Assembly: GCA_976226885.1 (NCBI GenBank)
Contig: OZ320319.1
Location: forward strand, 53,568,001-53,632,000
Length of the DNA: 64,000 bases
Direction of reading: 5' to 3'
DNA from: Iphione sp. A-MEVVRFRX5
Lineage: Eukaryota
The translations under genes and the position numbers were made by a program. Positions 1 through 64,000 of the stretch are shown here, piece after piece. The notes under the pieces were generated by a model. That model was not told the DNA's origin and searched no databases. It worked only from the letters and a program-made list of their open reading frames with translations. How positions within the stretch are numbered: position 1 is the stretch's first letter; every line of letters begins with the position of its first letter.

Positions 1-1
1 T

Positions 2-1213
2 CTTCTTTCTACTGGTATACCATTCCTCCATCTCCACCACTCGTATCGCTTCTTCCAGAGTTTCTGTCTTTGCGTATGCATACCTCAACCTCATCTTGTC
101 GTCAAGAGCCCTCTGGAAGAAATCCACCGAGAGAGAGTCTCGCGTTTCCCTGCTCACATCAGGGTAAGCTTGATACACCAGCTGACACACCTCATTCGCC
201 AGCTGCCTAGGAGTTTGGTTCCCAGTCCTCCGAAGAGTAGTCAACTTCTGAACTGCTCGAATTTTCTTCCTGCCTTCTCCGAATCGATTAAACAGGGCAT
301 TAACGCGCTGCTGATATGTACAAGTCTCTGCAGAGGTTAAATTGCTGTAAAATATTCGTGCAGCCCCCGTTAAGGACAGTACCAACATGTTCTTCTTAGT
401 TTCTTCGTCCCACACACTTACTTTTGCCCATTCCTCGAATCGAGAGTGCCAGTCTTCCCAGTCGTTCGTTCTATCATATCGCTCTGGCTTGACCAACTTC
501 CAACGAGAAGATGATTTCATTTCTGTCGGAGGAGACCACTTCGGAGATTCAGTAGGCTTCTGGGGCGTCAATGGTACCTGCCTTGGTTTGGGTACCCACC
601 TTCCCTGTTTTTCCTGTGTTCGGAGGAATGCGCCAAATTCCTCCAGTAGCCCGTCCCATTCGGAGGTTGGTTCCTCCTGACTCGTTGTTCGTTCCACCTC
701 CCGGTTGAACCGTCGCCGACTGCATGATTCTATCGGTGGAGTCTCGTCACTGGATCCACTACCTTCACCGAGGCCTGGTCATTCCCCACCTTCCTCACAA
801 CCGTTTGAGGTTATTTCCAGAAGTCTTCGGGGTTGCCGTCGCCGAGAGAATTCGTGGACCAATCCTCCTCCTGGCGACTGTTTCTTCTCCTGTTCCTCTC
901 CCTCAGAGCAAGAACAGACAGCCACAGATATCACACCACGCCCTCCGGCAACACTCGCTTCCCCTCTGCTGGGCGAATTACCTTCCTCACGATCCTTCGT
1001 GGATCCGTTGGTGATTTCTTCCGTCGCGTTCATCATGTCGGAATCTTCGTACTCCGACCCTTGTCGCTCCGTTGTCGATAAATACTCGCCGACCGGGTTG
1101 CCCCGTCTTCGCCGGAAACCGTTTCCTCCTTCTCGCATAGGCCGCAAATTCTTCTGGTCCGATTCCGATGAACCGTAGCCATCCTTCTCTGGAGACGCCT
1201 TGTTCGTGTCCAT
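2..1213 (-). pseudogene. Ty3/Gypsy LTR-retrotransposon gag ORF, one in-frame TGA at 779-781, runs off the left window edge
   Basis: The frame of track ORF 779..1213 continues past the TGA with no further stop to position 2 and encodes a capsid-like segment (VKPERYDRTNDWEDWHSRFEEWAKVSVWDEETKKNMLVLSLTGAARIFY...TETLEEAIRVVE). It lies directly downstream of a PBS and LTR. Confidence 0.8.
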
Positions 1214-1244
1214 GTGGATTCTCCTTTCTTCCAGGTTATGTAGA

Positions 1245-1264
1245 GAATCCCACCGATGCCACCA
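1245..1264 (-). promoter_or_regulatory. Primer-binding site complementary to the tRNA-Leu 3' end
   Basis: Plus strand GAATCCCACCGATGCCACCA matches the tRNA-Leu(AAG/TAG) 3' end GAATCCCACCGCTGCCA+CCA with one mismatch, 2 nt from the LTR end. Confidence 0.85.
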
Positions 1265-1266
1265 AA

Positions 1267-1720
1267 TGTAACGTGTCGATCGTTGTCAGGCCGGATGGCC
1301 ACTGCGAAATAAAGAACTTCCACACAGAATATGCGTTGTTGCTCTCACTTCCAAGTCCGGATGAGAACTGTCTTTATTCAGGAAATCAGTGCCCTTATAT
1401 ACAGAGTCTGGCTCTAAAATTAGCCATGGTACAGTCTTAAAAATAGTAACACCCTCCCCCAGAGATCTTTCTGGAGGGGTGCTTCTGGAATCTTCCATAG
1501 CACATACTACCTTTCTCTGCAGGATCCTTCTGGAGAGATCCTTTCTAGAACCTTCCGAGCTGTGCTCAGTACACACGTACTCCCTTCTAGGGGAGTTTCT
1601 AGAATGTTCTTCCCACCCCACGCCACCGGTGGCTATCTCGGAGGATTATCCTCCGAGAACCCTTTCGGAGGAAACACTCTCAATGCGCATTTTGTTCATA
1701 CCAAACACCGAAATGCTACA
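1267..1720 (-). mobile_element. 5' LTR of Gypsy element (454 bp)
   Basis: On the minus strand it begins TGTAGC and ends GTTACA, with a TATA-like TATATAA at about 1394-1400, AATAAA at 1373-1378 and a PBS next to it. Homology to the DIRS YR relic stops exactly at 1721. Confidence 0.75.
1482..1610. promoter_or_regulatory. Three perfect heat-shock elements (nTTCnnGAAnnTTCn) in LTR U3
   Basis: cTTCtgGAAtcTTCc 1482-1496, tTTCtaGAAccTTCc 1542-1556 and tTTCtaGAAtgTTCt 1596-1610, 80-200 bp upstream of the LTR TATA box. Confidence 0.65.
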
Positions 1721-2167
1721 CTTTCTTAAGAATTTCTTGTATGGGTTATCTGGAGGCAAATAACTTGAAGGTTGACGCAGCATGGGTACTGTGCACTGTA
1801 AAGGTACCCATGTCAATTCCTGCCTGAAGCAATAGCTCCTTAAGCTACCTATCTAAAGTGTAAGTAGTGACTAACCAGTAGGGAGGGACATAGTTAATGA
1901 ACAAAGCAGCTTGGTCCCCCTTGATGTGTCTAGTATGATTCATGTAATCCCTAACATAAACATCTACATCAAGTTTCCTGATAAAAACCATACTAACACT
2001 ATGCAATTGGGTTGTTTCCCCATCCTACTGTGCTTCAAAGGAGAAGAGAAATTGATCTGCAGATAGTTCATACCAATTTCATGGCTAATACCTAAGTCAA
2101 TATTATGGACTGTCTGAAGCCTACCACAAGAAGGAAACAGAACCCGCACAACCTTTTTCAATACAAG
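1721..2167 (-). pseudogene. DIRS1-type tyrosine recombinase relic, C-terminal part
   Basis: Translates as ...KKVVRVLFPSCGRLQT...LQINFSSPLKHSRMG...ALFINYVPPY...LKELLLQAGIDMGTFTVHSTHAAS...IQEILKK with stops, collinear with the intact YR at 37871-38782. Confidence 0.85.
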
Positions 2168-2846
2168 TAATGGTACAGCGCATGCTGCGTATGGAGGTCA
2201 CATTGTCTTAAGTAGTGACAGGGGGGCTGTCAGAGCTGGGGGAAGGAATTCTTGCTATCAGGACAGCCTGGGAGGCACCTGCCAGCCAAGGGGGGATGCT
2301 CATAGATGGGGGAAGTTCCTCTAGTGGTCGTGGCAGCGTCTGCCGGCCACAAGGGGGGGGTGGGGTTGGGTGGCTGTCAGAGCTGGGGGAAGGACTTCTC
2401 GCAATCAGGGCAGCTCAGGAGGCATCTGCCGGCCACGGGGGGGGTGCTCAGAGATGGGGGAAGTTCCTTTAGAGGTCGTGGCAGGATCTGCCAGCCAGGG
2501 GGGGGGGGGCTCTCAGAGCTGGGGGAGGGACCAGTCACAGTCTCCCACCTTCCTTCCCACGCTGGAAGCAGCTGCCAATCAACTAGGGCTCCAGACTAAG
2601 GTTGTGTAAGACCCTCAATCGCCGGCTCAACTTCAAAGAGTGAACCCACTCTTCATTCTACACTGATTCTTCCATAGGCTTCGAAAAGAACTGAACTCCA
2701 AGAGTGACGTTACAAGCTGCAAGCCGGTTCAGACATCAAAGAGTAAGCCCCACCCACTCTTACCACTGCTTTCCTCCTTCCAATAATGGAGGTCACACAC
2801 CACTAGGACTGTGACAGACTTACTTGTGGATGTGACCTCCACTGAA
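2168..2846. mobile_element. 679-bp non-coding insertion flanked by a 3-bp AAG duplication, no terminal inverted repeats
   Basis: AAG at 2165-2167 and 2847-2849. Removing the insert restores LSLKALVLKKVVRVLFPSC, the same length as ISLKQLSLKCLMLLLLASC in the intact YR. Confidence 0.7.
2221..2530. repeat. G-rich degenerate tandem repeat (about 65-75 bp subunits) inside the 679-bp insertion
   Basis: Recurrent ggggggctgtcagagctgggggaagg / ggggggatgctcagagatgggggaagttcct blocks. Confidence 0.8.
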
Positions 2847-3090
2847 AAGAGCTTTAAGAGATAACCCTGCAGTGGGAACCCGCCTTTCCAGAAAATTGAA
2901 GACTACCTCAACATCCCAAGTATATTCTAGGTAGGCCTGCTGAGGATGTAGGTTGAACATGTCTTCTATAACCTAATTGGTAATCTAGTGTTGCCATAAA
3001 GGGTACCTTTCCATATTTCTTGAGATGGCTGACAGGGTACTCCTAGCAGTATTGAGAACACTATAACTAATCCCTGAGTTTAAAAGCTGA
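2847..3090 (-). pseudogene. DIRS1-type tyrosine recombinase relic, N-terminal part
   Basis: QLLNSGISYSVLNTARSTLSAI...MFNLHPQQAYLEYTWDVEVVFNFL...LSLKAL aligns to DLFNKGLRYSALNTARSALSAV...FFNLRPPVARIDYVWDVQKVLNYL...ISLKQL of the intact element. Confidence 0.85.
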
Positions 3091-3172
3091 ATATTATAAT
3101 TAAATCTTTATCTATAATGGCATATTCTTAAAGATTTCGTATTTGCCACAAGATACAATTTCTTACGACATA

Positions 3173-3350
3173 CAGTAGAAACTATTTACGACCACCCTTT
3201 GGTTCCCAGCTGAAGTGGTCACATTGGTGAATTTGGTCACAAATTCATAATGGTTAATTATAGAAAAAAAAAACTTTTGTGCCAAGCTGTACTGGTCGTA
3301 TTAGTGAGAATGGTTGCAAAATGAGGTGGTCGGAAATAGAGGCTTGACTG
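3173..3350. mobile_element. Tc1/mariner-type MITE relic
   Basis: TA-CAGT...ACTG-TA termini with inverted cgaccacc / ggtggtcg subterminal motifs. Confidence 0.6.
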
Positions 3351-4203
3351 TACTTCAAATTTTCAATAAACAAAGTGTAAGCTAGAAACATTACTATCCC
3401 TCTGACTAAACAACAGATACAAACATTAATTTTGTTCCCTGAGCTGAGTTAACAGTATTCTTATTCTTATAATCCTCTTTTTGGTGTAAGAGGCCTGATG
3501 TAGGTTCTATTATTCTGTTATAGACAACATCCTTTCCATCTTCATTCTGTCTGTGCTTCCAAGTTAACTTTTAGACAACATCCTTTCCTTGCCATTGTTT
3601 ATACTTCATATATATGTGATATAATTGATTATTAAGCATTAATTAATTTATTATAAATCCTCAGATGTCCTTTCCAAACAGTGGATGTCTTTTGTAGACG
3701 TCCTTTACCTTACTGACATAGTTTAAGATACAAAAAAGTTTGACGAGATCCTTTTACTTCTCCTCATTCTCTTCCATAGAGATTTCATTCTTATCTCACT
3801 ATAATGTGACTCTTCATAACCTTGTGTCATCCAAACTTCCTGTAACTTATATATTATTGATCTACGAACTTTCTTCTCTTTGATGACACCAGGGTATACA
3901 TTGTTTTCTTTGTGACCTCGTCCTTGGTGTGGTTGCAAACTCATCAGGTTCTCGTAACTCATAATAATAACAATAATCAAGCCTTAGTAGTGTACAATCT
4001 CTAATTGCTATCAATTCTGATTTCATTATGTTCCTGTCTGGAATGCTATATGGTTTTTAAACAATCTTATAAAATTTTGTGTTGGTTCTTGTTTCTCTAG
4101 CATTTCTGTCTGCGGTAGTTTTTCCAAAATTCTACTACTTAGAGTGCTGAAATGTGAATTTAAGTAATTACCACAGATAACTGCATCTGAGGTAGTCTCT
4201 CCA

Positions 4204-4623
4204 TTAATAATCCTTCTCTTTATCTTCCCAGCCACATGCTTCCTTCAATATCCCCCATTGTTTACCAGAATCATTAGCATTTTCAGATATTTTCCGACTT
4301 ATATAGTCACGTTTCAGGGATGTAATTAACTGCATCACTCTGTATGATAAGGTTTTCAGTTGTAATTTATCCTCCATAACTCCAGACTTTTTTAATCTTC
4401 TTGATGCTTTGTGCTTTTCTCGAATCAGATCCAATAATTCACCTGTTACCCATGGGGTACTATTGTCCTTCCGGCGAATACCCCTCACTGGTGCTTCATT
4501 TTTAATTGTATCAGTTATAGATTTAATTAAAAATTCCCATTTCTCCAATACACCCACCATTGCATAGAAGGATACCCAATTAATATCCCTCAGAGTCACA
4601 GAACCATGTCTCCGTGAGAACAA
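4204..4623 (-). mobile_element. Non-LTR retrotransposon (CR1/L2-like) ORF2 relic, endonuclease-RT linker
   Basis: KKDNSTPWVTGELLDLIREKHKA...LKRDYISRKISENANDSGKQWGILK resembles the PW.T..I...IR.R...K..Y....I.E...D....W..LK linker. Decayed sequence probably continues to about 3400. Confidence 0.65.
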
Positions 4624-5291
4624 AGATTTCTGGTTTCAACTTATTCAATAGTAGACAAAATTCATTCCACTTTACTTATGTAAAAACATAAGGGCCTCTG
4701 AGGCTTCAGGGGGTCAACATTTCTCATAACACAACATGTAGCCCCTGTCTTGATAAGAGGCATATTAGAGTCTTGTCAATCTCCTCCAAGAGTGCATCAT
4801 TTACTTCAGAGTGGGTTACGTGTTAAAGATTTGTCAATCCTTCTCCTGAAATAATTGGTGCCAGTAGAGGTACTTCATTAATGTCCAAGAACACTGTGTT
4901 CTTGAAAATGACAGAGTTAGATCCTTCTCGGCCACCTTCATGACCATCACGATCTCTTTATACAATAGTGCCTGGCCCAAATAGCCCATCGGTTGGACCT
5001 TCTAGAGGTACTTCTCCCCAAACTTAAAAACTTTCATTAGGTTTGTTTTACCTTTGTTAGTTGGAAATCTGTGTAATTGGCTAGCTGAGGATACAACTCC
5101 TTCTTCCTGTTCACCGCTGGCTCCTCCCACCACTTGAGTTGGGCCTTATTGATGATATCCGCGACATTCTATGGGATGTAAGGACCCATCACTTCATCCT
5201 TTTCGAGGTACTCCTGGTACTCTTCAAATAATTTGTGTGCAATAAAGTAAATAATGCACATTGATACTCCCATTTGGTAGAATCCACCTAT

Positions 5292-5582
5292 TGTAGCTGT
5301 TATCCTGGCTTAGTAATTCCTCTAGTTTACTGCTTATGGTTAGTCCAAGTTCCAACCCTTAAGGTAATTCCAAGTGGGTTTGTGTTCCTAAGCATCTCCA
5401 GAGGAACAAGTTCCACGAAGTAGTTCAAAGTGCAGACTGGTTTATTGGCCACACAGGGCCCATATTTATAGTAGACACAAGTGTCATGTGACCAGATTGA
5501 TGTATCAAAAGATGGAATAAAACAGATACAACATTACTCTTGTCTATGTCTTCCTCCAATCAGATTCTTTGAGGTAGTTACA
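5292..5582 (-). mobile_element. Probable old LTR relic
   Basis: TGTAGC...GTTACA ends on the plus strand, minus-strand TATAAA (5465-5470) followed by AATAAA (5441-5446), the same layout as the 1267-1720 LTR. The PBS is degenerate. Confidence 0.45.
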
Positions 5583-7003
5583 AAGTAGCTGGTGCCGGGA
5601 GTATTGAGTACATTGCCTGGGCCCTTCCCACAAAATGGCTGGGCCCCATTACCGACTGGTTAGGCCTCCTTTTACATTGGTTGGGCCCCTGACAATTTTG
5701 GGTGGACCCCTGGTTCTGTTAGGTCACAGACAACCCCACCAGGGTGGGTACCATTACATCTACAATATCTTCTTCATCGGAAACCTGATGAGGAGCGCTT
5801 TGCCACAGTAACAAAACCATCTGGGTTACTTTATCATCTGAGTCCCTGTCAGGTGGGACTTGGCTGGGTTAGATGAAATTGGACGACTGGTCCTCATCTT
5901 ATTATAAGCCCTCAACTTTAAATTCAGGACATCCACCAGGAAAGACAACTCTCCTTTGAAGTCTGAATGGAATTCAGCCATATCATTCCTAAAACCAGCC
6001 ATGGTCTGATTTAGAAAAATGACCATATCTAGGATAGCCGCCATAGGCACCTGTTGCTTAGACCTGACAGTTATATGTGCCCTTGCCAACTACCAACAAA
6101 CATACAGAATGGTGTTCAGTCAACGACTTACAACTGGGGATGTAGACCACAGTTCTGCATGATGCTCGCAATTGTTTTTCTACAGAGACACCATGTCCTA
6201 CCATGTTCTACCTCATGGCAGGCACAAGAAAGTGACATAAATATACCACAGTAAACAATTGAAGAAACACGCGGGAACAGGCACACACTAGTTTACTTGC
6301 ACGGCCCAATTACATAGTCAGAAATTATCTACTGATGACAACTTCATATCTTTGTAAATGCTGAGCCAAATTAGCCACAGATTCTACTGACAAGTCAAGT
6401 CTGAGGCTGAGGTTAGTAGCAGCCTATTACTGATACAGTAGTGTACACTTAAAGTGTGCGTAATGCGCCATGACAGAGCATGCAGATGACCTTAGTCAAA
6501 TTGATAGAGTGATTTGGTAAAGATAGGAGTTGTTGTGTTCGGTAGTGTGTACACAACTATACTGTCCCAACGTTATGACAAATGTCTAGTGTCCTTTTTG
6601 ATAAATACTGGTGCTATGGGTGTAAAATGTACGTGTGTTTCTGGCATAGATCTTACTCCAGAGAACAGATAACAAGAGGTAGGATACACTGTGAGATTTG
6701 TATTCCATCTAAATCCAATATCAATAGTTACACAACAGCTGAATGGGACCAACTCTGATTCACTTACTGTCTGGGAGATGAGGGATCAATCAAAATATTC
6801 AGAAATAGCGTAAATGCTTCTGTAGAGTTTGTTGTTCAGGGATCAACTCCCAGCACTAGCCCTCTGCCTGCCTGAGCTGCAGAGGACCCATCCTGGTAAG
6901 AGCTAAATTTACTCGGATCCTGCCCGTCTCCTAAACCCTAACTTACTGCCACTTAATTAGACCGAACAAGGTATATTGAGCAGCCCAGGTTGCTATGTGG
7001 AGT

Positions 7004-8046
7004 CAGTCATTCTCTGTCTGTCTGTCCTTCTCTCTCACTCTGTCTGTCTGTGTGAGACTGAGGGAAAGTGAGAGTGAGAGCAAGGATGTGAACAAGAGCA
7101 TGAGCATGAGTAAGCATGAGTGAGAGTATGAGTGTAAGAGTATGAGCAAGGGTAAGAGCAAGACCATAGGTGAGAGTGAGCATGACTGAGTGAGAGTAAG
7201 AGTGGGAACAAGAGGAAGAGAGAGAGTGAGGAGGAGCATAAGTGATGGTGTGAAAGTGTGTAAGAGTGTGAATGAGAGCATGAGTGAAAGTGAGGGGGGA
7301 GCAAGAGTCAGAGTGTAAGTGAAAGTGAGAATATGAGATTGACACTGAGAGTGAGAGCAAGAACATAAGGGAACGTGACTTAAAGTGAGAGCATGGGGCT
7401 ATAGGAGAGTGAAAGTGAGTGTGAGCATGAGTATAAGTGAAAGTGTGAGTGATAGTGTAAGTGTCAGTGAGAGCCAGACTGTATATGAGTGTGAGCATGA
7501 GTGACAGTGTGAGCAAGAGTATAAGAGTAAGTGTGACTGAAACTGTGAGAATGTGAGTAAGCAAGAGTAAGAGTAAGTGCATGAATGAGAGTAAGCATGA
7601 CTGAGTGAGAGTAAGAGTGGCAGCAAGATGAAGAGTCAGAGTGTGAGAGGGAGCATGAGTGAGTGTGTGACAGTGTGAATGAGAGCAAGAGTGAGAGTGT
7701 GAATGAGAACATGAGTGAGAGTGTGAGAACAAGAGTGAGAGCAAGAGCATAATTGACAGCATGAGCTAAAGCAAGAATGAGAGTGAGTGTAAGCATGAAC
7801 AAGAGTATAAGTGAAAGTGTGAGTGATAGTGTGTCAGTGAAAGCCAGAGGGTGTATGTGAGTGTGAGTCAACGTATAAGTGAAAGTGTGACTAAGAGTGA
7901 CAGCATGGGAATAAGAGTGTCAGTAAGAGTGTCAGTGAGACCATAAGTGTAAATGAATATGAGTCAGAGTGTGAGAGCATGAGTGCATGAGGGTATGAAT
8001 AAGAACAAGAGTGAGAGTGTGAGTGAGACTGAGTGAGGGCAAGAGC
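7004..8046. repeat. Degenerate hexamer-based satellite (GAGTGT/GAGCAT/GAGTAA)n, about 1 kb
   Basis: Purine-rich 6-nt periodicity with larger internal duplications (about 7120-7300 vs 7540-7740). It explains the His/Ser/Thr/Leu ORFs on the minus strand. Confidence 0.9.
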
Positions 8047-8283
8047 ATACAGCTGGTCACTGACCTGTATGCCCAAGCAATCAAGCGTCATAGCCCCTTC
8101 CCACCCATCCCCGGCCCTCCGGCAGTCAGTGGCTGCTTGGTGCACATGGGGGCATGCGCTGTCATTACCAGAACAGTGAGTCACCACACATGCCCAGGAG
8201 TCTTCCTGGGACAGCCTCCGCAGAGTCTTCAGCACTCTGCTCTGGACTTCCAAAGTGTGCCTGCTCCCTTGGCCTGACTGACC

Positions 8284-9421
8284 ATGGACCACCAACAGCA
8301 ACAGCAACAGCAGCCACAACAGCCACAGCAAGCGGCCCCACAAGGCCTGCAACTGGAGCCTGTGCCTGCACAGTGTCCTCTGGTGTCCCCACCTGCCTAG
8401 CTGGCAGGCCCGGCCCCAGAGGCGCCCAAACAGCCTCTGGCTGTCTGCGATGTTCAGGCACTTGCCCTAGCTGCTCTGGCACAACCAATGACCGGCAGAG
8501 TCCCACAAGAGCTCCTTGACAGCGTGGTCGCCAATATGCAGAGGTCCACCATCATGACATAGAGGATGCACAGAGTGGAGTCTCTTCTCCAGATGATGGC
8601 CTTCATGAATGACTTCACCTGCTAGCCACCTGGACAACTCCATAGGCAACAGGCCCAGCCAGCCGCAGCCCTGCTGGTACAAGTGGCACAACCCCCAGTG
8701 GCCCTGCCACTGCCTGCCACACAGCCACCAGTTACAGTCCTAGATCTTCTTGGTCCCAGCGCTATGCCAAAGTACTCCAGACAGAGGGACCCAGACATAC
8801 AGGAGTACTCCAGCGACTCCGACAACAATGAACCTGAGTGATGGGAGTCCCGCCTCCACCAATGGCATGCTATCCCAGAGGAGGAGCTCCACTTCGAAAG
8901 AAGCAAAGACAAGAGAGTATATTACCCTGCAACCAGGCAGATGGCCAGGCACAGGAAGCCCTACATGTGCCTACCCAGTTCCAGCTGTTAACAGAGCCTA
9001 CAGAGCAGGCCGTGCCCCCCAACCACTGGTCGACCACATCAAGGACATCTGTGCAGATGCTGCCTAACACTCCTGGCCCTCAGTTCGACAGTGGTCCCTC
9101 AAAATCATTGAAAACATTAGCATTAGAAGGCACTCCTGGGACGACAGCGCTGAGATTCAGAGCAGGAGAAACATTGCTGTTACCATGGGCCTCCTGGCCC
9201 GAGCTGACAAGGAGGCTCTATGCTTCAGATACAACTCCCCCTCTTGCCTTGACTATGATGGCCACGTCTACGGGGGCACAGCCATGCTCCCCAGGTGTGC
9301 CTCCTGTTGGTATACCTCAGACAAATGCTACTGCAACCACCCTGGCACAGCCTGCCAGAGGAAGATATACCTCAACAAGATGGAGCAGAAGCAGCAGAAG
9401 CCCCCTGCCAAACCCCGCTAG
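8284..9421 (+). pseudogene. gag-like ORF1 of the outer element (stops and frameshifts)
   Basis: Starts MDHQQQQQQQPQQ. Includes LVDHIKDICADAA*HSWPSVRQW...SWDD (homologous to LEHIRDAAEEAHATGWDPIKDW...KWDD of the inner ORF1) and a C-terminal Cys/His finger LCFRYNSPSC...CASC...HPGTAC. Confidence 0.7.
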
Positions 9422-9989
9422 GACAAGAATCTGAGGAAGGACACCCCCAAAACGCACAGAGGAGGCCTAGGGCCAGCACCTGCAGCCATTAGCCCACATA
9501 ACAGATGCTGGCCCCCCTCCAGCTTCCCCTTACCGCACCGAATATTGCCTGATGCCCACATCACCCAGCCAAACACTCCACACACTCAGGCCCTCCGCAA
9601 ACACCCAATGGTCAGGAAACCCCGATCCCCTCTTATCCCACCATTGCCCAGACGTGCAGCCCCTAAAACAACACTAGTGGGCCCACTCAGCACCTGCCCC
9701 TTGAGTCCTGACACCATATGGCCTAAGGACATCTGACTGCACAGAGCTCACAATGACTGCACCTGCATGCTCGCTCCAATAACAGCCAGCATCACGCTGA
9801 CAGCCATGCACCGCCTGCCACCAGATGCCCATGGTACAAAGCAGCCCTGGCTACTCACAGAGCCCTCACATGGCCGGCTCTCCCCCCCTCAGGAATGGGA
9901 CCCACTGACCCAAACATACACTGCGGTTGCCCACCTTGGCCACCCAAACAGCATCGGAGCTGAGATTCTGCTCCACGTCCTCCCCACCG

Positions 9990-10286
9990 ACCAGTGGCAG
10001 CTGCTGCTACAGGCCACCATGATGACCAGTTCATCCTGGATGGGGTCACCTTTGGCTTTCCACTTCAGTACGCTGTGCCCAATCCCCCCCCCCAACCAGC
10101 CCCAGCCTGCTTGTCGTAACCACTCCTCAGCCAAGGCCTTCCCAGAAGCCCTGGAGGACTACGCAGCAACAGAGTTGGCCCATGGGGCCATCATGGGCCC
10201 ATTCAAGGGCCTCTCCCTTCACTTCATGGTATCACTCCTCCTTTGTGATGACGAGGCCCAAGTCAAATGGAGCCAGGTGCATCATA
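9990..10286 (+). pseudogene. RT N-terminus of the outer element, left of the nested insertion
   Basis: PACRNHSSAKAFPEALEDYAATELAHGAIMGPF...SNGARCII, a typical PAT/Ngaro RT start. Confidence 0.75.
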
Positions 10287-10452
10287 TAGCCACTACTCGG
10301 CGCTGTAGTTGCTGATTATTGCCAGAGAGTGGTGCCCCCTAGTGCTTTGGTATGTAGGCTGGTGCTGTGCAGCAGCGTGAGTGGCAGTTGGTGTTTGAAT
10401 TAGTTGGAGTGCAGACGTGCAACCCTGACTGTTGGGACTCTTCAAACAAAAC

Positions 10453-11388
10453 ATGCCAGATACTAAGGGCAATGATATCCCAGAAGGCGATATATCTACC
10501 GACATGATCATGAAGAAGCTCCTCGACAAGATCCAAGACCTGGAGCAGAGATTTGATGAATTCTCTCTTTCTCAAGCACAGAAGTCGAAAGGCAAGTCCA
10601 AGCAACCAAATCCAACGGTCATTACAAGATCAGCAGCAGCGAAGGGCTCGACACTCAGGATGACACCCCAACCCTCCGGGTCACTGTCTGACGACCAAGA
10701 TGTCCAAACAGCGGACGTCTAAGTCATGACCAGCACGCCTACAACACAATCTGACCAGATCCTGGCGCCACCAGTCATAAAGGCATAGGAAGCAGGCCGC
10801 ATCCAAGAGATCTTCAAGACCATCTATCTCAAGGCACTAGAGAATGTCGGTAAGCAGTTATGCAAGCCTAACCCGGAAAAATACATTATTTTCAAAGACA
10901 CTAATATTACCGACCTCAGGAAGGCTTCATTCCCTCATTACATCGCTGGTATCATGTCATTAATGCTCGACCTGTCAATTGAAGACCCCGCACAGTACAC
11001 CCACTTGCTCGAGCATATTAGGGATGCAGCCGAAGAGGCCCACGCGACAGGTTGGGACCCCATCAAGGACTGGGTCCACGAGCTGTGGACCAGCACAACC
11101 AATGACCAGTTGAAGTGGGACGACCACCAACGAATCCAGACCTTGAAGCAAAGGTCAATCTCCGCCTACAACAAAGAAACAGCCAGCAAATTCACGATGC
11201 CCACAAAAGAGAACATTGTCCCCTGCCCAAGGTGGAACTACTCTAAATGCCCCGACCATTCACCACATGTTTCCAATGAACTTTTCTTTTATCAAATATG
11301 CCCATTTTGTTTTATTGTGTCTAAAAAACAGATGGACCACAAGATAGATCAGTGTCTACCCAGGAGATGTGGACAAGCCCCGACGTAG
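10453..11388 (+). pseudogene. gag-like ORF1 of the inner element, two premature stops (10720, 10786)
   Basis: Track ORFs 10432..10722 and 10954..11388 share a frame. C-terminal CPRWNYSKC...CPFC...HKIDQC finger. Confidence 0.8.
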
Positions 11389-13464
11389 CCGCCACCCAAG
11401 CAGATGCAGCAGCAGGCGGACTACCGTCACGACTAACAGGACCCAGATTGGTAGACCCCCACAGCCAGTCAGCTGACCACTCACCTGATTCACATGTTTT
11501 CACCCCTGATTTCACCGATATGTCATTGTATGCGGCTCCTAATCATCTGCTTAAATCGCATGTTGACTCTACTGACTCCCTCATATGTTCAATGAACCCC
11601 AACTATGATACAAATGACAACTGTTTTCTTGAGTGTACAAACGAGCAATCCTGTGAAAAACATCAAAGCGTGTCTTGTTCAAACTGTGAAGTCAACCCCA
11701 ATGTATGCCCCATCGAAACGCCCTCCCGCAGCCTCGTTGCAACCCACCTTAATCTCCTGACCTCACGTCTCTTCAATTGGCCTGTGCCCTCCCCGTCGTT
11801 CCCCGTGCACCTGGCGAAAATATACACAACCGTTCGCTCGACAGGTCTCCCTAACCACATGGAGGCTAAAATTCCATTACCCACCCAACTAAATATCCCC
11901 AAATGGGAGGAATTCCTTGATTCACAGGCCCCAGCAGAATTTGTCCTCCTACAATTTATTAAATTTGGCTTCCCTATAGGATTCACTGGCATATGCATCC
12001 CACCTCAGAAACAATTGCCCTACACCCCTAGCCAGGACGATTCCCCCCACCTGAACAAATACGTATGCACTGAGCTGGGCCACATGGCCATTGTTGGCCC
12101 CTTCCACACAGACCCTTTCGTACCTCACTCTGTTATCAGTCCCATAATGACCAGATCCAAGAAGAATTCACCAGATAAGCGAATAATAGTTGATCTATGC
12201 CATAGCCAGGTTAACGCAGGCATACCATCCCACAACTACTTCTCAGTCAATGCTAGAGTCCAATTAACATCCACCTTAGACCTATATAATCTTATAATGT
12301 CTCACCCCAACCCTCCCTACATAGCATCACTGGATTTGAAGCACGCCTATAGGCACTTCCCGGTGGACCCCTTAGACTGGCCACTCCTCACCTTTCAGGT
12401 CCATGATACTCTCTACACTGACATTTCTCTCCCATTTGGCACTCATTTCTCTTCATTATTGCTATAATCTAAATCAGAAACAATACGGCAAAAGGTAAAG
12501 ACCCACTTCCCCGACATATACGCATTTGCCTATCTAGATGACTACATTTTCATCCACCCTGACCCCCAACATCTATCATCAGCCTTTGACCACGCTAAGA
12601 TCACCATTTCAAACCTGAGTCTAGTCCTAGCCCATGATAAATGCATCCCCCTTACCCAGGACATTATCTGGTTAGGGATTAGGTTCCAAACAGCATGTCG
12701 CCTCATGTCTATTCCCCTGTTGAAGGTTAAAGAAACGCAGTCAGCTGTCCAGTCAGCCCTGACTAAATCCACCCTAACCATACGAGAGATACAGTCTCTG
12801 ATTGGCCTTATCAACTTCATAGGGAAGTGTGTACACCCGCCTGCCTGTTTATTAACTCCCTCCTTGACCAGACTAGAAAGGCCCTCACCCACGCCCATAA
12901 ATCCGTCCGCCTATCCAATCAGTCACGACGAGACCTATCCTGGTTCCACAGATACCTCCCATCCTTCAATAGTATATCCATCATTCCCCCACCCACGCCA
13001 GTGCATACAATATATTGTGATGCCTCCCTCTCTGGTATGGGTGCTTACTCGTCCAGCATGTACTACTCCGGGCCTCTCCCGAGGCAGCTACGTTCCTCCT
13101 CTATTTCACAGCCTTTAACACGGCTGTAGCTATCTACTGCCTTCTCACCCCAGAGCACTCCAATAAGTAGGTAGAGGTAATTTGTGATAATTCAGCAGCT
13201 ATCCAAGTGCTTTCCACAGGTAAAACATGGGATTCCTACTTGGCCACTATAGCCAGGGCGGTATGGATGAGGGCAACTCGTAACCAGACTGAGTTACTAT
13301 TCACACATAAGCCCGGACATCTCATGGTTTATGCGGATGCCCTCTCTAGACTAAGTACATCAGCCAAATACATCACCATATATAAGCAATTCTTAAACCA
13401 CAATCCTGGTATCAATAGAATATATCCGGCTCACAACGTGGTGTCCACCATTTTCTCCTTCTGA
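11352..13464 (+). pseudogene. RT-RNase H ORF2 of the inner element (stop at 12465, frameshifts near 12840 and 13100)
   Basis: SPIMTRSKK...RIIVDL, SLDLKHAYRHFPVDPLDWPLL, LPFG, YLDD at 12531-12542, RNase H motifs YCDAS, CDNSAA and ADALSR. Confidence 0.9.
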
Positions 13465-13470
13465 TTACAG

Positions 13471-14438
13471 GGACTTCATTAGCCCCGCTAGCGGTGAGGG
13501 CCATTCGTAGGCAGACTCAGGCTGTCACACAAGAAACGCACCTGAGGCGCATCAGACAGGCAGAACTTGCAGTCGGTTTCTTCAGTCACTACCAATTGCC
13601 CCTGGAACAACTGCATGACCACCATATCCTGCTCTTCATAGAATACCTCTCCCTAAAGACCTTTACCCCCGAAGTGATTGGTCAATATATATCATCCCTT
13701 CGCTACCTACTCCAGGCTAAGGACCTTCCGTTGGAGGGCGTCAACTCATTCAGGGTTTCAACAGCATTACGAGCAGTCAAGCTCACAACACATGTCCCTT
13801 CCCAGAAGGCCCCAATTACCCCAGCAATTTTGGCATCGATTATTGATTATTTGAAACCTCTTGGCCCACTAGGCACTACACTGCAGTCAATTTTCATCTT
13901 CATGTTCTTTAGTATGGTAAGGCAGAGTAACATCGCCTCACGCTCCTCAGCCAAATTTGACCCCACCAAACAACTCACTCGCTCTGACGTAACCATCACT
14001 CCCGACTTGGTACTTGTCAATATTAAATGGTCCAAAACAATATCCAATTCTCAGCCAGAGGTCATAACCCTACCCTCCATCCATTCCCCTCTCTGCCCCC
14101 ACACTGCCCTGATACATATGCTCCAAGTGTCTCCAACATGTGCCCCAAATCAGGCTTTATTTGTAGACCCGGTATACAAGCAACCATTCCCTGTCAACAG
14201 GCTCACTCTAGTGTTAAAAAAGGCCCTGGGTAACCTAGGTCTCAACCCAGGAGAGTTCTCCCTCCATAGTTTCAGAAGGGGCAGAGCCCAGTCCCTCCAA
14301 GCAGCGGGCACCACAGACTCGCAGATATTGGCACAGGGTACATGGAAGTCCATGCCAGGCTCAGCCGCCTATACAAGTAGGGGCCTAGCATCACTCCAAG
14401 CCGCGAGGGTAATGTCCACCTGGCAGGGCTTGGCGTAA
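13471..14438 (+). CDS. Tyrosine recombinase ORF3 of the inner element (open, no N-terminal ATG)
   Basis: Catalytic set R (SMVRQSN), K (WSKT), HSFR, W (GTW), Y (AAY). The frame is open from 13419, and the first Met lies only a few codons before the catalytic Arg. A strong acceptor ttttctccttctgattacAG ends at 13470. Confidence 0.85.
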
Positions 14439-14668
14439 TCCCCGTTTGGGGTTTGGAGTAAAGTTCAAAAATATCGGTCTCCAGAGATCATATGTATGCA
14501 TTAAAAAATTGAATATGTACTGCTGTGACCTCCTGTTATTCTCAGTCTCGAGAGACTAACATGTCAACTTTAAATAAATGCCTTTGTTGTTCTCCAAATG
14601 TTGGTTTATCTTCTTGTGTTCTCTTATTTAGTCTCATCTGTGTTGGTAGTTAACGAACGGGGGCAATA

Positions 14669-15345
14669 ATAGTTGACCTCTCCTTCCCAATCAATGGTGG
14701 GGTCAACCAGCACATACAGAAGGACTTTTTCATGGGCCTACCGGCCACTCATGCCCTCCCCACCATACACGACCTCCTTGCCGATGCCCCAAAGTTCATT
14801 ATGGGCCCATTCAAGGGCCCCCCTCACCTTCACTCCATGGTAACACTCCTCCCCTGTGATGACAGAGCCCAAGTCAAGTGGGGCCAGGTGTATAATAGCT
14901 GACCTCTCCTTCCTAATTGACAGCGGGTCAACCAGCATATACATGAATCTTCAATGGGCATCCCGGCCTCTCATGCCCTCCGCACCGTCCATGACCTCAC
15001 AGACCTCCTCATCAATACCCCAGAGTCCCCCCTCCTCGCCATCATTGATCTCAGATGGGCCTACTGCCACTTTCCCATCTGCCCCATGGACCTGCTCCTC
15101 CTTGCACTTTGGCTCCCATCTGACATCCATGTAGACCTCTCCCTCACATGGCATCATCCTCATGGCGACCTCGCTCCACCAGGCCTAATTGGCAGTCCGG
15201 GACACACTGGCCCTGCCAGCATCCCTGGGCCTCCAGGTCACCAAAGAAAAGCTCCAGCAGCCGGTGACTCAGGCAACCTGGCTAGGAACCGAGATAGACA
15301 CTGCCCAAGGCACCCTCTCCCTGCTAGAGGAGAAACTGTGCTCTC
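14669..15345 (+). pseudogene. RT of the outer element, right of the nested insertion, with a diverged internal duplication, ending in a deletion
   Basis: IVDLSFPINGGVNQHI...HDLL, then again IMGPFKG...ARCIIADLSF...AIIDLRWAY.HFPICPMD...LGLQVTKEKLQQPVTQATWLGTEIDT...EEKL. Confidence 0.75.
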
Positions 15346-15821
15346 ACCTTTAACCATGTCAATTTCATTAACTGTCTCATGTTTGCTCATGTGTATTGAA
15401 TAAAGTTGTCTCCACTCAACTACTTGTCTGTAATGGGAGCGCATGGGGACACATGCTGTCATTACCAGAGCAGTGAGTCACCACACATGCCCAGGAGTCT
15501 TCCTGGGACATCGAGTCCTCACCACTCTGCTCTGAACTTCCTAAGTTGCACCCTCTTGCCTCATCAGCCTACCCCAAGGCAGGATGATGGGCCATCAACA
15601 ACGATAGAAAAAACCATTGGACACTGGGGCACAGCTCCACCTATGACAATGGTTGACTCACTCATGACCATGCTGGACTCTCTTATGCTGCTGGACACTC
15701 ACTTGGACTTATCACAACTAGAGACTATCTGACCTTTAACCATGTCAACTGCATTAACTGTCTCATGTTTGCTCATGTCTATTACATAAAGTTGTCTCCA
15801 CACAACTGCATGTCTGTAATG
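15346..15821 (+). repeat. B1-A2-(spacer)-B2 repeat arrangement at the right end of the outer element
   Basis: B1 15346-15435 vs B2 15732-15821 differ at about 8 of 87 nt by eye. A2 15436-15560 matches 8140-8270. Confidence 0.8.
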
Positions 15822-16411
15822 AGGTCCGGCAAACGTCAGAGCACCCTCCTGCCCTACTCCTTGGACTTATGCGCCTAGTAAGCACTCAAGGCAGGTCAGG
15901 ACACCCTCCCACCCTACCCTCCGGCCTTCCGTGCCCAGTAAACATGGAAGGCTGAGGTGGCTCTGCCAGCTGACTCGAGTGGGGTGGTAGCGGTTGAGGA
16001 GGAGGAGGACCAGCAGTCTTCACATAGCAGTCTCCCACCCCAGCCCCCAGCCTGCAACAGCTGTCAATCACTTCAAAACAACCAGTCAGAGATTTCTCCC
16101 ATACATCTCTTAGTCGGAGGTGATGTAGCAGCTCAGAGAACCTCAGAGCTCAAAGAAGATCCTACCACTTTTACCACTGCTCTACCACTTACATTACCGG
16201 GAGGTTATGCTACAGCTTTTGACTTATCACCACTATGAGCAGCATAACATCCACAGAATATGACAGAATTGAAATGTGCCTATAGCTACATTTTGAAAAA
16301 TATTAAAGATGCTCATACTGGGTTAAAATATATTCCAGAAAATAGATCGTGTAGGATTTACAATATGTGACTAATTCAATACTTAAACAGTTTCTATTGA
16401 CTGATACCTAC

Positions 16412-16568
16412 GAGCCAAGGCCGAAACTAAATACGGCTCCAATCCGTGAGAGTAACAGTGTATGCTCCTTGCCACAAGACACCTCTTTAATTTTCACACC
16501 AGACACCAGGGGGCGACAAACAAGAGACATGTCCTCTTCTTCTTCCACTAGTTCCGCATCTCCCGAGT
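16412..16568 (-). CDS. RCCD1: RCCD1 coding exon 3
   Basis: ttattcAG|ACTCG...GGCTC|GTAGGT, encodes an RCC1 repeat. Confidence 0.8.
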
Positions 16569-19500
16569 CTGAATAACAGATACATGTACTCATGTAACAA
16601 TTTGTTCCAACCATCAGTAAGAAATGAGATTTTCGTTCAGCGCTCATGAATGAACATTTGCGGGAAGAGGGGGTGGAGGCTAAGGATTACAAACGTCCTG
16701 GAAACTTTAGGAATATAAACAATTAGATCAGTGAAGCCTGTTGTAACACAGTCGTTTTATTTTAGAACAAATAAATTCCGTAATATAGTGTAAATTGTAC
16801 AGTTTAAAGAATTGAAATATTGTGTGACAGAGAGAAGATTTATGCACACAGAATTTTGTTATCCCTCCCATGCTGCTAAAGACCATACCATACTATGTAT
16901 AGACATTGTATAATGGCATCGTACAGGTGTTGTAAATAAGACCTTTCCAGACAATAATGTGCTAGGAAATACATCAGAGGTCAACTGTTTACAGATTACC
17001 CTCAGGTGATGGTAAGGTCATTATGGGTTCAAATATGACCTGTAGAGTTTAACTGGTGACCCATGGATCAAATATCGCTGTTGAGAAGTATATATGTATA
17101 AGACTTAGTCTACTGACTGCTGGTTAAATTCCGCTGACATGGTCACTGAAAAATATTTCTGTGTTAACACGAGTATGGTCTTTCCTGCAATATAAAGTTT
17201 CAGCAAACCTGACTGGTAAGGTGCACTCCTTATCTCGTTACATTGTATGACAGACTGAGCACGAAGACAGGGCGAGCTAATGAGTGAGAAGTGACAGGGG
17301 AAGTGAGACAGAGACGGAGCTGGAGACTAATCCCTTACTTATACCTACCTGCTGATACTAATACCATGTGGCGCTCACCAACTGCCACCAATGAAACCCT
17401 GAGGGGGCTGCCGTCTGGGCGCCTTACCCGCCGCGGCGACCCTCCCCAGTCGCCGTCCCTCCAGACTGTGCAGTCGCCTTCCTCGGACACCACGCAGGTC
17501 CGGCCCCAGCTAGCGCTCACGGCACGCACATTGGTGTTGACAGAGGGTCCTGACTGACCCCACTGCCCATGGATGCTGCCTCGGAGCACTAAATGGTTAT
17601 CTGTGTGGTGGGACAGAGCAGCAGTATATTTATATTTTGACGAAACAAGAGGTGATCAGATCGGGGAAGTAGATCAACATGTAACATATACTCAACACAG
17701 AATATAATGGGGCTTACCCGACTATTTTACCTAATGTTTTACCCAAGTGACTACAAACATTTTGCTTATTAGTTTTGATTTTCTACTTTAACATAATATT
17801 TGTCTTCTTTTCCTATTTTAAAGATAAAGTGAGCAGCCGCGATAAAAATACTTCGAATCGGACCAAGACCTACCTACAGTATGAACTGCATTGTTACATT
17901 ACCATCAATCATTCCTATCACTCTGAGGCCGGAGGGAAAGACAGGGATAGACACAGAAACAGGAGCCACTGACAGAGATGGCTCCAAGACTCTTTTGCTC
18001 GAAATGAGCTTCGACCCGTGAGACCCGTGGTGGTACTTTAGCCATTCTTCTTACTGCTACGGCGGATTTCCTTGTGCGTTTACTTCCCATCATTACAAAA
18101 GAACTGTCACCCCTGACTTTCCTTTATCTACAGCTTGATATATTTCCCCTAGAAAGGTGGAAACAGCAGTTGAGGTCCCTCTGGCCTTTCTGAAACCATG
18201 TTGTTGGGTACAGGAACGACCTGTTGTCTCACCTTAGGTTATTTGGTCATGCACCGGACATTCACCAAGCTTTCTGATCACTGGCACTATCGCCTTTTTA
18301 TATGGGGGGGGGGGGGGTCACCCGTGATGTTGTCCAACAGTCGAGAAAGTTGCCACTCACAATAAGGGAGTTAACATTCTGGAAAAATAACCACCACTGG
18401 AACACTGAAGAAAGTAACTTTAGGAACTTTATGTGTTGAAGATCTCTCATAGGAGTCGCGGAGAGACGAACAGGGCATCTCGTAGGGTAATAGATGGAAT
18501 ATTCTCCAAGCCACTACCAAGTGGCTTGGAGAATATTCCATCTGTTAATTTTCAGTTTCAGAATAGCCTTTCTAAGTGTTTCGGCTGTAACAGGTTGTAC
18601 TTCCCAGTCCCAATAGCAAAGTTGCTCATCTCCATCCGTATATATGCTACGTTGCTGGGGATTCGGCTTGGGAAATGAAATGGTCGTTCATGTGTGTGGC
18701 TTCTCCCTCAGGACTAACCCCTTCCCCATCACCATCAGCTTGATCTCTGTCCTCTTTTGCTGCTTACATAGAAGTAAACTTTTTAGATGATCACAGCAGA
18801 CTTTTGAAATTTTGCAAGCTTGAAGAGAAGGTGATGAATTTTCGTTTCTCTTTTTTGACTAGTTTCTGAACGAGGGACTTATAAAAACTGGAAATTTATA
18901 ATGAACAATATTGCCTAAGGTCCTAAGAAATATTCCAGGTTCGCAACTGCTTCATGATTTCGAGTGTTATCCACTTTGAACTCAAAGTGAAACCTGCCTC
19001 TTGAATATATATTCTGACTTGAGAAAGTAAGGTACCATCTCCTGTATCTGAGGACCGGTTGCTGAGTTACTGTGGCCTTAGTATTGGGACCATCTACAAC
19101 TGTATACAAAAATTGTGGGATAAACCATACGAGAGAACTGATAAAAGCACAACCATCGTGTATTCCATTTTAACTCCAAAGAATCTTCACTAAAGGAATT
19201 TTCAACAATCTAGTGTTTAATGTTCACTAAAAGTAATCGACTGCTGCTTGTAAACTGCTCATCAATATATAGTTTCTGCTCACTGATAAAAAGTACGCTA
19301 TTTGACCATAATCTCATTTCTGTTTGACAAAGCTTAACGTAGCTTAGTCCTATTCAACACTAAATGGCAACAACATAATAATATACCTATAACGAAAGCG
19401 GAATGAGACCAAGAGGCTGCGAATTTATTGAGTTGCTTCGTGCCTTCTTGCCTTGTTGGATCTTTGCCTTTGGCCACGTCTCCTTCAAATTTTGTGGAGT

Positions 19501-19657
19501 CTTTTGGCGGAAATTCGTTGGAAACTAAGTCCGTGAATGTATTTCCCATGAACACCATTTCAGTTGGTAATACACAATCTGTATAGCCAGTGCTGTCATC
19601 TTGACAGTCACACCGAATTTGTCCGTCAAAGTTATATCCGAAACAGTATGCTTTCAT
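16412..19657 (-). CDS. RCCD1: RCC1 domain-containing protein 1, first three coding exons (19657-19387, 17600-17349, 16568-16412); later exons not found
   Basis: GT/AG-bounded exons join in frame (phases 1, 1, 2). Motifs FGYNFDGQ, ASWSHSAFV and KEVSCGKEHTLLLSRIGAVFSFGLGS match RCCD1 FGFCGFGQ, ASWSYTAFV and LELGAEHALLL...VFSWG as recalled. Confidence 0.75.
17349..17600 (-). CDS. RCCD1: RCCD1 coding exon 2
   Basis: cacacAG|ATAACC...CAGCAG|GTAGGT, encodes VSASWGRTCVVS and VAVGERHMVLVS. Confidence 0.75.
18115..18300 (-). mobile_element. LINE RT fragment in RCCD1 intron 1
   Basis: QQHGFRKARGTSTAVSTFLGEIYQAVDKGK, the conserved QHGFR...ST..A...D.G RT motif. Confidence 0.7.
18492..18543. repeat. Perfect inverted repeat, 24-bp arms, 4-nt loop
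   Basis: agatggaatattctccaagccact-acca-agtggcttggagaatattccatct. Confidence 0.9.
19387..19657 (-). CDS. RCCD1: RCCD1 coding exon 1
   Basis: ATG at 19657, MKAYCFGYNFDGQ...AASWSHSAFVI G|GTATAT. Confidence 0.75.
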
Positions 19658-19905
19658 CTTAGGTGTTCATTTGCACGTGTCTGTCACACACGAGATGTTT
19701 ATGTCTTGCCTTCAAAGCACGTACCGCACTGACTATTTTTTTCCACGTTTTCAAATTATAGTGAGAAATTAGAAACAAAAATAACTATGAGATATGAATT
19801 CCTTTATATACAAAATTCCATAGATTGATAACGAATTAATGATAGTAAATATTTATTTTATTCGGTGCCGGCTACTGCTAAAGCAGATCACAACAAAGCA
19901 GCAAA
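19658..19905. promoter_or_regulatory. Bidirectional promoter region between RCCD1 and PSMD4
   Basis: Only 248 nt between the two divergent start codons. Confidence 0.7.
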
Positions 19906-19931
19906 ATGGTGTTGGAAAGTACCATAGTATG
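19906..19931 (+). CDS. PSMD4: PSMD4 exon 1
   Basis: ATGGTGTTGGAAAGTACCATAGTATG|GTAAGT (MVLESTIV-C). Confidence 0.92.
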
Positions 19932-21177
19932 GTAAGTTACACGTAAATATACCAGAACTTTAGATTTTTGAGTGTTTTTCAAGCATATATCTTGTTAAGT
20001 ATATAATAACATTGTAATCGAAATCCAATTTAAGACCATATGATGAGTACTTACACCATGATATGATAATCTTCACTCGCGTATCGAGGTCGGGTCGGGA
20101 AAATGGGACCATGACAAGGCAGAATGTATGAGTGTTGAGGGGAACATAAAGCTAAATACATTGGTCTGTAAAACCTATTTAAGTGGTGAAAGCTGCATTT
20201 TGTGTGTGTATTTGTTAATCCTAACTTCAACTGGCGATATTTGATATACAGAACCATAACGTATTTAAGAGATCCTATTATCGCTCAGAGCACCGTCAAG
20301 AAGCCACCCTTTTTACATAGATGGAGCCACAGTTAGTGTCTGTAAATGTAGCGAGGAGGCTTAAGTGGCCGTCACTAAGTTTAATTTCCTATGAGGAATT
20401 CAAAATATTATATCTAACAACTGGTGGACCAGTAGATTGATTATCTCACCATATCACACTTGTTGTCCCCCGCCTCATAGAGGTAGGGGGGACTTAAGGA
20501 ATGCTGCTGGCTGACTGTTCAACCTTCCGTCACACTCTTTTGGGTCTTATAACTCCCAAACCCTCCTGTCAAATCAACTGATTTTGATTTATAATTTACT
20601 TATGTACATGGACCCATGACACTGGCTAATTGTCCCCCGCCTCATAGAGGGGGGGACATTAGGAATGCTACCAGCTGTTGTCCCGACCATCCGTCACACT
20701 CTTGTGGGTCTTATAAGTCTTAAACCATTGACTCAAAAGACCTGATTTTTAAGATATGATATTTGTGTACATTGCCCCATGACACTGTGTAATTTTGGTC
20801 ATAATTCAAGTATTTTAAAGGTGAAATTATGCCAATTATACTCATTTGCTAACACACCTATAAACATACATACCTGGTTTAGGGGTTCCTAGGTCTGACA
20901 ATGCACATACATGCACACATACACACTCAACAATATCTCCCTTCTACCAGCAGTCTGGTGCTCATTGAGGCAGAACCGAGAGAGCTGTGCTCAGTCATGC
21001 AGAACCGAGGGTTTGTAGCAGTCTGGTGCTCAGTGAGGCAGAACCGAGAGTTGTAAACCTGAAGGACTTAAGCCCAGCCAACCACCCCAAAACAAGGTAC
21101 CAATCAAGGTGGTTGTAAAGAGAGAGACACCACACACACACATACACATACTCATTCTCTCTGTTCCCTCTCTCTGT

Positions 21178-21219
<42 letters not shown>

Positions 21220-24200
21220 CTCCCTCTCTCTCTCTCTCTCTCCCCCCTCCTCCCCCATCTCTCTCTGGGCAGTTCATGGCAGGAGACAATAGACCTCACA
21301 GGTCCACACTCTTGTTTTAATTGTAATTTAAGTATTTTAAAGGTGACATTGTGCCAATTTCTTTATTGGCTAACACACACCCACACCCCCTTCAGATGGT
21401 CTTTTTCAGTTCGGGTCCTCTATAATAGAAACTACCCATGACATTGTGCCAATTTACTTATTTGCTAACACACCCACTTCGTTTAGGGATTTCTAGGACT
21501 GACAATGTACTCACACAGATGCATACACACTCACCAATATTCCCCTTCTACCAGCACCACCCTTTAGCAGTCTGATACAATTTCAAGTCATTTCAATAAC
21601 AAAACGAGGTGCAAAGTGCTTGTAAGTTGTAGAGACAGAGACCCCCACCCCACACACACCCCTGACCAGCTTTGAGAGCAATCAACCTTGTTTGCACTGT
21701 CCCCTTGGGTCCACCCACAAAGTCCTAGTGAGAGTGCTGGAGTCAGTGACCAGGTCCGACCTGGCCAGACACTAGCACTCCCTCACATATAACTTGGCTG
21801 GCCCTGGCCGGATCAGGCTCAAATTTGATCTCTGTTTCTGGGTTATGTGGGCTTACGTGCACACCAAATTTCTCTATGACATTTTCTCTGGAATCTATAG
21901 TGGAATCTCTGGTGGGTCTCCAACCCACTTTCAGTGTTCTAGCCCTAGGTTGGCCCACCCCCTGGCCCAGATCCAGAGGATATGCTTGTAAAATCGCATG
22001 CTGGTAGGCCAATTTAATCGCGAAGTTACACTCACAAACACTGACTACACCCAATGTTTGAGTGAAAAAAATGGGGGTGGGGGGAGTCCAAACCGGTCTA
22101 CCAATCACCTGCCAATCCTTCAACATGTGCGCCAGTACCCTTCAGCTCTTGAGATGGCATCCGCAGATGTAGAGATAGAGGCAGAATACAGTCCCGAGGT
22201 AGGATCAGAGTCCAAGGGGCATTTAAATGCAGCCCCCAGTGCATTTAGCATGCTCAGGAGGAGGAGGGTCTCATCCAGAAACACACCACCAGAATTTGGC
22301 CATAGGCTCCTGTCTCAGACTATACATGTATATAGTTTGCCCTGGAGGGTCAGTTTTTATGGGTTCTTATTGGTATTGCTCTAATGTTATGTTTCACTTC
22401 AGAAATAATGTGACAATGGGCCTTGTTTACCCAAACTTGGGACTTGGTTTTCCCTTATTAGGAGGAGAGGAATCGGACACTGTCCTTTCTTTCTCTTCTT
22501 CACCTTCAGTCTACCTTGGGTCTTGTGTTCTAATACGGTTGAGAGTGAAACTCCTATACTTTCTGTGTCCCAGTGAACAGAACTCTCTTAAACCGGAGAC
22601 CATTCACACATGTGAAAAAGCCGTCCCAACCTAGATTATTCCATTCTCATTGGATAAGAAGCCTTTTAGTTCAGAGCGTCCTGCCCGGGCAAAACCTATA
22701 GTCAACCTTGAAAAGTGTGTCAGACCTGTGCACTGAGCTCATCCAAAATGGCAGCAAGCATAAACAAGCCTTCTCTGACTCAAATCACATCGGAACAGAC
22801 AAGATATAGATAATTTAAGAGCTACAAAAGGTTTGTTTCATTAAAAACTGTATCAGAACCGCAATTAAGGCCTATATGTCAGTTGCTCAGGCCTCGGGCT
22901 GGGACTGCGTCCCAGCCCTAGGCCCTCACAACTTAAACTCTCTGACCTTTCTCTCCATGCCGTCCTTAATCGCGTAGACCACTCAAACCTTGAGGCAGGA
23001 CTTTGTTTTACCCTCGGTTCTCATGGTTAAACAGACCGACCTTTCATTAATACCCATTTTTAAATACTTAGATACATGTACTGTATTTACCTGTGATCTG
23101 AGGTGGGGTGAGATAGGTCTCGGTTGAAATCGTTTGCAGGTAAAAGTTAAAATCGTCTATAATTTGACAAAGGAATTTATTATGTTTCTAATACGTAATA
23201 TATAGCAATCACGGTTATGTGCACTCCCAAGATGTGTATTCAGTAACTAGGCTCTTATCTAAGTGCTATCTTTCAGGTGGCTTCCTCAATGGTTGTTGTA
23301 TCTTGATTCTTGGTCATTGCTTCAGTAGACAGTGGATTTCACCCATCCAGAGTTTTGCCTGGGGTGTAATAATTTTCAACATGTCTGAACTTTACTTCTG
23401 GTGAGTTTAAAACAGGCACAGGCCAAATTGACCATAGGTAAAAACTAGTTATCATACTAGGTGTCTGGAGGTAGCCAGTCGGTTTTACTCCCAGTCGATT
23501 TCACTCAGACGATTTCACCTTTGGCCAAAATCGATTTCACTCACTTAAGATTTGGTCTCTATGATTTGGATAACATTAAACATTTTTTCTACCGCCAACA
23601 CACCTCGCTCCTCACTCCTTTTATATCTCGACATTTTTGGATTGATCATTAAGTACCAAAATCTCAAGACTAGAGTCTGGGGTGATGTGTTTTTGTAATC
23701 TACTTTTAATGAAATCGATATCTTCACATAGAAATAATACTTCTCCCTATTTCCCTGTTCTGTTTACACTACATATATAAAACGTTGCCCAAAAGTAGTC
23801 CGGCCATGGGGGCTGACATCTCCTTCTGATGTGATTATCCCAAAATACATTATTTTGTTAGGACTTCATGCATAATGATATTGTAGGACAAAAGAAGGAT
23901 GATCATCTATTGTATATGCAAAATGCTGCAATTACTAAAAACATATATGACATATGTGGCCCTACTTTCTACACAGAGTGGTGTATTCCTACCCACCTCT
24001 GTTCAGTGGAGCAGAACCGAGGTTGTAAAAGGCCATATCAGTCTGTACTTTAACCCCTCCCCCATCCTCTGGCTACAGATACACTGTAACCAACCAGTGC
24101 AGACGCCAACGGCGCTTGTTGTATTTTAAACAGAGATTTCCATGCTGTGTGTAACCCCCCCCCCCACACACACACACAGACACAATTTAGCACGGAGTGG

Positions 24201-27200
24201 GGAGGGTGGGTCTTCTCCATATAATTTCATTTAGAATTAGGGCCATCTTGTATTAGCAAAAGGATTTAACTCGCATCCTCACTTCCAATGGAATTCTCAT
24301 TTTACGCCATTTGTGCTTTATCACTGCCATTGCCTCAGCCACAGACCCAGCATTCTACCACAATTCTGTCACATACATATGTTATTCACATTTAAATTGA
24401 ACAAAGCCGTTAGAAGCGTTCTTTTGTCATATTCTTTATACAACAAATATTTTGTTGTTTGCCTCCACATTTGAAGATTCCATCCCGTGTGAGAGTTGAG
24501 GTAATCAGGCGGAGCGAGAGTGAGCATTAAATCCTCCAGCTGAACGATGTTTGTTCACGAGAAAGCTGCTTCCTGTGCCGAAATATTGACAAAAGGTTCC
24601 TGATCTTTGCCAGTCACATAAACATATCCAGTTTCAAATACAGATTGGCTCCAGTGTGGACACTGTGAAAATTGTTGTCTTTGTGGAGAGGCAAGCAGCA
24701 CAGATGTTGATATGGCGTGTCACCGAAGGTGACATTCACCAGAACTTACAACAGACGAGTTGTAGAAGTGTAGCTACTCAGGATGACATTACTCTACTTA
24801 CTCTGTCCAGCTCCAAAGATTTCAGTCACCATGGTGATTAGCATTTCTGCAATTCGGTTATTGTCACCACGTTTCTTACTATTAAGGACTGTGATTGCTA
24901 ACCGTGGCAAAAAAGTGGACTACTTTGTAGAACTGTAGAGCCACGTTTTGTTAACGGTTGAATTTGCAGAATTACTCCCCCTGCAGTGAAGTCCATGTAC
25001 ATGTATTGTAAGGCTTTGGGACCTGTTCAGTGAAGAAATGCATATGGACTGTATTAATCCTGTAGCAAAAGCTGTTTAAATCCTCCTCTGTTAAGTGATA
25101 AATGTTATACATGTATTTGCACTTGCTTATATTGTATTACAGTGTCATTAAATAGTGGCGATGTCGCCTGTGTGAGTAAAATAACCTAAATAAGTGTGAA
25201 ATTTTTCAGTATTCTATGATGCCTGTATTGAAAAGTAATTGTAAAGTATCGAATGAAGAGAAATTCTATTCGCAAAGAATTTAAATGGTTTCATAATAAT
25301 TGATATCGAAATATTTCACGATCCCATGTGATAACAAACTGACTGCAATCACAACCTGGCCCAGGCTAATTATAGTGCCCGGTTCCAGTTCGACCCTCTA
25401 GGGGGCGACACCACTTCAATAATGCATAGCGATCCCCATGTGATAGCTTTACTGTCAATTAAGGAGGACTGCGTCTGAAAACACTTCATGAACACTAGAA
25501 AGTAGAAACTCAAACTTGGAAGTTATGATCTTTCAAGGGAAGGTAATCTAAACAGGTCCTCGGATGTGTGACGGAGATACACCCAGGTGGCAATATTTGG
25601 AGGAGAGTGGGCGAAGTAGCAGGCCGTAAGACAGTGCAGCAACAGAATATGTCCAGTAATGACTTGATATGAATACATACATGTATTTAAAAACGTACTT
25701 AGAGATTAAATGCTTTGGGTTTATTTTTGACAAGTAGTAGTAAAAAAATAAACTACTGCAATGTTAATTTGTTCAACCTCTGACAAACTAATACTGACTC
25801 CGATTTTGTTTTGGCCTAGGTAGGTGCATGTATATGTACTAGGAAGGGAGGTGGGGAATGCCATACAGGCAATTAAAACAGTTATACATCGGGAAGTAGT
25901 AAGCAATGAAGGAGTACTTTTTTTTGTAGAAAATAAAAGGTAAGGTTGGATCATTAAGTATTTTGATTGGAGAATAATGAACAAGGGAGAAAAACAAGGG
26001 AATTTTTAGATGAGTTTTTGAATGACTATGAGGCTCTAGTGTGTGCCGGCTAACTATAGAGTTGTGACTCCGGAATGTATTAGTTCATAAGAATTGGCGT
26101 TCTACCAGTCCAACACATTAACCTTTTTGCTGGTAACATTAAATAGCACATTTTTGACTATGATATCACAAAGGAGCAGTTTACAGCTAAATTAATGTTC
26201 CTTGGTTTTGGCATTAAGTCGTCTGTTATGTGCTTACTTCATAGCGCCTTTTCTGTTGAAAACCAAAGTGTACACGAGGCTATATTCTGTTTGGAATATG
26301 TCCAGAATACATGGTTGTCTTGGTGAGTTGACTGGATTTGTGATCTTTGCTGTATAGTGAACATGGCGCAAGTGAAGTTATAGACAGTCAGTCCGTGCTT
26401 TCCGAAGAGGGCGCAATGAGATATTCAGGTTGGGCAGTTGCGGTCATAGAGTGACATAAAGTCGACATACAGAAAAATCCGCATTTCTCTCTGAAACTCT
26501 CTCAAGTACATTGGGAATTGGCACTGTTTCTCTGAAACACTGAAATCTACCGCAACGCACTGTTTTCGTTGTTTTTCCTTCCGACCATCTTTGAATATAT
26601 CTCAAGACAAAAATAATATATAAAATACATATATAGATATATAACTTTTATTTGCACAATTCTAATCAGATGTTGATATGGATAATAGATGTGGATAGTT
26701 ACGTTTTCTCACCCAAGTTTAATTTGGGTACCCGAAGGATCATGTGTTGGAGAAAGATCCAACTTGTGTGTTAGTATGTAAATAATATATATACATGTAC
26801 ATGTAAATGTAGTCTGACTTCGCGTATTCGGACATCCTTATCCACAATCCCTTGCTCGGACTGAATTTGATGGCCGAAAATGAATTTTCATCATAGATAC
26901 CAATATAACGCATCGATAAACCTTAACTAAGAACCACAAAATTGAAAAAAAGTCTAACATTGTTTTTTTCTGATCACAGCGACTGTTCCATTCTTTGTTT
27001 TAACAGCAAAACCTGGAAATCTGGAAGTTTTCAGTTTTTCAGTCCTCGTGTGATTTATTTTCAGATTTAAATCTGAAACCCACAAGAGACAATAACAAAG
27101 GAAATATTAAATGTGTGAATATTCCATATACAGTGTAACCCCTCTACTAAGGACACCCTCTACTAAGGACACCCTCTATAAAGGACACCCCTGACTATGG

Positions 27201-30200
27201 GCAGGCTGGGAACAGAACCAAATCTATCAAATCATATTTAAATACTCCTGCTATAAAGGACACCCCTCTTTATGGACAGTTTTTGATCAGTCCTTTTGCT
27301 GTCCATAGAAACCTCACCTGATGAGCCATAATGGGGCGAAACCCTGTGTAGAACGATCGCTAATATTCCTACCTACCCCTACATTTTCAAAGGATTTTTG
27401 GAAATGGGATCGACTATTTCTTGTCAACAAGTTGAAGGAACAGAATCCATGACAAAGCACGCAGGAGGCATGGCAACCATTCTTGGATGCTATTACAGGG
27501 TAGTGACTGCTCTGTTTAGCTGCACTTCGTTTTTGTCAACTCGTATGCTTTTTAGTAGATTGAACTGAGGCGAGGTTGGCTTCTTAAGGAAGGGGATGGA
27601 ATATAGATTTAATTCCGAATTTAGATAGTATGTCGTGTTACCGGAATTTGAAACCATGCTTCATTTTATCAAATATATTGTCTGATGAACGTTCACTAGA
27701 TTATTGTTCTTGTCACAGTGTCGACAACAGTGACTACATGCGGAATGGCGACTTCATGCCCACCCGACTACAGGCCCAGCAGGACGCTGTCAACCTCATC
27801 TGTCACTCCAAGACCAGGTCCAATCCAGAAAACAATGTCGGCCTCATCACCATTGCCTCGTACGTTTGGTGCACATTAAGTTGTCTCCTGTGACATTCAG
27901 TCAGCCTATTTGTGTGTGGTTGTCTCTGTCTCTATTTCTATCTATCTATCTATTTATCTATCTGTCTGTCTGTCTGTCTGTCTCACCATGTGCACAGCTT
28001 CCCCAACCGATATAACATCTCTCTCTCTCCTCCTCCTCACAGTCTGGAGGTTCTGGCCACCCTGACCACAGACGTCGGCCGCATCCTCTCCAAGCTGCAC
28101 CAAGTACAACCAAACGGCAGGTCCAGGTTCGCATCAGCTGTGCGTATAGCACACCTGGCGTTGAAACATCGTCAGGGCAAGAACCACAAGCTGCGCATTG
28201 TCGTCTTCGTCGGGAGCCCCATCGAGGACGAGGAGAAAGATGTACGTCGAAAGTGTGCATTGACAAGACGAGGGTTGGGATAGGGGTGACGGATGGAAGA
28301 TAAATGGGTGTCAAGTATTAGTTTAAAAATGATAAATCCGAAACTGCCTCACGGGAATTGTTTTCAGGTTTTTCTTTTTGGAATTGATTTGAATTTGTAA
28401 AGACATGAATATCCTAGTTCTGCTTGTGTTATCGTGTTATGGAAAACCCAGATGCTCATTGGTATCGTATGTTTCATTTACCTTATGAAGTATATGTTAT
28501 CTTATGTACATTGTATGTTTAGCCTAAACCATTACCATAAGAGTACTGACAATGAGTTTATTAAGTAGAAGTACTGGACCCGTATGCATTTTTTTTGTGA
28601 TTTACTTCAGCGAAAACAAAGTATTATAAATTAAAATAATTTCAACGTTATACATGTAGTAGTATGGTTTGATGAAAATTTGTGCATAATTTTCTACATT
28701 AAAAACAGCAAAATAATAAAAAAAAAACAGATAACTTAAACCATCAGTAAATAGAAATTGGTTTCATTCAGTCCATTAGATGAAGGAGTGCATTAGTTTC
28801 CACACCGTTACTACGTGTATGTTTACCGTTTCTTCAGACAATGTCTGGAAATAGCGCAGTCTCATGGGTTGATTCTCATCATGACATAATAATTAGTAAA
28901 AATCGCGTCCACACTACCGGTTACTTCAACCGCTGGCGAAACGTCCATCGGCGCCGCTTGACGAGCCTGGCAGCCTGTACACGTGTTGGTATCATTTAGT
29001 CAAAGTCATTTATGACGGTAACTGTTATAAGAGATGTATTTTTTTTCTAGCTCGTTAAATTGGCGAAAAAGTTAAAGAAAGAAAAGGTGAACGTCGATGT
29101 CATCAACTTCGGGGAAGAGGTCAGTACTGACTTGCCAGTATTAGTTCCTTTTACGTACGTTCACGGCTTTGATCGATCCCTTCATAGATATAATTATGTG
29201 GGAGAATCGTGCCTTGTGCTCGCTCATCCCCACCTCCCTAAAGGTAACATGTAGAGATCCGTTCTTTCCTTTATCCTGAAGATGTCTGATAGTGCGTGGG
29301 AATACAAATTTCTAATTGCCAGTTGCAGGGGCATTTCTATTTCCACGGATGGTTATCCTTATGAAAAATGCTTTACATTTGCTGAAAGAACTATTACATG
29401 TAATTAGAATAGTAGAGGATATTAATAATAATATTCGACATATCATAATAATTAACTGTTTATACTACCTAGATGGACTGCATGAGATGGAAGTTGAATC
29501 ATATAGATTCTAAGTTAATTACATAGATTCTATGCTGAAGATGTATCATTACTCTGTCTATAGAAAACTAAGCCATCTTTGTTATTAAAAGCGATTGAGG
29601 CAAATAAAAACGGCTGAGGCAAAGAGACATACTGAGCCTTTTTAGGCAATACAGTTGTTTTGGCAGCTAATGCTAATGCATTGATAGCAGCCTGCCATTT
29701 TCCTCTTGAAATAAATACTGAAACTGGCACAAATATGAATTGAAATATGTCACATTATGATAAAGACTTATGTGGCTGATAATATACATATATTTGTACT
29801 TGTCATTTCATTATTTACAGGAAAGGAAGTCCAGTAACCTGGCCACTATTTACAGAATATTGTACCGCAACAACAAAAGCAAAAATTTATGTTCACATAG
29901 GCTGTCATAGCACAAAACTTGCGTTGTAGATGCTCGTTGACAAATATTTGCAAGCGTGGAAAATCACTGTGCATCAGGATAACACATTCCTGTGAATTAA
30001 ATGTTCCTGCAACTGGCCATTACTGTTCTGTAAGTACGATGTTGATAGGTACATCCATGTGATCTATGGACAAATTTATTACACTCGATAGTATGAAGCA
30101 TCAGGCACTAATTATGTGAGAAGGTTAAAGGTAGCCTAGCTGTGCCATGTCCATCATTAACCCTTGCCTTCTATCTACAGACCGAGAACACCGACAAACT

Positions 30201-32724
30201 TACTGCCTTCATCAACACCATCAACGGAAAGGACGGCTCGAGGTGGGTCTTCTTCATAGACGAGGTTTTTTGTTCCCATGATATACACATTTGTTAAGAT
30301 ATATATATTAAATATATATCATTATCTTATTACAAAGGTGTACTCTAAAATTTTCTGATGCATGGAAATGTTAGGTTATTAAACTACATATATGTAGTTT
30401 GCGCTTTTGAAAATCTTAGGGTTTAGCGCCTGTCTGTCTGGGCCGTTTAGCGCAGTTCCACTGTAACTGTATAGAGACATCCAATTGTACAGGCCAGTTT
30501 GTTTGGCGGTCGTACAGGTCCCTCTCTCTCCCTCTCTCTAATTCAGCTCACATCTGGTGACGGTACCACCGGGCCCGATGCTTTCGGACGCGCTCGTCAG
30601 TTCACCCATCATCATGGGCGAGGACGGCTCGGGCGTGGTGCCTTCCGGCATGGGAGGCTTCGACTTCGGCGTCGACCCCAACGAGGACCCTGAACTGGCG
30701 CTGGTAAGGGACTTTTGTTACAGATGGACCTTATCCCTGATGCACGTGAGTTCCAAATTCAGGACGAGTGCCAGCTGTTTATATGTAGAATTAATTGGGC
30801 GTGCTGCGTTATCTCCTAGCTGACTCTTATGTGGCTCTGGGTAATTTTTGTCTTGTTTCCTCAGGCTCTGCGTGTATCGATGGAAGAGAACCGGGCGCGA
30901 CAGGAAGAGGAGGCGCGCAAGACGACGGTGGAGTCGGCGACTGAGGCAGGCGTGCTGCCACCAGGCGACGGTGAGTACAACTGGCGATCCGGATATCCGG
31001 CAAGCTGTCATGTCGTCGTGGGAAAGAAGGGGGGAGGGGGGCTCATGCGGCAGCCCCTTAGCAATGCAGCTGTCTCGCCCTACAACTTTCAAAGTTGACC
31101 TAAAGATTGAATGTTATTCACCGTACTTTAAAAAAATTGTTGTCAGTGTTATTTAAGTCGTTGAAGTATATTGCATTCGCAGACCTGGGGCTGTCATCCA
31201 CTGTCTACAAGTGAGTTGGCCTCAGCTGTCCAAACGAAATGTTGACAGAACACGTGTAGATGTACATGTACTTCGTTATCTAACGTGCAAGTACAGAGAG
31301 CAAACTGAAGTTGTGTTGACCTTGCGTGTAGTGAAAGGCCTTTGGACATGGGCAGTTTTTTTGACGTGGCTAAATATAAAGTTGGCGTACGTAGTGGGTC
31401 GTACTGTAGATGTTGTTTCCAGCCATATGGAAATACTGACTGGTCAGTCCTGAGCCTGCCGTCCGCGCTTCCTTTACAGACACGTCCGACGACAACATGC
31501 TGAAGCAGGCCCTAGAGATGTCCATGCAGCCGGAAGGCGGCGAGAGCGGCACGTCGGCGGAACCAGCCGCCAAGACTTCCGCGGCGCCGGCGGCCCAGCG
31601 CGACATCTCCATGATGACGGAGGAGGAGCAGATCGCCATCGCACTCGAAATGTCGCTGGCGCCGAGCGAGCCGGCAGGGCGCACAGAGGAAAGCATGGAG
31701 ACAGACCAGGCCGTAGAGGAGGCGGCGGCCAAGGAGGAAGGCAAGGAGGAGGCCAAGGTGAGATATCCACCACAGTAACACATCGCTGTTGTCACCAAAC
31801 TTGATCCCAACCTCCGCTAGTTCGAATGTGGGATGTTGAAATACCGAAGGTTTGCCTTTTTTCTGAATACAAACATAAATGTGTTAAATAATTGTCTTTT
31901 TCTCAAATTACATCTGTGCGAGGTTTCTCCTCTCATCTGCACTCAGGCAAGGTTGTATAAAGACACTGTACTTATATAAGAACTCAAGATTTTGTGGGAT
32001 TAGTAGATGGACTGGATTAGTGAAGGAGTGGTATAGTAAGGGGTTACTTTACATGGGCATATGGGTATGGGTGTGCGTTTCATACAATTCTTTCCTCTGT
32101 CAAGTGTATTCCGGTTCAGTAAAACCATAATGAGGAACTACTCTCCTTTTTGTATACAGGTGGGGTTCCTGAATATGTCACTGTGGTTGCAGCACATTCG
32201 TGTATGCAGAGTTTAGTGTTCATTAAATCCATGAATGCTGAATGTTCCATCAAAGGCATGATTCGGGGACGGAGGGAGCCTTGGCAGGGAGAGCTTGGGA
32301 GAGCACTCCTAAGTCTGCACTAGTTCCGACTGTCTCATCAGGCGCAATAGCTTTTAAAAAATCGAATTGAACCTTACATTGTTTTCGGATGGTTTACGCA
32401 CTAGTGTAAATAGTGATTCTTTAAAATTGTAAATGTTTGTGTAAATGTTGCTTGTCATTGCTCAGCGCTCCCTCGCCGCCTTCCCCTTTGACTCCATCCT
32501 CCCCCTCAACCGCTGACGGACGCTCCTTATCATTCACACAGGAGGACGAGGAGGAGGACTACTCGGAAGTGATGAGTGACCCAGACTTCCTCCAGAGTGT
32601 ACTGGAGGGCCTTCCAGGGGTCGATCCCCAGAACGAGGATATACGCAAAGCCTTCGATACCCTCACACAGCGCGACGGCAGTGGTGCCAAGAAGGACGAT
32701 AAGAAAAAAGACGACAAGAAGTAA
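19906..32724 (+). CDS. PSMD4: 26S proteasome ubiquitin receptor Rpn10/S5a, complete, 9 coding exons, 406 aa
   Basis: Exons 19906-19931, 27719-27859, 28043-28241, 29051-29119, 30181-30242, 30547-30703, 30865-30970, 31480-31757 and 32542-32724 (1221 nt, all GT/AG, phases consistent). vWA domain [21 protein letters not shown]..., UIMs, C-terminal [17 protein letters not shown]. Confidence 0.97.
20462..21560. mobile_element. Tandem fragments of a non-autonomous repeat, possibly Helitron/Helentron-associated, in PSMD4 intron 1
   Basis: Block starting with the hairpin gtcccccgcc...gggggac repeated at 20462 and 20631. 20860-20950 recurs at 21460-21550. The family assignment is inference. Confidence 0.45.
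21156..21266. repeat. (CT)n microsatellite
   Basis: Direct reading. Confidence 0.95.
27131..27306. mobile_element. Tc1/mariner-type MITE left-end relic (same terminus type as 60577-61272)
   Basis: TA-CAGTGTAACCCC start, with aaggacaccc repeated four times. Confidence 0.6.
27719..27859 (+). CDS. PSMD4: PSMD4 exon 2
   Basis: cacAG|TGTCGACAAC...GCCTC|GTACGT. Confidence 0.97.
28043..28241 (+). CDS. PSMD4: PSMD4 exon 3
   Basis: [19 protein letters not shown]...[29 protein letters not shown]. Confidence 0.97.
29051..29119 (+). CDS. PSMD4: PSMD4 exon 4
   Basis: [23 protein letters not shown]. Confidence 0.97.
30181..30242 (+). CDS. PSMD4: PSMD4 exon 5
   Basis: [20 protein letters not shown]. 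Confidence 0.95.
30547..30703 (+). CDS. PSMD4: PSMD4 exon 6
   Basis: [22 protein letters not shown]...[15 protein letters not shown]. Confidence 0.97.
30865..30970 (+). CDS. PSMD4: PSMD4 exon 7
   Basis: [19 protein letters not shown] (UIM1). Confidence 0.97.
31480..31757 (+). CDS. PSMD4: PSMD4 exon 8
   Basis: [10 protein letters not shown] and [15 protein letters not shown] UIMs. Confidence 0.95.
32542..32724 (+). CDS. PSMD4: PSMD4 exon 9 (last)
   Basis: [35 protein letters not shown]...KK-stop. Confidence 0.97.
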
Positions 32725-32896
32725 AGGCAGCCAAACTAGAAGGAGGGAGTGTTAGATTCGAAAGAGGGAAGGGGTGGTAGTGCGTGCAGGTAATGGAGCT
32801 AAGTCGATCACTCCTGCCGCCTCGCCACACCCGTTAGAACTATTTACTTTAATATTCTATAATTGGTAAAGACGACATGCCCCTTTTCCTTTTTGC

Positions 32897-32902
32897 AATA
32901 AA
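32897..32902 (+). terminator. Probable PSMD4 polyadenylation signal
   Basis: AATAAA 172 nt after the stop, followed by T-rich sequence. Confidence 0.65.
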
Positions 32903-33865
32903 TATGTATAATCGCTTTTATCAGTTATTATTTTTTTCATACCACTCTTTATTCTTCCGGTGTTATTTGATGTACGCTTAAATAGTAAATGGCAGCCTTA
33001 CGAGCGTAACAGTTAGCGTCTCGTTCCCCGGTGAATTGGACATTTTTCCTTCGTCGAGGAACTATTTATGTCTAATACGGGGGCAAAGTTAAATATTACC
33101 TCATGACGTGAAATGTAACCGCAATACCCTCAAAAGATCTCATGCACTATTTTTACTATTTTTTGCTATAAATACATTTTAAGTTCTGAAAGAGTAGCAC
33201 TACTATGAATAAGTTATACACGTGATTATGGGCGGGGGGAGGTCAAATTAGAATTGACAATACTATTCATAGCGAAAGATAGTTCTGAATTACTGTATCG
33301 TGTACGCTACGACCCCGAGATAACGGCGATTATTGTTATTATTTAGTACATCCTGTAGTTCTCGAGTAATTGATTTGGCCCTGAGTTTCACTTATTCACA
33401 GTGGGACGAAGGGGATTCCTTCCGGTGCAAATAACCAGAGCGAATTCATACCAAGACACGAACAAATTAATTTATTTTGGTATGTATAGGTGTATGTAAC
33501 GAAGGAAAACAACGACGAAACCTGGATAGGGAGGGAGATCTCGGCTTGCCCGTTAGCTGTCAACATTGCGAGAGCGTGCTTAAGGAAGTTATTGCGTCCT
33601 GTAAGAGACCTGCACGAGAACGTGTGAAGTAGTCGGTTTATTAGTCCCAAAGTTTCGATATGTACGTAGTTTTCATTATTCATTTGACAAGCGGATTGGC
33701 CCAACTCCAAACTTCACTTTCCTCTCATGTCGCATTTCTCCCAGATCATGCGCATTTAGTTCAGGTGGAATTGATTGATTTAGATGGGTACTGAAAATTG
33801 CCCACTTTCACGGGAAATATGTCGCTGATATCCAGGAGGAACCCAAGTCGTGCGCGATGGGGGGG

Positions 33866-33944
33866 GGGGCGGGGGGTATTTAGCTCAAAGCCCCTTCCCA
33901 TCATGCCGTAACGCCCCCCACCAGCGCACACCTTTGGTATAAAA
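33866..33944 (+). promoter_or_regulatory. GC box plus TATAAAA in a CpG-rich patch
   Basis: GGGGCGGGG 33866-33874 and TATAAAA 33938-33944. No downstream gene identified. Confidence 0.4.
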
Positions 33945-34551
33945 CGCCTTGCCGCTCTGAACTACTGGCAAGCCTCCTTGTTATTATCTCGTGATGCCAA
34001 CGCGTTGGAATGTATGGTGGGATCCAGCTATCAGTGGCATTTACCTGCCACACAATCACCAAATTCCGGACTACTGTTAGCTATACCTCCTGCAGTCTCT
34101 GCTTTATCAGTGAATGCAGATATACATTATAAGGTGTTTCAGTCAGAGAGGTGAATATTCAAGTAGCATTAAGTACAAAGCAATGCACGGGTATGCTTAC
34201 TATGCCAACCTACGCATGTGTACTAGTATCTTTTGCAATTTTAATTCTGTATATGCCCACTAGAGGGCTTCCATGAGAACCCCTAGCGTCGGATACGACT
34301 GGCACACCTCAGTTGTCTACTAGCACTCGGACGGCTCGGACACACCTCGCCTGGGCACTGACTGTTGCTGGCTGCTTATTGGTGCAGATAAGTATTCTTT
34401 TTTATATCAATTCCAGCTTTCCTGTGCCCATCTATATTACTGTTTTGTACAGTTTTGTGCCGTTGTTCGGTATTTTTCGTTCTTTTATTGCCATTACACC
34501 TGCCACAAGGCTCCCCAAAGGTGTTCCATACGGTGTTACCGGTGGTTGGTT

Positions 34552-35997
34552 ATGGCTTCTCCCCATTTTTCGTTAGACAATTTTTTAGATGAAGAGGTTC
34601 AGTCTTCTGCCAAGAAAAGGCCTAAGAGAACTCCGAAGGGTTCAAAGAAGACGCCTCAAGGCAAAACTCCTCGAAAAAGACGGTCTCAGGTGGATTCAGG
34701 ACCACCGGCGAAAGTTCCAAATTTGTCGGACCATGTGACCGACCACTCCGACCAACAGGCCTCCCCTCCCTCCTCCCCCCCGCCTGTACTAACCCCTCAG
34801 GCCATCCAATCTGTTGACCAGTCCGATACAGGGGGTGGGTCGTCTCAAGTGGTTGGGGCCAATTCAGATGTCCTACTTCAAGCTATCGTAGGTCTTCAGG
34901 CCAGCATGAAGGTTTTGGATGAAAATTTGGGGAAAAATTTAACCCAGGGTATCAATGCTATTGTTGATACGGTTGCTGCTTTGGGTGAATCTGCTCCCCC
35001 TTTGCCTTCTTCGTCCTCTGGGGGTAAGTCTTCTTCTGGCGGTAAGGGTTCGGTCTCTACTGCTTCACGTGCTAAGACTCATGATGTTTCCCCTTCCAGT
35101 TCTCAGTGTGATTCAGATGAAGAGCAAGATAGGCCCCGTGACCATGAGGGTGTAGATTCTGATTTGGAGGGTCCTTCTGGGGACTTTATTGATTCAGCCT
35201 CGTCTGTTTTGGTTACTGATCCGTCCCTTGGGCCCCCCGCTACTGAAAAAATTGTCTCCTTCTTAGACAAGTGTATACATACCCCTTTGGGTATGGAAGC
35301 TGCTATTGCTCTGAGGAAAGATTATCCTGTGCCTTCTAACAGTGAATGGATGAAATCAGTTCGGGTCAATGAGCCGGTTTGGATTTCCTTGTCTAAGGAA
35401 GCCAAAATTAAAGACCGTTCCACCCAGAAGGTCCAGAATTACACAGTGTCTGCTATGTCTGTGCTTACTCGAGCGGTTGAGATTGTTCACAAACATACTT
35501 CCCCTCCCCAACCGTGGGTATCTATGCTTGCCAAGATGTTTACTGACTTGTCTTTTTTCTTGGGTTTGATTGATACTCAGCTAACCAAGATCCGCAGGGA
35601 GGACATCCGTCCTCACCTTCTCCCTGAGCATCGCCGATTGGCTTCTGTGGATTGCCCCGCTTCTGCAACCCTCTTATTTGGAGATTCTCTTGAGTCTTCA
35701 TTAAAAACCTCTGAAAATATGTCTAGGTTAGTTAATAGGGTAGACCGTTCAAGAAGGCAGGGGTTTCAGAGGGGTCAAAGCTACCCTTATCGCGGTTCCC
35801 CTCGTTACAGAGGTCGAGGGGGCAGGTTCAACAAAAATCCTTTTCGCAGGAGGTTTGCGTACCAGAATGCTTACAGCCAGCCCATGTATCAGTCTCAACA
35901 ACAACAACAATCTCCTCAGGGCAATGTCCCGGCCTTGATGAACCAGCCTGTTGCAGCCCCTCAGAAGCAGATTCAGGGGCCGCAGGTAAGGAAATAA
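34552..35997 (+). CDS. DIRS1 ORF1 (gag-like), 481 aa
   Basis: Open frame from ATG 34552 with DIRS gag-like segments (KDYPVPSN...VNEPVW...KVQ...LFGDSL...RGRGGR). Confidence 0.88.
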   Translation: MASPHFSLDNFLDEEVQSSAKKRPKRTPKGSKKTPQGKTPRKRRSQVDSGPPAKVPNLSDHVTDHSDQQASPPSSPPPVLTPQAIQSVDQSDTGGGSSQVVGANSDVLLQAIVGLQASMKVLDENLGKNLTQGINAIVDTVAALGESAPPLPSSSSGGKSSSGGKGSVSTASRAKTHDVSPSSSQCDSDEEQDRPRDHEGVDSDLEGPSGDFIDSASSVLVTDPSLGPPATEKIVSFLDKCIHTPLGMEAAIALRKDYPVPSNSEWMKSVRVNEPVWISLSKEAKIKDRSTQKVQNYTVSAMSVLTRAVEIVHKHTSPPQPWVSMLAKMFTDLSFFLGLIDTQLTKIRREDIRPHLLPEHRRLASVDCPASATLLFGDSLESSLKTSENMSRLVNRVDRSRRQGFQRGQSYPYRGSPRYRGRGGRFNKNPFRRRFAYQNAYSQPMYQSQQQQQSPQGNVPALMNQPVAAPQKQIQGPQVRK

Positions 35998-36002
35998 ATT
36001 TT

Positions 36003-37856
36003 GTGGCAGGTTCTTTATCTTCTTGCAGGTCTCAGTGGAGGCTTTTGTCTCCGGATTCTGAGGTTTTGCAAGCTGTTTCAGGTTATCATTTAGATTTCGC
36101 TTTAAAGCCTTTTCAGTCATTTAAGCCTAGGCCGATTTCCTTTAGTGAAGAAGAAAATGGTTTTATAGCTGATGAATTATCTAATCTTTTGCAGTCTGGA
36201 GCCATCTCTTTGGTGGATGACCCTCCTCCGGGATCTTTCTTCTCTAACATTTTTCTCCGTCCTAAGCCTAACGGATCTTTTCGAATGATTTTGGACTTGT
36301 CTAAACTTAATTTGTTTATTTACTATAGGCATTTCAAGATGGAGACTCTGGAGACAGTCCTACCCCTTCTTACCCCAAATTGTTTTTTAGCCTCTATTGA
36401 TTTAAAAAATGCTTACCATTCTATCCCCATTTTCTCTCCTCACAGGAAGTTTTTGTCTTTTACCTGGAATGACTCTACCTATGTCTACAACGCTTTGCCT
36501 TTTGGCCTTTCGTCGGCTCCCAGGCTCTTCACCAAAGTGATGGCTCCACCCCTGTCTTTTCTACGAGATAAGGGTTTGATTATTGTATCATACATAGATG
36601 ATATTTTGATTATGGCTGATACCTTTGATTTGTGTGTTGAACATGTCAATATGACTATTGCTCTTTTATTAAAGCTAGGCTTTTTCATTAACTACCAGAA
36701 GTCGGTCCTGCAACCAGCAAACCAAATTGTGTTTTTGGGGTATTTAGTAGACTCTGTGTCTATGTCTGTCAGGCCTACTGAGCTGCGTGTTACTAAGATT
36801 TTTGATGCTGTTTCTAATTTGTTGATTTCTCCTGATTTAGTCATAAGGAAAGTGGCCCATGTTATAGGTCTTCTGGTAGATGTTTCCAGAGCCTCTAAAT
36901 ATGGCCGTAACCATCTCAGGCCTCTGGAGGTGGACAAGACCTTAGCCCTGTCGGCCTCTAGGGGTTCATATGATGGTCATATGCGCCTTTCGCTGCCTTC
37001 CCTTGTGGAGTTACGGTGGTGGCTTGAGAATTTGCCTTTGGTTTCGAAGTCCATTCTCCCACTTGTGTCACATCTTCTCTGCACTACTGATGCTTCAGAG
37101 TTTGGTTGGGGTGCTGTTTTCCAAGGTACCTCCATAGGTGGGAGATGGCTACCCCATGAGTCGACCTTCCACATCAACATCCTGGAACTTAAGGCTATTT
37201 ATTTAGCTGTTAAGAGTTTTTTCAGTCAGCATAGGGATGTCACAATTTTTGTTTTTTCAGATAATACGACTGCCATTTCCTACCTTAACCACATGGGGGG
37301 TACAAAGTCTCCCCCTTGCCGGGCGATTGCGAAGAAAATTTGGACCTTCTTAGAACAGCGTAATCTGTTTGCTCATGCTTTTTATATTCCAGGTGTCTAT
37401 AACACTTGTGCAGATTATGCTTCAAGGCGTTTTAAGGACAATATTGAGTGGAAGCTTGGTCCTGTTGTTTTTCAGGAAATTGTTCAAGCTTGGGGTTTGC
37501 CGGATGTTGATCTTTTTGCGTCGAGGATCAATAATCAACTGCCTTTGTATGTTAGTTGGCGTCCGGATCCTGCTGCTCAGTGGGTGGATGCTTTTTCTCT
37601 TGACTGGTCACAGTTCTCATTCCCATACTTATGTCCCCCTTTCTCTATTATTTCTAGATGCCTACTCAAGCTTCAGTTCGACGCTCCATCTCAAGCAGTC
37701 TTGGTTGTTCCAGCTTGGCCAAACAGGCCTTGGTACAGCAGGGCCCTCAACGCAGCTCGTCAAACACTCTTCTTCAGGAAAAGTCCGTTCAACTTACTCA
37801 ATCACAGGGGCGCTCCAGCTATGGCGCCTATCGCCATTATGGCCCTTCTCTTTTGA
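36003..37856 (+). CDS. DIRS1 ORF2: reverse transcriptase - RNase H - Dam-like methyltransferase domain
   Basis: RMILDLS, SIDLKNAYHSIPI, LPFGLSSAPRLFTK, YIDD 36591-36602, TDAS...HINILELKAI...DNTTA, and VDLFAS...DAFSLDW...YLCPPF. No ATG until 36285. Confidence 0.95.
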   Translation: MAGSLSSCRSQWRLLSPDSEVLQAVSGYHLDFALKPFQSFKPRPISFSEEENGFIADELSNLLQSGAISLVDDPPPGSFFSNIFLRPKPNGSFRMILDLSKLNLFIYYRHFKMETLETVLPLLTPNCFLASIDLKNAYHSIPIFSPHRKFLSFTWNDSTYVYNALPFGLSSAPRLFTKVMAPPLSFLRDKGLIIVSYIDDILIMADTFDLCVEHVNMTIALLLKLGFFINYQKSVLQPANQIVFLGYLVDSVSMSVRPTELRVTKIFDAVSNLLISPDLVIRKVAHVIGLLVDVSRASKYGRNHLRPLEVDKTLALSASRGSYDGHMRLSLPSLVELRWWLENLPLVSKSILPLVSHLLCTTDASEFGWGAVFQGTSIGGRWLPHESTFHINILELKAIYLAVKSFFSQHRDVTIFVFSDNTTAISYLNHMGGTKSPPCRAIAKKIWTFLEQRNLFAHAFYIPGVYNTCADYASRRFKDNIEWKLGPVVFQEIVQAWGLPDVDLFASRINNQLPLYVSWRPDPAAQWVDAFSLDWSQFSFPYLCPPFSIISRCLLKLQFDAPSQAVLVVPAWPNRPWYSRALNAARQTLFFRKSPFNLLNHRGAPAMAPIAIMALLF

Positions 37857-37870
37857 AAGCAGCAGTCCAA

Positions 37871-38782
37871 ATGAAATGTCTTTCCAAGTCTGTTAGGGAT
37901 ATCATTCTTCAATCGTGGCGGTCTAGGACGCGTCTCCTTTATGACTCCTATCTTAAGAGATGGAATACTATGTGCTTCATTAAGGGGTGGGATCCCTTGT
38001 TTCCTCAATTAAGGCAGCCTCTTCAGTTCTTGGTAGATCTTTTCAATAAAGGTCTACGTTATAGTGCCTTGAATACAGCGCGCAGTGCTCTGTCGGCAGT
38101 TCTTCCCCAGTATGATGGTGTAGCCTTTGGCAAGCATCCTGATACAGTGAGGGTTCTCACTGGGTTTTTCAACCTTAGACCTCCTGTGGCCCGTATTGAT
38201 TATGTTTGGGATGTCCAGAAAGTATTGAATTATCTCCGTTCTTGGTCCCCTAATTCTTCTATTTCTCTTAAACAATTATCGTTGAAGTGTTTAATGCTGT
38301 TGTTACTTGCCTCTTGTGGTAGATTGCAAACTATTCATCAAGTTATGCTGCCTAACATTCATTCTCTAGGTGATGGGTCCCTCCAAATTAATTTCACCTC
38401 GACCCTTAAACATTCCAGGAAGGGCAGGCCTGCGTCAAAGATTTTGTTGCATAAGTTTACTAAACATCCATCTATTTGTGTGTTGAAGTGCCTTAAAGCT
38501 TATATTTCTGCTACGTCTTCTTTGCGGGGTTCTGCTGAGCAATTGTTCATTAGTCATAAGTCTCCATATAAGCCTGTTACTACAGCCACTATGGCTAGAT
38601 GGGTTAAGGAAGTTTTACTGTCAGCTGGTATTGATATATCAAAGTTTACTGCGCACTCTACCCGTTCCGCCTCTGTTTCCAAGCTGTCTAAGATGGGAGT
38701 TCCCATCAATGATATTATGAAGAGGGGGATGTGGTCTAATGCCAGCACTTTCCAAACGTTTTATTTGAAGGAGATCCATTAA
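37871..38782 (+). CDS. DIRS1 ORF3 tyrosine recombinase (303 aa from ATG 37871; the frame is open upstream, overlapping ORF2)
   Basis: Catalytic R (SCGRLQ), K (TLKH), HSTR, W (GMW) and Y (TFY) all present. Confidence 0.93.
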   Translation: MKCLSKSVRDIILQSWRSRTRLLYDSYLKRWNTMCFIKGWDPLFPQLRQPLQFLVDLFNKGLRYSALNTARSALSAVLPQYDGVAFGKHPDTVRVLTGFFNLRPPVARIDYVWDVQKVLNYLRSWSPNSSISLKQLSLKCLMLLLLASCGRLQTIHQVMLPNIHSLGDGSLQINFTSTLKHSRKGRPASKILLHKFTKHPSICVLKCLKAYISATSSLRGSAEQLFISHKSPYKPVTTATMARWVKEVLLSAGIDISKFTAHSTRSASVSKLSKMGVPINDIMKRGMWSNASTFQTFYLKEIH

Positions 38783-38835
38783 GGTTTGTTTCTCTTTTTA
38801 GGTTTCCTTTCTACACATGTTCGCTAGCTTTAAAG

Positions 38836-38959
38836 TCTCATGGAAGCCCTCTAGTGGGCATATACAGAATTAAAATTTGTAGGAAATACGAACTTACCTT
38901 GAGTAAGTGATGTATAAACGTAATTTTCCTATCTGTATATGCCCACAAGGGGGCATCGA
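38836..38959. repeat. DIRS internal complementary region (ICR)
   Basis: 38836-38877 is the reverse complement of the left terminus from 34237, and 38871-38959 is the reverse complement of the right terminus ending at 39156. The two halves overlap at TAAAATT. Confidence 0.93.
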
Positions 38960-39636
38960 TGCCCTCCCATGTATACCCACCCTGATACATGCTCTCCTGT
39001 GTTTTCAGGAAACCTTTGCTTTCAACAACTGAGGTGTGCCAGTCGTATCCGACGCTAGGGGTTCTCATCGATGCCCCCTTGTGGGCATATACAGATAGGA
39101 AAATTACGTTTATACATCACTTACTCAAGGTAAGTTCGTATTTCCTACAAATTTTATACATTAATTGCTTGGTAATTTTTTTCTTTTTTAAATGTTCTCA
39201 TGACTACATAATCAACTCAGGGCTTTTTGATTGGCAAAAAGAACCAGCGATAGAATTAGTAAGAAGATTATTAACATGTGCTACATTCCTCTGACTCGGC
39301 CAGAGTTGTGCTAAAATTCTACCTTTTCGACCCATCCTACAGAGGCATCGGGGTACCGCCAAACTTAAAAAAAAAATCAAAGAATTTTGTAACCTTACTA
39401 TTTTCGGTGGGCTGAATTTTTGCTTCTCTATTCTTTGGAATCACCACTTCTCGGTGATCTGCCTACTGATTTGAATCACTTACCATCCCACCCCCACAGC
39501 TTGGCCACCTGCTTCACGCATGAAGTGCGTGGCGCATGCCCGTTCCTTGGTAATAGATAATGACGTAAATGCACGTGCGTGCCCATCCTTCGGAGAATAT
39601 TGGGCATCTGTACCCTCTGAATCTGATGAAACTCCA

Positions 39637-39782
39637 TAGAGAGGGAGAGAGACAGGCAGGCAGAAAGGGAGAGACAGAGTGAAAGACAATCAGAGACGAC
39701 CAAAGAGAGACAGATACACAGAAAGAAAGGGTGAGAGTAAAACAGAGAGAGAGGGAGAGAGACAGAGACGCAGAAAGCATAC
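39637..39782. repeat. Imperfect (GA)n microsatellite
   Basis: Direct reading. Confidence 0.9.
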
Positions 39783-42060
39783 AGAAATATAGGCAGTCAT
39801 TAGGTGGGATTCTTTGTTTGGAAACTTTGTAAAATTTTGTAAGTTTAAAGAAAAAAGGGAAATCCTGTTGTTTTGTGAAATGCGCACACGCCAATGTCAT
39901 GTATATAGTTTACAGGTCTAAGGTCTAGGTAGTAACCACATTATATATTACGTCCTCTAGAAAATAACATTATGCATGTACACGTGCATATATGTCGCGA
40001 ACCCTAGGCCTAACAGCTGCTCCATACACTACACAGAAAAAAAAACCTTCAAAAATGTTTCGAGCAATAAGGCTTGCTAGTATGTCATCATCCTCTGCAT
40101 GATATATGACTAATAAAGTAGAGGTAAGGTTACCAGAGTTTCATTGAATTGTACACTAATGCCGCTGAGGTACATTTTTGCTAATACACGCAGTTAGTTT
40201 ATCATAAATCACAGTTTATCGTTTTTATCAAAAACAGAGGTAATCCTCTACATGTACATTTAAGATTTTTATGTCAACTTCTCCACTACAGATGTTTTTA
40301 GAGAAACAAAAAATGACCCTTTGGACTTTAGTACATGTATATTGATGGGTAATCGGTTTCCCCAAGACAACGTTTCACGGTGACCTTCTTTCAAGCTCCA
40401 CACTGATAGACCAATTACCTAAGAGTGTAGTCAAGTTCCCCAGATGCCAAAATTCCACAGACTTAGTCATACTAAGCAGTATTTGAACTCATCCCTGTGA
40501 TAGAACCATTTATGTACATGTAATAAGTCTATTTTAAAAACAACTTTTTGAAATATAAAACCTTATAGTTTGCCTATGAGGACACAGTACTCAGGAGTTT
40601 TACTCACCTACGCTGAGGCATGGTGACAGCCCTGCATTCACTGCATAGACCTACACTAACCGCCAGATGCAGAAATTGGAGGTATTGGGCAAGTCTTGTT
40701 AAATGAATCATGAAACTCCTATTTGTGGATCAGGATACGTTGTACTCCTCTACATATATACATTATGTAACAAAATTAACGACGTTTTATCTTTTCAAGG
40801 ATAACTTTGATACAAGCTCATCGTGGTGATACACAGCCACATAGATTAATTCGGCATTGAAGGGATTCATTTGCCGGTGATCGATTCTTTAGTTGGCCAT
40901 TGACAAATTACTTCATGAAGGGATCACAGTTAAAATATATATTAGGTCCTGGCGTGTAGCGGACAGAAGAAGAAAAGAAGAGAGGGTAAGATTGAACGAA
41001 ATGGCGATGTTTTTTTGGTGTTTAATTTGTTGTGGCTTGCATTATATATTTAAGCTAATGAGGGCTTATTCCATAAAACCGAGAACGTTTGTACCGACAA
41101 AGAACGAAAATATTTTATAGTTGCATAGTCTAAATTGGTTCTTTAGAAAACAAGGGCCAAATTAAATTTGCTTCACATGTACATCATAAAAGCGTTAATA
41201 TAATCAGAAATTCATGTTGTTACAAATACACGTAAATTGAAATCTCACTAATCTGCACAATAAAGAGCCTCAGTTAAATCGATCTGAATGGGGTCATATC
41301 TGGGAGAAGTCACCATCTGTCAGCAAATTAAGTGTGGGAGGACTCCATGAAACCCTACTCTGTCAGTTGACTCGTGTGTTACTTTGCTTGCTTTTTTTTT
41401 ATCAGGTATTGGGCATGTTGTACAATTTTTCTTGTATGACTTTCTCTATTTTGTAGGCATGTCATAGAAATGTTCATGAAATGTCGAACAATCCAGGTGA
41501 TATAACTTTGAACAGAATGTGCAACCCCAGAGCAACAGGTTTGAGGTTCCACTTAGGGTCTCTTCTCTTCTTTGTTCTCTGTCATTGAAGGTGACCATGC
41601 TCTGTTTCCTTTTCCTTATCCTTTATAGGCTAGGACGGATAATGCCTTCAGGCATTCCCAGGTTAGGGTGGATAATGCCTTCAGGCTGTTATCTAAAATG
41701 ACAGGTAAACCCTCATTCTTACCAGAAAATGTTGCAGTCTGACATTAACAATGATCTATATGAATGTATTCCAAGCTTATTTTCTAGAAATATACAATGA
41801 ACTATCTTTTTTTAAACATATTTATTTAGTTATTTCAACTTTTTTTAATTTATACTGGCAATAGATATACATCTAGGTATTTGTAGCCAGGTTTACTACA
41901 TCCAATTTCTTATCCATATCAACCTTATAATTCTCATAAGTACTAAGCAATATAAAATAGTAAAGAAAGAAATTAGATTTCCCCGCCTCCTGGACACATT
42001 ATTGTGTTATGACCCCGTATTGATTAGAAATCATCCCCCAAACCAGCCGACCTTAATGGA

Positions 42061-43560
42061 CTAATGGACATGGCCAGCGTAGTGCAGCTGACTTTTCTTG
42101 AGGAGAATGAAAATACTGAAAAGACCTGTTTTAGTTGTCATTTCTGTGTCTGGGATCTTGTCTTGACATTTGACATTGAGGAGCTTTCTAAGGCAAGAGA
42201 GGACAAAATAGTTCAGTTTCTTGGCATGGCACTGGTATTCTGTCCAAGTGTCAGCACCAAAGAGTAGGGTAGTAAGGATGACTGCTAGGTATATTTGGAC
42301 TTTTGTGTTCAAGTAGATAAATGTTTCCTATACATAACTATTATACCAACACATCTGCAATAAGGACTGCTACTTTTAAAGAGTGTCTTCCTATGGACAG
42401 CGTTGTCGCATGAATTTGGGGCTGCAGGGAGGCCTCAGAAATCATTTTCAAAGGTAGAATGAATAAATCCATGTAGATGAGCTGTTGTCACATGAATTTC
42501 AAGCTGTAGGGAGGCCTCAGAAGTCATTTTCAAAGGTAAACATGAATAAACCCATACGGATAAGCTGTTGTCACATGAATTTAGTGGTGCAGAGAGGCCT
42601 CAGAGGTCATTTTCACACGTTTCCTTTAATATCCCACTAAAAAAATGTGTGACTTTTAGGACTTACTTTTTAAATTTAGCACTTTTATAGACTCTTACTC
42701 ATTAAATTCAGCACTTTTTGGACTCTCACTCTTCAAATTCTGTATTTGTTGGACTTTTACTCATCAATTCAGCACTTTTTGGATTCTAACCTGTTATAAG
42801 TCTACTTCTGTGTCATTCACATCCATTCACAAATACACATGTTATATGCTACTCATGATCTACAAACCAGCGGATAATTTGAGGCAGAACGGAGGGTGTC
42901 CAGAATCAGGATGTTCCACTGTATGTAGTTGCCCCAAAACACAGCTTGCTTTAGAGATGTGAGCATCTGTCTCTCTGTCAATGTTAATTTGATGGGATAG
43001 TGTGCTGCCAAGGTAGGTGGATTTGTCGACACATTTTAATGGCTCATGTCCCACAGCGACTCAAGGTTTGATATATACCTGGCCAGGAGCAGTTTGAAAA
43101 AGGACTTCAGTCTTCTTCGTACTGATGGTAAGGTCAAAGTTAAGCTGCACAACAGAGAAAAGATCTATACCTTGTTGTATATATCTTTCATTTCTTGCAT
43201 TCGGGACATAGTCATTGGCAAACATGAAGTCTCTGAGGATGATAGGGTTGGTTTTTGTCTTGGTTCTTAAGTAAGATTGAAGAGCTTTCCAGTAGTTCTG
43301 AATCTCACCTCAAACCATGGATCTTCTGGTTTGAATGCATCAGGAAGCATTACAGTGAACATGATGCTGAATGGGATTGGTACAAGGACACATCCCTGGT
43401 CAACACCATTCATGGCAGCCAATGGCTCAGAAAATTCTCCATTGTCAAGCATCTGGGTTTGCATGCCGTCATGGAATTCTCTTATCACTGACACAAATTT
43501 CTGAACGTCAACCATCAGAAGATATTGAGAAACATTGGCCACTAAGGGTACATCTGCAAT
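42061..43560 (-). mobile_element. RTE-clade (BovB-like) LINE RT relic in two pieces (43560-42900 and 42320-42061)
   Basis: IREFHDGM...GVDQGCVL...FSIMF, LRDFMFANDY (FADD site), STKKTEV, YLGSTLS, TKVQIYLAVILTTLLFGADTW...LRKLL...QDKIPDTE...QLHYAGHV. Confidence 0.9.
42397..42800. repeat. Two tandem arrays inside the segment splitting the RTE relic: about 82 bp x 2.6 and about 30 bp x 5
   Basis: gttgtcacatgaattt recurs at 42402, 42484 and 42567. cagcactttt..gactcttactc recurs over 42655-42800. Confidence 0.8.
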
Positions 43561-44513
43561 AAAGATAACCTATAACACAGTAGGTGTGCTTGTAGGGCTG
43601 GTCGAAGGCCAACGGTTTCTATGGATAGGCCGCAGAGGGATGTATATCGAAACAGCTTTGTGCATGTTGCGATACAGTGTTGAAGCCAGCTTCCTAGTGC
43701 CATCCTGAACATGGATCAGAAAATGTTTAAATCCAGAATTAAATGGCATGTACTGCTTCAAGGTCGCCATGATGAATAAAGTATTACTGCATAGCTTGAG
43801 TTTTCCGATAAAAAACATCTGTATAATTGATTTAGTTGATTCAGTAAACACATTATTCGTTCATTCATTCATACAGCTAGTTTGTGCAAGTGTCTAGACG
43901 TGCCAGAGCCTTCTAAACTCTTAGTATACATATGTAGTCTAAAAGTTACATTCTATTAAGAATCTACAATGTAAATATCACCCATAAATTGTCCAGAAAA
44001 CAAGATTTTACTGTATTAAAATATAAGTAAAAGTGTCTGTATACATTTACAAACTGGTTAGTTTTGTAGGTAATATTAGCTGTTACAGACCATGTAGATT
44101 TATGTCATAGGCAAGTGAAACTATTGAAAAAAATGTTGTTCGTATGACTATTTCTCGGTAAAATGTTTTTGAATACGTGTTAACCTTGGTGAAAATATGC
44201 AAAAATGATGCATCCAGTTCTATTTTGAGCCAGATAGAAAGTTTACTGTAAAAAGTGGTGTGTTTTGGTAAACTGCGTAGTGTAGATCCAAAATGAGAAT
44301 ACCATTAGGTACCTGATTGTATACACGTATTTGTTTGATGCATATAAATGTGCCTAAATAGATATGGTGTATAGTCCTAGTAGGTGTCTTGAACTCTAGC
44401 TTTTATCCCGGAAACAACTTGGTGAAGATCAAGGAGAAGCCACATGGCCTTGGCCATTTTAAGGATAGGTAATATCACTGCATTAGTTACGTAGTTGTCT
44501 CATATGAGTTTCA

Positions 44514-44867
44514 TAGGGCCCCCCAAATAATAGATGCATTTCTGGTTATGACCAGCCAATAACCTAGGTAGGGAGAGGGGGGGGGGTATCTTTGTTATCT
44601 TTTTTGTACTTTCTTCCTCTGGTTTTGAATAATAATAAAGACAATATGAATAATTTTGACTAATTTACGTGAGTTTTTACAGTGCTTTTTGCTGAATTTC
44701 CATGGATTTTATTGTTTTTCTACAGAAATTACCAAAAACATGTGCTATGAAAACAAGTATTTAAGGAATTTCAGCCCTGGAAACTCTTGGGGCTAAAACA
44801 TTTTGAAGTAGGGTGAGGTTTTACTAGGTAGGCGTGGGTAAACAGAAACACACCTATTTTTTGCCTA
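44514..44867. mobile_element. MITE, copy 1 (about 355 bp)
   Basis: Imperfect TIR aggc..aaatagrtgyrtttctg / cagaaacacacctattttttgcct. Homologous over its length to 54394-54750. Confidence 0.75.
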
Positions 44868-47800
44868 GCTAATGTGTATCCACTTAGTAACAAAATAAGT
44901 AACTGGATAGAAACATGGAATTTCAGGCTTTAAATAACTATAATTATTATTTATTCGGGGAGTTTGACGATACAGTAGCCATGTTCAACTACATGTATCT
45001 TCACCAACTGTGGTCATACTATCAGTGAAAGTTGCAAACCCTGCACAGAAATAAAACTGCAATGTTAACGGACTTGTTCGGTTATTGTGTTACATCATTG
45101 TCAACACCATACCCTTTTAAAACCCAAACGCCATCATCCTGAATGGTTCGGTTTCACAATTGAATATATGTCAAGAAAATCATTTATGAAGGGCTATACA
45201 GCAAAACTCTTGCCAACTTCTACCTATACAAAGCCGTAGCTACGGAGTCAGCAAAAGCAGACTGGGAAAATCCACCACTCAAGACAGGTGGCAAATGTAC
45301 ACTATGCATAGCTCGTTAAGTTGAAGACGTTGCATTTGCTGATTCTTGCTGAGTTAAGATATGTCATATCGTTTTAGCTTATCAACGAGACAGAGAGACA
45401 GGGATAGGCAATCGGGGGAAAGACAGATGGAGGAAAGAGGGAGACAAGGACATGTAAGGGATAGTCTAGGGAAACACGTTGAGGTCCAACATGTATGAGG
45501 GTGTTTTTATAAAAAGAATGTCTACCACAATATTAATGAGAACTGAGCACTGTCAACCCTTTGTCCATGTGAAGATGACAAATTGAACGAAGGAATTCCA
45601 CCTTGAAAGTATTGATCGCGATAGTGTTTTTTTTCCGATACAAAATTACATACGTCTGTTCTTTTGGAAGGTAAGACAAAATTGGCTTGAGATTTCACAA
45701 AAACAACAGGCTTCACAGTGTAAGTCAAAATGGAAATGAGGCTGTTCAGCAAATGGCAGAAAATAAGACCAAACAGTGAATATTCATAAGCTGATTTTTA
45801 ATTCTTGGGAGTGTGCCTCGGTGGTACACGGTAACCACCTTCCTGCTAATTGCCAACACCAGCTCCAACCACGAAGCACAACTGCCATGCACCAACACAA
45901 AAGATGAGGAAATTTTCATTCTACATTTCACGATTCTATACTGTATACGGTATTATTTTGGTGGAGAAAGCGACAACAAAGCTCTCACAATGGCTGGGTG
46001 GTTTCAATATTCTGCAGCCTCGCTTAAGAAACAGCCTCGCTTAAGAAACATCTACATGTACTTCCTTCTTATCGTCTCTGTGTGCGCTAGATATACTCAT
46101 TTTGTTTACATTGTTTTACCCTATCAGTAGCCACCATTGTTGAGAAAACCATTCATTGTGTCCGCTCAGTTTAACAATAGTGGACCATAATAGAAACATA
46201 TAGATCTATACTTTTACCTGTATATGGAATGTATATACATTTGTTCGTGTGTTCGTGTGTGTATGCGTGAGTTGACTGCGTAATATTTTAGGCAGTGGAC
46301 GAAGACGTGCCTGTACACTCCTGCATGGGATATATGAGCTTTTAAATGATAATGGGAAATAAGTCTTTCCAAAGTTCATTGTTCTAGAACATGTGCATAA
46401 TTAGACAGGAAAAGGAAAAGAAAACTTACGTCTGTGTACATGCAGCTTGCAATGGTTCAGGTGGGTATTTAACTATCCCAAGAAAGAGTTCAAGTAGGGC
46501 ATGTAGCCAGAATAATAAACAGGTTCGTGAAAATTGCTAAAAGACTGCTCCTACAAGGAAATACATGTGATAGAAGTGAAATCGTTTTTGAAGAAACTAC
46601 CTCCTGCGCTTGAGATGTTAATCCTCATTAGAAGACCGACCATCCCAATATGTATGTATATGTAGGTAGGTTTAGATGCACTTGATGTCTGTGAGAAAAT
46701 GCCAAATTGTGGAATTGAATATTACCACGGAAAGCACGTTTTGGATAGATTGAAGGATGCACCGCACGTTTAGTGAGCTAAAGACGTAGAACATTCAGAT
46801 AATATGTTCAATGATGAACCTGTCCTGGTAAAAATGAGAATTGAAACTGTATTCCAACATCTTTCACCATCAGTCCATGACCTTCAACGAGAAATTTTCT
46901 AGTTTCCTGATGTCCTAAACGTCACTGACTGCTATACGTTTATATGGTAGAATTTACAATTTAGAGGGCCATGTATCTTGATCCAAACGGTTCTACTGTC
47001 ATATGGGCGCAGGTGGAGGGGACCCGGGGAGGGATGACCGGCTGGACAAGCAAGACCACACAAGTTACCTATAGTGTCAAGAATTCTAAAAATGTTTTAA
47101 CGCCAGTTTGTAGCACAAAGCCAACACCACAATGTCAGGTTCAATATCAGCTGTTTATTCTTCTTCAGCAACTAGTACAGTGAGTCAGCAATTCAGCAGC
47201 AGTAGGAAGATGAGTCTGACGAGAGCATCGGACTGCTCTCATTATATACTCTACTTACCAATAGTGACAACACATCCTACTTGCGTCAACCAGATACAGT
47301 TATTCATTACATGTCAACTACACAATGGGTCATTATGACTTAGGTATCATGACGTCACTAGCGCCCGATGTCCAGGGTCTCATAAAAGATCACTGATAAC
47401 ATCTACATTGTTCACAAAGTGACTCAACACAAAATACAATGGCTTTACACTGTTTTAGGCTAGTTCCGCTTGACACTAATATGAAGAACACAAGTTCCTG
47501 CCAGACAAAATTTTTTTTATCACTTTACAGTACTTCGTAGTAAGGCTTTACTTCAGTATTTCTATCTGTACACTATACATAATATAACATCCCAGTACCG
47601 CTTGTGCTAGAGCATAATCTGAATATTATAACATAACATTATCTCACACTAACATAACATTACTTTTATTGCACGGTAGTTATGTATTGGTTTCAAACAT
47701 TATACAATATACCCTTTTTAGAACATTATGTCTAACGACACATCATCACCTTTATTCAACCTGTGTTACAAGTTAAAGCTGTTTGAACACAGAGTTACAA

Positions 47801-50800
47801 ATGATGATATATTTTCTTGAATTAATCCCTTCCATTGACTTTTTCTAATGTATATTATTTCAAACAATAGCTTCGTAAAGTGCAAGCTGACAAAATGCCA
47901 TGACAAGGTTTCATTCGTTGCAGCTTCGTAGGATATATAGGTCGCTGACTAATATTCTTATTTTTATCCGCGTTTTTGTCTTGTTCTTTCCTGTGCTTTC
48001 GATGGCCACTGGCCAGGTTTCAGTCACCATAGCAGCCACGGGAATATGTCGTATCTATATAAATAAGACCATATTTCAACACAAGTTAATATGACAAGTG
48101 AGTCACTGACGCGTAAACCGTTTCCCAAACATGGTGTGGAGAAATATTAACGCTTGAAATTTCTCTAAAGTAATGGCTTGATTATCACCTTCTTACTGAC
48201 CAGTCTTTTTCTCTTTGGCGAGCTCCAAGGCTATTTCGGGATACTCGGTGGTCGACACCGTAGAGGAGAAGGAGGAAGTTAGGTAATTTTGAACCACATT
48301 TCAAGCTTTCAAAAAGCTATGAATGAGCTGCAGATATTTCAAGGAAAATATTCCCAATATGACTCATTCCCGCATATATCATGAACTCTTACCAAAGTTA
48401 TTTTATTTCAGAACATTCTACCATAGTGCTACAGAGTAATTAGCACTGCCAATAGGTCTAAAGCATCAAGTTGCTCGTCGTAACAACAAGGGATGGCTAA
48501 GCCGTCAGAGGAACGATTTACTAAAACATATCTACAAGCGCTCTTAGAATTAATAAATTAGCCCCCCATTGAGTCGTCCCAACATCATCAACAGACGAAA
48601 TCCGAAAATCGTTATAAGCTGTTAAGAGGATGGTTATGGCAGCATCTCCAAACACTAGAAAGGTCGTGCGTGGTCTGAATCTGCCATCCCTCTCAATGCA
48701 TTACCGAGAGCATATTTACACAGCATGATAGGTCCTTAGACTTGGAAATGAACTGAAATTTTCCCCTTGGTATGAAGTACTAGAATCGTCATTAACAATG
48801 TTGAGACCATTTAAAATCCTGGATTGATAACAGTGCGACATCTACATCTACGTAAATTGAAAAACAAAAGTCATGCATACTTAATTAGGGGTCCACCAGC
48901 ATAGTGGATACCGTCACATTCATCCACAAGGCATGACGTGCAGATTGGGTTGTTGTTACTGACAGAGGAATTTCTTGACATGCACTTCAACACAGGCTGA
49001 CTTGTCCTCATAGTCAATCACAAAGTTTTTAATACGTGTATATGCACATTCTTTAAAGACGATATGCGAACATGATTTCCCGACATTGGTGGCTCTTCCG
49101 AACGAGGAACAGCACTGCTACTAGCCACAATATTTCCATCAGTTCATGTTCGGAAATAGCACCAACTTTATTAGCTATGAAGCCAGTTATCATAGTCAGT
49201 ACAGTTGACCAGCTGAACGTTCTTGGCGGTTCTCTGAGACACTGACCCGATCTAGTTAAGCTTGCATTGAGGTCAATTTCTTCTTTGATTTCCCACCAGG
49301 TATCCATTAGTTGAAGAAACAGTCCATTGCCCCGTGTCCACCCTCGGGACAAATCTGGTCAATATTTCTGAAATGGTAATGATTATTGCAACAGCTAACC
49401 GCCACTGAATTTATATCATTGTCTTTTCATGTACTCGTTGTTCCTCGTGATTTTAGTCCGTTGACTCCAGAAAGATAAAGTGGCTATGGAATCAACACTG
49501 AAGCTCCTGTTCAGTAAACTGTTTTCGAGCTTCAGCATTGAGGTCCATTAGTGTAGACCCAGCTAAATACTTTATCAGCTGCGAAAAGGCATGATCGATA
49601 TAACCTCTTTCACATTATCTCCAGCTTCAGGGTTAGGTTTCGTGAAGATACCCGTCGAACCTAGTACCAATGAATCTACCTCCTCGTCCTGCATATGATT
49701 GTTAATACATTATTGCTTTTTTATTGTGTACCTTTTGTCTCGTCCATTTCACCACCTGATGAAGATGCACAGCTTCATGTCATGGGAGGAGCCTTCAGTG
49801 AATTCGTTAGGTCTCCACGCAAAAGGTCATGAAAGCTGCTGTACAACCCCTCACCCTTCTAACCCCCCTCCAATTGTTTGTACATTTCCTTATAGATAGA
49901 GCGTTGATATTTGGAGAACTATTCACTTATTATGCGAACTTGGCATCGTAAAGAAATTAGATAAAGTTAAAAAATATCATTGGAGTTGTAAATGTCTTTT
50001 TGAAAAAAGATTTTTGCATATTCAGTAGAGATGGAGAGCTGAAGTCTTAGAGGTAAAAGCCTAGAACAGGTGTTTGGTGCAGTTAAAATCTGGCTAAGTT
50101 CGAAAAATTCTGGATAGTCATAAAGGTTCTTCTCTTTTCCTTTCCTGGCGTGTAAGGAAGTATAGATCCCTGAGATCGTCTTGTCTCATTCGCCTTCTCC
50201 CTGCATCTAGTCACCATCAACACCTTAACTAGTGACTATATACTTTAGATGAATAAAATGGTTGGAACGTTGGGAGGGTATGAAGAACCGAACATTGGTA
50301 AGAAGAAAACGATAAAAAATAGACCAGGAAGATGATGGCAGGTAGGTCACATACAGAATGGGCCCTCCCATCACCTGCAGGTATATTTGACTCAGAGTGC
50401 AGATAAAACTGACACCTATATCATTTATACTATACATACTATACATCTTTTCATACAGTATACCCCGGATGTTCCAGGCAAATCTACTTGGTACAGAATA
50501 AGACTATTTTATGTAAAAACACATTATTCCGGTGCTCTTGTTATTGCAGACATAACGATTTGGTAGCAATCGAGTTTGCAGTAATGCAGCTGTACTGTAT
50601 GAAAGATATGTATGTATTTTCATGTACAAGTTATAATACTAAAACGTCGTAAAATATATAATTTCGAAGGTGTGCGACCAACCGAACAAGACTAGGTAAA
50701 TTGCATCACCAACATGTAGGTGAATGTGTGTTACCTAGATTATGTAGGCCTACCCGGTGAACACTTTTCGCTCATACGTGTATTTTTGGGGGTAATTGTA

Positions 50801-51774
50801 TTACTACTCGGATCCAGCCCTGACCGCAGTAACAAAACATGGTATCTTTTCATGTTCCGAGTGGCCTCAAAAATATTAATGCGTAGTTTTAAGGCCTCAC
50901 CATTGCATTGGCAACTTCCTTTTGGCAAGATAAAAAAAAATCCACCACGCGAAATGTCTCTGCTGCCTCAATGATTCTGGTCGTACATCCGTATAATCCC
51001 ACATGGAGCATGCTACATGTACACCTTGTCTCATTACAATTTGCCTGTTTCATGCTATTTCATTATTGTGTAGCATATTGATATAAAGTAGAGCTATATC
51101 CCAAGCTATATTCAAAGTAGATCACCTGCCACGTCAAAAGCATCCAAGCACGTTATCGGCGGTGAACCAGAGGATGGCAAGTAGGAAGGGGGAGGTGTCT
51201 TCAGTACGAATTGACTGAGGAACGACCAGGAAGATATTAAATCAAACGACCGACTTTTCAGTCCCACAGCTTTCTTTCAAATCCCAATGCCCACTTGGTT
51301 GAGAACACCCTTGACACCCAGTTCTAAAACGAAGACGCATGTAGTCCCCTGCACCCCTAGCCAAGGGTCAAAGGTCTCTCAACATTTATGCTCTCTAATC
51401 CTGAGCAGTGTACAGCTTGATTTGTCTCATGTTAGTTTATGGAAACCCGTGAACACCGGAAGATCTTTGAAGAGACCTCTCTTGGAAGCAAATCCTTGAT
51501 CTGCTCAGCAACCAATCTGGAGTTCGGGTACAAGAAAGCTCAGTCGTTTTGCAAACGCAGCCAGGGTAATAATAGCTTTTACGTACATATTTATTAAACA
51601 CAGATTCAGTATATATGTATCATTTTGACCTACATGTATATGTACATATCACATGACATACATGGAATACATTGAAAAAAAAGTGAGATCGTTCTGATGA
51701 CTGCGTCTGGTAACTGGAGCGGAACGGCCGACTCGTGCCTTGCAGCCGAACCTTCTACTGTTAGACGTACACGG

Positions 51775-51807
51775 TATAAAGCGTGTGCGCCAGAGTGTGG
51801 GTGCAGT
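51775..51807 (+). promoter_or_regulatory. TATA box with Inr-like GCAGTC at +30
   Basis: TATAAA 51775-51780 and A at 51805, in a CpG-rich patch upstream of a signal-peptide exon. Confidence 0.55.
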
Positions 51808-51991
51808 CGTCGGCGACTCGTCCGCTCCTTCTTTTCTCATCGAGATATCTTTTGAAGTGTGACTAAAAGCAGCCACGAGTAGCAGTGCGCAGTGTTATTC
51901 CCTTGGGCGGCTCGGGGTAGCTTCGTTTCGAGAGCCCAGGCCAGCGTCAACCCGGCCCGTTCTCATTGGGATGTCCTTTAGAACCTGCACG

Positions 51992-52040
51992 ATGACGAAA
52001 ATCATCGGGATCGGTGTTCTGCTGCTGGCTGGAATATGCG
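51992..52040 (+). CDS. Probable first coding exon of an unidentified secreted or membrane protein (signal peptide)
   Basis: MTKIIGIGVLLLAGIC+G followed by the consensus phase-1 donor G|GTGAGT. No downstream exon identified. Confidence 0.55.
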
Positions 52041-52659
52041 GTGAGTTCGGGCTTGCAATACACATTGACAGAGTATAGGCCGTGCGTATAGTGAATCACA
52101 TTGCATTTCCAAGCAGAGGGAGTATGTATCTCTGCCTGTAGCAAAGGGTTACACACACGAGTGGATAGGCACGAAGCATTTCTCCCGCTGAATTTTGAGG
52201 CAGTGGTCTGTGTCCTCACAGTGGTCTGTGTCCTCGCAACCAAGAACTAAAGGATAACTGGTTCTTAATCTATACTCCCCATGAACTCCCATTTTTTTCA
52301 TCCAGACCACCGATTTTTGTATTGCCCCTGTCACAAATAACAAAAGCCTATCAAATTCAGAATTGCCAACCGATATGCCTCTCTATAAATCTGTCGATCT
52401 ACATTTTTACAATATACAGGTACTTTTAAATAATGTGCCTCGGGCACACTATCGCATGGGGGAGACGAAGTATTCTCATAAGTATGATATTGTACAACAC
52501 GCGTGGTGTGGTGTATTTAATGCAACGTGCAGGTCCCTCTAAGTGGTTGTCTATGACAGAGCTAATGACCGAACCTGATTACCCACTTCACCTTACTGAC
52601 ATCATTATATGTGTGTTGTACTTGTTTTTTTTTGTGGGTAATTAAGGAACACACAACAC

Positions 52660-53620
52660 TGTACACATACTTGTATATCAAGCCTACCAATGCCCATGCC
52701 TACCTTCACTTTGGCTCTGCGCAAACACAACATAGCAAAAGGGCCTTATCATATGGACAGTTCCTCAGACTCCGACATATATGCTAAAGAGTGCAAGATT
52801 TCCTATGTATAAGTCTAACACTTGCCCAGCACTTGGTCAACAGAGGGTATCCTACCCAGCTACTTATTGAGGCTTTACACAGAGCCAGGGATCAGGACAG
52901 ACAACACTTACTGAGGACACCAAGGGATGACTCTACCATACCACAGCAAGAATGGAAACATATTGCAGTCACTGACTTCAACCCAGGGTACCAGGACTGC
53001 CGTTGCACTGTGAAGAAAAATTGGCCCATTCTAGGATGGTCCAAAACCACAAAGGCCCTGTATGACAGACCTGTACTCTTTTCATACAGATGCCCAAAGA
53101 ATCTGAAGTACATCCTGGTACATACTAAGCTGAACTTCTCTACCAAAGCATTACAGGAGACCATTTCAGGTACAACTTTCAATAGTCATTCACTGAGACA
53201 TGTCTGTCATCGTGAATTATGTCATTACTGTCCAAAACTGGACAGTACAGGAAAGATCAGGAGCTCTACCACAGGTCACTCATACAGAGCCAAGTTCAAT
53301 GTCACCTGCAAGAGTTCCAACCTAGTGTACTGTATTACATGCAAACAAAGTTGCAACCAATATGTAGGACACACTAAAAACAGACTGCAAGATGGCATGG
53401 CTACATAATTTCTACAATATCACCTACAATGTAGACACTCACTTGGTTGCTACCCATTTTAATGAAGGCATGCACCAGGGCCTAAAGGATGTTACATTGC
53501 ATGTGGTGGACTTCCTACACAGTCATCCAGACAAGCAGGGCACCAGAAACTGAGACAAAAGGTGGAGTTCATGTGGATTCACCAATTACGTACACAGGCC
53601 CCACAGGGCCTGAATGCCAT
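52660..53620 (+). mobile_element. Penelope-like element, 5'-truncated: RT C-terminus plus GIY-YIG endonuclease (frameshifted)
   Basis: YLYIKPTNAHAYLHF...YGQFLRLRHIC...LVNRGYP...NVTCKSSNLVYCITC...QYVGHTKNRL...QAPQGLN. Confidence 0.9.
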
Positions 53621-54084
53621 AGCTTCAGAATTTGACAAAGACTCTCCTTCTAACCATATCCCTTGGCCACCTAGCCATGTTAGAAAAAATTGTACACTCT
53701 TTGTGGCAAGGATATACACATTCCAGGTTTGAGAGAAAGGGTTGAACTCACAGCCAGGGTTGATATGACCATACACACCTTCTACATTTTGTTCATATAC
53801 ATACTAATACATGGAGAGAAACTGACCTGTGCAGTGTTCCACATGTGGGGACCCTCTCATCTCACCACCAACCCTCCCATCAAGGGGGATACCTCTACCT
53901 AGGTGGTTAAGCATGGAGGTCTATCCGATGGCTCCAGTTGGAAATGTACCATAGGACATTACATGAAAACCACTGGACCACTATTCCCCCTGTTTCTTAC
54001 TGCTGTAAGCAGTGGCTGTGACATACTAGTCCCCCACCCCTACTTGGGGACTTACAATAGATATTAATATGATTATGACCCCTT

Positions 54085-54124
54085 AGTGCCTGATGAGACC
54101 ATAAAGGTTGAAACTGCAGCAACT
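54085..54124 (+). ncRNA. Degenerate minimal hammerhead ribozyme in the Penelope 3' region
   Basis: CTGATGA 54090-54096, stem II GACC-ataaa-GGTT, GAAAC, palindromic CTGCAG. The cleavage triplet reads GCA and stem I is imperfect. Confidence 0.5.
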
Positions 54125-54393
54125 GGATCTTTTTTCCTTTCCAGCAGAACATCCTTCTTAGTATGGATCCTTGACCTATGTTACTATTGAACAGGATAAA
54201 CACATACCACCCTTTGGAGAGGGGAACCTCAGGTGTCCACATATGCATACAGCTCTTGTGGCACCAGGGGCCCCATAGGATAGGGGAAGGTACCACACAA
54301 ATGATGAAAATAAACATACAATTCAGACTGTTTTATAGACCAAAAAGAAGAGGAAGACAATCCTATATTCAATAAGTGACACCCAATTTATGT

Positions 54394-54750
54394 AAGGCTC
54401 CCCCCAAAATAGGTGTGTTTCTGGTAATGATCTGCCAAAAACCTAGGTAGAGGGGGGGGGGTATCTTTTTTTCTTTTTAGATTTTTTTCCACTTTCTTCC
54501 TCTGGTTTTCTATAATGATACAGACAATATGAAGCATTTTGACCAATTTGTATGAGTTTTACAGTTTTTTAGTGAATTTCCATGGACTTTGTTGTTTTTC
54601 TACTGAATTTACAAAAAACATGTGCCATGAAAACACATATCTGAGGAAATTCACCCTTGGAAACTCTTTGGGGCCAAAGACTTTTTAGGTAGGGTGAGGT
54701 TTTAATAGGTAGGGGTGGGTGACCAGAAACACATCTATTTTTTTGGCCTA
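54394..54750. mobile_element. MITE, copy 2
   Basis: Same TIRs and internal sequence as 44514-44867, same orientation. Confidence 0.75.
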
Positions 54751-57174
54751 ACTAGGATTATTCCTTGACTCTAACACATGGAACTATGTTCTCAAGCCCA
54801 AGAGTCAGAGCAGGGTCTTAGGTGTGTAGGCTGTATTCATGGGCGAGGAAGATCTCATGACAGAGTTTGCGCGGTCGCACTGAGGTTCTACACTGGAGTA
54901 CCACGTTCAGAACATGTGTTGTTCTTGATCATGTTTACTGGAGAAAAGCAATAGAGTATATCAGGTTCCCTCGGAGGAAAGATTATTGGCATAGATATGG
55001 ACGTATTTGCATATAGTCTGTGAAAGACTAGTTATCATCATCTATCTGTATATGGTATTTATACACTGTGGCAGGACATCGATTGGAATGAGTTTTGCCA
55101 TACTGTACAAAGCTGCAGGTGGAGTTCAGTGTTGCAAAACAAATGGTGATCAATCTCTCCCCCACTGTAAGGGTGGTTTTGTTTTTATTCCCTGCATATT
55201 TATACAGATATTTGATAGTAAAGTACCTATTTGAAGGTTTTTTGACTGATTATTAGTCTAGACTCACAGATGGCATATTGATAAAAATTTAAGTGTAGTG
55301 TCGATGTCTGACCCAATAAATAAACTACAGCGCTTGCACATTGGATGAAAACTTTGGCTACTTAGGGATTTTGCCGAACATGATGTCCTGAACTTAAGGT
55401 TTTCCAATAAATCAATTACATTGTACATCACAATGTATGCTGGAATGGCTTGCACAACCGTCATGACGGTCTGTATATGTTAAATTTAATGTTTAATCTT
55501 AGTTTTGCTAAAAATTATCTATTCTCTTCATATTTCTATGTACAAAAATCAAGTAAACACAGTACCCCAATCTTGTTTTGGTTAAAAAGGAACACATTTC
55601 ACCTTTGAACTCATACCAAACTTGTGCAGTATACGCTATAATACCAACTCGGTCTGCACAGGTGGTATTGTGCTGTGTATGTACCACATGGGTGGGGAAT
55701 AAAACATGTATAAATGATATGCTGTGTAAGAAAAATAATAGGTATAGTATGAACCCATGGATAATCCATGACCAACATGTGTGTGTAAAGGAACTGACCG
55801 TGAAAAGCCAGTTCTAGTATGTGCCAGAAAACAGAAGTTGAATGTTAAAAACTCAGAGCATAAAAGAAATATATATATATCAAATTTTATTCTATAGGGA
55901 CGATAATGCCTATCATATATATTCCAGTTTTACATTGGTTTAGATTACACAATTATTGTTTTTAACAATAAAGCACTTACTTCTTGCACAACAGTATAAT
56001 GCCAAGTCTTTCATAGGCGACTGATATTATAATCTTGAAATCCAGACATGGAACACTGATGCTCAGAAAGCAAATGACACGAGTTTATATCATTTAGCAA
56101 AAGGTACGAGTATATCCTCTCTCAGGATGTCCCTCTGACGTCATCCTCTCAGGTATACACATAGCGTTCTCTGGTCACAGTTGACAGGCTAGTTTGATGG
56201 TCTAATCGATGTTCTAATTTTCCGCTTGAGCAGTATATTTTTTATACAGATGTACACAAGTGGAAATGTCAGGTCTGGTGATGTTGGAAGGCAATTACTA
56301 ACACAATACCGTGTGAGGATTACGTTGTCGGTTGTGTGAAATACGCAAGAATTCGAAAAAGTGAACATCCTGCATCAAATTGACAGGATATTTCTTTAGG
56401 GAGGCTCTAAAGCTTTGAGATAAAACGGACACGTTATTCTAATACTTACACGAGGTCATAGTAATCACTTAAATAAAAAACTAAAATAAAAGGTTAATAG
56501 AAGGTGTAATACAATAACTCCTAATATTTTAACCAGAACAACGTCATAATGCACAACCAAGTCTATACTATAGGGAAGATTTTAATTAATAAATTTCAGG
56601 TATACATATAAATCAAACTGAAGCACGTACTGGTGCAGCCCTAACTGTCGAATGAAATGGCAATCTGCATAAACACTACATTCGTCCATCAGTGTCATTC
56701 TCCTGCGTAGACGGTGCGCTTCTCAAAAATACACATGTATACATGTATACATAATGTAACAAAAAAGAATATTAGAAATTCTTGGCATAACATGTGGTGA
56801 GATGCAATCATATTGTATGACTCAAGGCTCTGAGTCAAAGTTATCAGCTTGTGGTCTGATTAAGGGCCCTGTGGTTCGATGCAATGCCCTTTGATGTGTC
56901 CTTGTAAAGCTTCCTTGTATGAAAGTCACTTTGATTTAATGTTCGGCCGTATAATTGAATGATATGAACCATTCAAGGCTCTGCGGTATGTTTCCACATC
57001 TTATGGCATGATGCACTGTGTTGTATGTTTTCAGACTCGTGGTATGACCCGAGGACAATGTGAAATGAGTGAGAGTGCTGTGCCTTGATTCTAGTCCCCA
57101 TTGTATATTTTTGCCATATATATATTTATATAATGAATGTACCTTTGTGAAAATGTGCATGATAACTAATTCTG

Positions 57175-58811
57175 TAGGGGAAGGGTGGGTAATTTGTATC
57201 CCCTAAGAAAAATAGGCTCTAAAAGTAGAATGTCTAAGCCAATGTCCAAATACCTTGCCTATAGGGGCAATAGGGGCTATAGCATATTTGAACAAACTGG
57301 GGGAATTTTAGTTAGATCTATCTTTGAGTAAAATGTAATTAATAATTTGGGACAAGTGGTCCAATTTACCATCCCTGGTGGGTAAATTGGACCAGTCATG
57401 AGGGTAAATTGGACCAGGTGTCATAGTCTACTCAGTCAGTTATAAAATAAATCTAGGTCCTAAGGATGTAAGTCTCCTGAACAACAGCATGGCTTTGAAA
57501 GGTTTTGGTCACTGCTAGCTGTGATGACAATGGACTTCACAACTTCTTCTGTCAAAATACATACAACAGAATGGGACCTGCATTCCTGAGGTATTAGATT
57601 CTTTTCACACCTGTTGCTGCAGCTTTATGAAATGTCTGTAAAATATTTCACCAAATATTTATTGCAAATAACACAATTAACAATAAAAACATAATACTGG
57701 AGAATTCATAGTCCTGCACAGGCCATCTGCCAGGATCTATCTACAGCCACAAGAGCCCCACTGGGCATGTTGTGTATGTCCTAATGAAGAATTATTCATG
57801 TTGAATATATAATACCTGGGACTGAGTAGGGATCTTTTCCAAAGGGGCTGAAAAATCTTTGCTCCAGGATAGCAAAACCAACTTTGGAATGAGCTAATTT
57901 ATATTTTTCAAAATTTTGACATCTGGGTCTTCCAAATGTTTCTTAAAATGCCTATCTCAAATAATACATTTGGTAAGATATCCTCTTAGGCTTACAAAGC
58001 TTCTGGCAAAAGTGGCAGGAGCTTTGTTGATGACATCTTCATACACCCTAGTAAATTACCATATGTCTTCACCAGTAATCTTACCATTAAAAGTCCTAAG
58101 TGTGCTAAAACCAAAGATACCTAAAGAAAGCCAACAAATATTTCTCTATTTATTTTTTCAAATGAGAAGTCTTTCATTTCAATAAAAAAAAATACTTCCA
58201 GTAGAAATGGGTACATCACAGAGTTCCACAGACTTGCACTATGTTTACCGTGTTGGTTCAAAATAGACTGGATTCATATAATAGCTCCATGCTGAGACAA
58301 AATACAGGTACCACAAGGTTTCTCCAAGGCTTGCAAAACAGGTAAAAGAAAAGGTAATGGTTGAGTGGATAAATTAGACTGGGTCAGGTCATTAGACCAG
58401 GGGTCCAATATACCCTCTCCATAGTGGTCTAATTTACATCCAAATCCATCCTACATCAGGAAAAAATCTTTCTGCTCATTTTTGTGCAGATGACAAGGAC
58501 TAAATTTGATATCAGTATTACTTTTGAGTGAGACACTACTGATGTGAAGTCACAGTAGGGTTCTTTGTACTTTTGGCTTGCAACTACATTGCCAAATAAA
58601 ATCAGGAAAATTAGATCAGTGAGACATAATACCAATAATGCTTTGCACTTCAGCACACATTCTTTTGAAGCCATCATATTTTAGTTGTAAGACATTGGGT
58701 CATTATATTATTTATTGAAGGAGGGTGCTTGTGTTCCTTCTTCTCTTGAAAATCAGAGATCTTAATGTGGTCCAATTTACCCTCTGGTCCAAATTACCCA
58801 CCCTTTCCCTA
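57175..58811. mobile_element. Non-autonomous TIR DNA transposon (about 1.64 kb)
   Basis: TIR taggggaagggtgggtaatttg (57175-57196) / caaattacccaccctttcccta (58790-58811), 21 of 22 matching. Internal ggtccaatttacc repeats in both orientations. Confidence 0.8.
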
Positions 58812-59525
58812 AGAAGTATCGGTAAAGATTTCTCCCTTCCTCTCTGTCTCTGCTTTTGTCTCTGTCTCGATTTCTCTCTATTTATATAATTATAGATATA
58901 ATTTAAATTGATGGGAAGCATTTCGATATCCACCAACATTTGCTTCCCTTATCCTAACCATAATCTGACAACTAACCCTAATGTTCAGGTTTGTTTAATG
59001 TTGTACCGGTTTTTATGAAGTGGTATAAATTTGGTTAAGTATGTTTGGTCATATTCACCTCATGACCCATACATGTGCAAGTCTGAACAGACACATTGTA
59101 CACTTGGAATTGATGGTAAATTTCAGTCAGGGGGTTACGAGGGATTTTTACCCTCAAAACCGAAGGTGCTTACATACACTACATTCCATGAAGGCGGTAA
59201 AAAATCACTCACATAAACTATGCTTGAAAAAGTGCCTGTGTGTCTTGGGGGGGATGGGTGTGTGAAAATAATAGTGCCATTGCATCACTTACATATTTTT
59301 GTGGTGAGGGTACTAACTACATGTGGGCCCATTCCCAGTTAAGTGTGGCCCAAAGATACATTTTGAACGTTGCTGTATAAAATGAAATTGTATACCAATG
59401 GAATCTACAGACATGTAGGATATATATTCTAGAAAAGAGATACTTGATATCAAGCTGTGGCACAATGAAGTGGTGACTGTGTTGGGTTATCAAATCCACT
59501 TGAAGCTTAAGATGCACAAAACTCT

Positions 59526-60000
59526 ATGGTCTCTGAAGCAAACTATGTGGACAATGTCTGCAAAATTATGCAGGGCCAAGCGCCATCTCACCCTGGGGCA
59601 AGACTGCTTCTCTTCAAGGCTTTGGTTCTATCATGCATGAACAACCACACGGTAGCATTGCATGATCTGTCACTGGCATCTCTGGTCAGCCTTCAATTGC
59701 ACCTCAACAGATGTGCCCGAGCTGCAATCCAGTGTGGTCCCTTCCTCTCCACAAGACAACTGCAGACAAAGTATGGTCTAGGCAGAGTCTAGACAGTGAT
59801 TCGGTTAAAGTTCATGAAGGTAATCTATAGCCTGATGCACTTGGGTCTGCTACCGCAAACTAGCAGATCTGTGACCAGGAGAGGATGTGGTTGGCAGGCG
59901 GCAACACCAAAACCGCACTCCTCTGGCTTTGCTACCTATCTGAGGTACAGGGCAGTCAGGGCATAAGATGCTCTACTGGAGGACTTGAAGAGGCACCCAC
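59526..60000 (+). mobile_element. CR1/L2-like LINE ORF2 3' relic
   Basis: YVDNVCK...RLLLFKALVLS...LQLHLNRCARA...STRQLQTKYG matches the LINE RT C-terminal pattern. Confidence 0.65.
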
Positions 60001-60576
60001 ATGCTCACATGAGTGCTCACTTGGTGTCAGAGAATTAGGTCATACATTGCTGCGTCAGGACCACACCACTGGCAGAGAGATGGATCTGGCACTCATCACC
60101 CCACTTTTTCCACTTTTTCGTCACTCGTCTTCTCTCTGGCGTCCGCGCCCACCCTCCACTTAGGCCACCCCCCCAAATTTGACCAGCCAATTCCCCTCAC
60201 TCCTGTGTCTTGCACCCAACCCCGACCTAGCCCACTCCCTTTAATTCTCCCCCTGCATCCTGACAACCACACATAATAAATCACATAGGTGCCATTCCTA
60301 CTTACCTAGTATCATATGCCTTCCCCTTCCTCCTCTGTTAAAACATTCACGACTAATCTATGCTGTCTGACCACAATCACCCAACTTGCCTATATCTACT
60401 GTCATCTATTTTCTGCCACCCTTCTACCTTTACACGTCTTGTGTCTAAATACACACAGTGTCACAGTTAGTGCATTCCAGCCACAGGTGGCAAGCGGTCT
60501 GTACATGGCTATCCTCTATTTCAGTGACTCAAGTTGTGACCCCCCCCCCAACCCGCCAACCCTACATTTTCCTCTA

Positions 60577-61272
60577 CAGTATAACCCCACCACAATGGAC
60601 ATCCACGGGACTTGGGTCAAACTGTCCGTTGTCAGAGGTGTCCGCTGTGGCCGGGCAGCGGCAGAGGGATGGTGAAGAGTGAAGGACGGTAGAGTGAAGT
60701 GTAGGCAACTGCGGACTGAAGGGGGCCAATGGCAGAGTGAAGGACGGCAACTGCAGATTGAAGGGGGCCAACGGCAGAGTGAAGGACGGCAACTGTGGAC
60801 TGAAGGGCGGCAACTGCAGACTGAAGGGGTTTATGTATGCTTCATGGCCCTGGAGGTCAGAAGGACAGGTTCACGCCTCTCCCAGAGGTGAGACGCCATC
60901 AAAGAGAGGTTCCTCCAGGGTGTCAGGACAAGCTCGCACCTCTCTCAGGTGAAAGAGTTGATCAAAGGAGTGGGCGACAGGCCTTCTCCAGGGTGTCAGG
61001 ACAAGCTCACACCTCTCTCAGGTGAGAGAGTCCATCAAAGGAGTGGGCGACAGGCCTTCTCCAGGGTGGGTGTCCACTGTAAACCTTCTAAAATCAGTGT
61101 TTGGGACTGTCCACAGACTGTCCAAAGGCAGGTGTCCGCTGTCCATGAGTGTCTGCTGTGTCTGGGCAACAATAAACATGATATACAGGGGTTTTGGTTG
61201 GGACTATCCTGAAGGCGTCCGTTGTAGGGGGCGTCCGCTGTGGCCGGGCGTCCGTAATCAGGGGTTATCCTG
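60577..61272. mobile_element. Tc1/mariner-type MITE carrying two internal tandem arrays
   Basis: TA-CAGTATAACCCC...GGGGTTATCCTG-TA. 21-nt units at about 60680-60830 and 73-nt units (tccaggg at 60914, 60987, 61060). Confidence 0.8.
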
Positions 61273-63329
61273 TATTTCACTTGCACTCGCCATTATCAAA
61301 AGCTTTGTATCCAGCCAACACCTGCTGTGTGTGATGTGGTATGATCTGTCTAAACTGTATGTAGCCCTTGCTGTTGGTAGGATACTCTGCACACCATATT
61401 GTGAATAAGTTGATCTATGTGTAACATGATCCATATAATTGTGTAAAGCTTGGATTCTTTGGTAAAATACTCTGTAGACCTTACTGTTAACGGTAGGTCA
61501 GTAACGCTGTAATGCTAATGTAATGTTTGCTCGTAAGTGGTGATGACATGTATAGTAGCTCTGCTGGCCCGGCAAGCTGTTACTCAACTGCCTGAACATA
61601 TCATCTTATCCACAGTGCAATGCTTAGCCAAGATTATAAAGAATGCTGCATGCTTAAATGTGCCACCAGAGACAATGATTAAAGGTCAACTTCTATACTG
61701 GCATAGAGACTGCATTTACCCACTGCAAGTTAAAGGTTCATTGTGCAATTACATTTTCACTCCAGCTGGCCCGTTGGTGAGATCTCGTTGAACATTTGCA
61801 TGGGCTGTTGGATTATGTCTCCTGGTATGATACCTTGCAAGCCTTGATTTGACTGTTGCCAGTGTGCAGCCTCTGATCAACCAGAAAACGATATTGTTTA
61901 CATTCTCTTCTTAAGGAGTATATATTAATGCTGATGGCTTTAGAGAAGCCCTGCTGCCTGTATATCACATCATATCTAATAGTAATTGTTTTCCACTTTG
62001 TAATCTTAAGCCACTTTTTTCTCATGTATTAACCAAGGATAACTTTACTCTGTCTGAGATTGGTTAATAAAAGCAAATTCGAATTCAAACACTTTCGAGC
62101 AAGCTTAGTTTGGTTGCATGACTTGTAAAGTGCATTTCTGCATGCCTGGTTGCCTTGTTGGGTATCACACGAAAGAAAACTGTTTGGTGGCTATGGTGAG
62201 GAATAATGACTGGAAATAAATAAAGCAAGTATTACTTGCCATGAATCTACTGTATGACTCCAAACTGTCTTCTTTTCATACTCCCTCCTCCTATAGGAAA
62301 GGTGTACGTACACCTACTTATGTAATGAAACGCAGAATGACACATATGTAACAATGTTTAAACTATACACACGGTTTCCTGTTTCCTAAAGTTTCCATCT
62401 AGACATTAACGAATAGAGGATACAACAAAATATAACAAAAATAAATTCTTATTCATAAGAAATCATTTCATTATCATCATTTTAAATATTACCATACATG
62501 AGTGTCTGCACCGAGTCCAGCATACATACTAACCACAAACATGAAAAGATGCTATCTCTAAGGACTGTATATGTCATAATAGCACAGCCCTGGTACACAC
62601 GCTATATTCCAGATGCCATCTCGATAGGTTTAATAATGGGTATAGATGTATGTAGTTTAACATTTTAGAAAGAAAAGATGTGACAATACCATATTTATTG
62701 TAAATACAACAGCACTGTATGTTAATCTTATCATTCTTTTTTTGGTGTCTGAAAATCTGATAGACACTTTGCTTATATGACAGATGGTACTGGGGAAACT
62801 GATGTATGTTATATGTTAGGTAGCTTCCTGAATATAACATTAATATATTGCCATATATAACTTTAAATTTAGTTAACCATTAAAATTTACTAGCATGACA
62901 CAAAATGTACTTCTATTAGTTTGATCATATATACATTGAAATACATGATATCGTCTGTTTCAACACAGAGTGGATATATCAGTTTCATAGTGAGGTCATA
63001 CACCCATGCATGTAAAATTACATGCTGTTAGGCCTTATTGTTACTGGAACTTAGTAAGAAAATAAGATAAAAATAAAGGATGACTCATGTCAAGCAAATC
63101 TACCATGCCATCTTCCGTCAGTGATAGAGTACATTACATACTGTACGTATGTTACATGTTTACATGAATTACATTGAAATACCGGATTTTTCTGATCTGT
63201 AAACAGTCCAACTGTCAATACGAACTGATAACAATCTCAGTGTCTCCTGTATGTCCACGGACACAGTTCAAAATGTGACCTCTCTGAATGGGCTGCAGTG
63301 TTTCCTCAGTTATTTTAGAAAGGCGACCA

Positions 63330-63965
63330 GTCTTGCCCCTTGGTGTTGGAGCAGGTATCCCACAAAGAATCTCATCATCACTTTGCCCTGGTTTATCACT
63401 GTATTTTAGCCATCTGAAGTGACGTTGGTTTGTTTTTTATCCTTTTTTCATGAATTTTACCAGATATAGATGATCATCTGTGTTTGTCTCTAAACGTGAT
63501 TCTGTATACCAGTTGCCGTCATAGGTTGCTGCAACCCATGAGCCATCTTCAATGACAGGCTGTACCAATTCTGCATCTCTGGTTTCTTCATCATGTTCTT
63601 CTACAGGGACATGCTTTTCTTCCAAACGGACGTCTTGAATGCTCCATCCATGGCATGCATGCATGATCCACTAGGTTTCCGAAAGCAGGATGTACTTCTA
63701 ACTGTTACTTGACCTTGTGGGTAGTAGAGAACAGCATGAATGTACAAGGTGCCTTTTATTGTCATCGTACACATAGCATTGATCTTTGTGGCAGATTCGT
63801 CAATTTCCGGGATGTTGCACAGGATGTGCTTCATGGACTGGTTAACCATAAATTCTGCTGCCCAATTGTAAAGGTCTTTGGCATTTTGGATCACTGCTTT
63901 TCCCTGTCTAACAGCATCAGTTGCCTGTCATTTGAGCACTCCACCCAACCCCCTTCCCATGCCCT
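63330..63965 (-). mobile_element. DNA-transposon transposase C-terminal relic (HGKG-motif family, possibly Chapaev/CMC-like)
   Basis: HGKG..., IQNAKDLYNWA, IKGTLYIHAV...VTVRSTSCF, GSWVAATYDGNWY...VKFM, ILCGIPAPTPRGKTGR across frameshifts. The superfamily is inferred from recalled motifs. Confidence 0.55.
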
Positions 63966-64000
63966 ACTTCATGGTAGGTCGGGATGCCTTTAGATCAAAC

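Follow-up and report, generated by a model that had tools for sequence, protein, structure and literature searches.

A degenerate unit-length Ngaro-like retrotransposon from Iphione sp. and a candidate junction hairpin shared with its relatives

Analysis of the window (the whole 64,000-nucleotide stretch of Iphione sp. contig OZ320319.1 that was studied) has revealed a tyrosine recombinase (YR) retrotransposon nested within another element, here called the host (Table 1). A separate DIRS-like element, with ITRs and a Dam match, is located at 34237-39156. The nested element possesses a gag-like ORF, a pol for RT/RNase H and a YR, collinear with those of its relatives. Its pol follows the relatives' RT/RH pols of 657-813 aa except for their last ~25 residues, and the YR begins ~100 nt past the end of this alignment. 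The YR shows 33-36% identity over ~280 aa to YRs following RVT_1 pols in elements that bear split direct repeats (SDRs); in the YR alignment A1, R142, H257, R260 and W283 are invariant and the Y291 column falls into the 90%-or-more class, while Pfam at E 0.01 gave no match for this ORF. No methyltransferase domain, such as characterises DIRS1-like and PAT-like elements, was found in pol (Pfam, no Dam match; blastx collinearity). On these sequence features the element is Ngaro-like, with gag, RT/RNase H and YR in the order typical of that group, no methyltransferase, and nearest YR and RT relatives that are SDR-bearing. The UTRs (5', 167 nt; 3', 230 nt) correspond in size and position to the repeats A and B of Ngaro-like elements; in relatives, repeat B begins 10-100 nt beyond the YR stop.

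The copy is dead. Two in-frame stops interrupt the gag-like ORF (10720-10722 and 10786-10788), and pol contains a further in-frame stop (12465-12467) and two frameshifts (near 12824-12878 and 13084-13111). The initial annotation had called the element full-length, which is correct for its coding content; the copy itself is broken and equals one A-int-B unit.

Table 1. Features of the nested element, its junction and its host (positions in the window; a stroke marks the B/A junction)
Feature	Position	Strand	Basis or remark
Host element, SDR-type	8139..15821	+	own split direct repeats
Host element repeats	A1 8139-8256, B1 15342-15435, A2 15436-15546, x, B2 15728-15821	+	repeat comparison
Host junction motif ..CTGTAATG/GGAGC GCATG-GGGACA-CATGC TGTCATTACCAG	within 8139..15821	+	same type as in the nested copy
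Left ATA, target or crossover core	10284..10286	.	host frame and length fit only if one ATA is left after excision
Right ATA	14669..14671	.	flanks the insert opposite ATA 10284-10286
Nested Ngaro-like YR retrotransposon, unit-length (A-int-B), degenerate	10287..14668	+	gag-like, RT/RNase H and YR collinear with relatives
Inner 5' arm, extreme left terminus TAGCCACTAC	10287..10296	+	pairs with 10305-10314: 8 Watson-Crick, 1 G.T, 1 mismatch
Apical loop TCGGCGCT	10297..10304	+	folding
Inner 3' arm, left half of 'mini-ICR'	10305..10314	+	pairs with 10287-10296
Outer 3' arm ATTATTGCC, right half of 'mini-ICR'	10315..10323	+	exact 9-mer complement of 14662-14670
Alternative partner TGCCCCC for GGGGGCA 14659-14665	10332..10338	+	minimum-energy fold of 76-nt junction context
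gag-like ORF	10453..11385	+	blastx to relatives' gag proteins, 21-23% identity
pol (RT/RNase H)	11754..13395	+	weak RVT_1 matches (Pfam) and blastx collinearity
Tyrosine recombinase ORF	13497..14438	+	motifs R...HSFRRGRA...GTWKS...Y
3' UTR, repeat-B equivalent	14439..14668	+	poly(A)-like signals at 14500 and 14573
Outer 5' arm GGCAATAAT	14662..14670	+	last 7 nt of the element and 2 nt of the shared ATA

The limits of the insert have been established through the host. Once joined, the host flanks keep the reading frame, and the joined host can be compared without gaps to the neighbouring host duplicate (14797-14998) and to the DIRS-like RT at 36003 only with 4385 nt removed, so that one ATA must be shared between the insert flanks. 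This is the geometry assumed at the outset, when exact ends were derived from an excision restoring the host RT frame. With ATA on both sides and the empty site reconstructed, the copy displays integration at a 3-bp core shared by the circle junction and the target, as also found in Ngaro-like elements; a 3-bp junction rule, with no true target-site duplication, has been described for DIRS1-like elements (PMC3266345, PMC7192593). The target is similar to the B end, both in the window (ATCATA versus AATAATA) and in the relatives L009 (TAATA versus TAATG) and L003 (AATG versus AATG). The insert appears to have recombined into an ATA core in an older SDR-type element related to it, within that element's RT motif (..IIVDLS..). 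No Pfam family was found for the host flanks, and the host had no blastx match to the window's DIRS-like proteins at E 0.01; the 'host RT' label therefore rests on a short RPKxNG..R.I.DLS motif and on the host's SDRs.

A repeat search detected neither SDRs nor ITRs within 10287-14668, and as a positive control the same tool recovers the ITRs of the DIRS-like element at 34237-39156. The blastn comparison of the element with the entire window returned the self match only, and Smith-Waterman alignment of the 5' and 3' UTRs with the rest of the element and +-3 kb of flank gave scores at shuffle level. The reported lack of long ITRs and of SDRs is thus borne out. A long ICR near the right end is likewise absent, the sole terminus-complementary stretch being one of 19 nt at the left end. 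In contrast to Ngaro-like elements as described, the copy consists of exactly one A-int-B unit without A2-x-B2, an outcome expected from B1xB2 recombination, from excision of A2-x-B2 by the YR or from a unit-length circle having integrated; these would also be the simplest origins of the loss. SDR loss is reported as the common degeneration route of Ngaro-like copies, and other copies of a Xenopus Ngaro-like element with a consensus 'without SDRs' proved to have them (PMC9210276). Judged by its sequence, the copy is most likely a unit-length derivative whose lack of SDRs is secondary, and for annotation purposes an SDR-less copy is no evidence for a new architecture.

The stretch at 10305-10323 (GTAGTTGCTGATTATTGCC) had been reported to pair with both termini of the element, and the sequence facts hold. 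Compared with the reverse complement of the circle junction ggcaata-ATA-tagccactac, it has 17 matches, 1 gap and two mismatches, T10287/G10314 (a G.T pair) and C10291/T10310. The minimum-energy single-stranded DNA fold of the 59-nt circle junction is exactly the structure proposed in the initial annotation (-11.8 kcal/mol), with an outer duplex of -10.3 kcal/mol, the best among all families tested; a longer, 76-nt context favours the alternative GGGGGCA/TGCCCCC pairing (Table 1) over the outer pairing of the 'mini-ICR'. Chance was assessed by shuffling. In the fixed 20-nt (7+3+10) frame of the initial annotation 0 of 400 shuffles matched, a result given no weight because the frame was chosen after the fact and strong significance was confined to it. 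The junction-spanning local score was attained by 37 of 2000 shuffles (complement only) or 83 of 2000 (either orientation), and the outer 9-mer within the first 80 nt by 19 of 5000. For the window alone, the complementarity is moderately unlikely by chance (p about 0.02-0.04), and the left-end (inner) hairpin by itself is unremarkable (z -0.17 and -0.9, not significant). Rfam produced no match within the window.

No copy of the same family has been found: the best YR identity was 33-41% (exhaustive representative search) and the best RT identity 40% (word search), the word search with the YR gave one match of 34% identity, and the metagenome and genome contigs scanned with single proteins contained none. 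All relatives with definable ends possess canonical A1-int-B1A2-x-B2 repeats; the SDR-bearing elements are L001, L002-L008, L009, L010, L012, L016 and the host element in the window. A solo A-x-B remnant at L006:1489-1820 indicates that SDR recombination occurs in the relatives. The following loci were unusable: L013 (no repeats; contig begins inside pol), L014 (perfect tandem with a period of 5408, hence no definable junction), L018 (831-nt tandem), L019 (tandem arrays, no SDRs) and L020 (~610-nt arrays on either side). L047, whose second B repeat stops at the contig end, was excluded, L037 was kept in the metagenome swap and folding tests though only 6 nt remain after its B2, and L087 represents the same family as L076.

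The same geometry has been identified in the SDR-bearing relatives, where B pairs through its final 7-11 nt with A positions of about 28-51, across an inner hairpin. Outer stems of 6-11 nt, containing no more than 2 internal mismatches and located at A positions 21-51, are present in 11 of 12 families; L076, with a 4-nt run only, lacks such a stem. The junction motifs are of the type ..TAATG(A)/...(G)TCATTA.. or ..AATAATT/...AATTATT.., and their AT-richness makes chance pairing easier. These junctions carry internal loops of 6-8 nt, whereas the window complement extends over 19-20 nt with one bulged base. In L011, L045 and L061 the repeat-defined B/A border lies on the opposite side of the inner hairpin.

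Covariation was examined by a swap test, in which the pairing of cognate B ends was compared with that of permuted B ends of other families. Cognate ends paired better, at a level reached by 1 of 5040 permutations; the corresponding values were 1-2 of 720 with repeat-defined junctions and 2 of 5040 with the host element added. In seven of eight controls cognate ends had no advantage (p 0.24-0.98), and the eighth, with reversed B ends, was borderline (p 0.09). A separate swap test with a 40-nt B side produced no effect. The inner hairpin was found in every family (Stouffer z -5.8), minimum-energy folds yield the junction hairpin in L001, L009, L010 and L012, and RNAalifold, without guidance, places the outer stem in two groups of four families, where it contains 2 and 3 compensatory pairs. 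In both the first and the metagenome set, the sequence around the junction is more structured than control windows close by (Wilcoxon p 0.031 and 0.034). Support from the independent metagenome set is weaker, with a non-significant swap test (p=0.07) and folding at p=0.03, and its loci L055, L089, L090, L091 and L094 show no clear hairpin. In reading these values it should be borne in mind that L001/L012, L002/L010 and L035/L037/L038 are non-independent families, and that the hairpin hypothesis was formed on the first set, from a pattern first noticed by eye. The host element matched the hairpin prediction after the hypothesis had been set; taken singly, its B/A junction does not reach significance (duplex p=0.30, fold z +0.47). 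The outer-stem mismatch types (G.T versus A.C) carried no strand information.

The 'third end architecture' in place of SDRs is not supported, as the same hairpin occurs in relatives with canonical repeats and in the host. Of the proposed short 5' splint, the stretch itself is real and covaries in relatives, and since the structure is conserved in geometry and covarying, an end-bridging or junction role is plausible; its part as a replacement for SDRs finds no support. Because the hairpin recurs, with matching changes, in SDR-keeping relatives, the pairing stretch is probably a common end-joining or recombination signal of the clade and not a new architecture. With a probability of roughly 0.6, we consider the element an old, inactive unit-length Ngaro-like insert whose 'mini-ICR' is half of a clade-wide junction hairpin coexisting with SDRs. 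Such a junction-spanning hairpin has not been described for Ngaro-like elements in the accessible literature.

In the proposed mechanism, the 'mini-ICR' would be the 3' half of a junction-spanning hairpin, with an outer stem formed by the last ~9 nt of the element and nt 29-37, and an inner stem-loop formed by nt 1-28. In the relatives, the hairpin would be intact at the internal B1/A2 junction and split between both ends of the integrated element. On a single-stranded RNA or cDNA intermediate of replication, it would set the 3' terminus beside the 5' terminus, and the inner end of the outer stem would mark where the B/A junction forms. The YR would exchange strands there with a target similar to the B end. 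The hairpin would act together with the SDRs, not in their place.

A somewhat unlikely alternative is that the arms are inverted recombinase binding sites on duplex DNA (lox/FRT/att-like) and not a single-strand splint, possibly acting after cruciform extrusion of the inner palindrome; the covariation would then reflect both half-sites co-evolving with the protein. The junction at the inner end of the outer arm, the position at which YRs cut with respect to the arms they bind, is in accordance with such sites, as are the border at the mirror position beside the other arm in L011, L045 and L061 and the resemblance of the target to the B end; moreover, no G.T occurs among the outer-stem mismatches, which leaves nothing specific to single-strand pairing. 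However, the arms are 20-45 bp apart, well beyond the 6-8 bp spacers of the YR core sites known so far, the inner segment forms a conserved hairpin of its own, for which duplex half-sites by themselves would have no need, and DIRS-1 intermediates are single-stranded (PMC7192593).

It is unlikely that the lineage truly abandoned SDRs and came to circularise its cDNA, and to integrate by the YR, with the ends bridged by nothing but the 19-nt 5' splint. Neither the element nor the +-3 kb around it contains any trace of A or B copies, and no other family has so long and continuous a junction complement (19-20 nt, one bulged base, -10.3 kcal/mol outer duplex), as expected if the splint took over the SDR job; the relatives L013 and L019 likewise show no SDRs. 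Nevertheless, these two are degenerate or truncated, with undefinable ends, earlier SDR-less Ngaro-like consensuses were incomplete (PMC9210276), and A-int-B is the expected outcome of SDR recombination. The support comes from one dead copy, while SDRs and hairpin occur together in all relatives with definable ends and in the host element of the same genome.

Integron attC and CTX-phage attP(+) are bacterial sites recognised by YRs as folded single strands, with no reverse transcription involved. By analogy, the hairpin might be the true attachment site of the Ngaro-like clade, used as a folded single strand in the attC manner and, in the window lineage, continuous enough (19-20 nt, one bulge) for unit-length elements to circularise and integrate without SDRs; we regard this as rather improbable. 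The two would share an imperfect palindrome, two helices parted by unpaired bases, a variable loop, a border in or beside the outer helix, and a site intact only in the circular form, but attC and attP(+) belong to bacterial DNA elements and the likeness to the window hairpin would be one of geometry alone. That chance pairing of AT-rich ends explains the window complementarity, and that too much has been read into the pattern in relatives, is improbable, for although the window-only test is modest (p 0.02-0.04), the replicate swap test gave p=0.07 and the pattern was initially spotted by eye, the swap tests, run with negative controls, favour cognate ends, the stem emerges from RNAalifold without guidance and with compensatory pairs, its position in A agrees from family to family, and the host met a prediction made beforehand.

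The Ty1 boxes CYC5/CYC3 are short complementary sequences near both ends of the genomic RNA, serving the initiation of reverse transcription. The window copy resembles Ty1 in having short complementary stretches near its two ends; Ty1, however, has an integrase and LTRs, and its boxes do not serve junction formation. With DIRS1-like elements the copy shares an internal stretch complementary to both termini. Their ICR, experimentally essential in DIRS-1 (PMC7192593), is 88-130 nt long and placed just inside the right ITR of elements with long ITRs and a methyltransferase domain, in contrast to the complement described here, which is 19 nt long, lies 18 nt from the left end and occurs with neither ITRs nor a methyltransferase.

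How YR retrotransposons beyond DIRS-1 rebuild and join their ends, and where they recombine, is not established in the accessible literature. On the preferred reading of a clade-wide hairpin coexisting with SDRs, a short conserved hairpin that spans the circle junction and has the crossover core where the outer stem meets the inner part is a concrete candidate for that site; its small size suits it to binding and cleavage assays with oligonucleotides and to compensatory-mutation tests. It would tie the ICR idea of DIRS1 to elements of the SDR type.

The nested element, a Ngaro-like tyrosine-recombinase (YR) retrotransposon occupying 10287-14668, interrupts a degenerate repeat and is complete in content, but dead. 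Its pol is spread over three frames because of two frameshifts. Alignment of this pol with the RT/RNase H proteins of its relatives (657-813 aa) is collinear nearly to the ends of these proteins and the recombinase follows directly, so the copy carries no methyltransferase domain. When the host flanks were joined computationally and short peptides were compared, the reading frame was found to be kept across the insertion site. The flanks have a duplicate of about 226 bp (10189-10286 plus 14666-14776 versus 14797-14998) within the host element, which is internally short, about 3.3 kb without the insert. Gapless alignment with this duplicate requires the removal of 4385 nt, and the RT of the DIRS-like element at 36003 likewise aligns gaplessly with the flanks only after this removal; the insert is therefore flanked by ATA on both sides (10284-10286 and 14669-14671), and the circle junction ggcaata-ATA-tagcc predicted by the initial annotation is borne out. 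The paired ATA agrees with what is known of YR retrotransposons: recombination between a 3-bp junction sequence and a target of identical sequence leaves one copy at each end (PMC3266345; PMC7192593). The insertion target lies within the ..ARCII/VDLSFP.. motif of the host RT. The nested element's own RT motif (IIVDL; 12182-12196, AATAATAGTTGATCT) and the right insertion junction (14665-14679, AATAATAGTTGACCT) are identical at 14/15 positions, and the target in its paralog form (ATAATAG) is similar to the element's right end (CAATAATA). The element entered a related RT at the homologous motif, where the sequence is similar to the element's own right end.

Features of the window elements and of the compared loci and junctions (/, border between B and A)
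Feature	Position	Details
Nested element, leader		167 nt, 5' end
Nested element, gag-like ORF	10453-11385	stops at 10720, 10786
Nested element, pol (RT + RNase H)	about 11754-13395	stop at 12465; two frameshifts
Nested element, tyrosine recombinase ORF	13497-14438	R...HxxR...Y signature
Nested element, trailer		230 nt, 3' of the recombinase ORF
Host element, SDR-type	8139-15821	A1 8139-8256; B1 15342-15435; A2 15436-15546; B2 15728-15821
DIRS1-like element, ITRs	34246-34316 / 39025-39095	
DIRS1-like element, ICR	38836-38961	42 nt complementary to left end, 91 nt to right end
DIRS1-like element, ORFs		483 aa; 617 aa (RVT_1 plus Dam-like MT); 374 aa (Phage_integrase)
Canonical A1-int-B1A2-x-B2 loci		L001; seven copies L002-L008; L009, L010, L012; L016
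L012 junction		ACTAATGA / ... AATAAAGC-CTAT-GCTTGATT ... TCATTAGT
L001 junction		CCTAATG G / ... AATTGAGC-CCAT-GCTCAATT ... CATTAGG
Host element junction		CTGTAATG / ... GCATG-GGGACA-CATGC ... TCATTACCAG
Nested element junction		GGCAATAAT A / TAGCCACTAC-TCGGCGCT-GTAGTTGCTG ATTATTGCC

The originally described match between 10305-10323 (19 nt) and the reverse complement of the circle junction is confirmed, and the reported lack of split direct repeats (SDRs) and inverted terminal repeats also holds: none were found by repeat search, blastn against the whole window returned the self hit alone, and gapped local alignment of leader and trailer with the rest of the element and 3 kb of each flank stayed at shuffle level. 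This absence is meaningful, since the same tools detect the SDRs of relatives and the ITR/ICR of the DIRS1-like element at 34237-39156, which is canonical, apparently intact and begins with AAT. A dispersed 350-nt direct repeat (44519-44871 versus 54400-54754, 81% identity) and several tandem arrays, including 20463-20794 and 42402-42615, have no relation to the end complement. In the fixed 20-nt frame of the initial annotation the match was reached by 0/400 shuffles, with p from 0.03 to 0.4 in other frames. The junction-spanning local score was reached in 37/2000 shuffles (complement only) or 83/2000 (either orientation), an exact 9-mer complement inside the first 80 nt occurred in 19/5000, and the left hairpin taken alone is ordinary. 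The window evidence by itself is suggestive, not decisive.

No second copy of the family was found in the window or in the protein and contig collections searched, and single-protein scans of metagenome and genome contigs for such copies returned nothing. The best recombinase matches in 1.84 billion representatives have 33-41% identity, and the closest RT has 40%. All fetched close relatives with definable ends have the canonical order A1-int-B1A2-x-B2, in which the leader lies within A and B begins shortly downstream of the recombinase stop codon; accordingly, the window copy equals exactly one A-int-B unit. The spacer x is always present and unique, 41-143 nt long in L001 (11228-11268, including TATATAAA), L002, L009, L010 and L012 and 343 nt in L016; it is not mentioned in the A1-B1A2B2 scheme of the literature examined. 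Among the fetched loci, L014:1-10195 is a perfect tandem (period 5408, 100% identity over 4743 nt) of a Ngaro-like unit that includes a GDSL/SGNH lipase ORF; it represents a tandem array or else an assembled circular molecule. The invertebrate-like ENA contig L011 carries a lone YR with B1/B2 repeats and, 3.5 kb upstream of this YR, a 629-aa ORF (2650-4539) that encodes the full RAG1 domain set (DNA-binding, pre-RNase H, RNase H, ZnC2, ZnH2, C-terminal).

The B1/A2 junction of the SDR-bearing relatives has the same geometry as the window copy: the final 7-11 nt of B are complementary to a site within A positions 28-51, and the sequence enclosed by these outer arms folds into a hairpin of its own. 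The core TAAT ... ATTA is conserved, while the flanking bases vary by family with complementarity kept. In a swap test, each family's B end (12 nt) was compared with each A (first 70 nt) and the cognate sum was set against all permutations. This sum was reached by 1/5040 permutations for the closest relatives, 1-2/720 with junctions taken strictly from repeat finders and 2/5040 with the host element added. Eight controls (B reverse complement, reversed B end, later parts of A, 12-mers deeper in B) gave p 0.24-0.98 in seven cases and 0.09 for the reversed B end. Across families, the combined z of the inner hairpin is -5.8. With the sequences as its only input, RNAalifold predicted the outer stem for two groups of four families each, where double changes preserve 2 and 3 pairs.

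The replicate set comprised 77 metagenome loci fetched via the recombinase profile, 13 of them with B1/B2 repeats 3' of the recombinase. Here the swap test gave p=0.07, with limited power, since the same AT-rich arms (..AATAATT / ... AATTATT.., similar to the window motif) are common to several families. Folding was stronger in junction windows (mean z -0.73) than in their neighbours (-0.22; Wilcoxon p=0.034), as in the first set (-1.80 versus -0.42, p=0.031). The geometry is seen in four loci (L031, L035, L037, L038) and weakly in L076; L055, L089, L090, L091 and L094 gave no clear call. Support for the junction hairpin is good in the closest relatives and only moderate in more distant loci.

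The outer 5' arm has the crossover core (ATA in the window; TGA, ATG or TGG in relatives) at its inner end, and the insertion target is similar to this arm. Within a single-stranded intermediate, pairing of the outer stem would place the 3' end beside the 5' end, near the inner hairpin; the B/A junction might be templated or joined at that stem, and the recombinase would then exchange strands at the joined point. Such a role would resemble that proposed for the DIRS-1 ICR in junction templating or joining, the ICR being experimentally essential (PMC7192593). The main rival explanation treats the arms as inverted protein-binding sites on duplex DNA. It fits L011, L045 and L061, where the hairpin is present with a mirror-image border (the repeat-defined border lies beyond the inner hairpin, adjoining the other outer arm), whereas the arm spacing of 20-45 bp does not fit it. 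Outer-stem mismatch types across families carry no strand information.

The end complement of the window copy is real and probably has a function. Since it occurs together with SDRs in relatives, it does not stand in for them, and the third end architecture proposed in the initial annotation is not supported. An A-int-B copy would be expected from B1xB2 recombination, from recombinase-mediated excision of A2-x-B2, or from a unit-length circle excised and then re-integrated. That such events do occur follows from a solo A-x-B remnant (L006:1489-1820, 335 nt), which lies 6.5 kb upstream of a full copy and shares 95% identity with A2-x-B2 in the L002 family. In Xenopus Ngaro-like copies, SDR loss is the main decay route, and a consensus without SDRs was obtained although individual copies had them (PMC9210276). 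Given the expected product, the remnant and this precedent, the SDR-less state is taken as derived, at odds of about two to one. The window lineage may instead be permanently without SDRs, which would suit its junction complement, the longest and most continuous of all.

The literature covered, to 2026 and apart from the original Ngaro descriptions, describes Ngaro-like elements with SDRs only and mentions no junction hairpin. The junction hairpin offers a testable candidate recombination or joining site.

Follow-up and report, generated by a model that had tools for sequence, protein, structure and literature searches.

The window, by which we mean the whole stretch of 64,000 nucleotides from Iphione sp. 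that was analysed, carries on its forward strand a decayed Ngaro-like tyrosine recombinase (YR) retrotransposon, and its repeats, its gag, pol and YR frames and the predicted splice sites connecting them are collected in the table below, the outer ends of the element being accurate to a few bases. This copy is dead, as gag is interrupted by four in-frame stops (10720, 10786, 11386 and 11434), pol by one stop at 12465 and two frame breaks near 12830 and 13111, and one B repeat is left; a self-repeat search within the window element found no repeat. Pfam RVT_1 matches the window pol weakly and exceeds its cut-off in three intact relatives, and the C-terminal region of pol, for which Pfam returned no match, is presumably RNase H-like, a label given by position and known motifs. 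Used alone as a query, the window YR retrieved nothing significant from Pfam or the PDB; a family YR profile matched Cre (E 5e-8), and Pfam Phage_integrase was matched by 14 of the 49 aligned members. The gag stop at window 11440-11454 lies inside a conserved D-P-E/D-W-stop motif, within the pol overlap. The older decayed host element or elements occupy approximately 8000-10286 and 14669-15900 of the window, with a gag-like frame at 9026-9400 and a reverse transcriptase (RT) remnant at 14927-15145, and parts of this older sequence are duplicated on both flanks of the Ngaro-like insertion.

Table 1. Features of the Ngaro-like element in the window, with the evidence for each
Feature	Position	Strand	Evidence or remark
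Ngaro-like YR retrotransposon, decayed, nested in older decayed element	10287..14668	+	homology to relatives L031 and L110; paralogous empty site 14870-14920
5′ terminal repeat A1, approximate end	10287..10410	+	matches A1 and A2 of L031
gag-like ORF1	10453..11454	+	predicted N-terminal helix, C-terminal Cys/His cluster; low-confidence model
Predicted shared first coding exon, ~132 codons, phase 1	10453..10849	+	
Predicted splice donor G/GTAAGC	10850..10855	+	GTAAG conservation; used in 11 intron-less genomic copies
Predicted acceptor 1, pol frame start; intron 482 nt, phase 1	11301..11331	+	homologous to the exact joint of L201
pol: reverse transcriptase, then RNase H-like region	11332..13464	+	stop codon TGA 13462-13464
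Predicted acceptor 2: pyrimidine tract, pol stop, TTACAG; intron 2621 nt, phase 1	13449..13470	+	
Tyrosine recombinase (YR) exon, open	13471..14438	+	R 13920, K 14025, H-x-x-R 14265, W 14343, Y 14370
Single 3′ B repeat	14455..14668	+	A2 and second B absent in window copy; relatives have B1-A2-spacer-B2

Family and class assignment

The 1.18 Gb Iphione genome contains at least 120 YR matches of this family, a figure derived from 119 scored of 5053 candidates, with YR identities that mostly lie between 52 and 72%; the sample described here consists of the best 100 loci fetched plus later loci from aimed searches. The ORF order in the family is gag, RT/RNase H (RT by Pfam) and YR, the YR acceptor follows the pol stop directly, the recombinase has H-x-x-R and the catalytic Tyr, and in the three intact pol frames run against Pfam no methyltransferase domain was matched downstream of RNase H. 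The full set of split direct repeats, A1..B1A2..B2, was found in 76 of 141 loci tested; of this set the window copy retains A1 and a single B. A DIRS1-like identity was rejected, as it requires inverted terminal repeats and an internal complementary region and the repeats here are direct and split. The family is assigned as Ngaro-like because the ORF order, the split repeats and the lack of a methyltransferase fit the definition given in passages of PMC9210276 and PMC8547959; this label rests on element architecture, and split direct repeats are, according to a passage of PMC9210276, common to PAT-like and Ngaro elements. Ngaro-like elements such as Xenopus DIRS-53_XT (PMC9210276) and Cafeteria Ngaro1-4 (PMC8547959), as far as described in passages of these sources, share the order gag, RT/RNase H, YR, the A1..B1A2B2 arrangement, the lack of a methyltransferase and the H-x-x-R and Tyr residues. 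The present family differs from known Ngaro elements in that no SGNH ORF was seen and A2 and B2 are set apart by a spacer of 35-420 nt. Nearly every copy forms its own lineage (YR 52-72% identical), yet many frames are open and terminal repeats are 97-100% identical, and the family is best read as many young low-copy subfamilies. At one locus (L152, G000:C22:62.316-62.339 Mb) four copies spaced ~7.5 kb apart are located inside a satellite array, and L136 and L115 are flanked by 15-16-bp duplications, which are unusual for YR insertion and are absent from most other copies.

Predicted splice signals in gag and ahead of pol and YR

The first-pass annotation had proposed that the recombinase is expressed by splicing from a donor in gag, and all its coordinates were reproduced, namely the ATG at 10453, the donor ...GTCG/GTAAGC at 10849/10850 and the acceptor ...TTTTCTCCTTCTGATTACAG/ at 13470/13471. 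Both sites are in phase 1, and exon 1 (397 nt) joined to the YR part (968 nt) gives 455 codons including the stop, or 454 residues. The YR frame is without a usable ATG, and its first Met, codon 162 (13902), precedes the first catalytic Arg (13920) by six residues. From 10453 to 13470 the gag frame contains no GTRAG site other than the donor at 10849/10850. The stops at 10720 and 10786 both fall within exon 1, so the window's own fusion product would be truncated; splicing in this copy is suggested by homology to its relatives. Donor, acceptor and phase proved to be conserved across the family, which goes beyond a chance agreement and disposes of unconserved sites as an objection to the proposal.

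The donor was surveyed in 101 sequences (100 loci and the window). Three of these are intron-less; of the other 98, 88 allowed the site to be mapped, and in the remaining 10 the region is missing or could not be aligned. GTAAG was found in every one of the 88 mapped copies, and the donor codons are GGT for Gly in 87 of 87 and AAG for Lys in 88 of 88, giving a top-codon share of 1.00 for both as compared to 0.30-0.64 in 22 other conserved Gly columns and 0.51-0.79 in 24 other Lys columns. Such frozen synonymous sites indicate that the constraint acts on the nucleotides. In diverged clades the upstream residues vary and AG/GTAAG is kept. When the genome was searched with a degenerate exon-end pattern, the next bases were GT at 341 places and A, C or T at 11, the latter comprising six YR-joined copies, three cases of GT to AT, one unrelated sequence and L201, described below. 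Among L183-L187 and L189 the variants G/GTCAG (L184-L186, three copies on one contig, G000:C6) and G/GTGAG were observed, in which the amino acid is changed and GT is kept. GT has become AT in the decayed copies L131, L132, L195, L241, L242, L244, L246 and L247, whose share is not meaningful as the search pattern selects for non-G.

Ahead of YR, 113 of 125 copies have a clean phase-1 acceptor as the first AG 3′ of the pol stop; most of the 12 exceptions have broken frames or a mutation in the AG. Where the spacer between the pol stop and exon 2 is six bases long (n=85), it follows the pattern T,T,N,C,A,G with positions -6, -5, -3, -2 and -1 nearly fixed and only -4 free, a pattern which corresponds to the splice acceptor consensus. 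Across the family this spacer ranges from 5 to 24 nt, so the offset between the pol and YR frames varies, being -1 in 93, +1 in 12 and 0 in 8 of the 113 copies, and phase 1 is retained in all subfamilies despite this variation. The varying offset argues against the route put forward for Ngaro elements, in which ribosomes translating pol would reach YR through a programmed -1 frameshift and the splice-like motifs would be by-products; a probable frameshift was suggested by Poulter and Butler 2015, as quoted in a passage of PMC13003380, and the prevalence of the -1 offset does leave room for a minor frameshift product. The copies with a +1 or 0 offset (20 of 113) include the near-intact relative groups L156-158, L166-167 and L173-175, an open pol-YR overlap is absent in 11 copies, and no slippery heptamer is shared, such heptamers occurring in 4 of 93 pol-YR overlaps and all being different. 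As frameshifting moreover explains neither the frozen donor codons nor the intron-less copies described below, it is strongly disfavoured as the main route and we consider it very unlikely.

The splicing picture is wider than had been proposed, in that one copy in the genome has this donor connected to pol as well, by way of a second phase-1 acceptor corresponding to window 11331/11332. The pol frame opens right at the CAG homologous to window 11329-11331, in phase 1, and a pol-frame stop is found within 30 nt upstream of this CAG in 93 of 107 copies. Gln at this position is encoded by CAG in 107 copies and by CAA in 7, as compared to 46-80% CAG in seven other well-filled Gln columns. The CAG is missing in 28 of 135 copies, 22 of which have a downstream CAG seven codons on, a tendency that is not significant (p 0.08). 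Slippery heptamers occur in 7 of 135 gag-pol overlaps, and in 34 of 97 pol frames codon 7 encodes Met. The joined copy, L201, is a complete element missing exactly 479 nt, bounded by GT..AG, from the gag donor to the acceptor 1 CAG; it reads through as a single Gag-Pol frame of 773 codons, and its YR acceptor and repeats are all preserved. A donor-to-pol joint pattern for the window's clade gave three chance matches, none in an element, and none of the 71 matches to a protein query spanning the L201 joint was a further copy of this kind. The family thus appears to use one donor with two acceptors, the pol junction being drawn from one genomic copy, and pol is probably made routinely by the same splicing route.

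Intron-less copies in the genome

Ten genomic copies were found in which gag exon 1 is joined to YR, three (L104, L118 and L127) among the first 100 loci and seven (L136-L140, L162 and L164) by junction-spanning searches. Comparison of L136, L137, L139 and L140 with their full-length relatives (82-98% identity) revealed an exact GT..AG deletion of 2226-2473 nt; the nearest relative of L127 is rearranged, and for L104, L118, L138, L162 and L164 the joint was placed by homology. In a YR tree of 134 rows, made by a quick method, no two intron-less copies were supported sisters: L127, L136, L137, L139 and L140 each fell in a starred group with their own full-length relatives, L104 and L118 belonged to other starred clades and L138 to one without a star, and L162 and L164 shared an open fork, L164 on a long branch. 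As both exons of the intron-less copies match the same relatives, this tree placement leads us to read them as descending from at least eight separate origins. Full A1..B1A2..B2 ends like those of full-length copies, with no poly(A), were present in L127, L136, L139, L140 and L162, and unbroken fusion frames of 428-464 residues from Met in L127, L136, L137, L139 and L162. The intact split repeats and the lack of poly(A) suggest mobilisation in trans by the element's own machinery, and we infer that the intron-less copies arose in this manner, through reverse transcription and insertion of spliced RNAs; trans action of RT has been demonstrated for DIRS-1, according to a passage of PMC7192593.

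The joints share 1-4 nt of microhomology, with 2-4 nt in the four copies compared to their close relatives. Microhomology is expected at any splice joint whose exon end is G/AG, so that no single joint proves splicing and it is recurrence that carries the argument. These shared nucleotides, together with the existence of other internal deletions in the family, would be accommodated if the intron-less copies had arisen as DNA-level or RT template-switch deletions at a microhomology hot spot. The ten events, however, took place at homologous positions in subfamilies down to ~40% YR identity, and every one of them is in frame with GT..AG borders; an eleventh (L201) joins the same GT to a different AG; the other deletions (L063, L075, L109, L124 and L141) are not recurrent and have scattered ends, terminal-repeat artefacts in the automated deletion list having been set aside; and the synonymous constraint at the donor fits U1 pairing. 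Deletion is accordingly an extremely unlikely explanation. The Gag(N)-YR spliced message proposed in the first-pass annotation is thus backed by conserved signals and by ten genomic copies with the predicted junction, and on these grounds the YR splice would almost certainly be genuine.

No intron-less copy was found in the window's own three-member clade (the window copy, L110 and L031), the nearest being L104. Patterns for joints with exon 2 starting in G gave 11 matches, none of them spliced, and the pattern for the most diverged clade gave 31 (12 in the control), of which three were known intron-less copies and the nine new candidates that were fetched turned out to be decayed unspliced copies or unrelated. 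The 450-codon frame of L085 was rejected as a splice, being a merge of the pol and YR frames in a broken copy. By pattern count, spliced copies make up 7 of ~350 sites, which is a rough lower bound. In L104 an insertion of ~230 nt lies just inside exon 2 (~4075-4305, oriented); it has short inverted ends and seems to be flanked by a 7-8-bp target duplication.

The predicted Gag-YR fusion and other systems

The predicted structure of the natural fusion in L136 (mean pLDDT 79, the alignment over the N-terminal part having only six rows) consists of an N-terminal helix at 11-41, a disordered linker and a helix at 106-124, followed by a complete Cre-like recombinase that begins at residue 134, immediately past the joint, and whose fold matches Cre with E 5.5e-9. 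Exon 2 therefore begins where the Cre-like fold begins, and the leader omits the central and Cys/His-rich parts of Gag; the model of full Gag (pLDDT 61, pTM 0.27) is too weak to place the donor relative to a domain border. A conserved ATG for YR was looked for and not found: no more than 17 of 113 copies carry a Met up to and including codon +10, and its place varies among them. In some subfamilies (25 of 125 copies) a Met occurs near codon +27 after the acceptor, which could be taken to mean that the splice is real and its product not a working recombinase but, for example, a regulatory or dead-end RNA, with YR made by re-initiation or from an internal ATG. Yet phase 1 is retained in all subfamilies where the spacer length varies, and the first Met is scattered or absent, being in the window codon 144 after the acceptor, from where the N-terminal half of the Cre-like fold would be lost; this reading has an extremely low probability. 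Since no other start is conserved, there is a strong likelihood that the Gag(N)-YR fusion would be the working recombinase.

It is highly likely, in our view, that active elements translate Gag from unspliced RNA and obtain YR, and probably Pol as well, from alternatively spliced RNAs, each enzyme then carrying the first ~130 Gag residues as an N-terminal fusion. Unspliced RNA would yield Gag and also serve as genome, splicing to acceptor 1 would yield Gag(N)-Pol, and splicing to acceptor 2 would yield Gag(N)-YR with pol skipped; as the spliced RNAs would retain both ends, they would sometimes be copied back into the genome. More speculatively, the shared leader, with its predicted N-terminal helix, basic motif and disordered linker, might recruit both enzymes to the Gag particle, and the Gag:Pol:YR ratio might be set by how efficient splicing is. 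That the leader acts as a particle or target tag is suggested tentatively. Ngaro ORF1 appears, from a passage of PMC8547959, to determine integration-site preference, and a Gag leader on YR could, as a matter of speculation, be one way for ORF1 to steer it. In a broader and equally tentative reading, the Ngaro enzyme set might be produced wholly by alternative splicing of one Gag-derived exon, the leader being a packaging or targeting tag that co-assembles the enzymes with Gag and could explain the target-site role of ORF1 (PMC8547959, in part), and the spliced RNAs might be mobilised as RT-less mini-elements that encode a whole recombinase.

The spliced env RNA of retroviruses and gypsy is a subgenomic RNA that bypasses pol to reach a downstream ORF; in the family studied here, by contrast, that ORF encodes the recombinase, and a large portion of gag would be kept as the leader. 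The present family would resemble foamy virus, in which Pol is made from a spliced RNA and not by frameshift, at a level set by splice-site strength (PMC5035957, in passages on Pol expression). Foamy virus Pol is, according to the same passages, a separate protein without Gag sequence, whereas the enzymes here would keep ~130 Gag residues, and unlike in foamy virus the integrating enzyme would be a YR on its own spliced RNA. For the short gag RNA of plant Ty1/Copia elements, conserved alternative splicing balances structural and catalytic proteins, with the spliced RNA giving Gag and the unspliced RNA the enzymes (PMC5580714, in part), the reverse of what is predicted here. As opposed to the frameshift published for Ngaro elements, the evidence here points to splicing from the gag donor, for pol too. 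A full-text search, with key reviews outside its reach, found no published report of spliced Gag-YR or Gag-Pol RNA in Ngaro or DIRS elements, and none is mentioned in the accessible parts of PMC7192593, PMC9210276, PMC6681497, PMC3783388, PMC3266345, PMC8547959, PMC4157794, PMC12477816 and PMC13003380. In other organisms, annotated Gag-YR fusions were sought by protein searches, which returned only distant YR-only relatives (2 and 10 matches, best coverage 59%).

Translation of the start-less downstream ORFs of elements with the DIRS order has so far been explained by a guess, namely frameshifting. As the genome itself would record processed RNAs with exact junctions for both enzymes, the question can be tested with two RT-PCR primer pairs. 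Were splicing the route, the real recombinase and RT proteins would be N-terminal Gag fusions, which bears on annotation, on the biochemistry of eukaryotic YRs and on how a retroelement without a protease gets its enzymes into particles. Hunting for intron-less copies may also offer a cheap and general way to read transposon splicing without RNA.

Elsewhere in the window, a second and distant RT/RNase H frame is located at 36156-37427 on the forward strand, with 24% identity to the pol of the Ngaro-like family, and it resembles a DIRS1-type element. A perfect 91-nt inverted repeat at 38871-39156, with related arms at 34237-34316, is probably a MITE.
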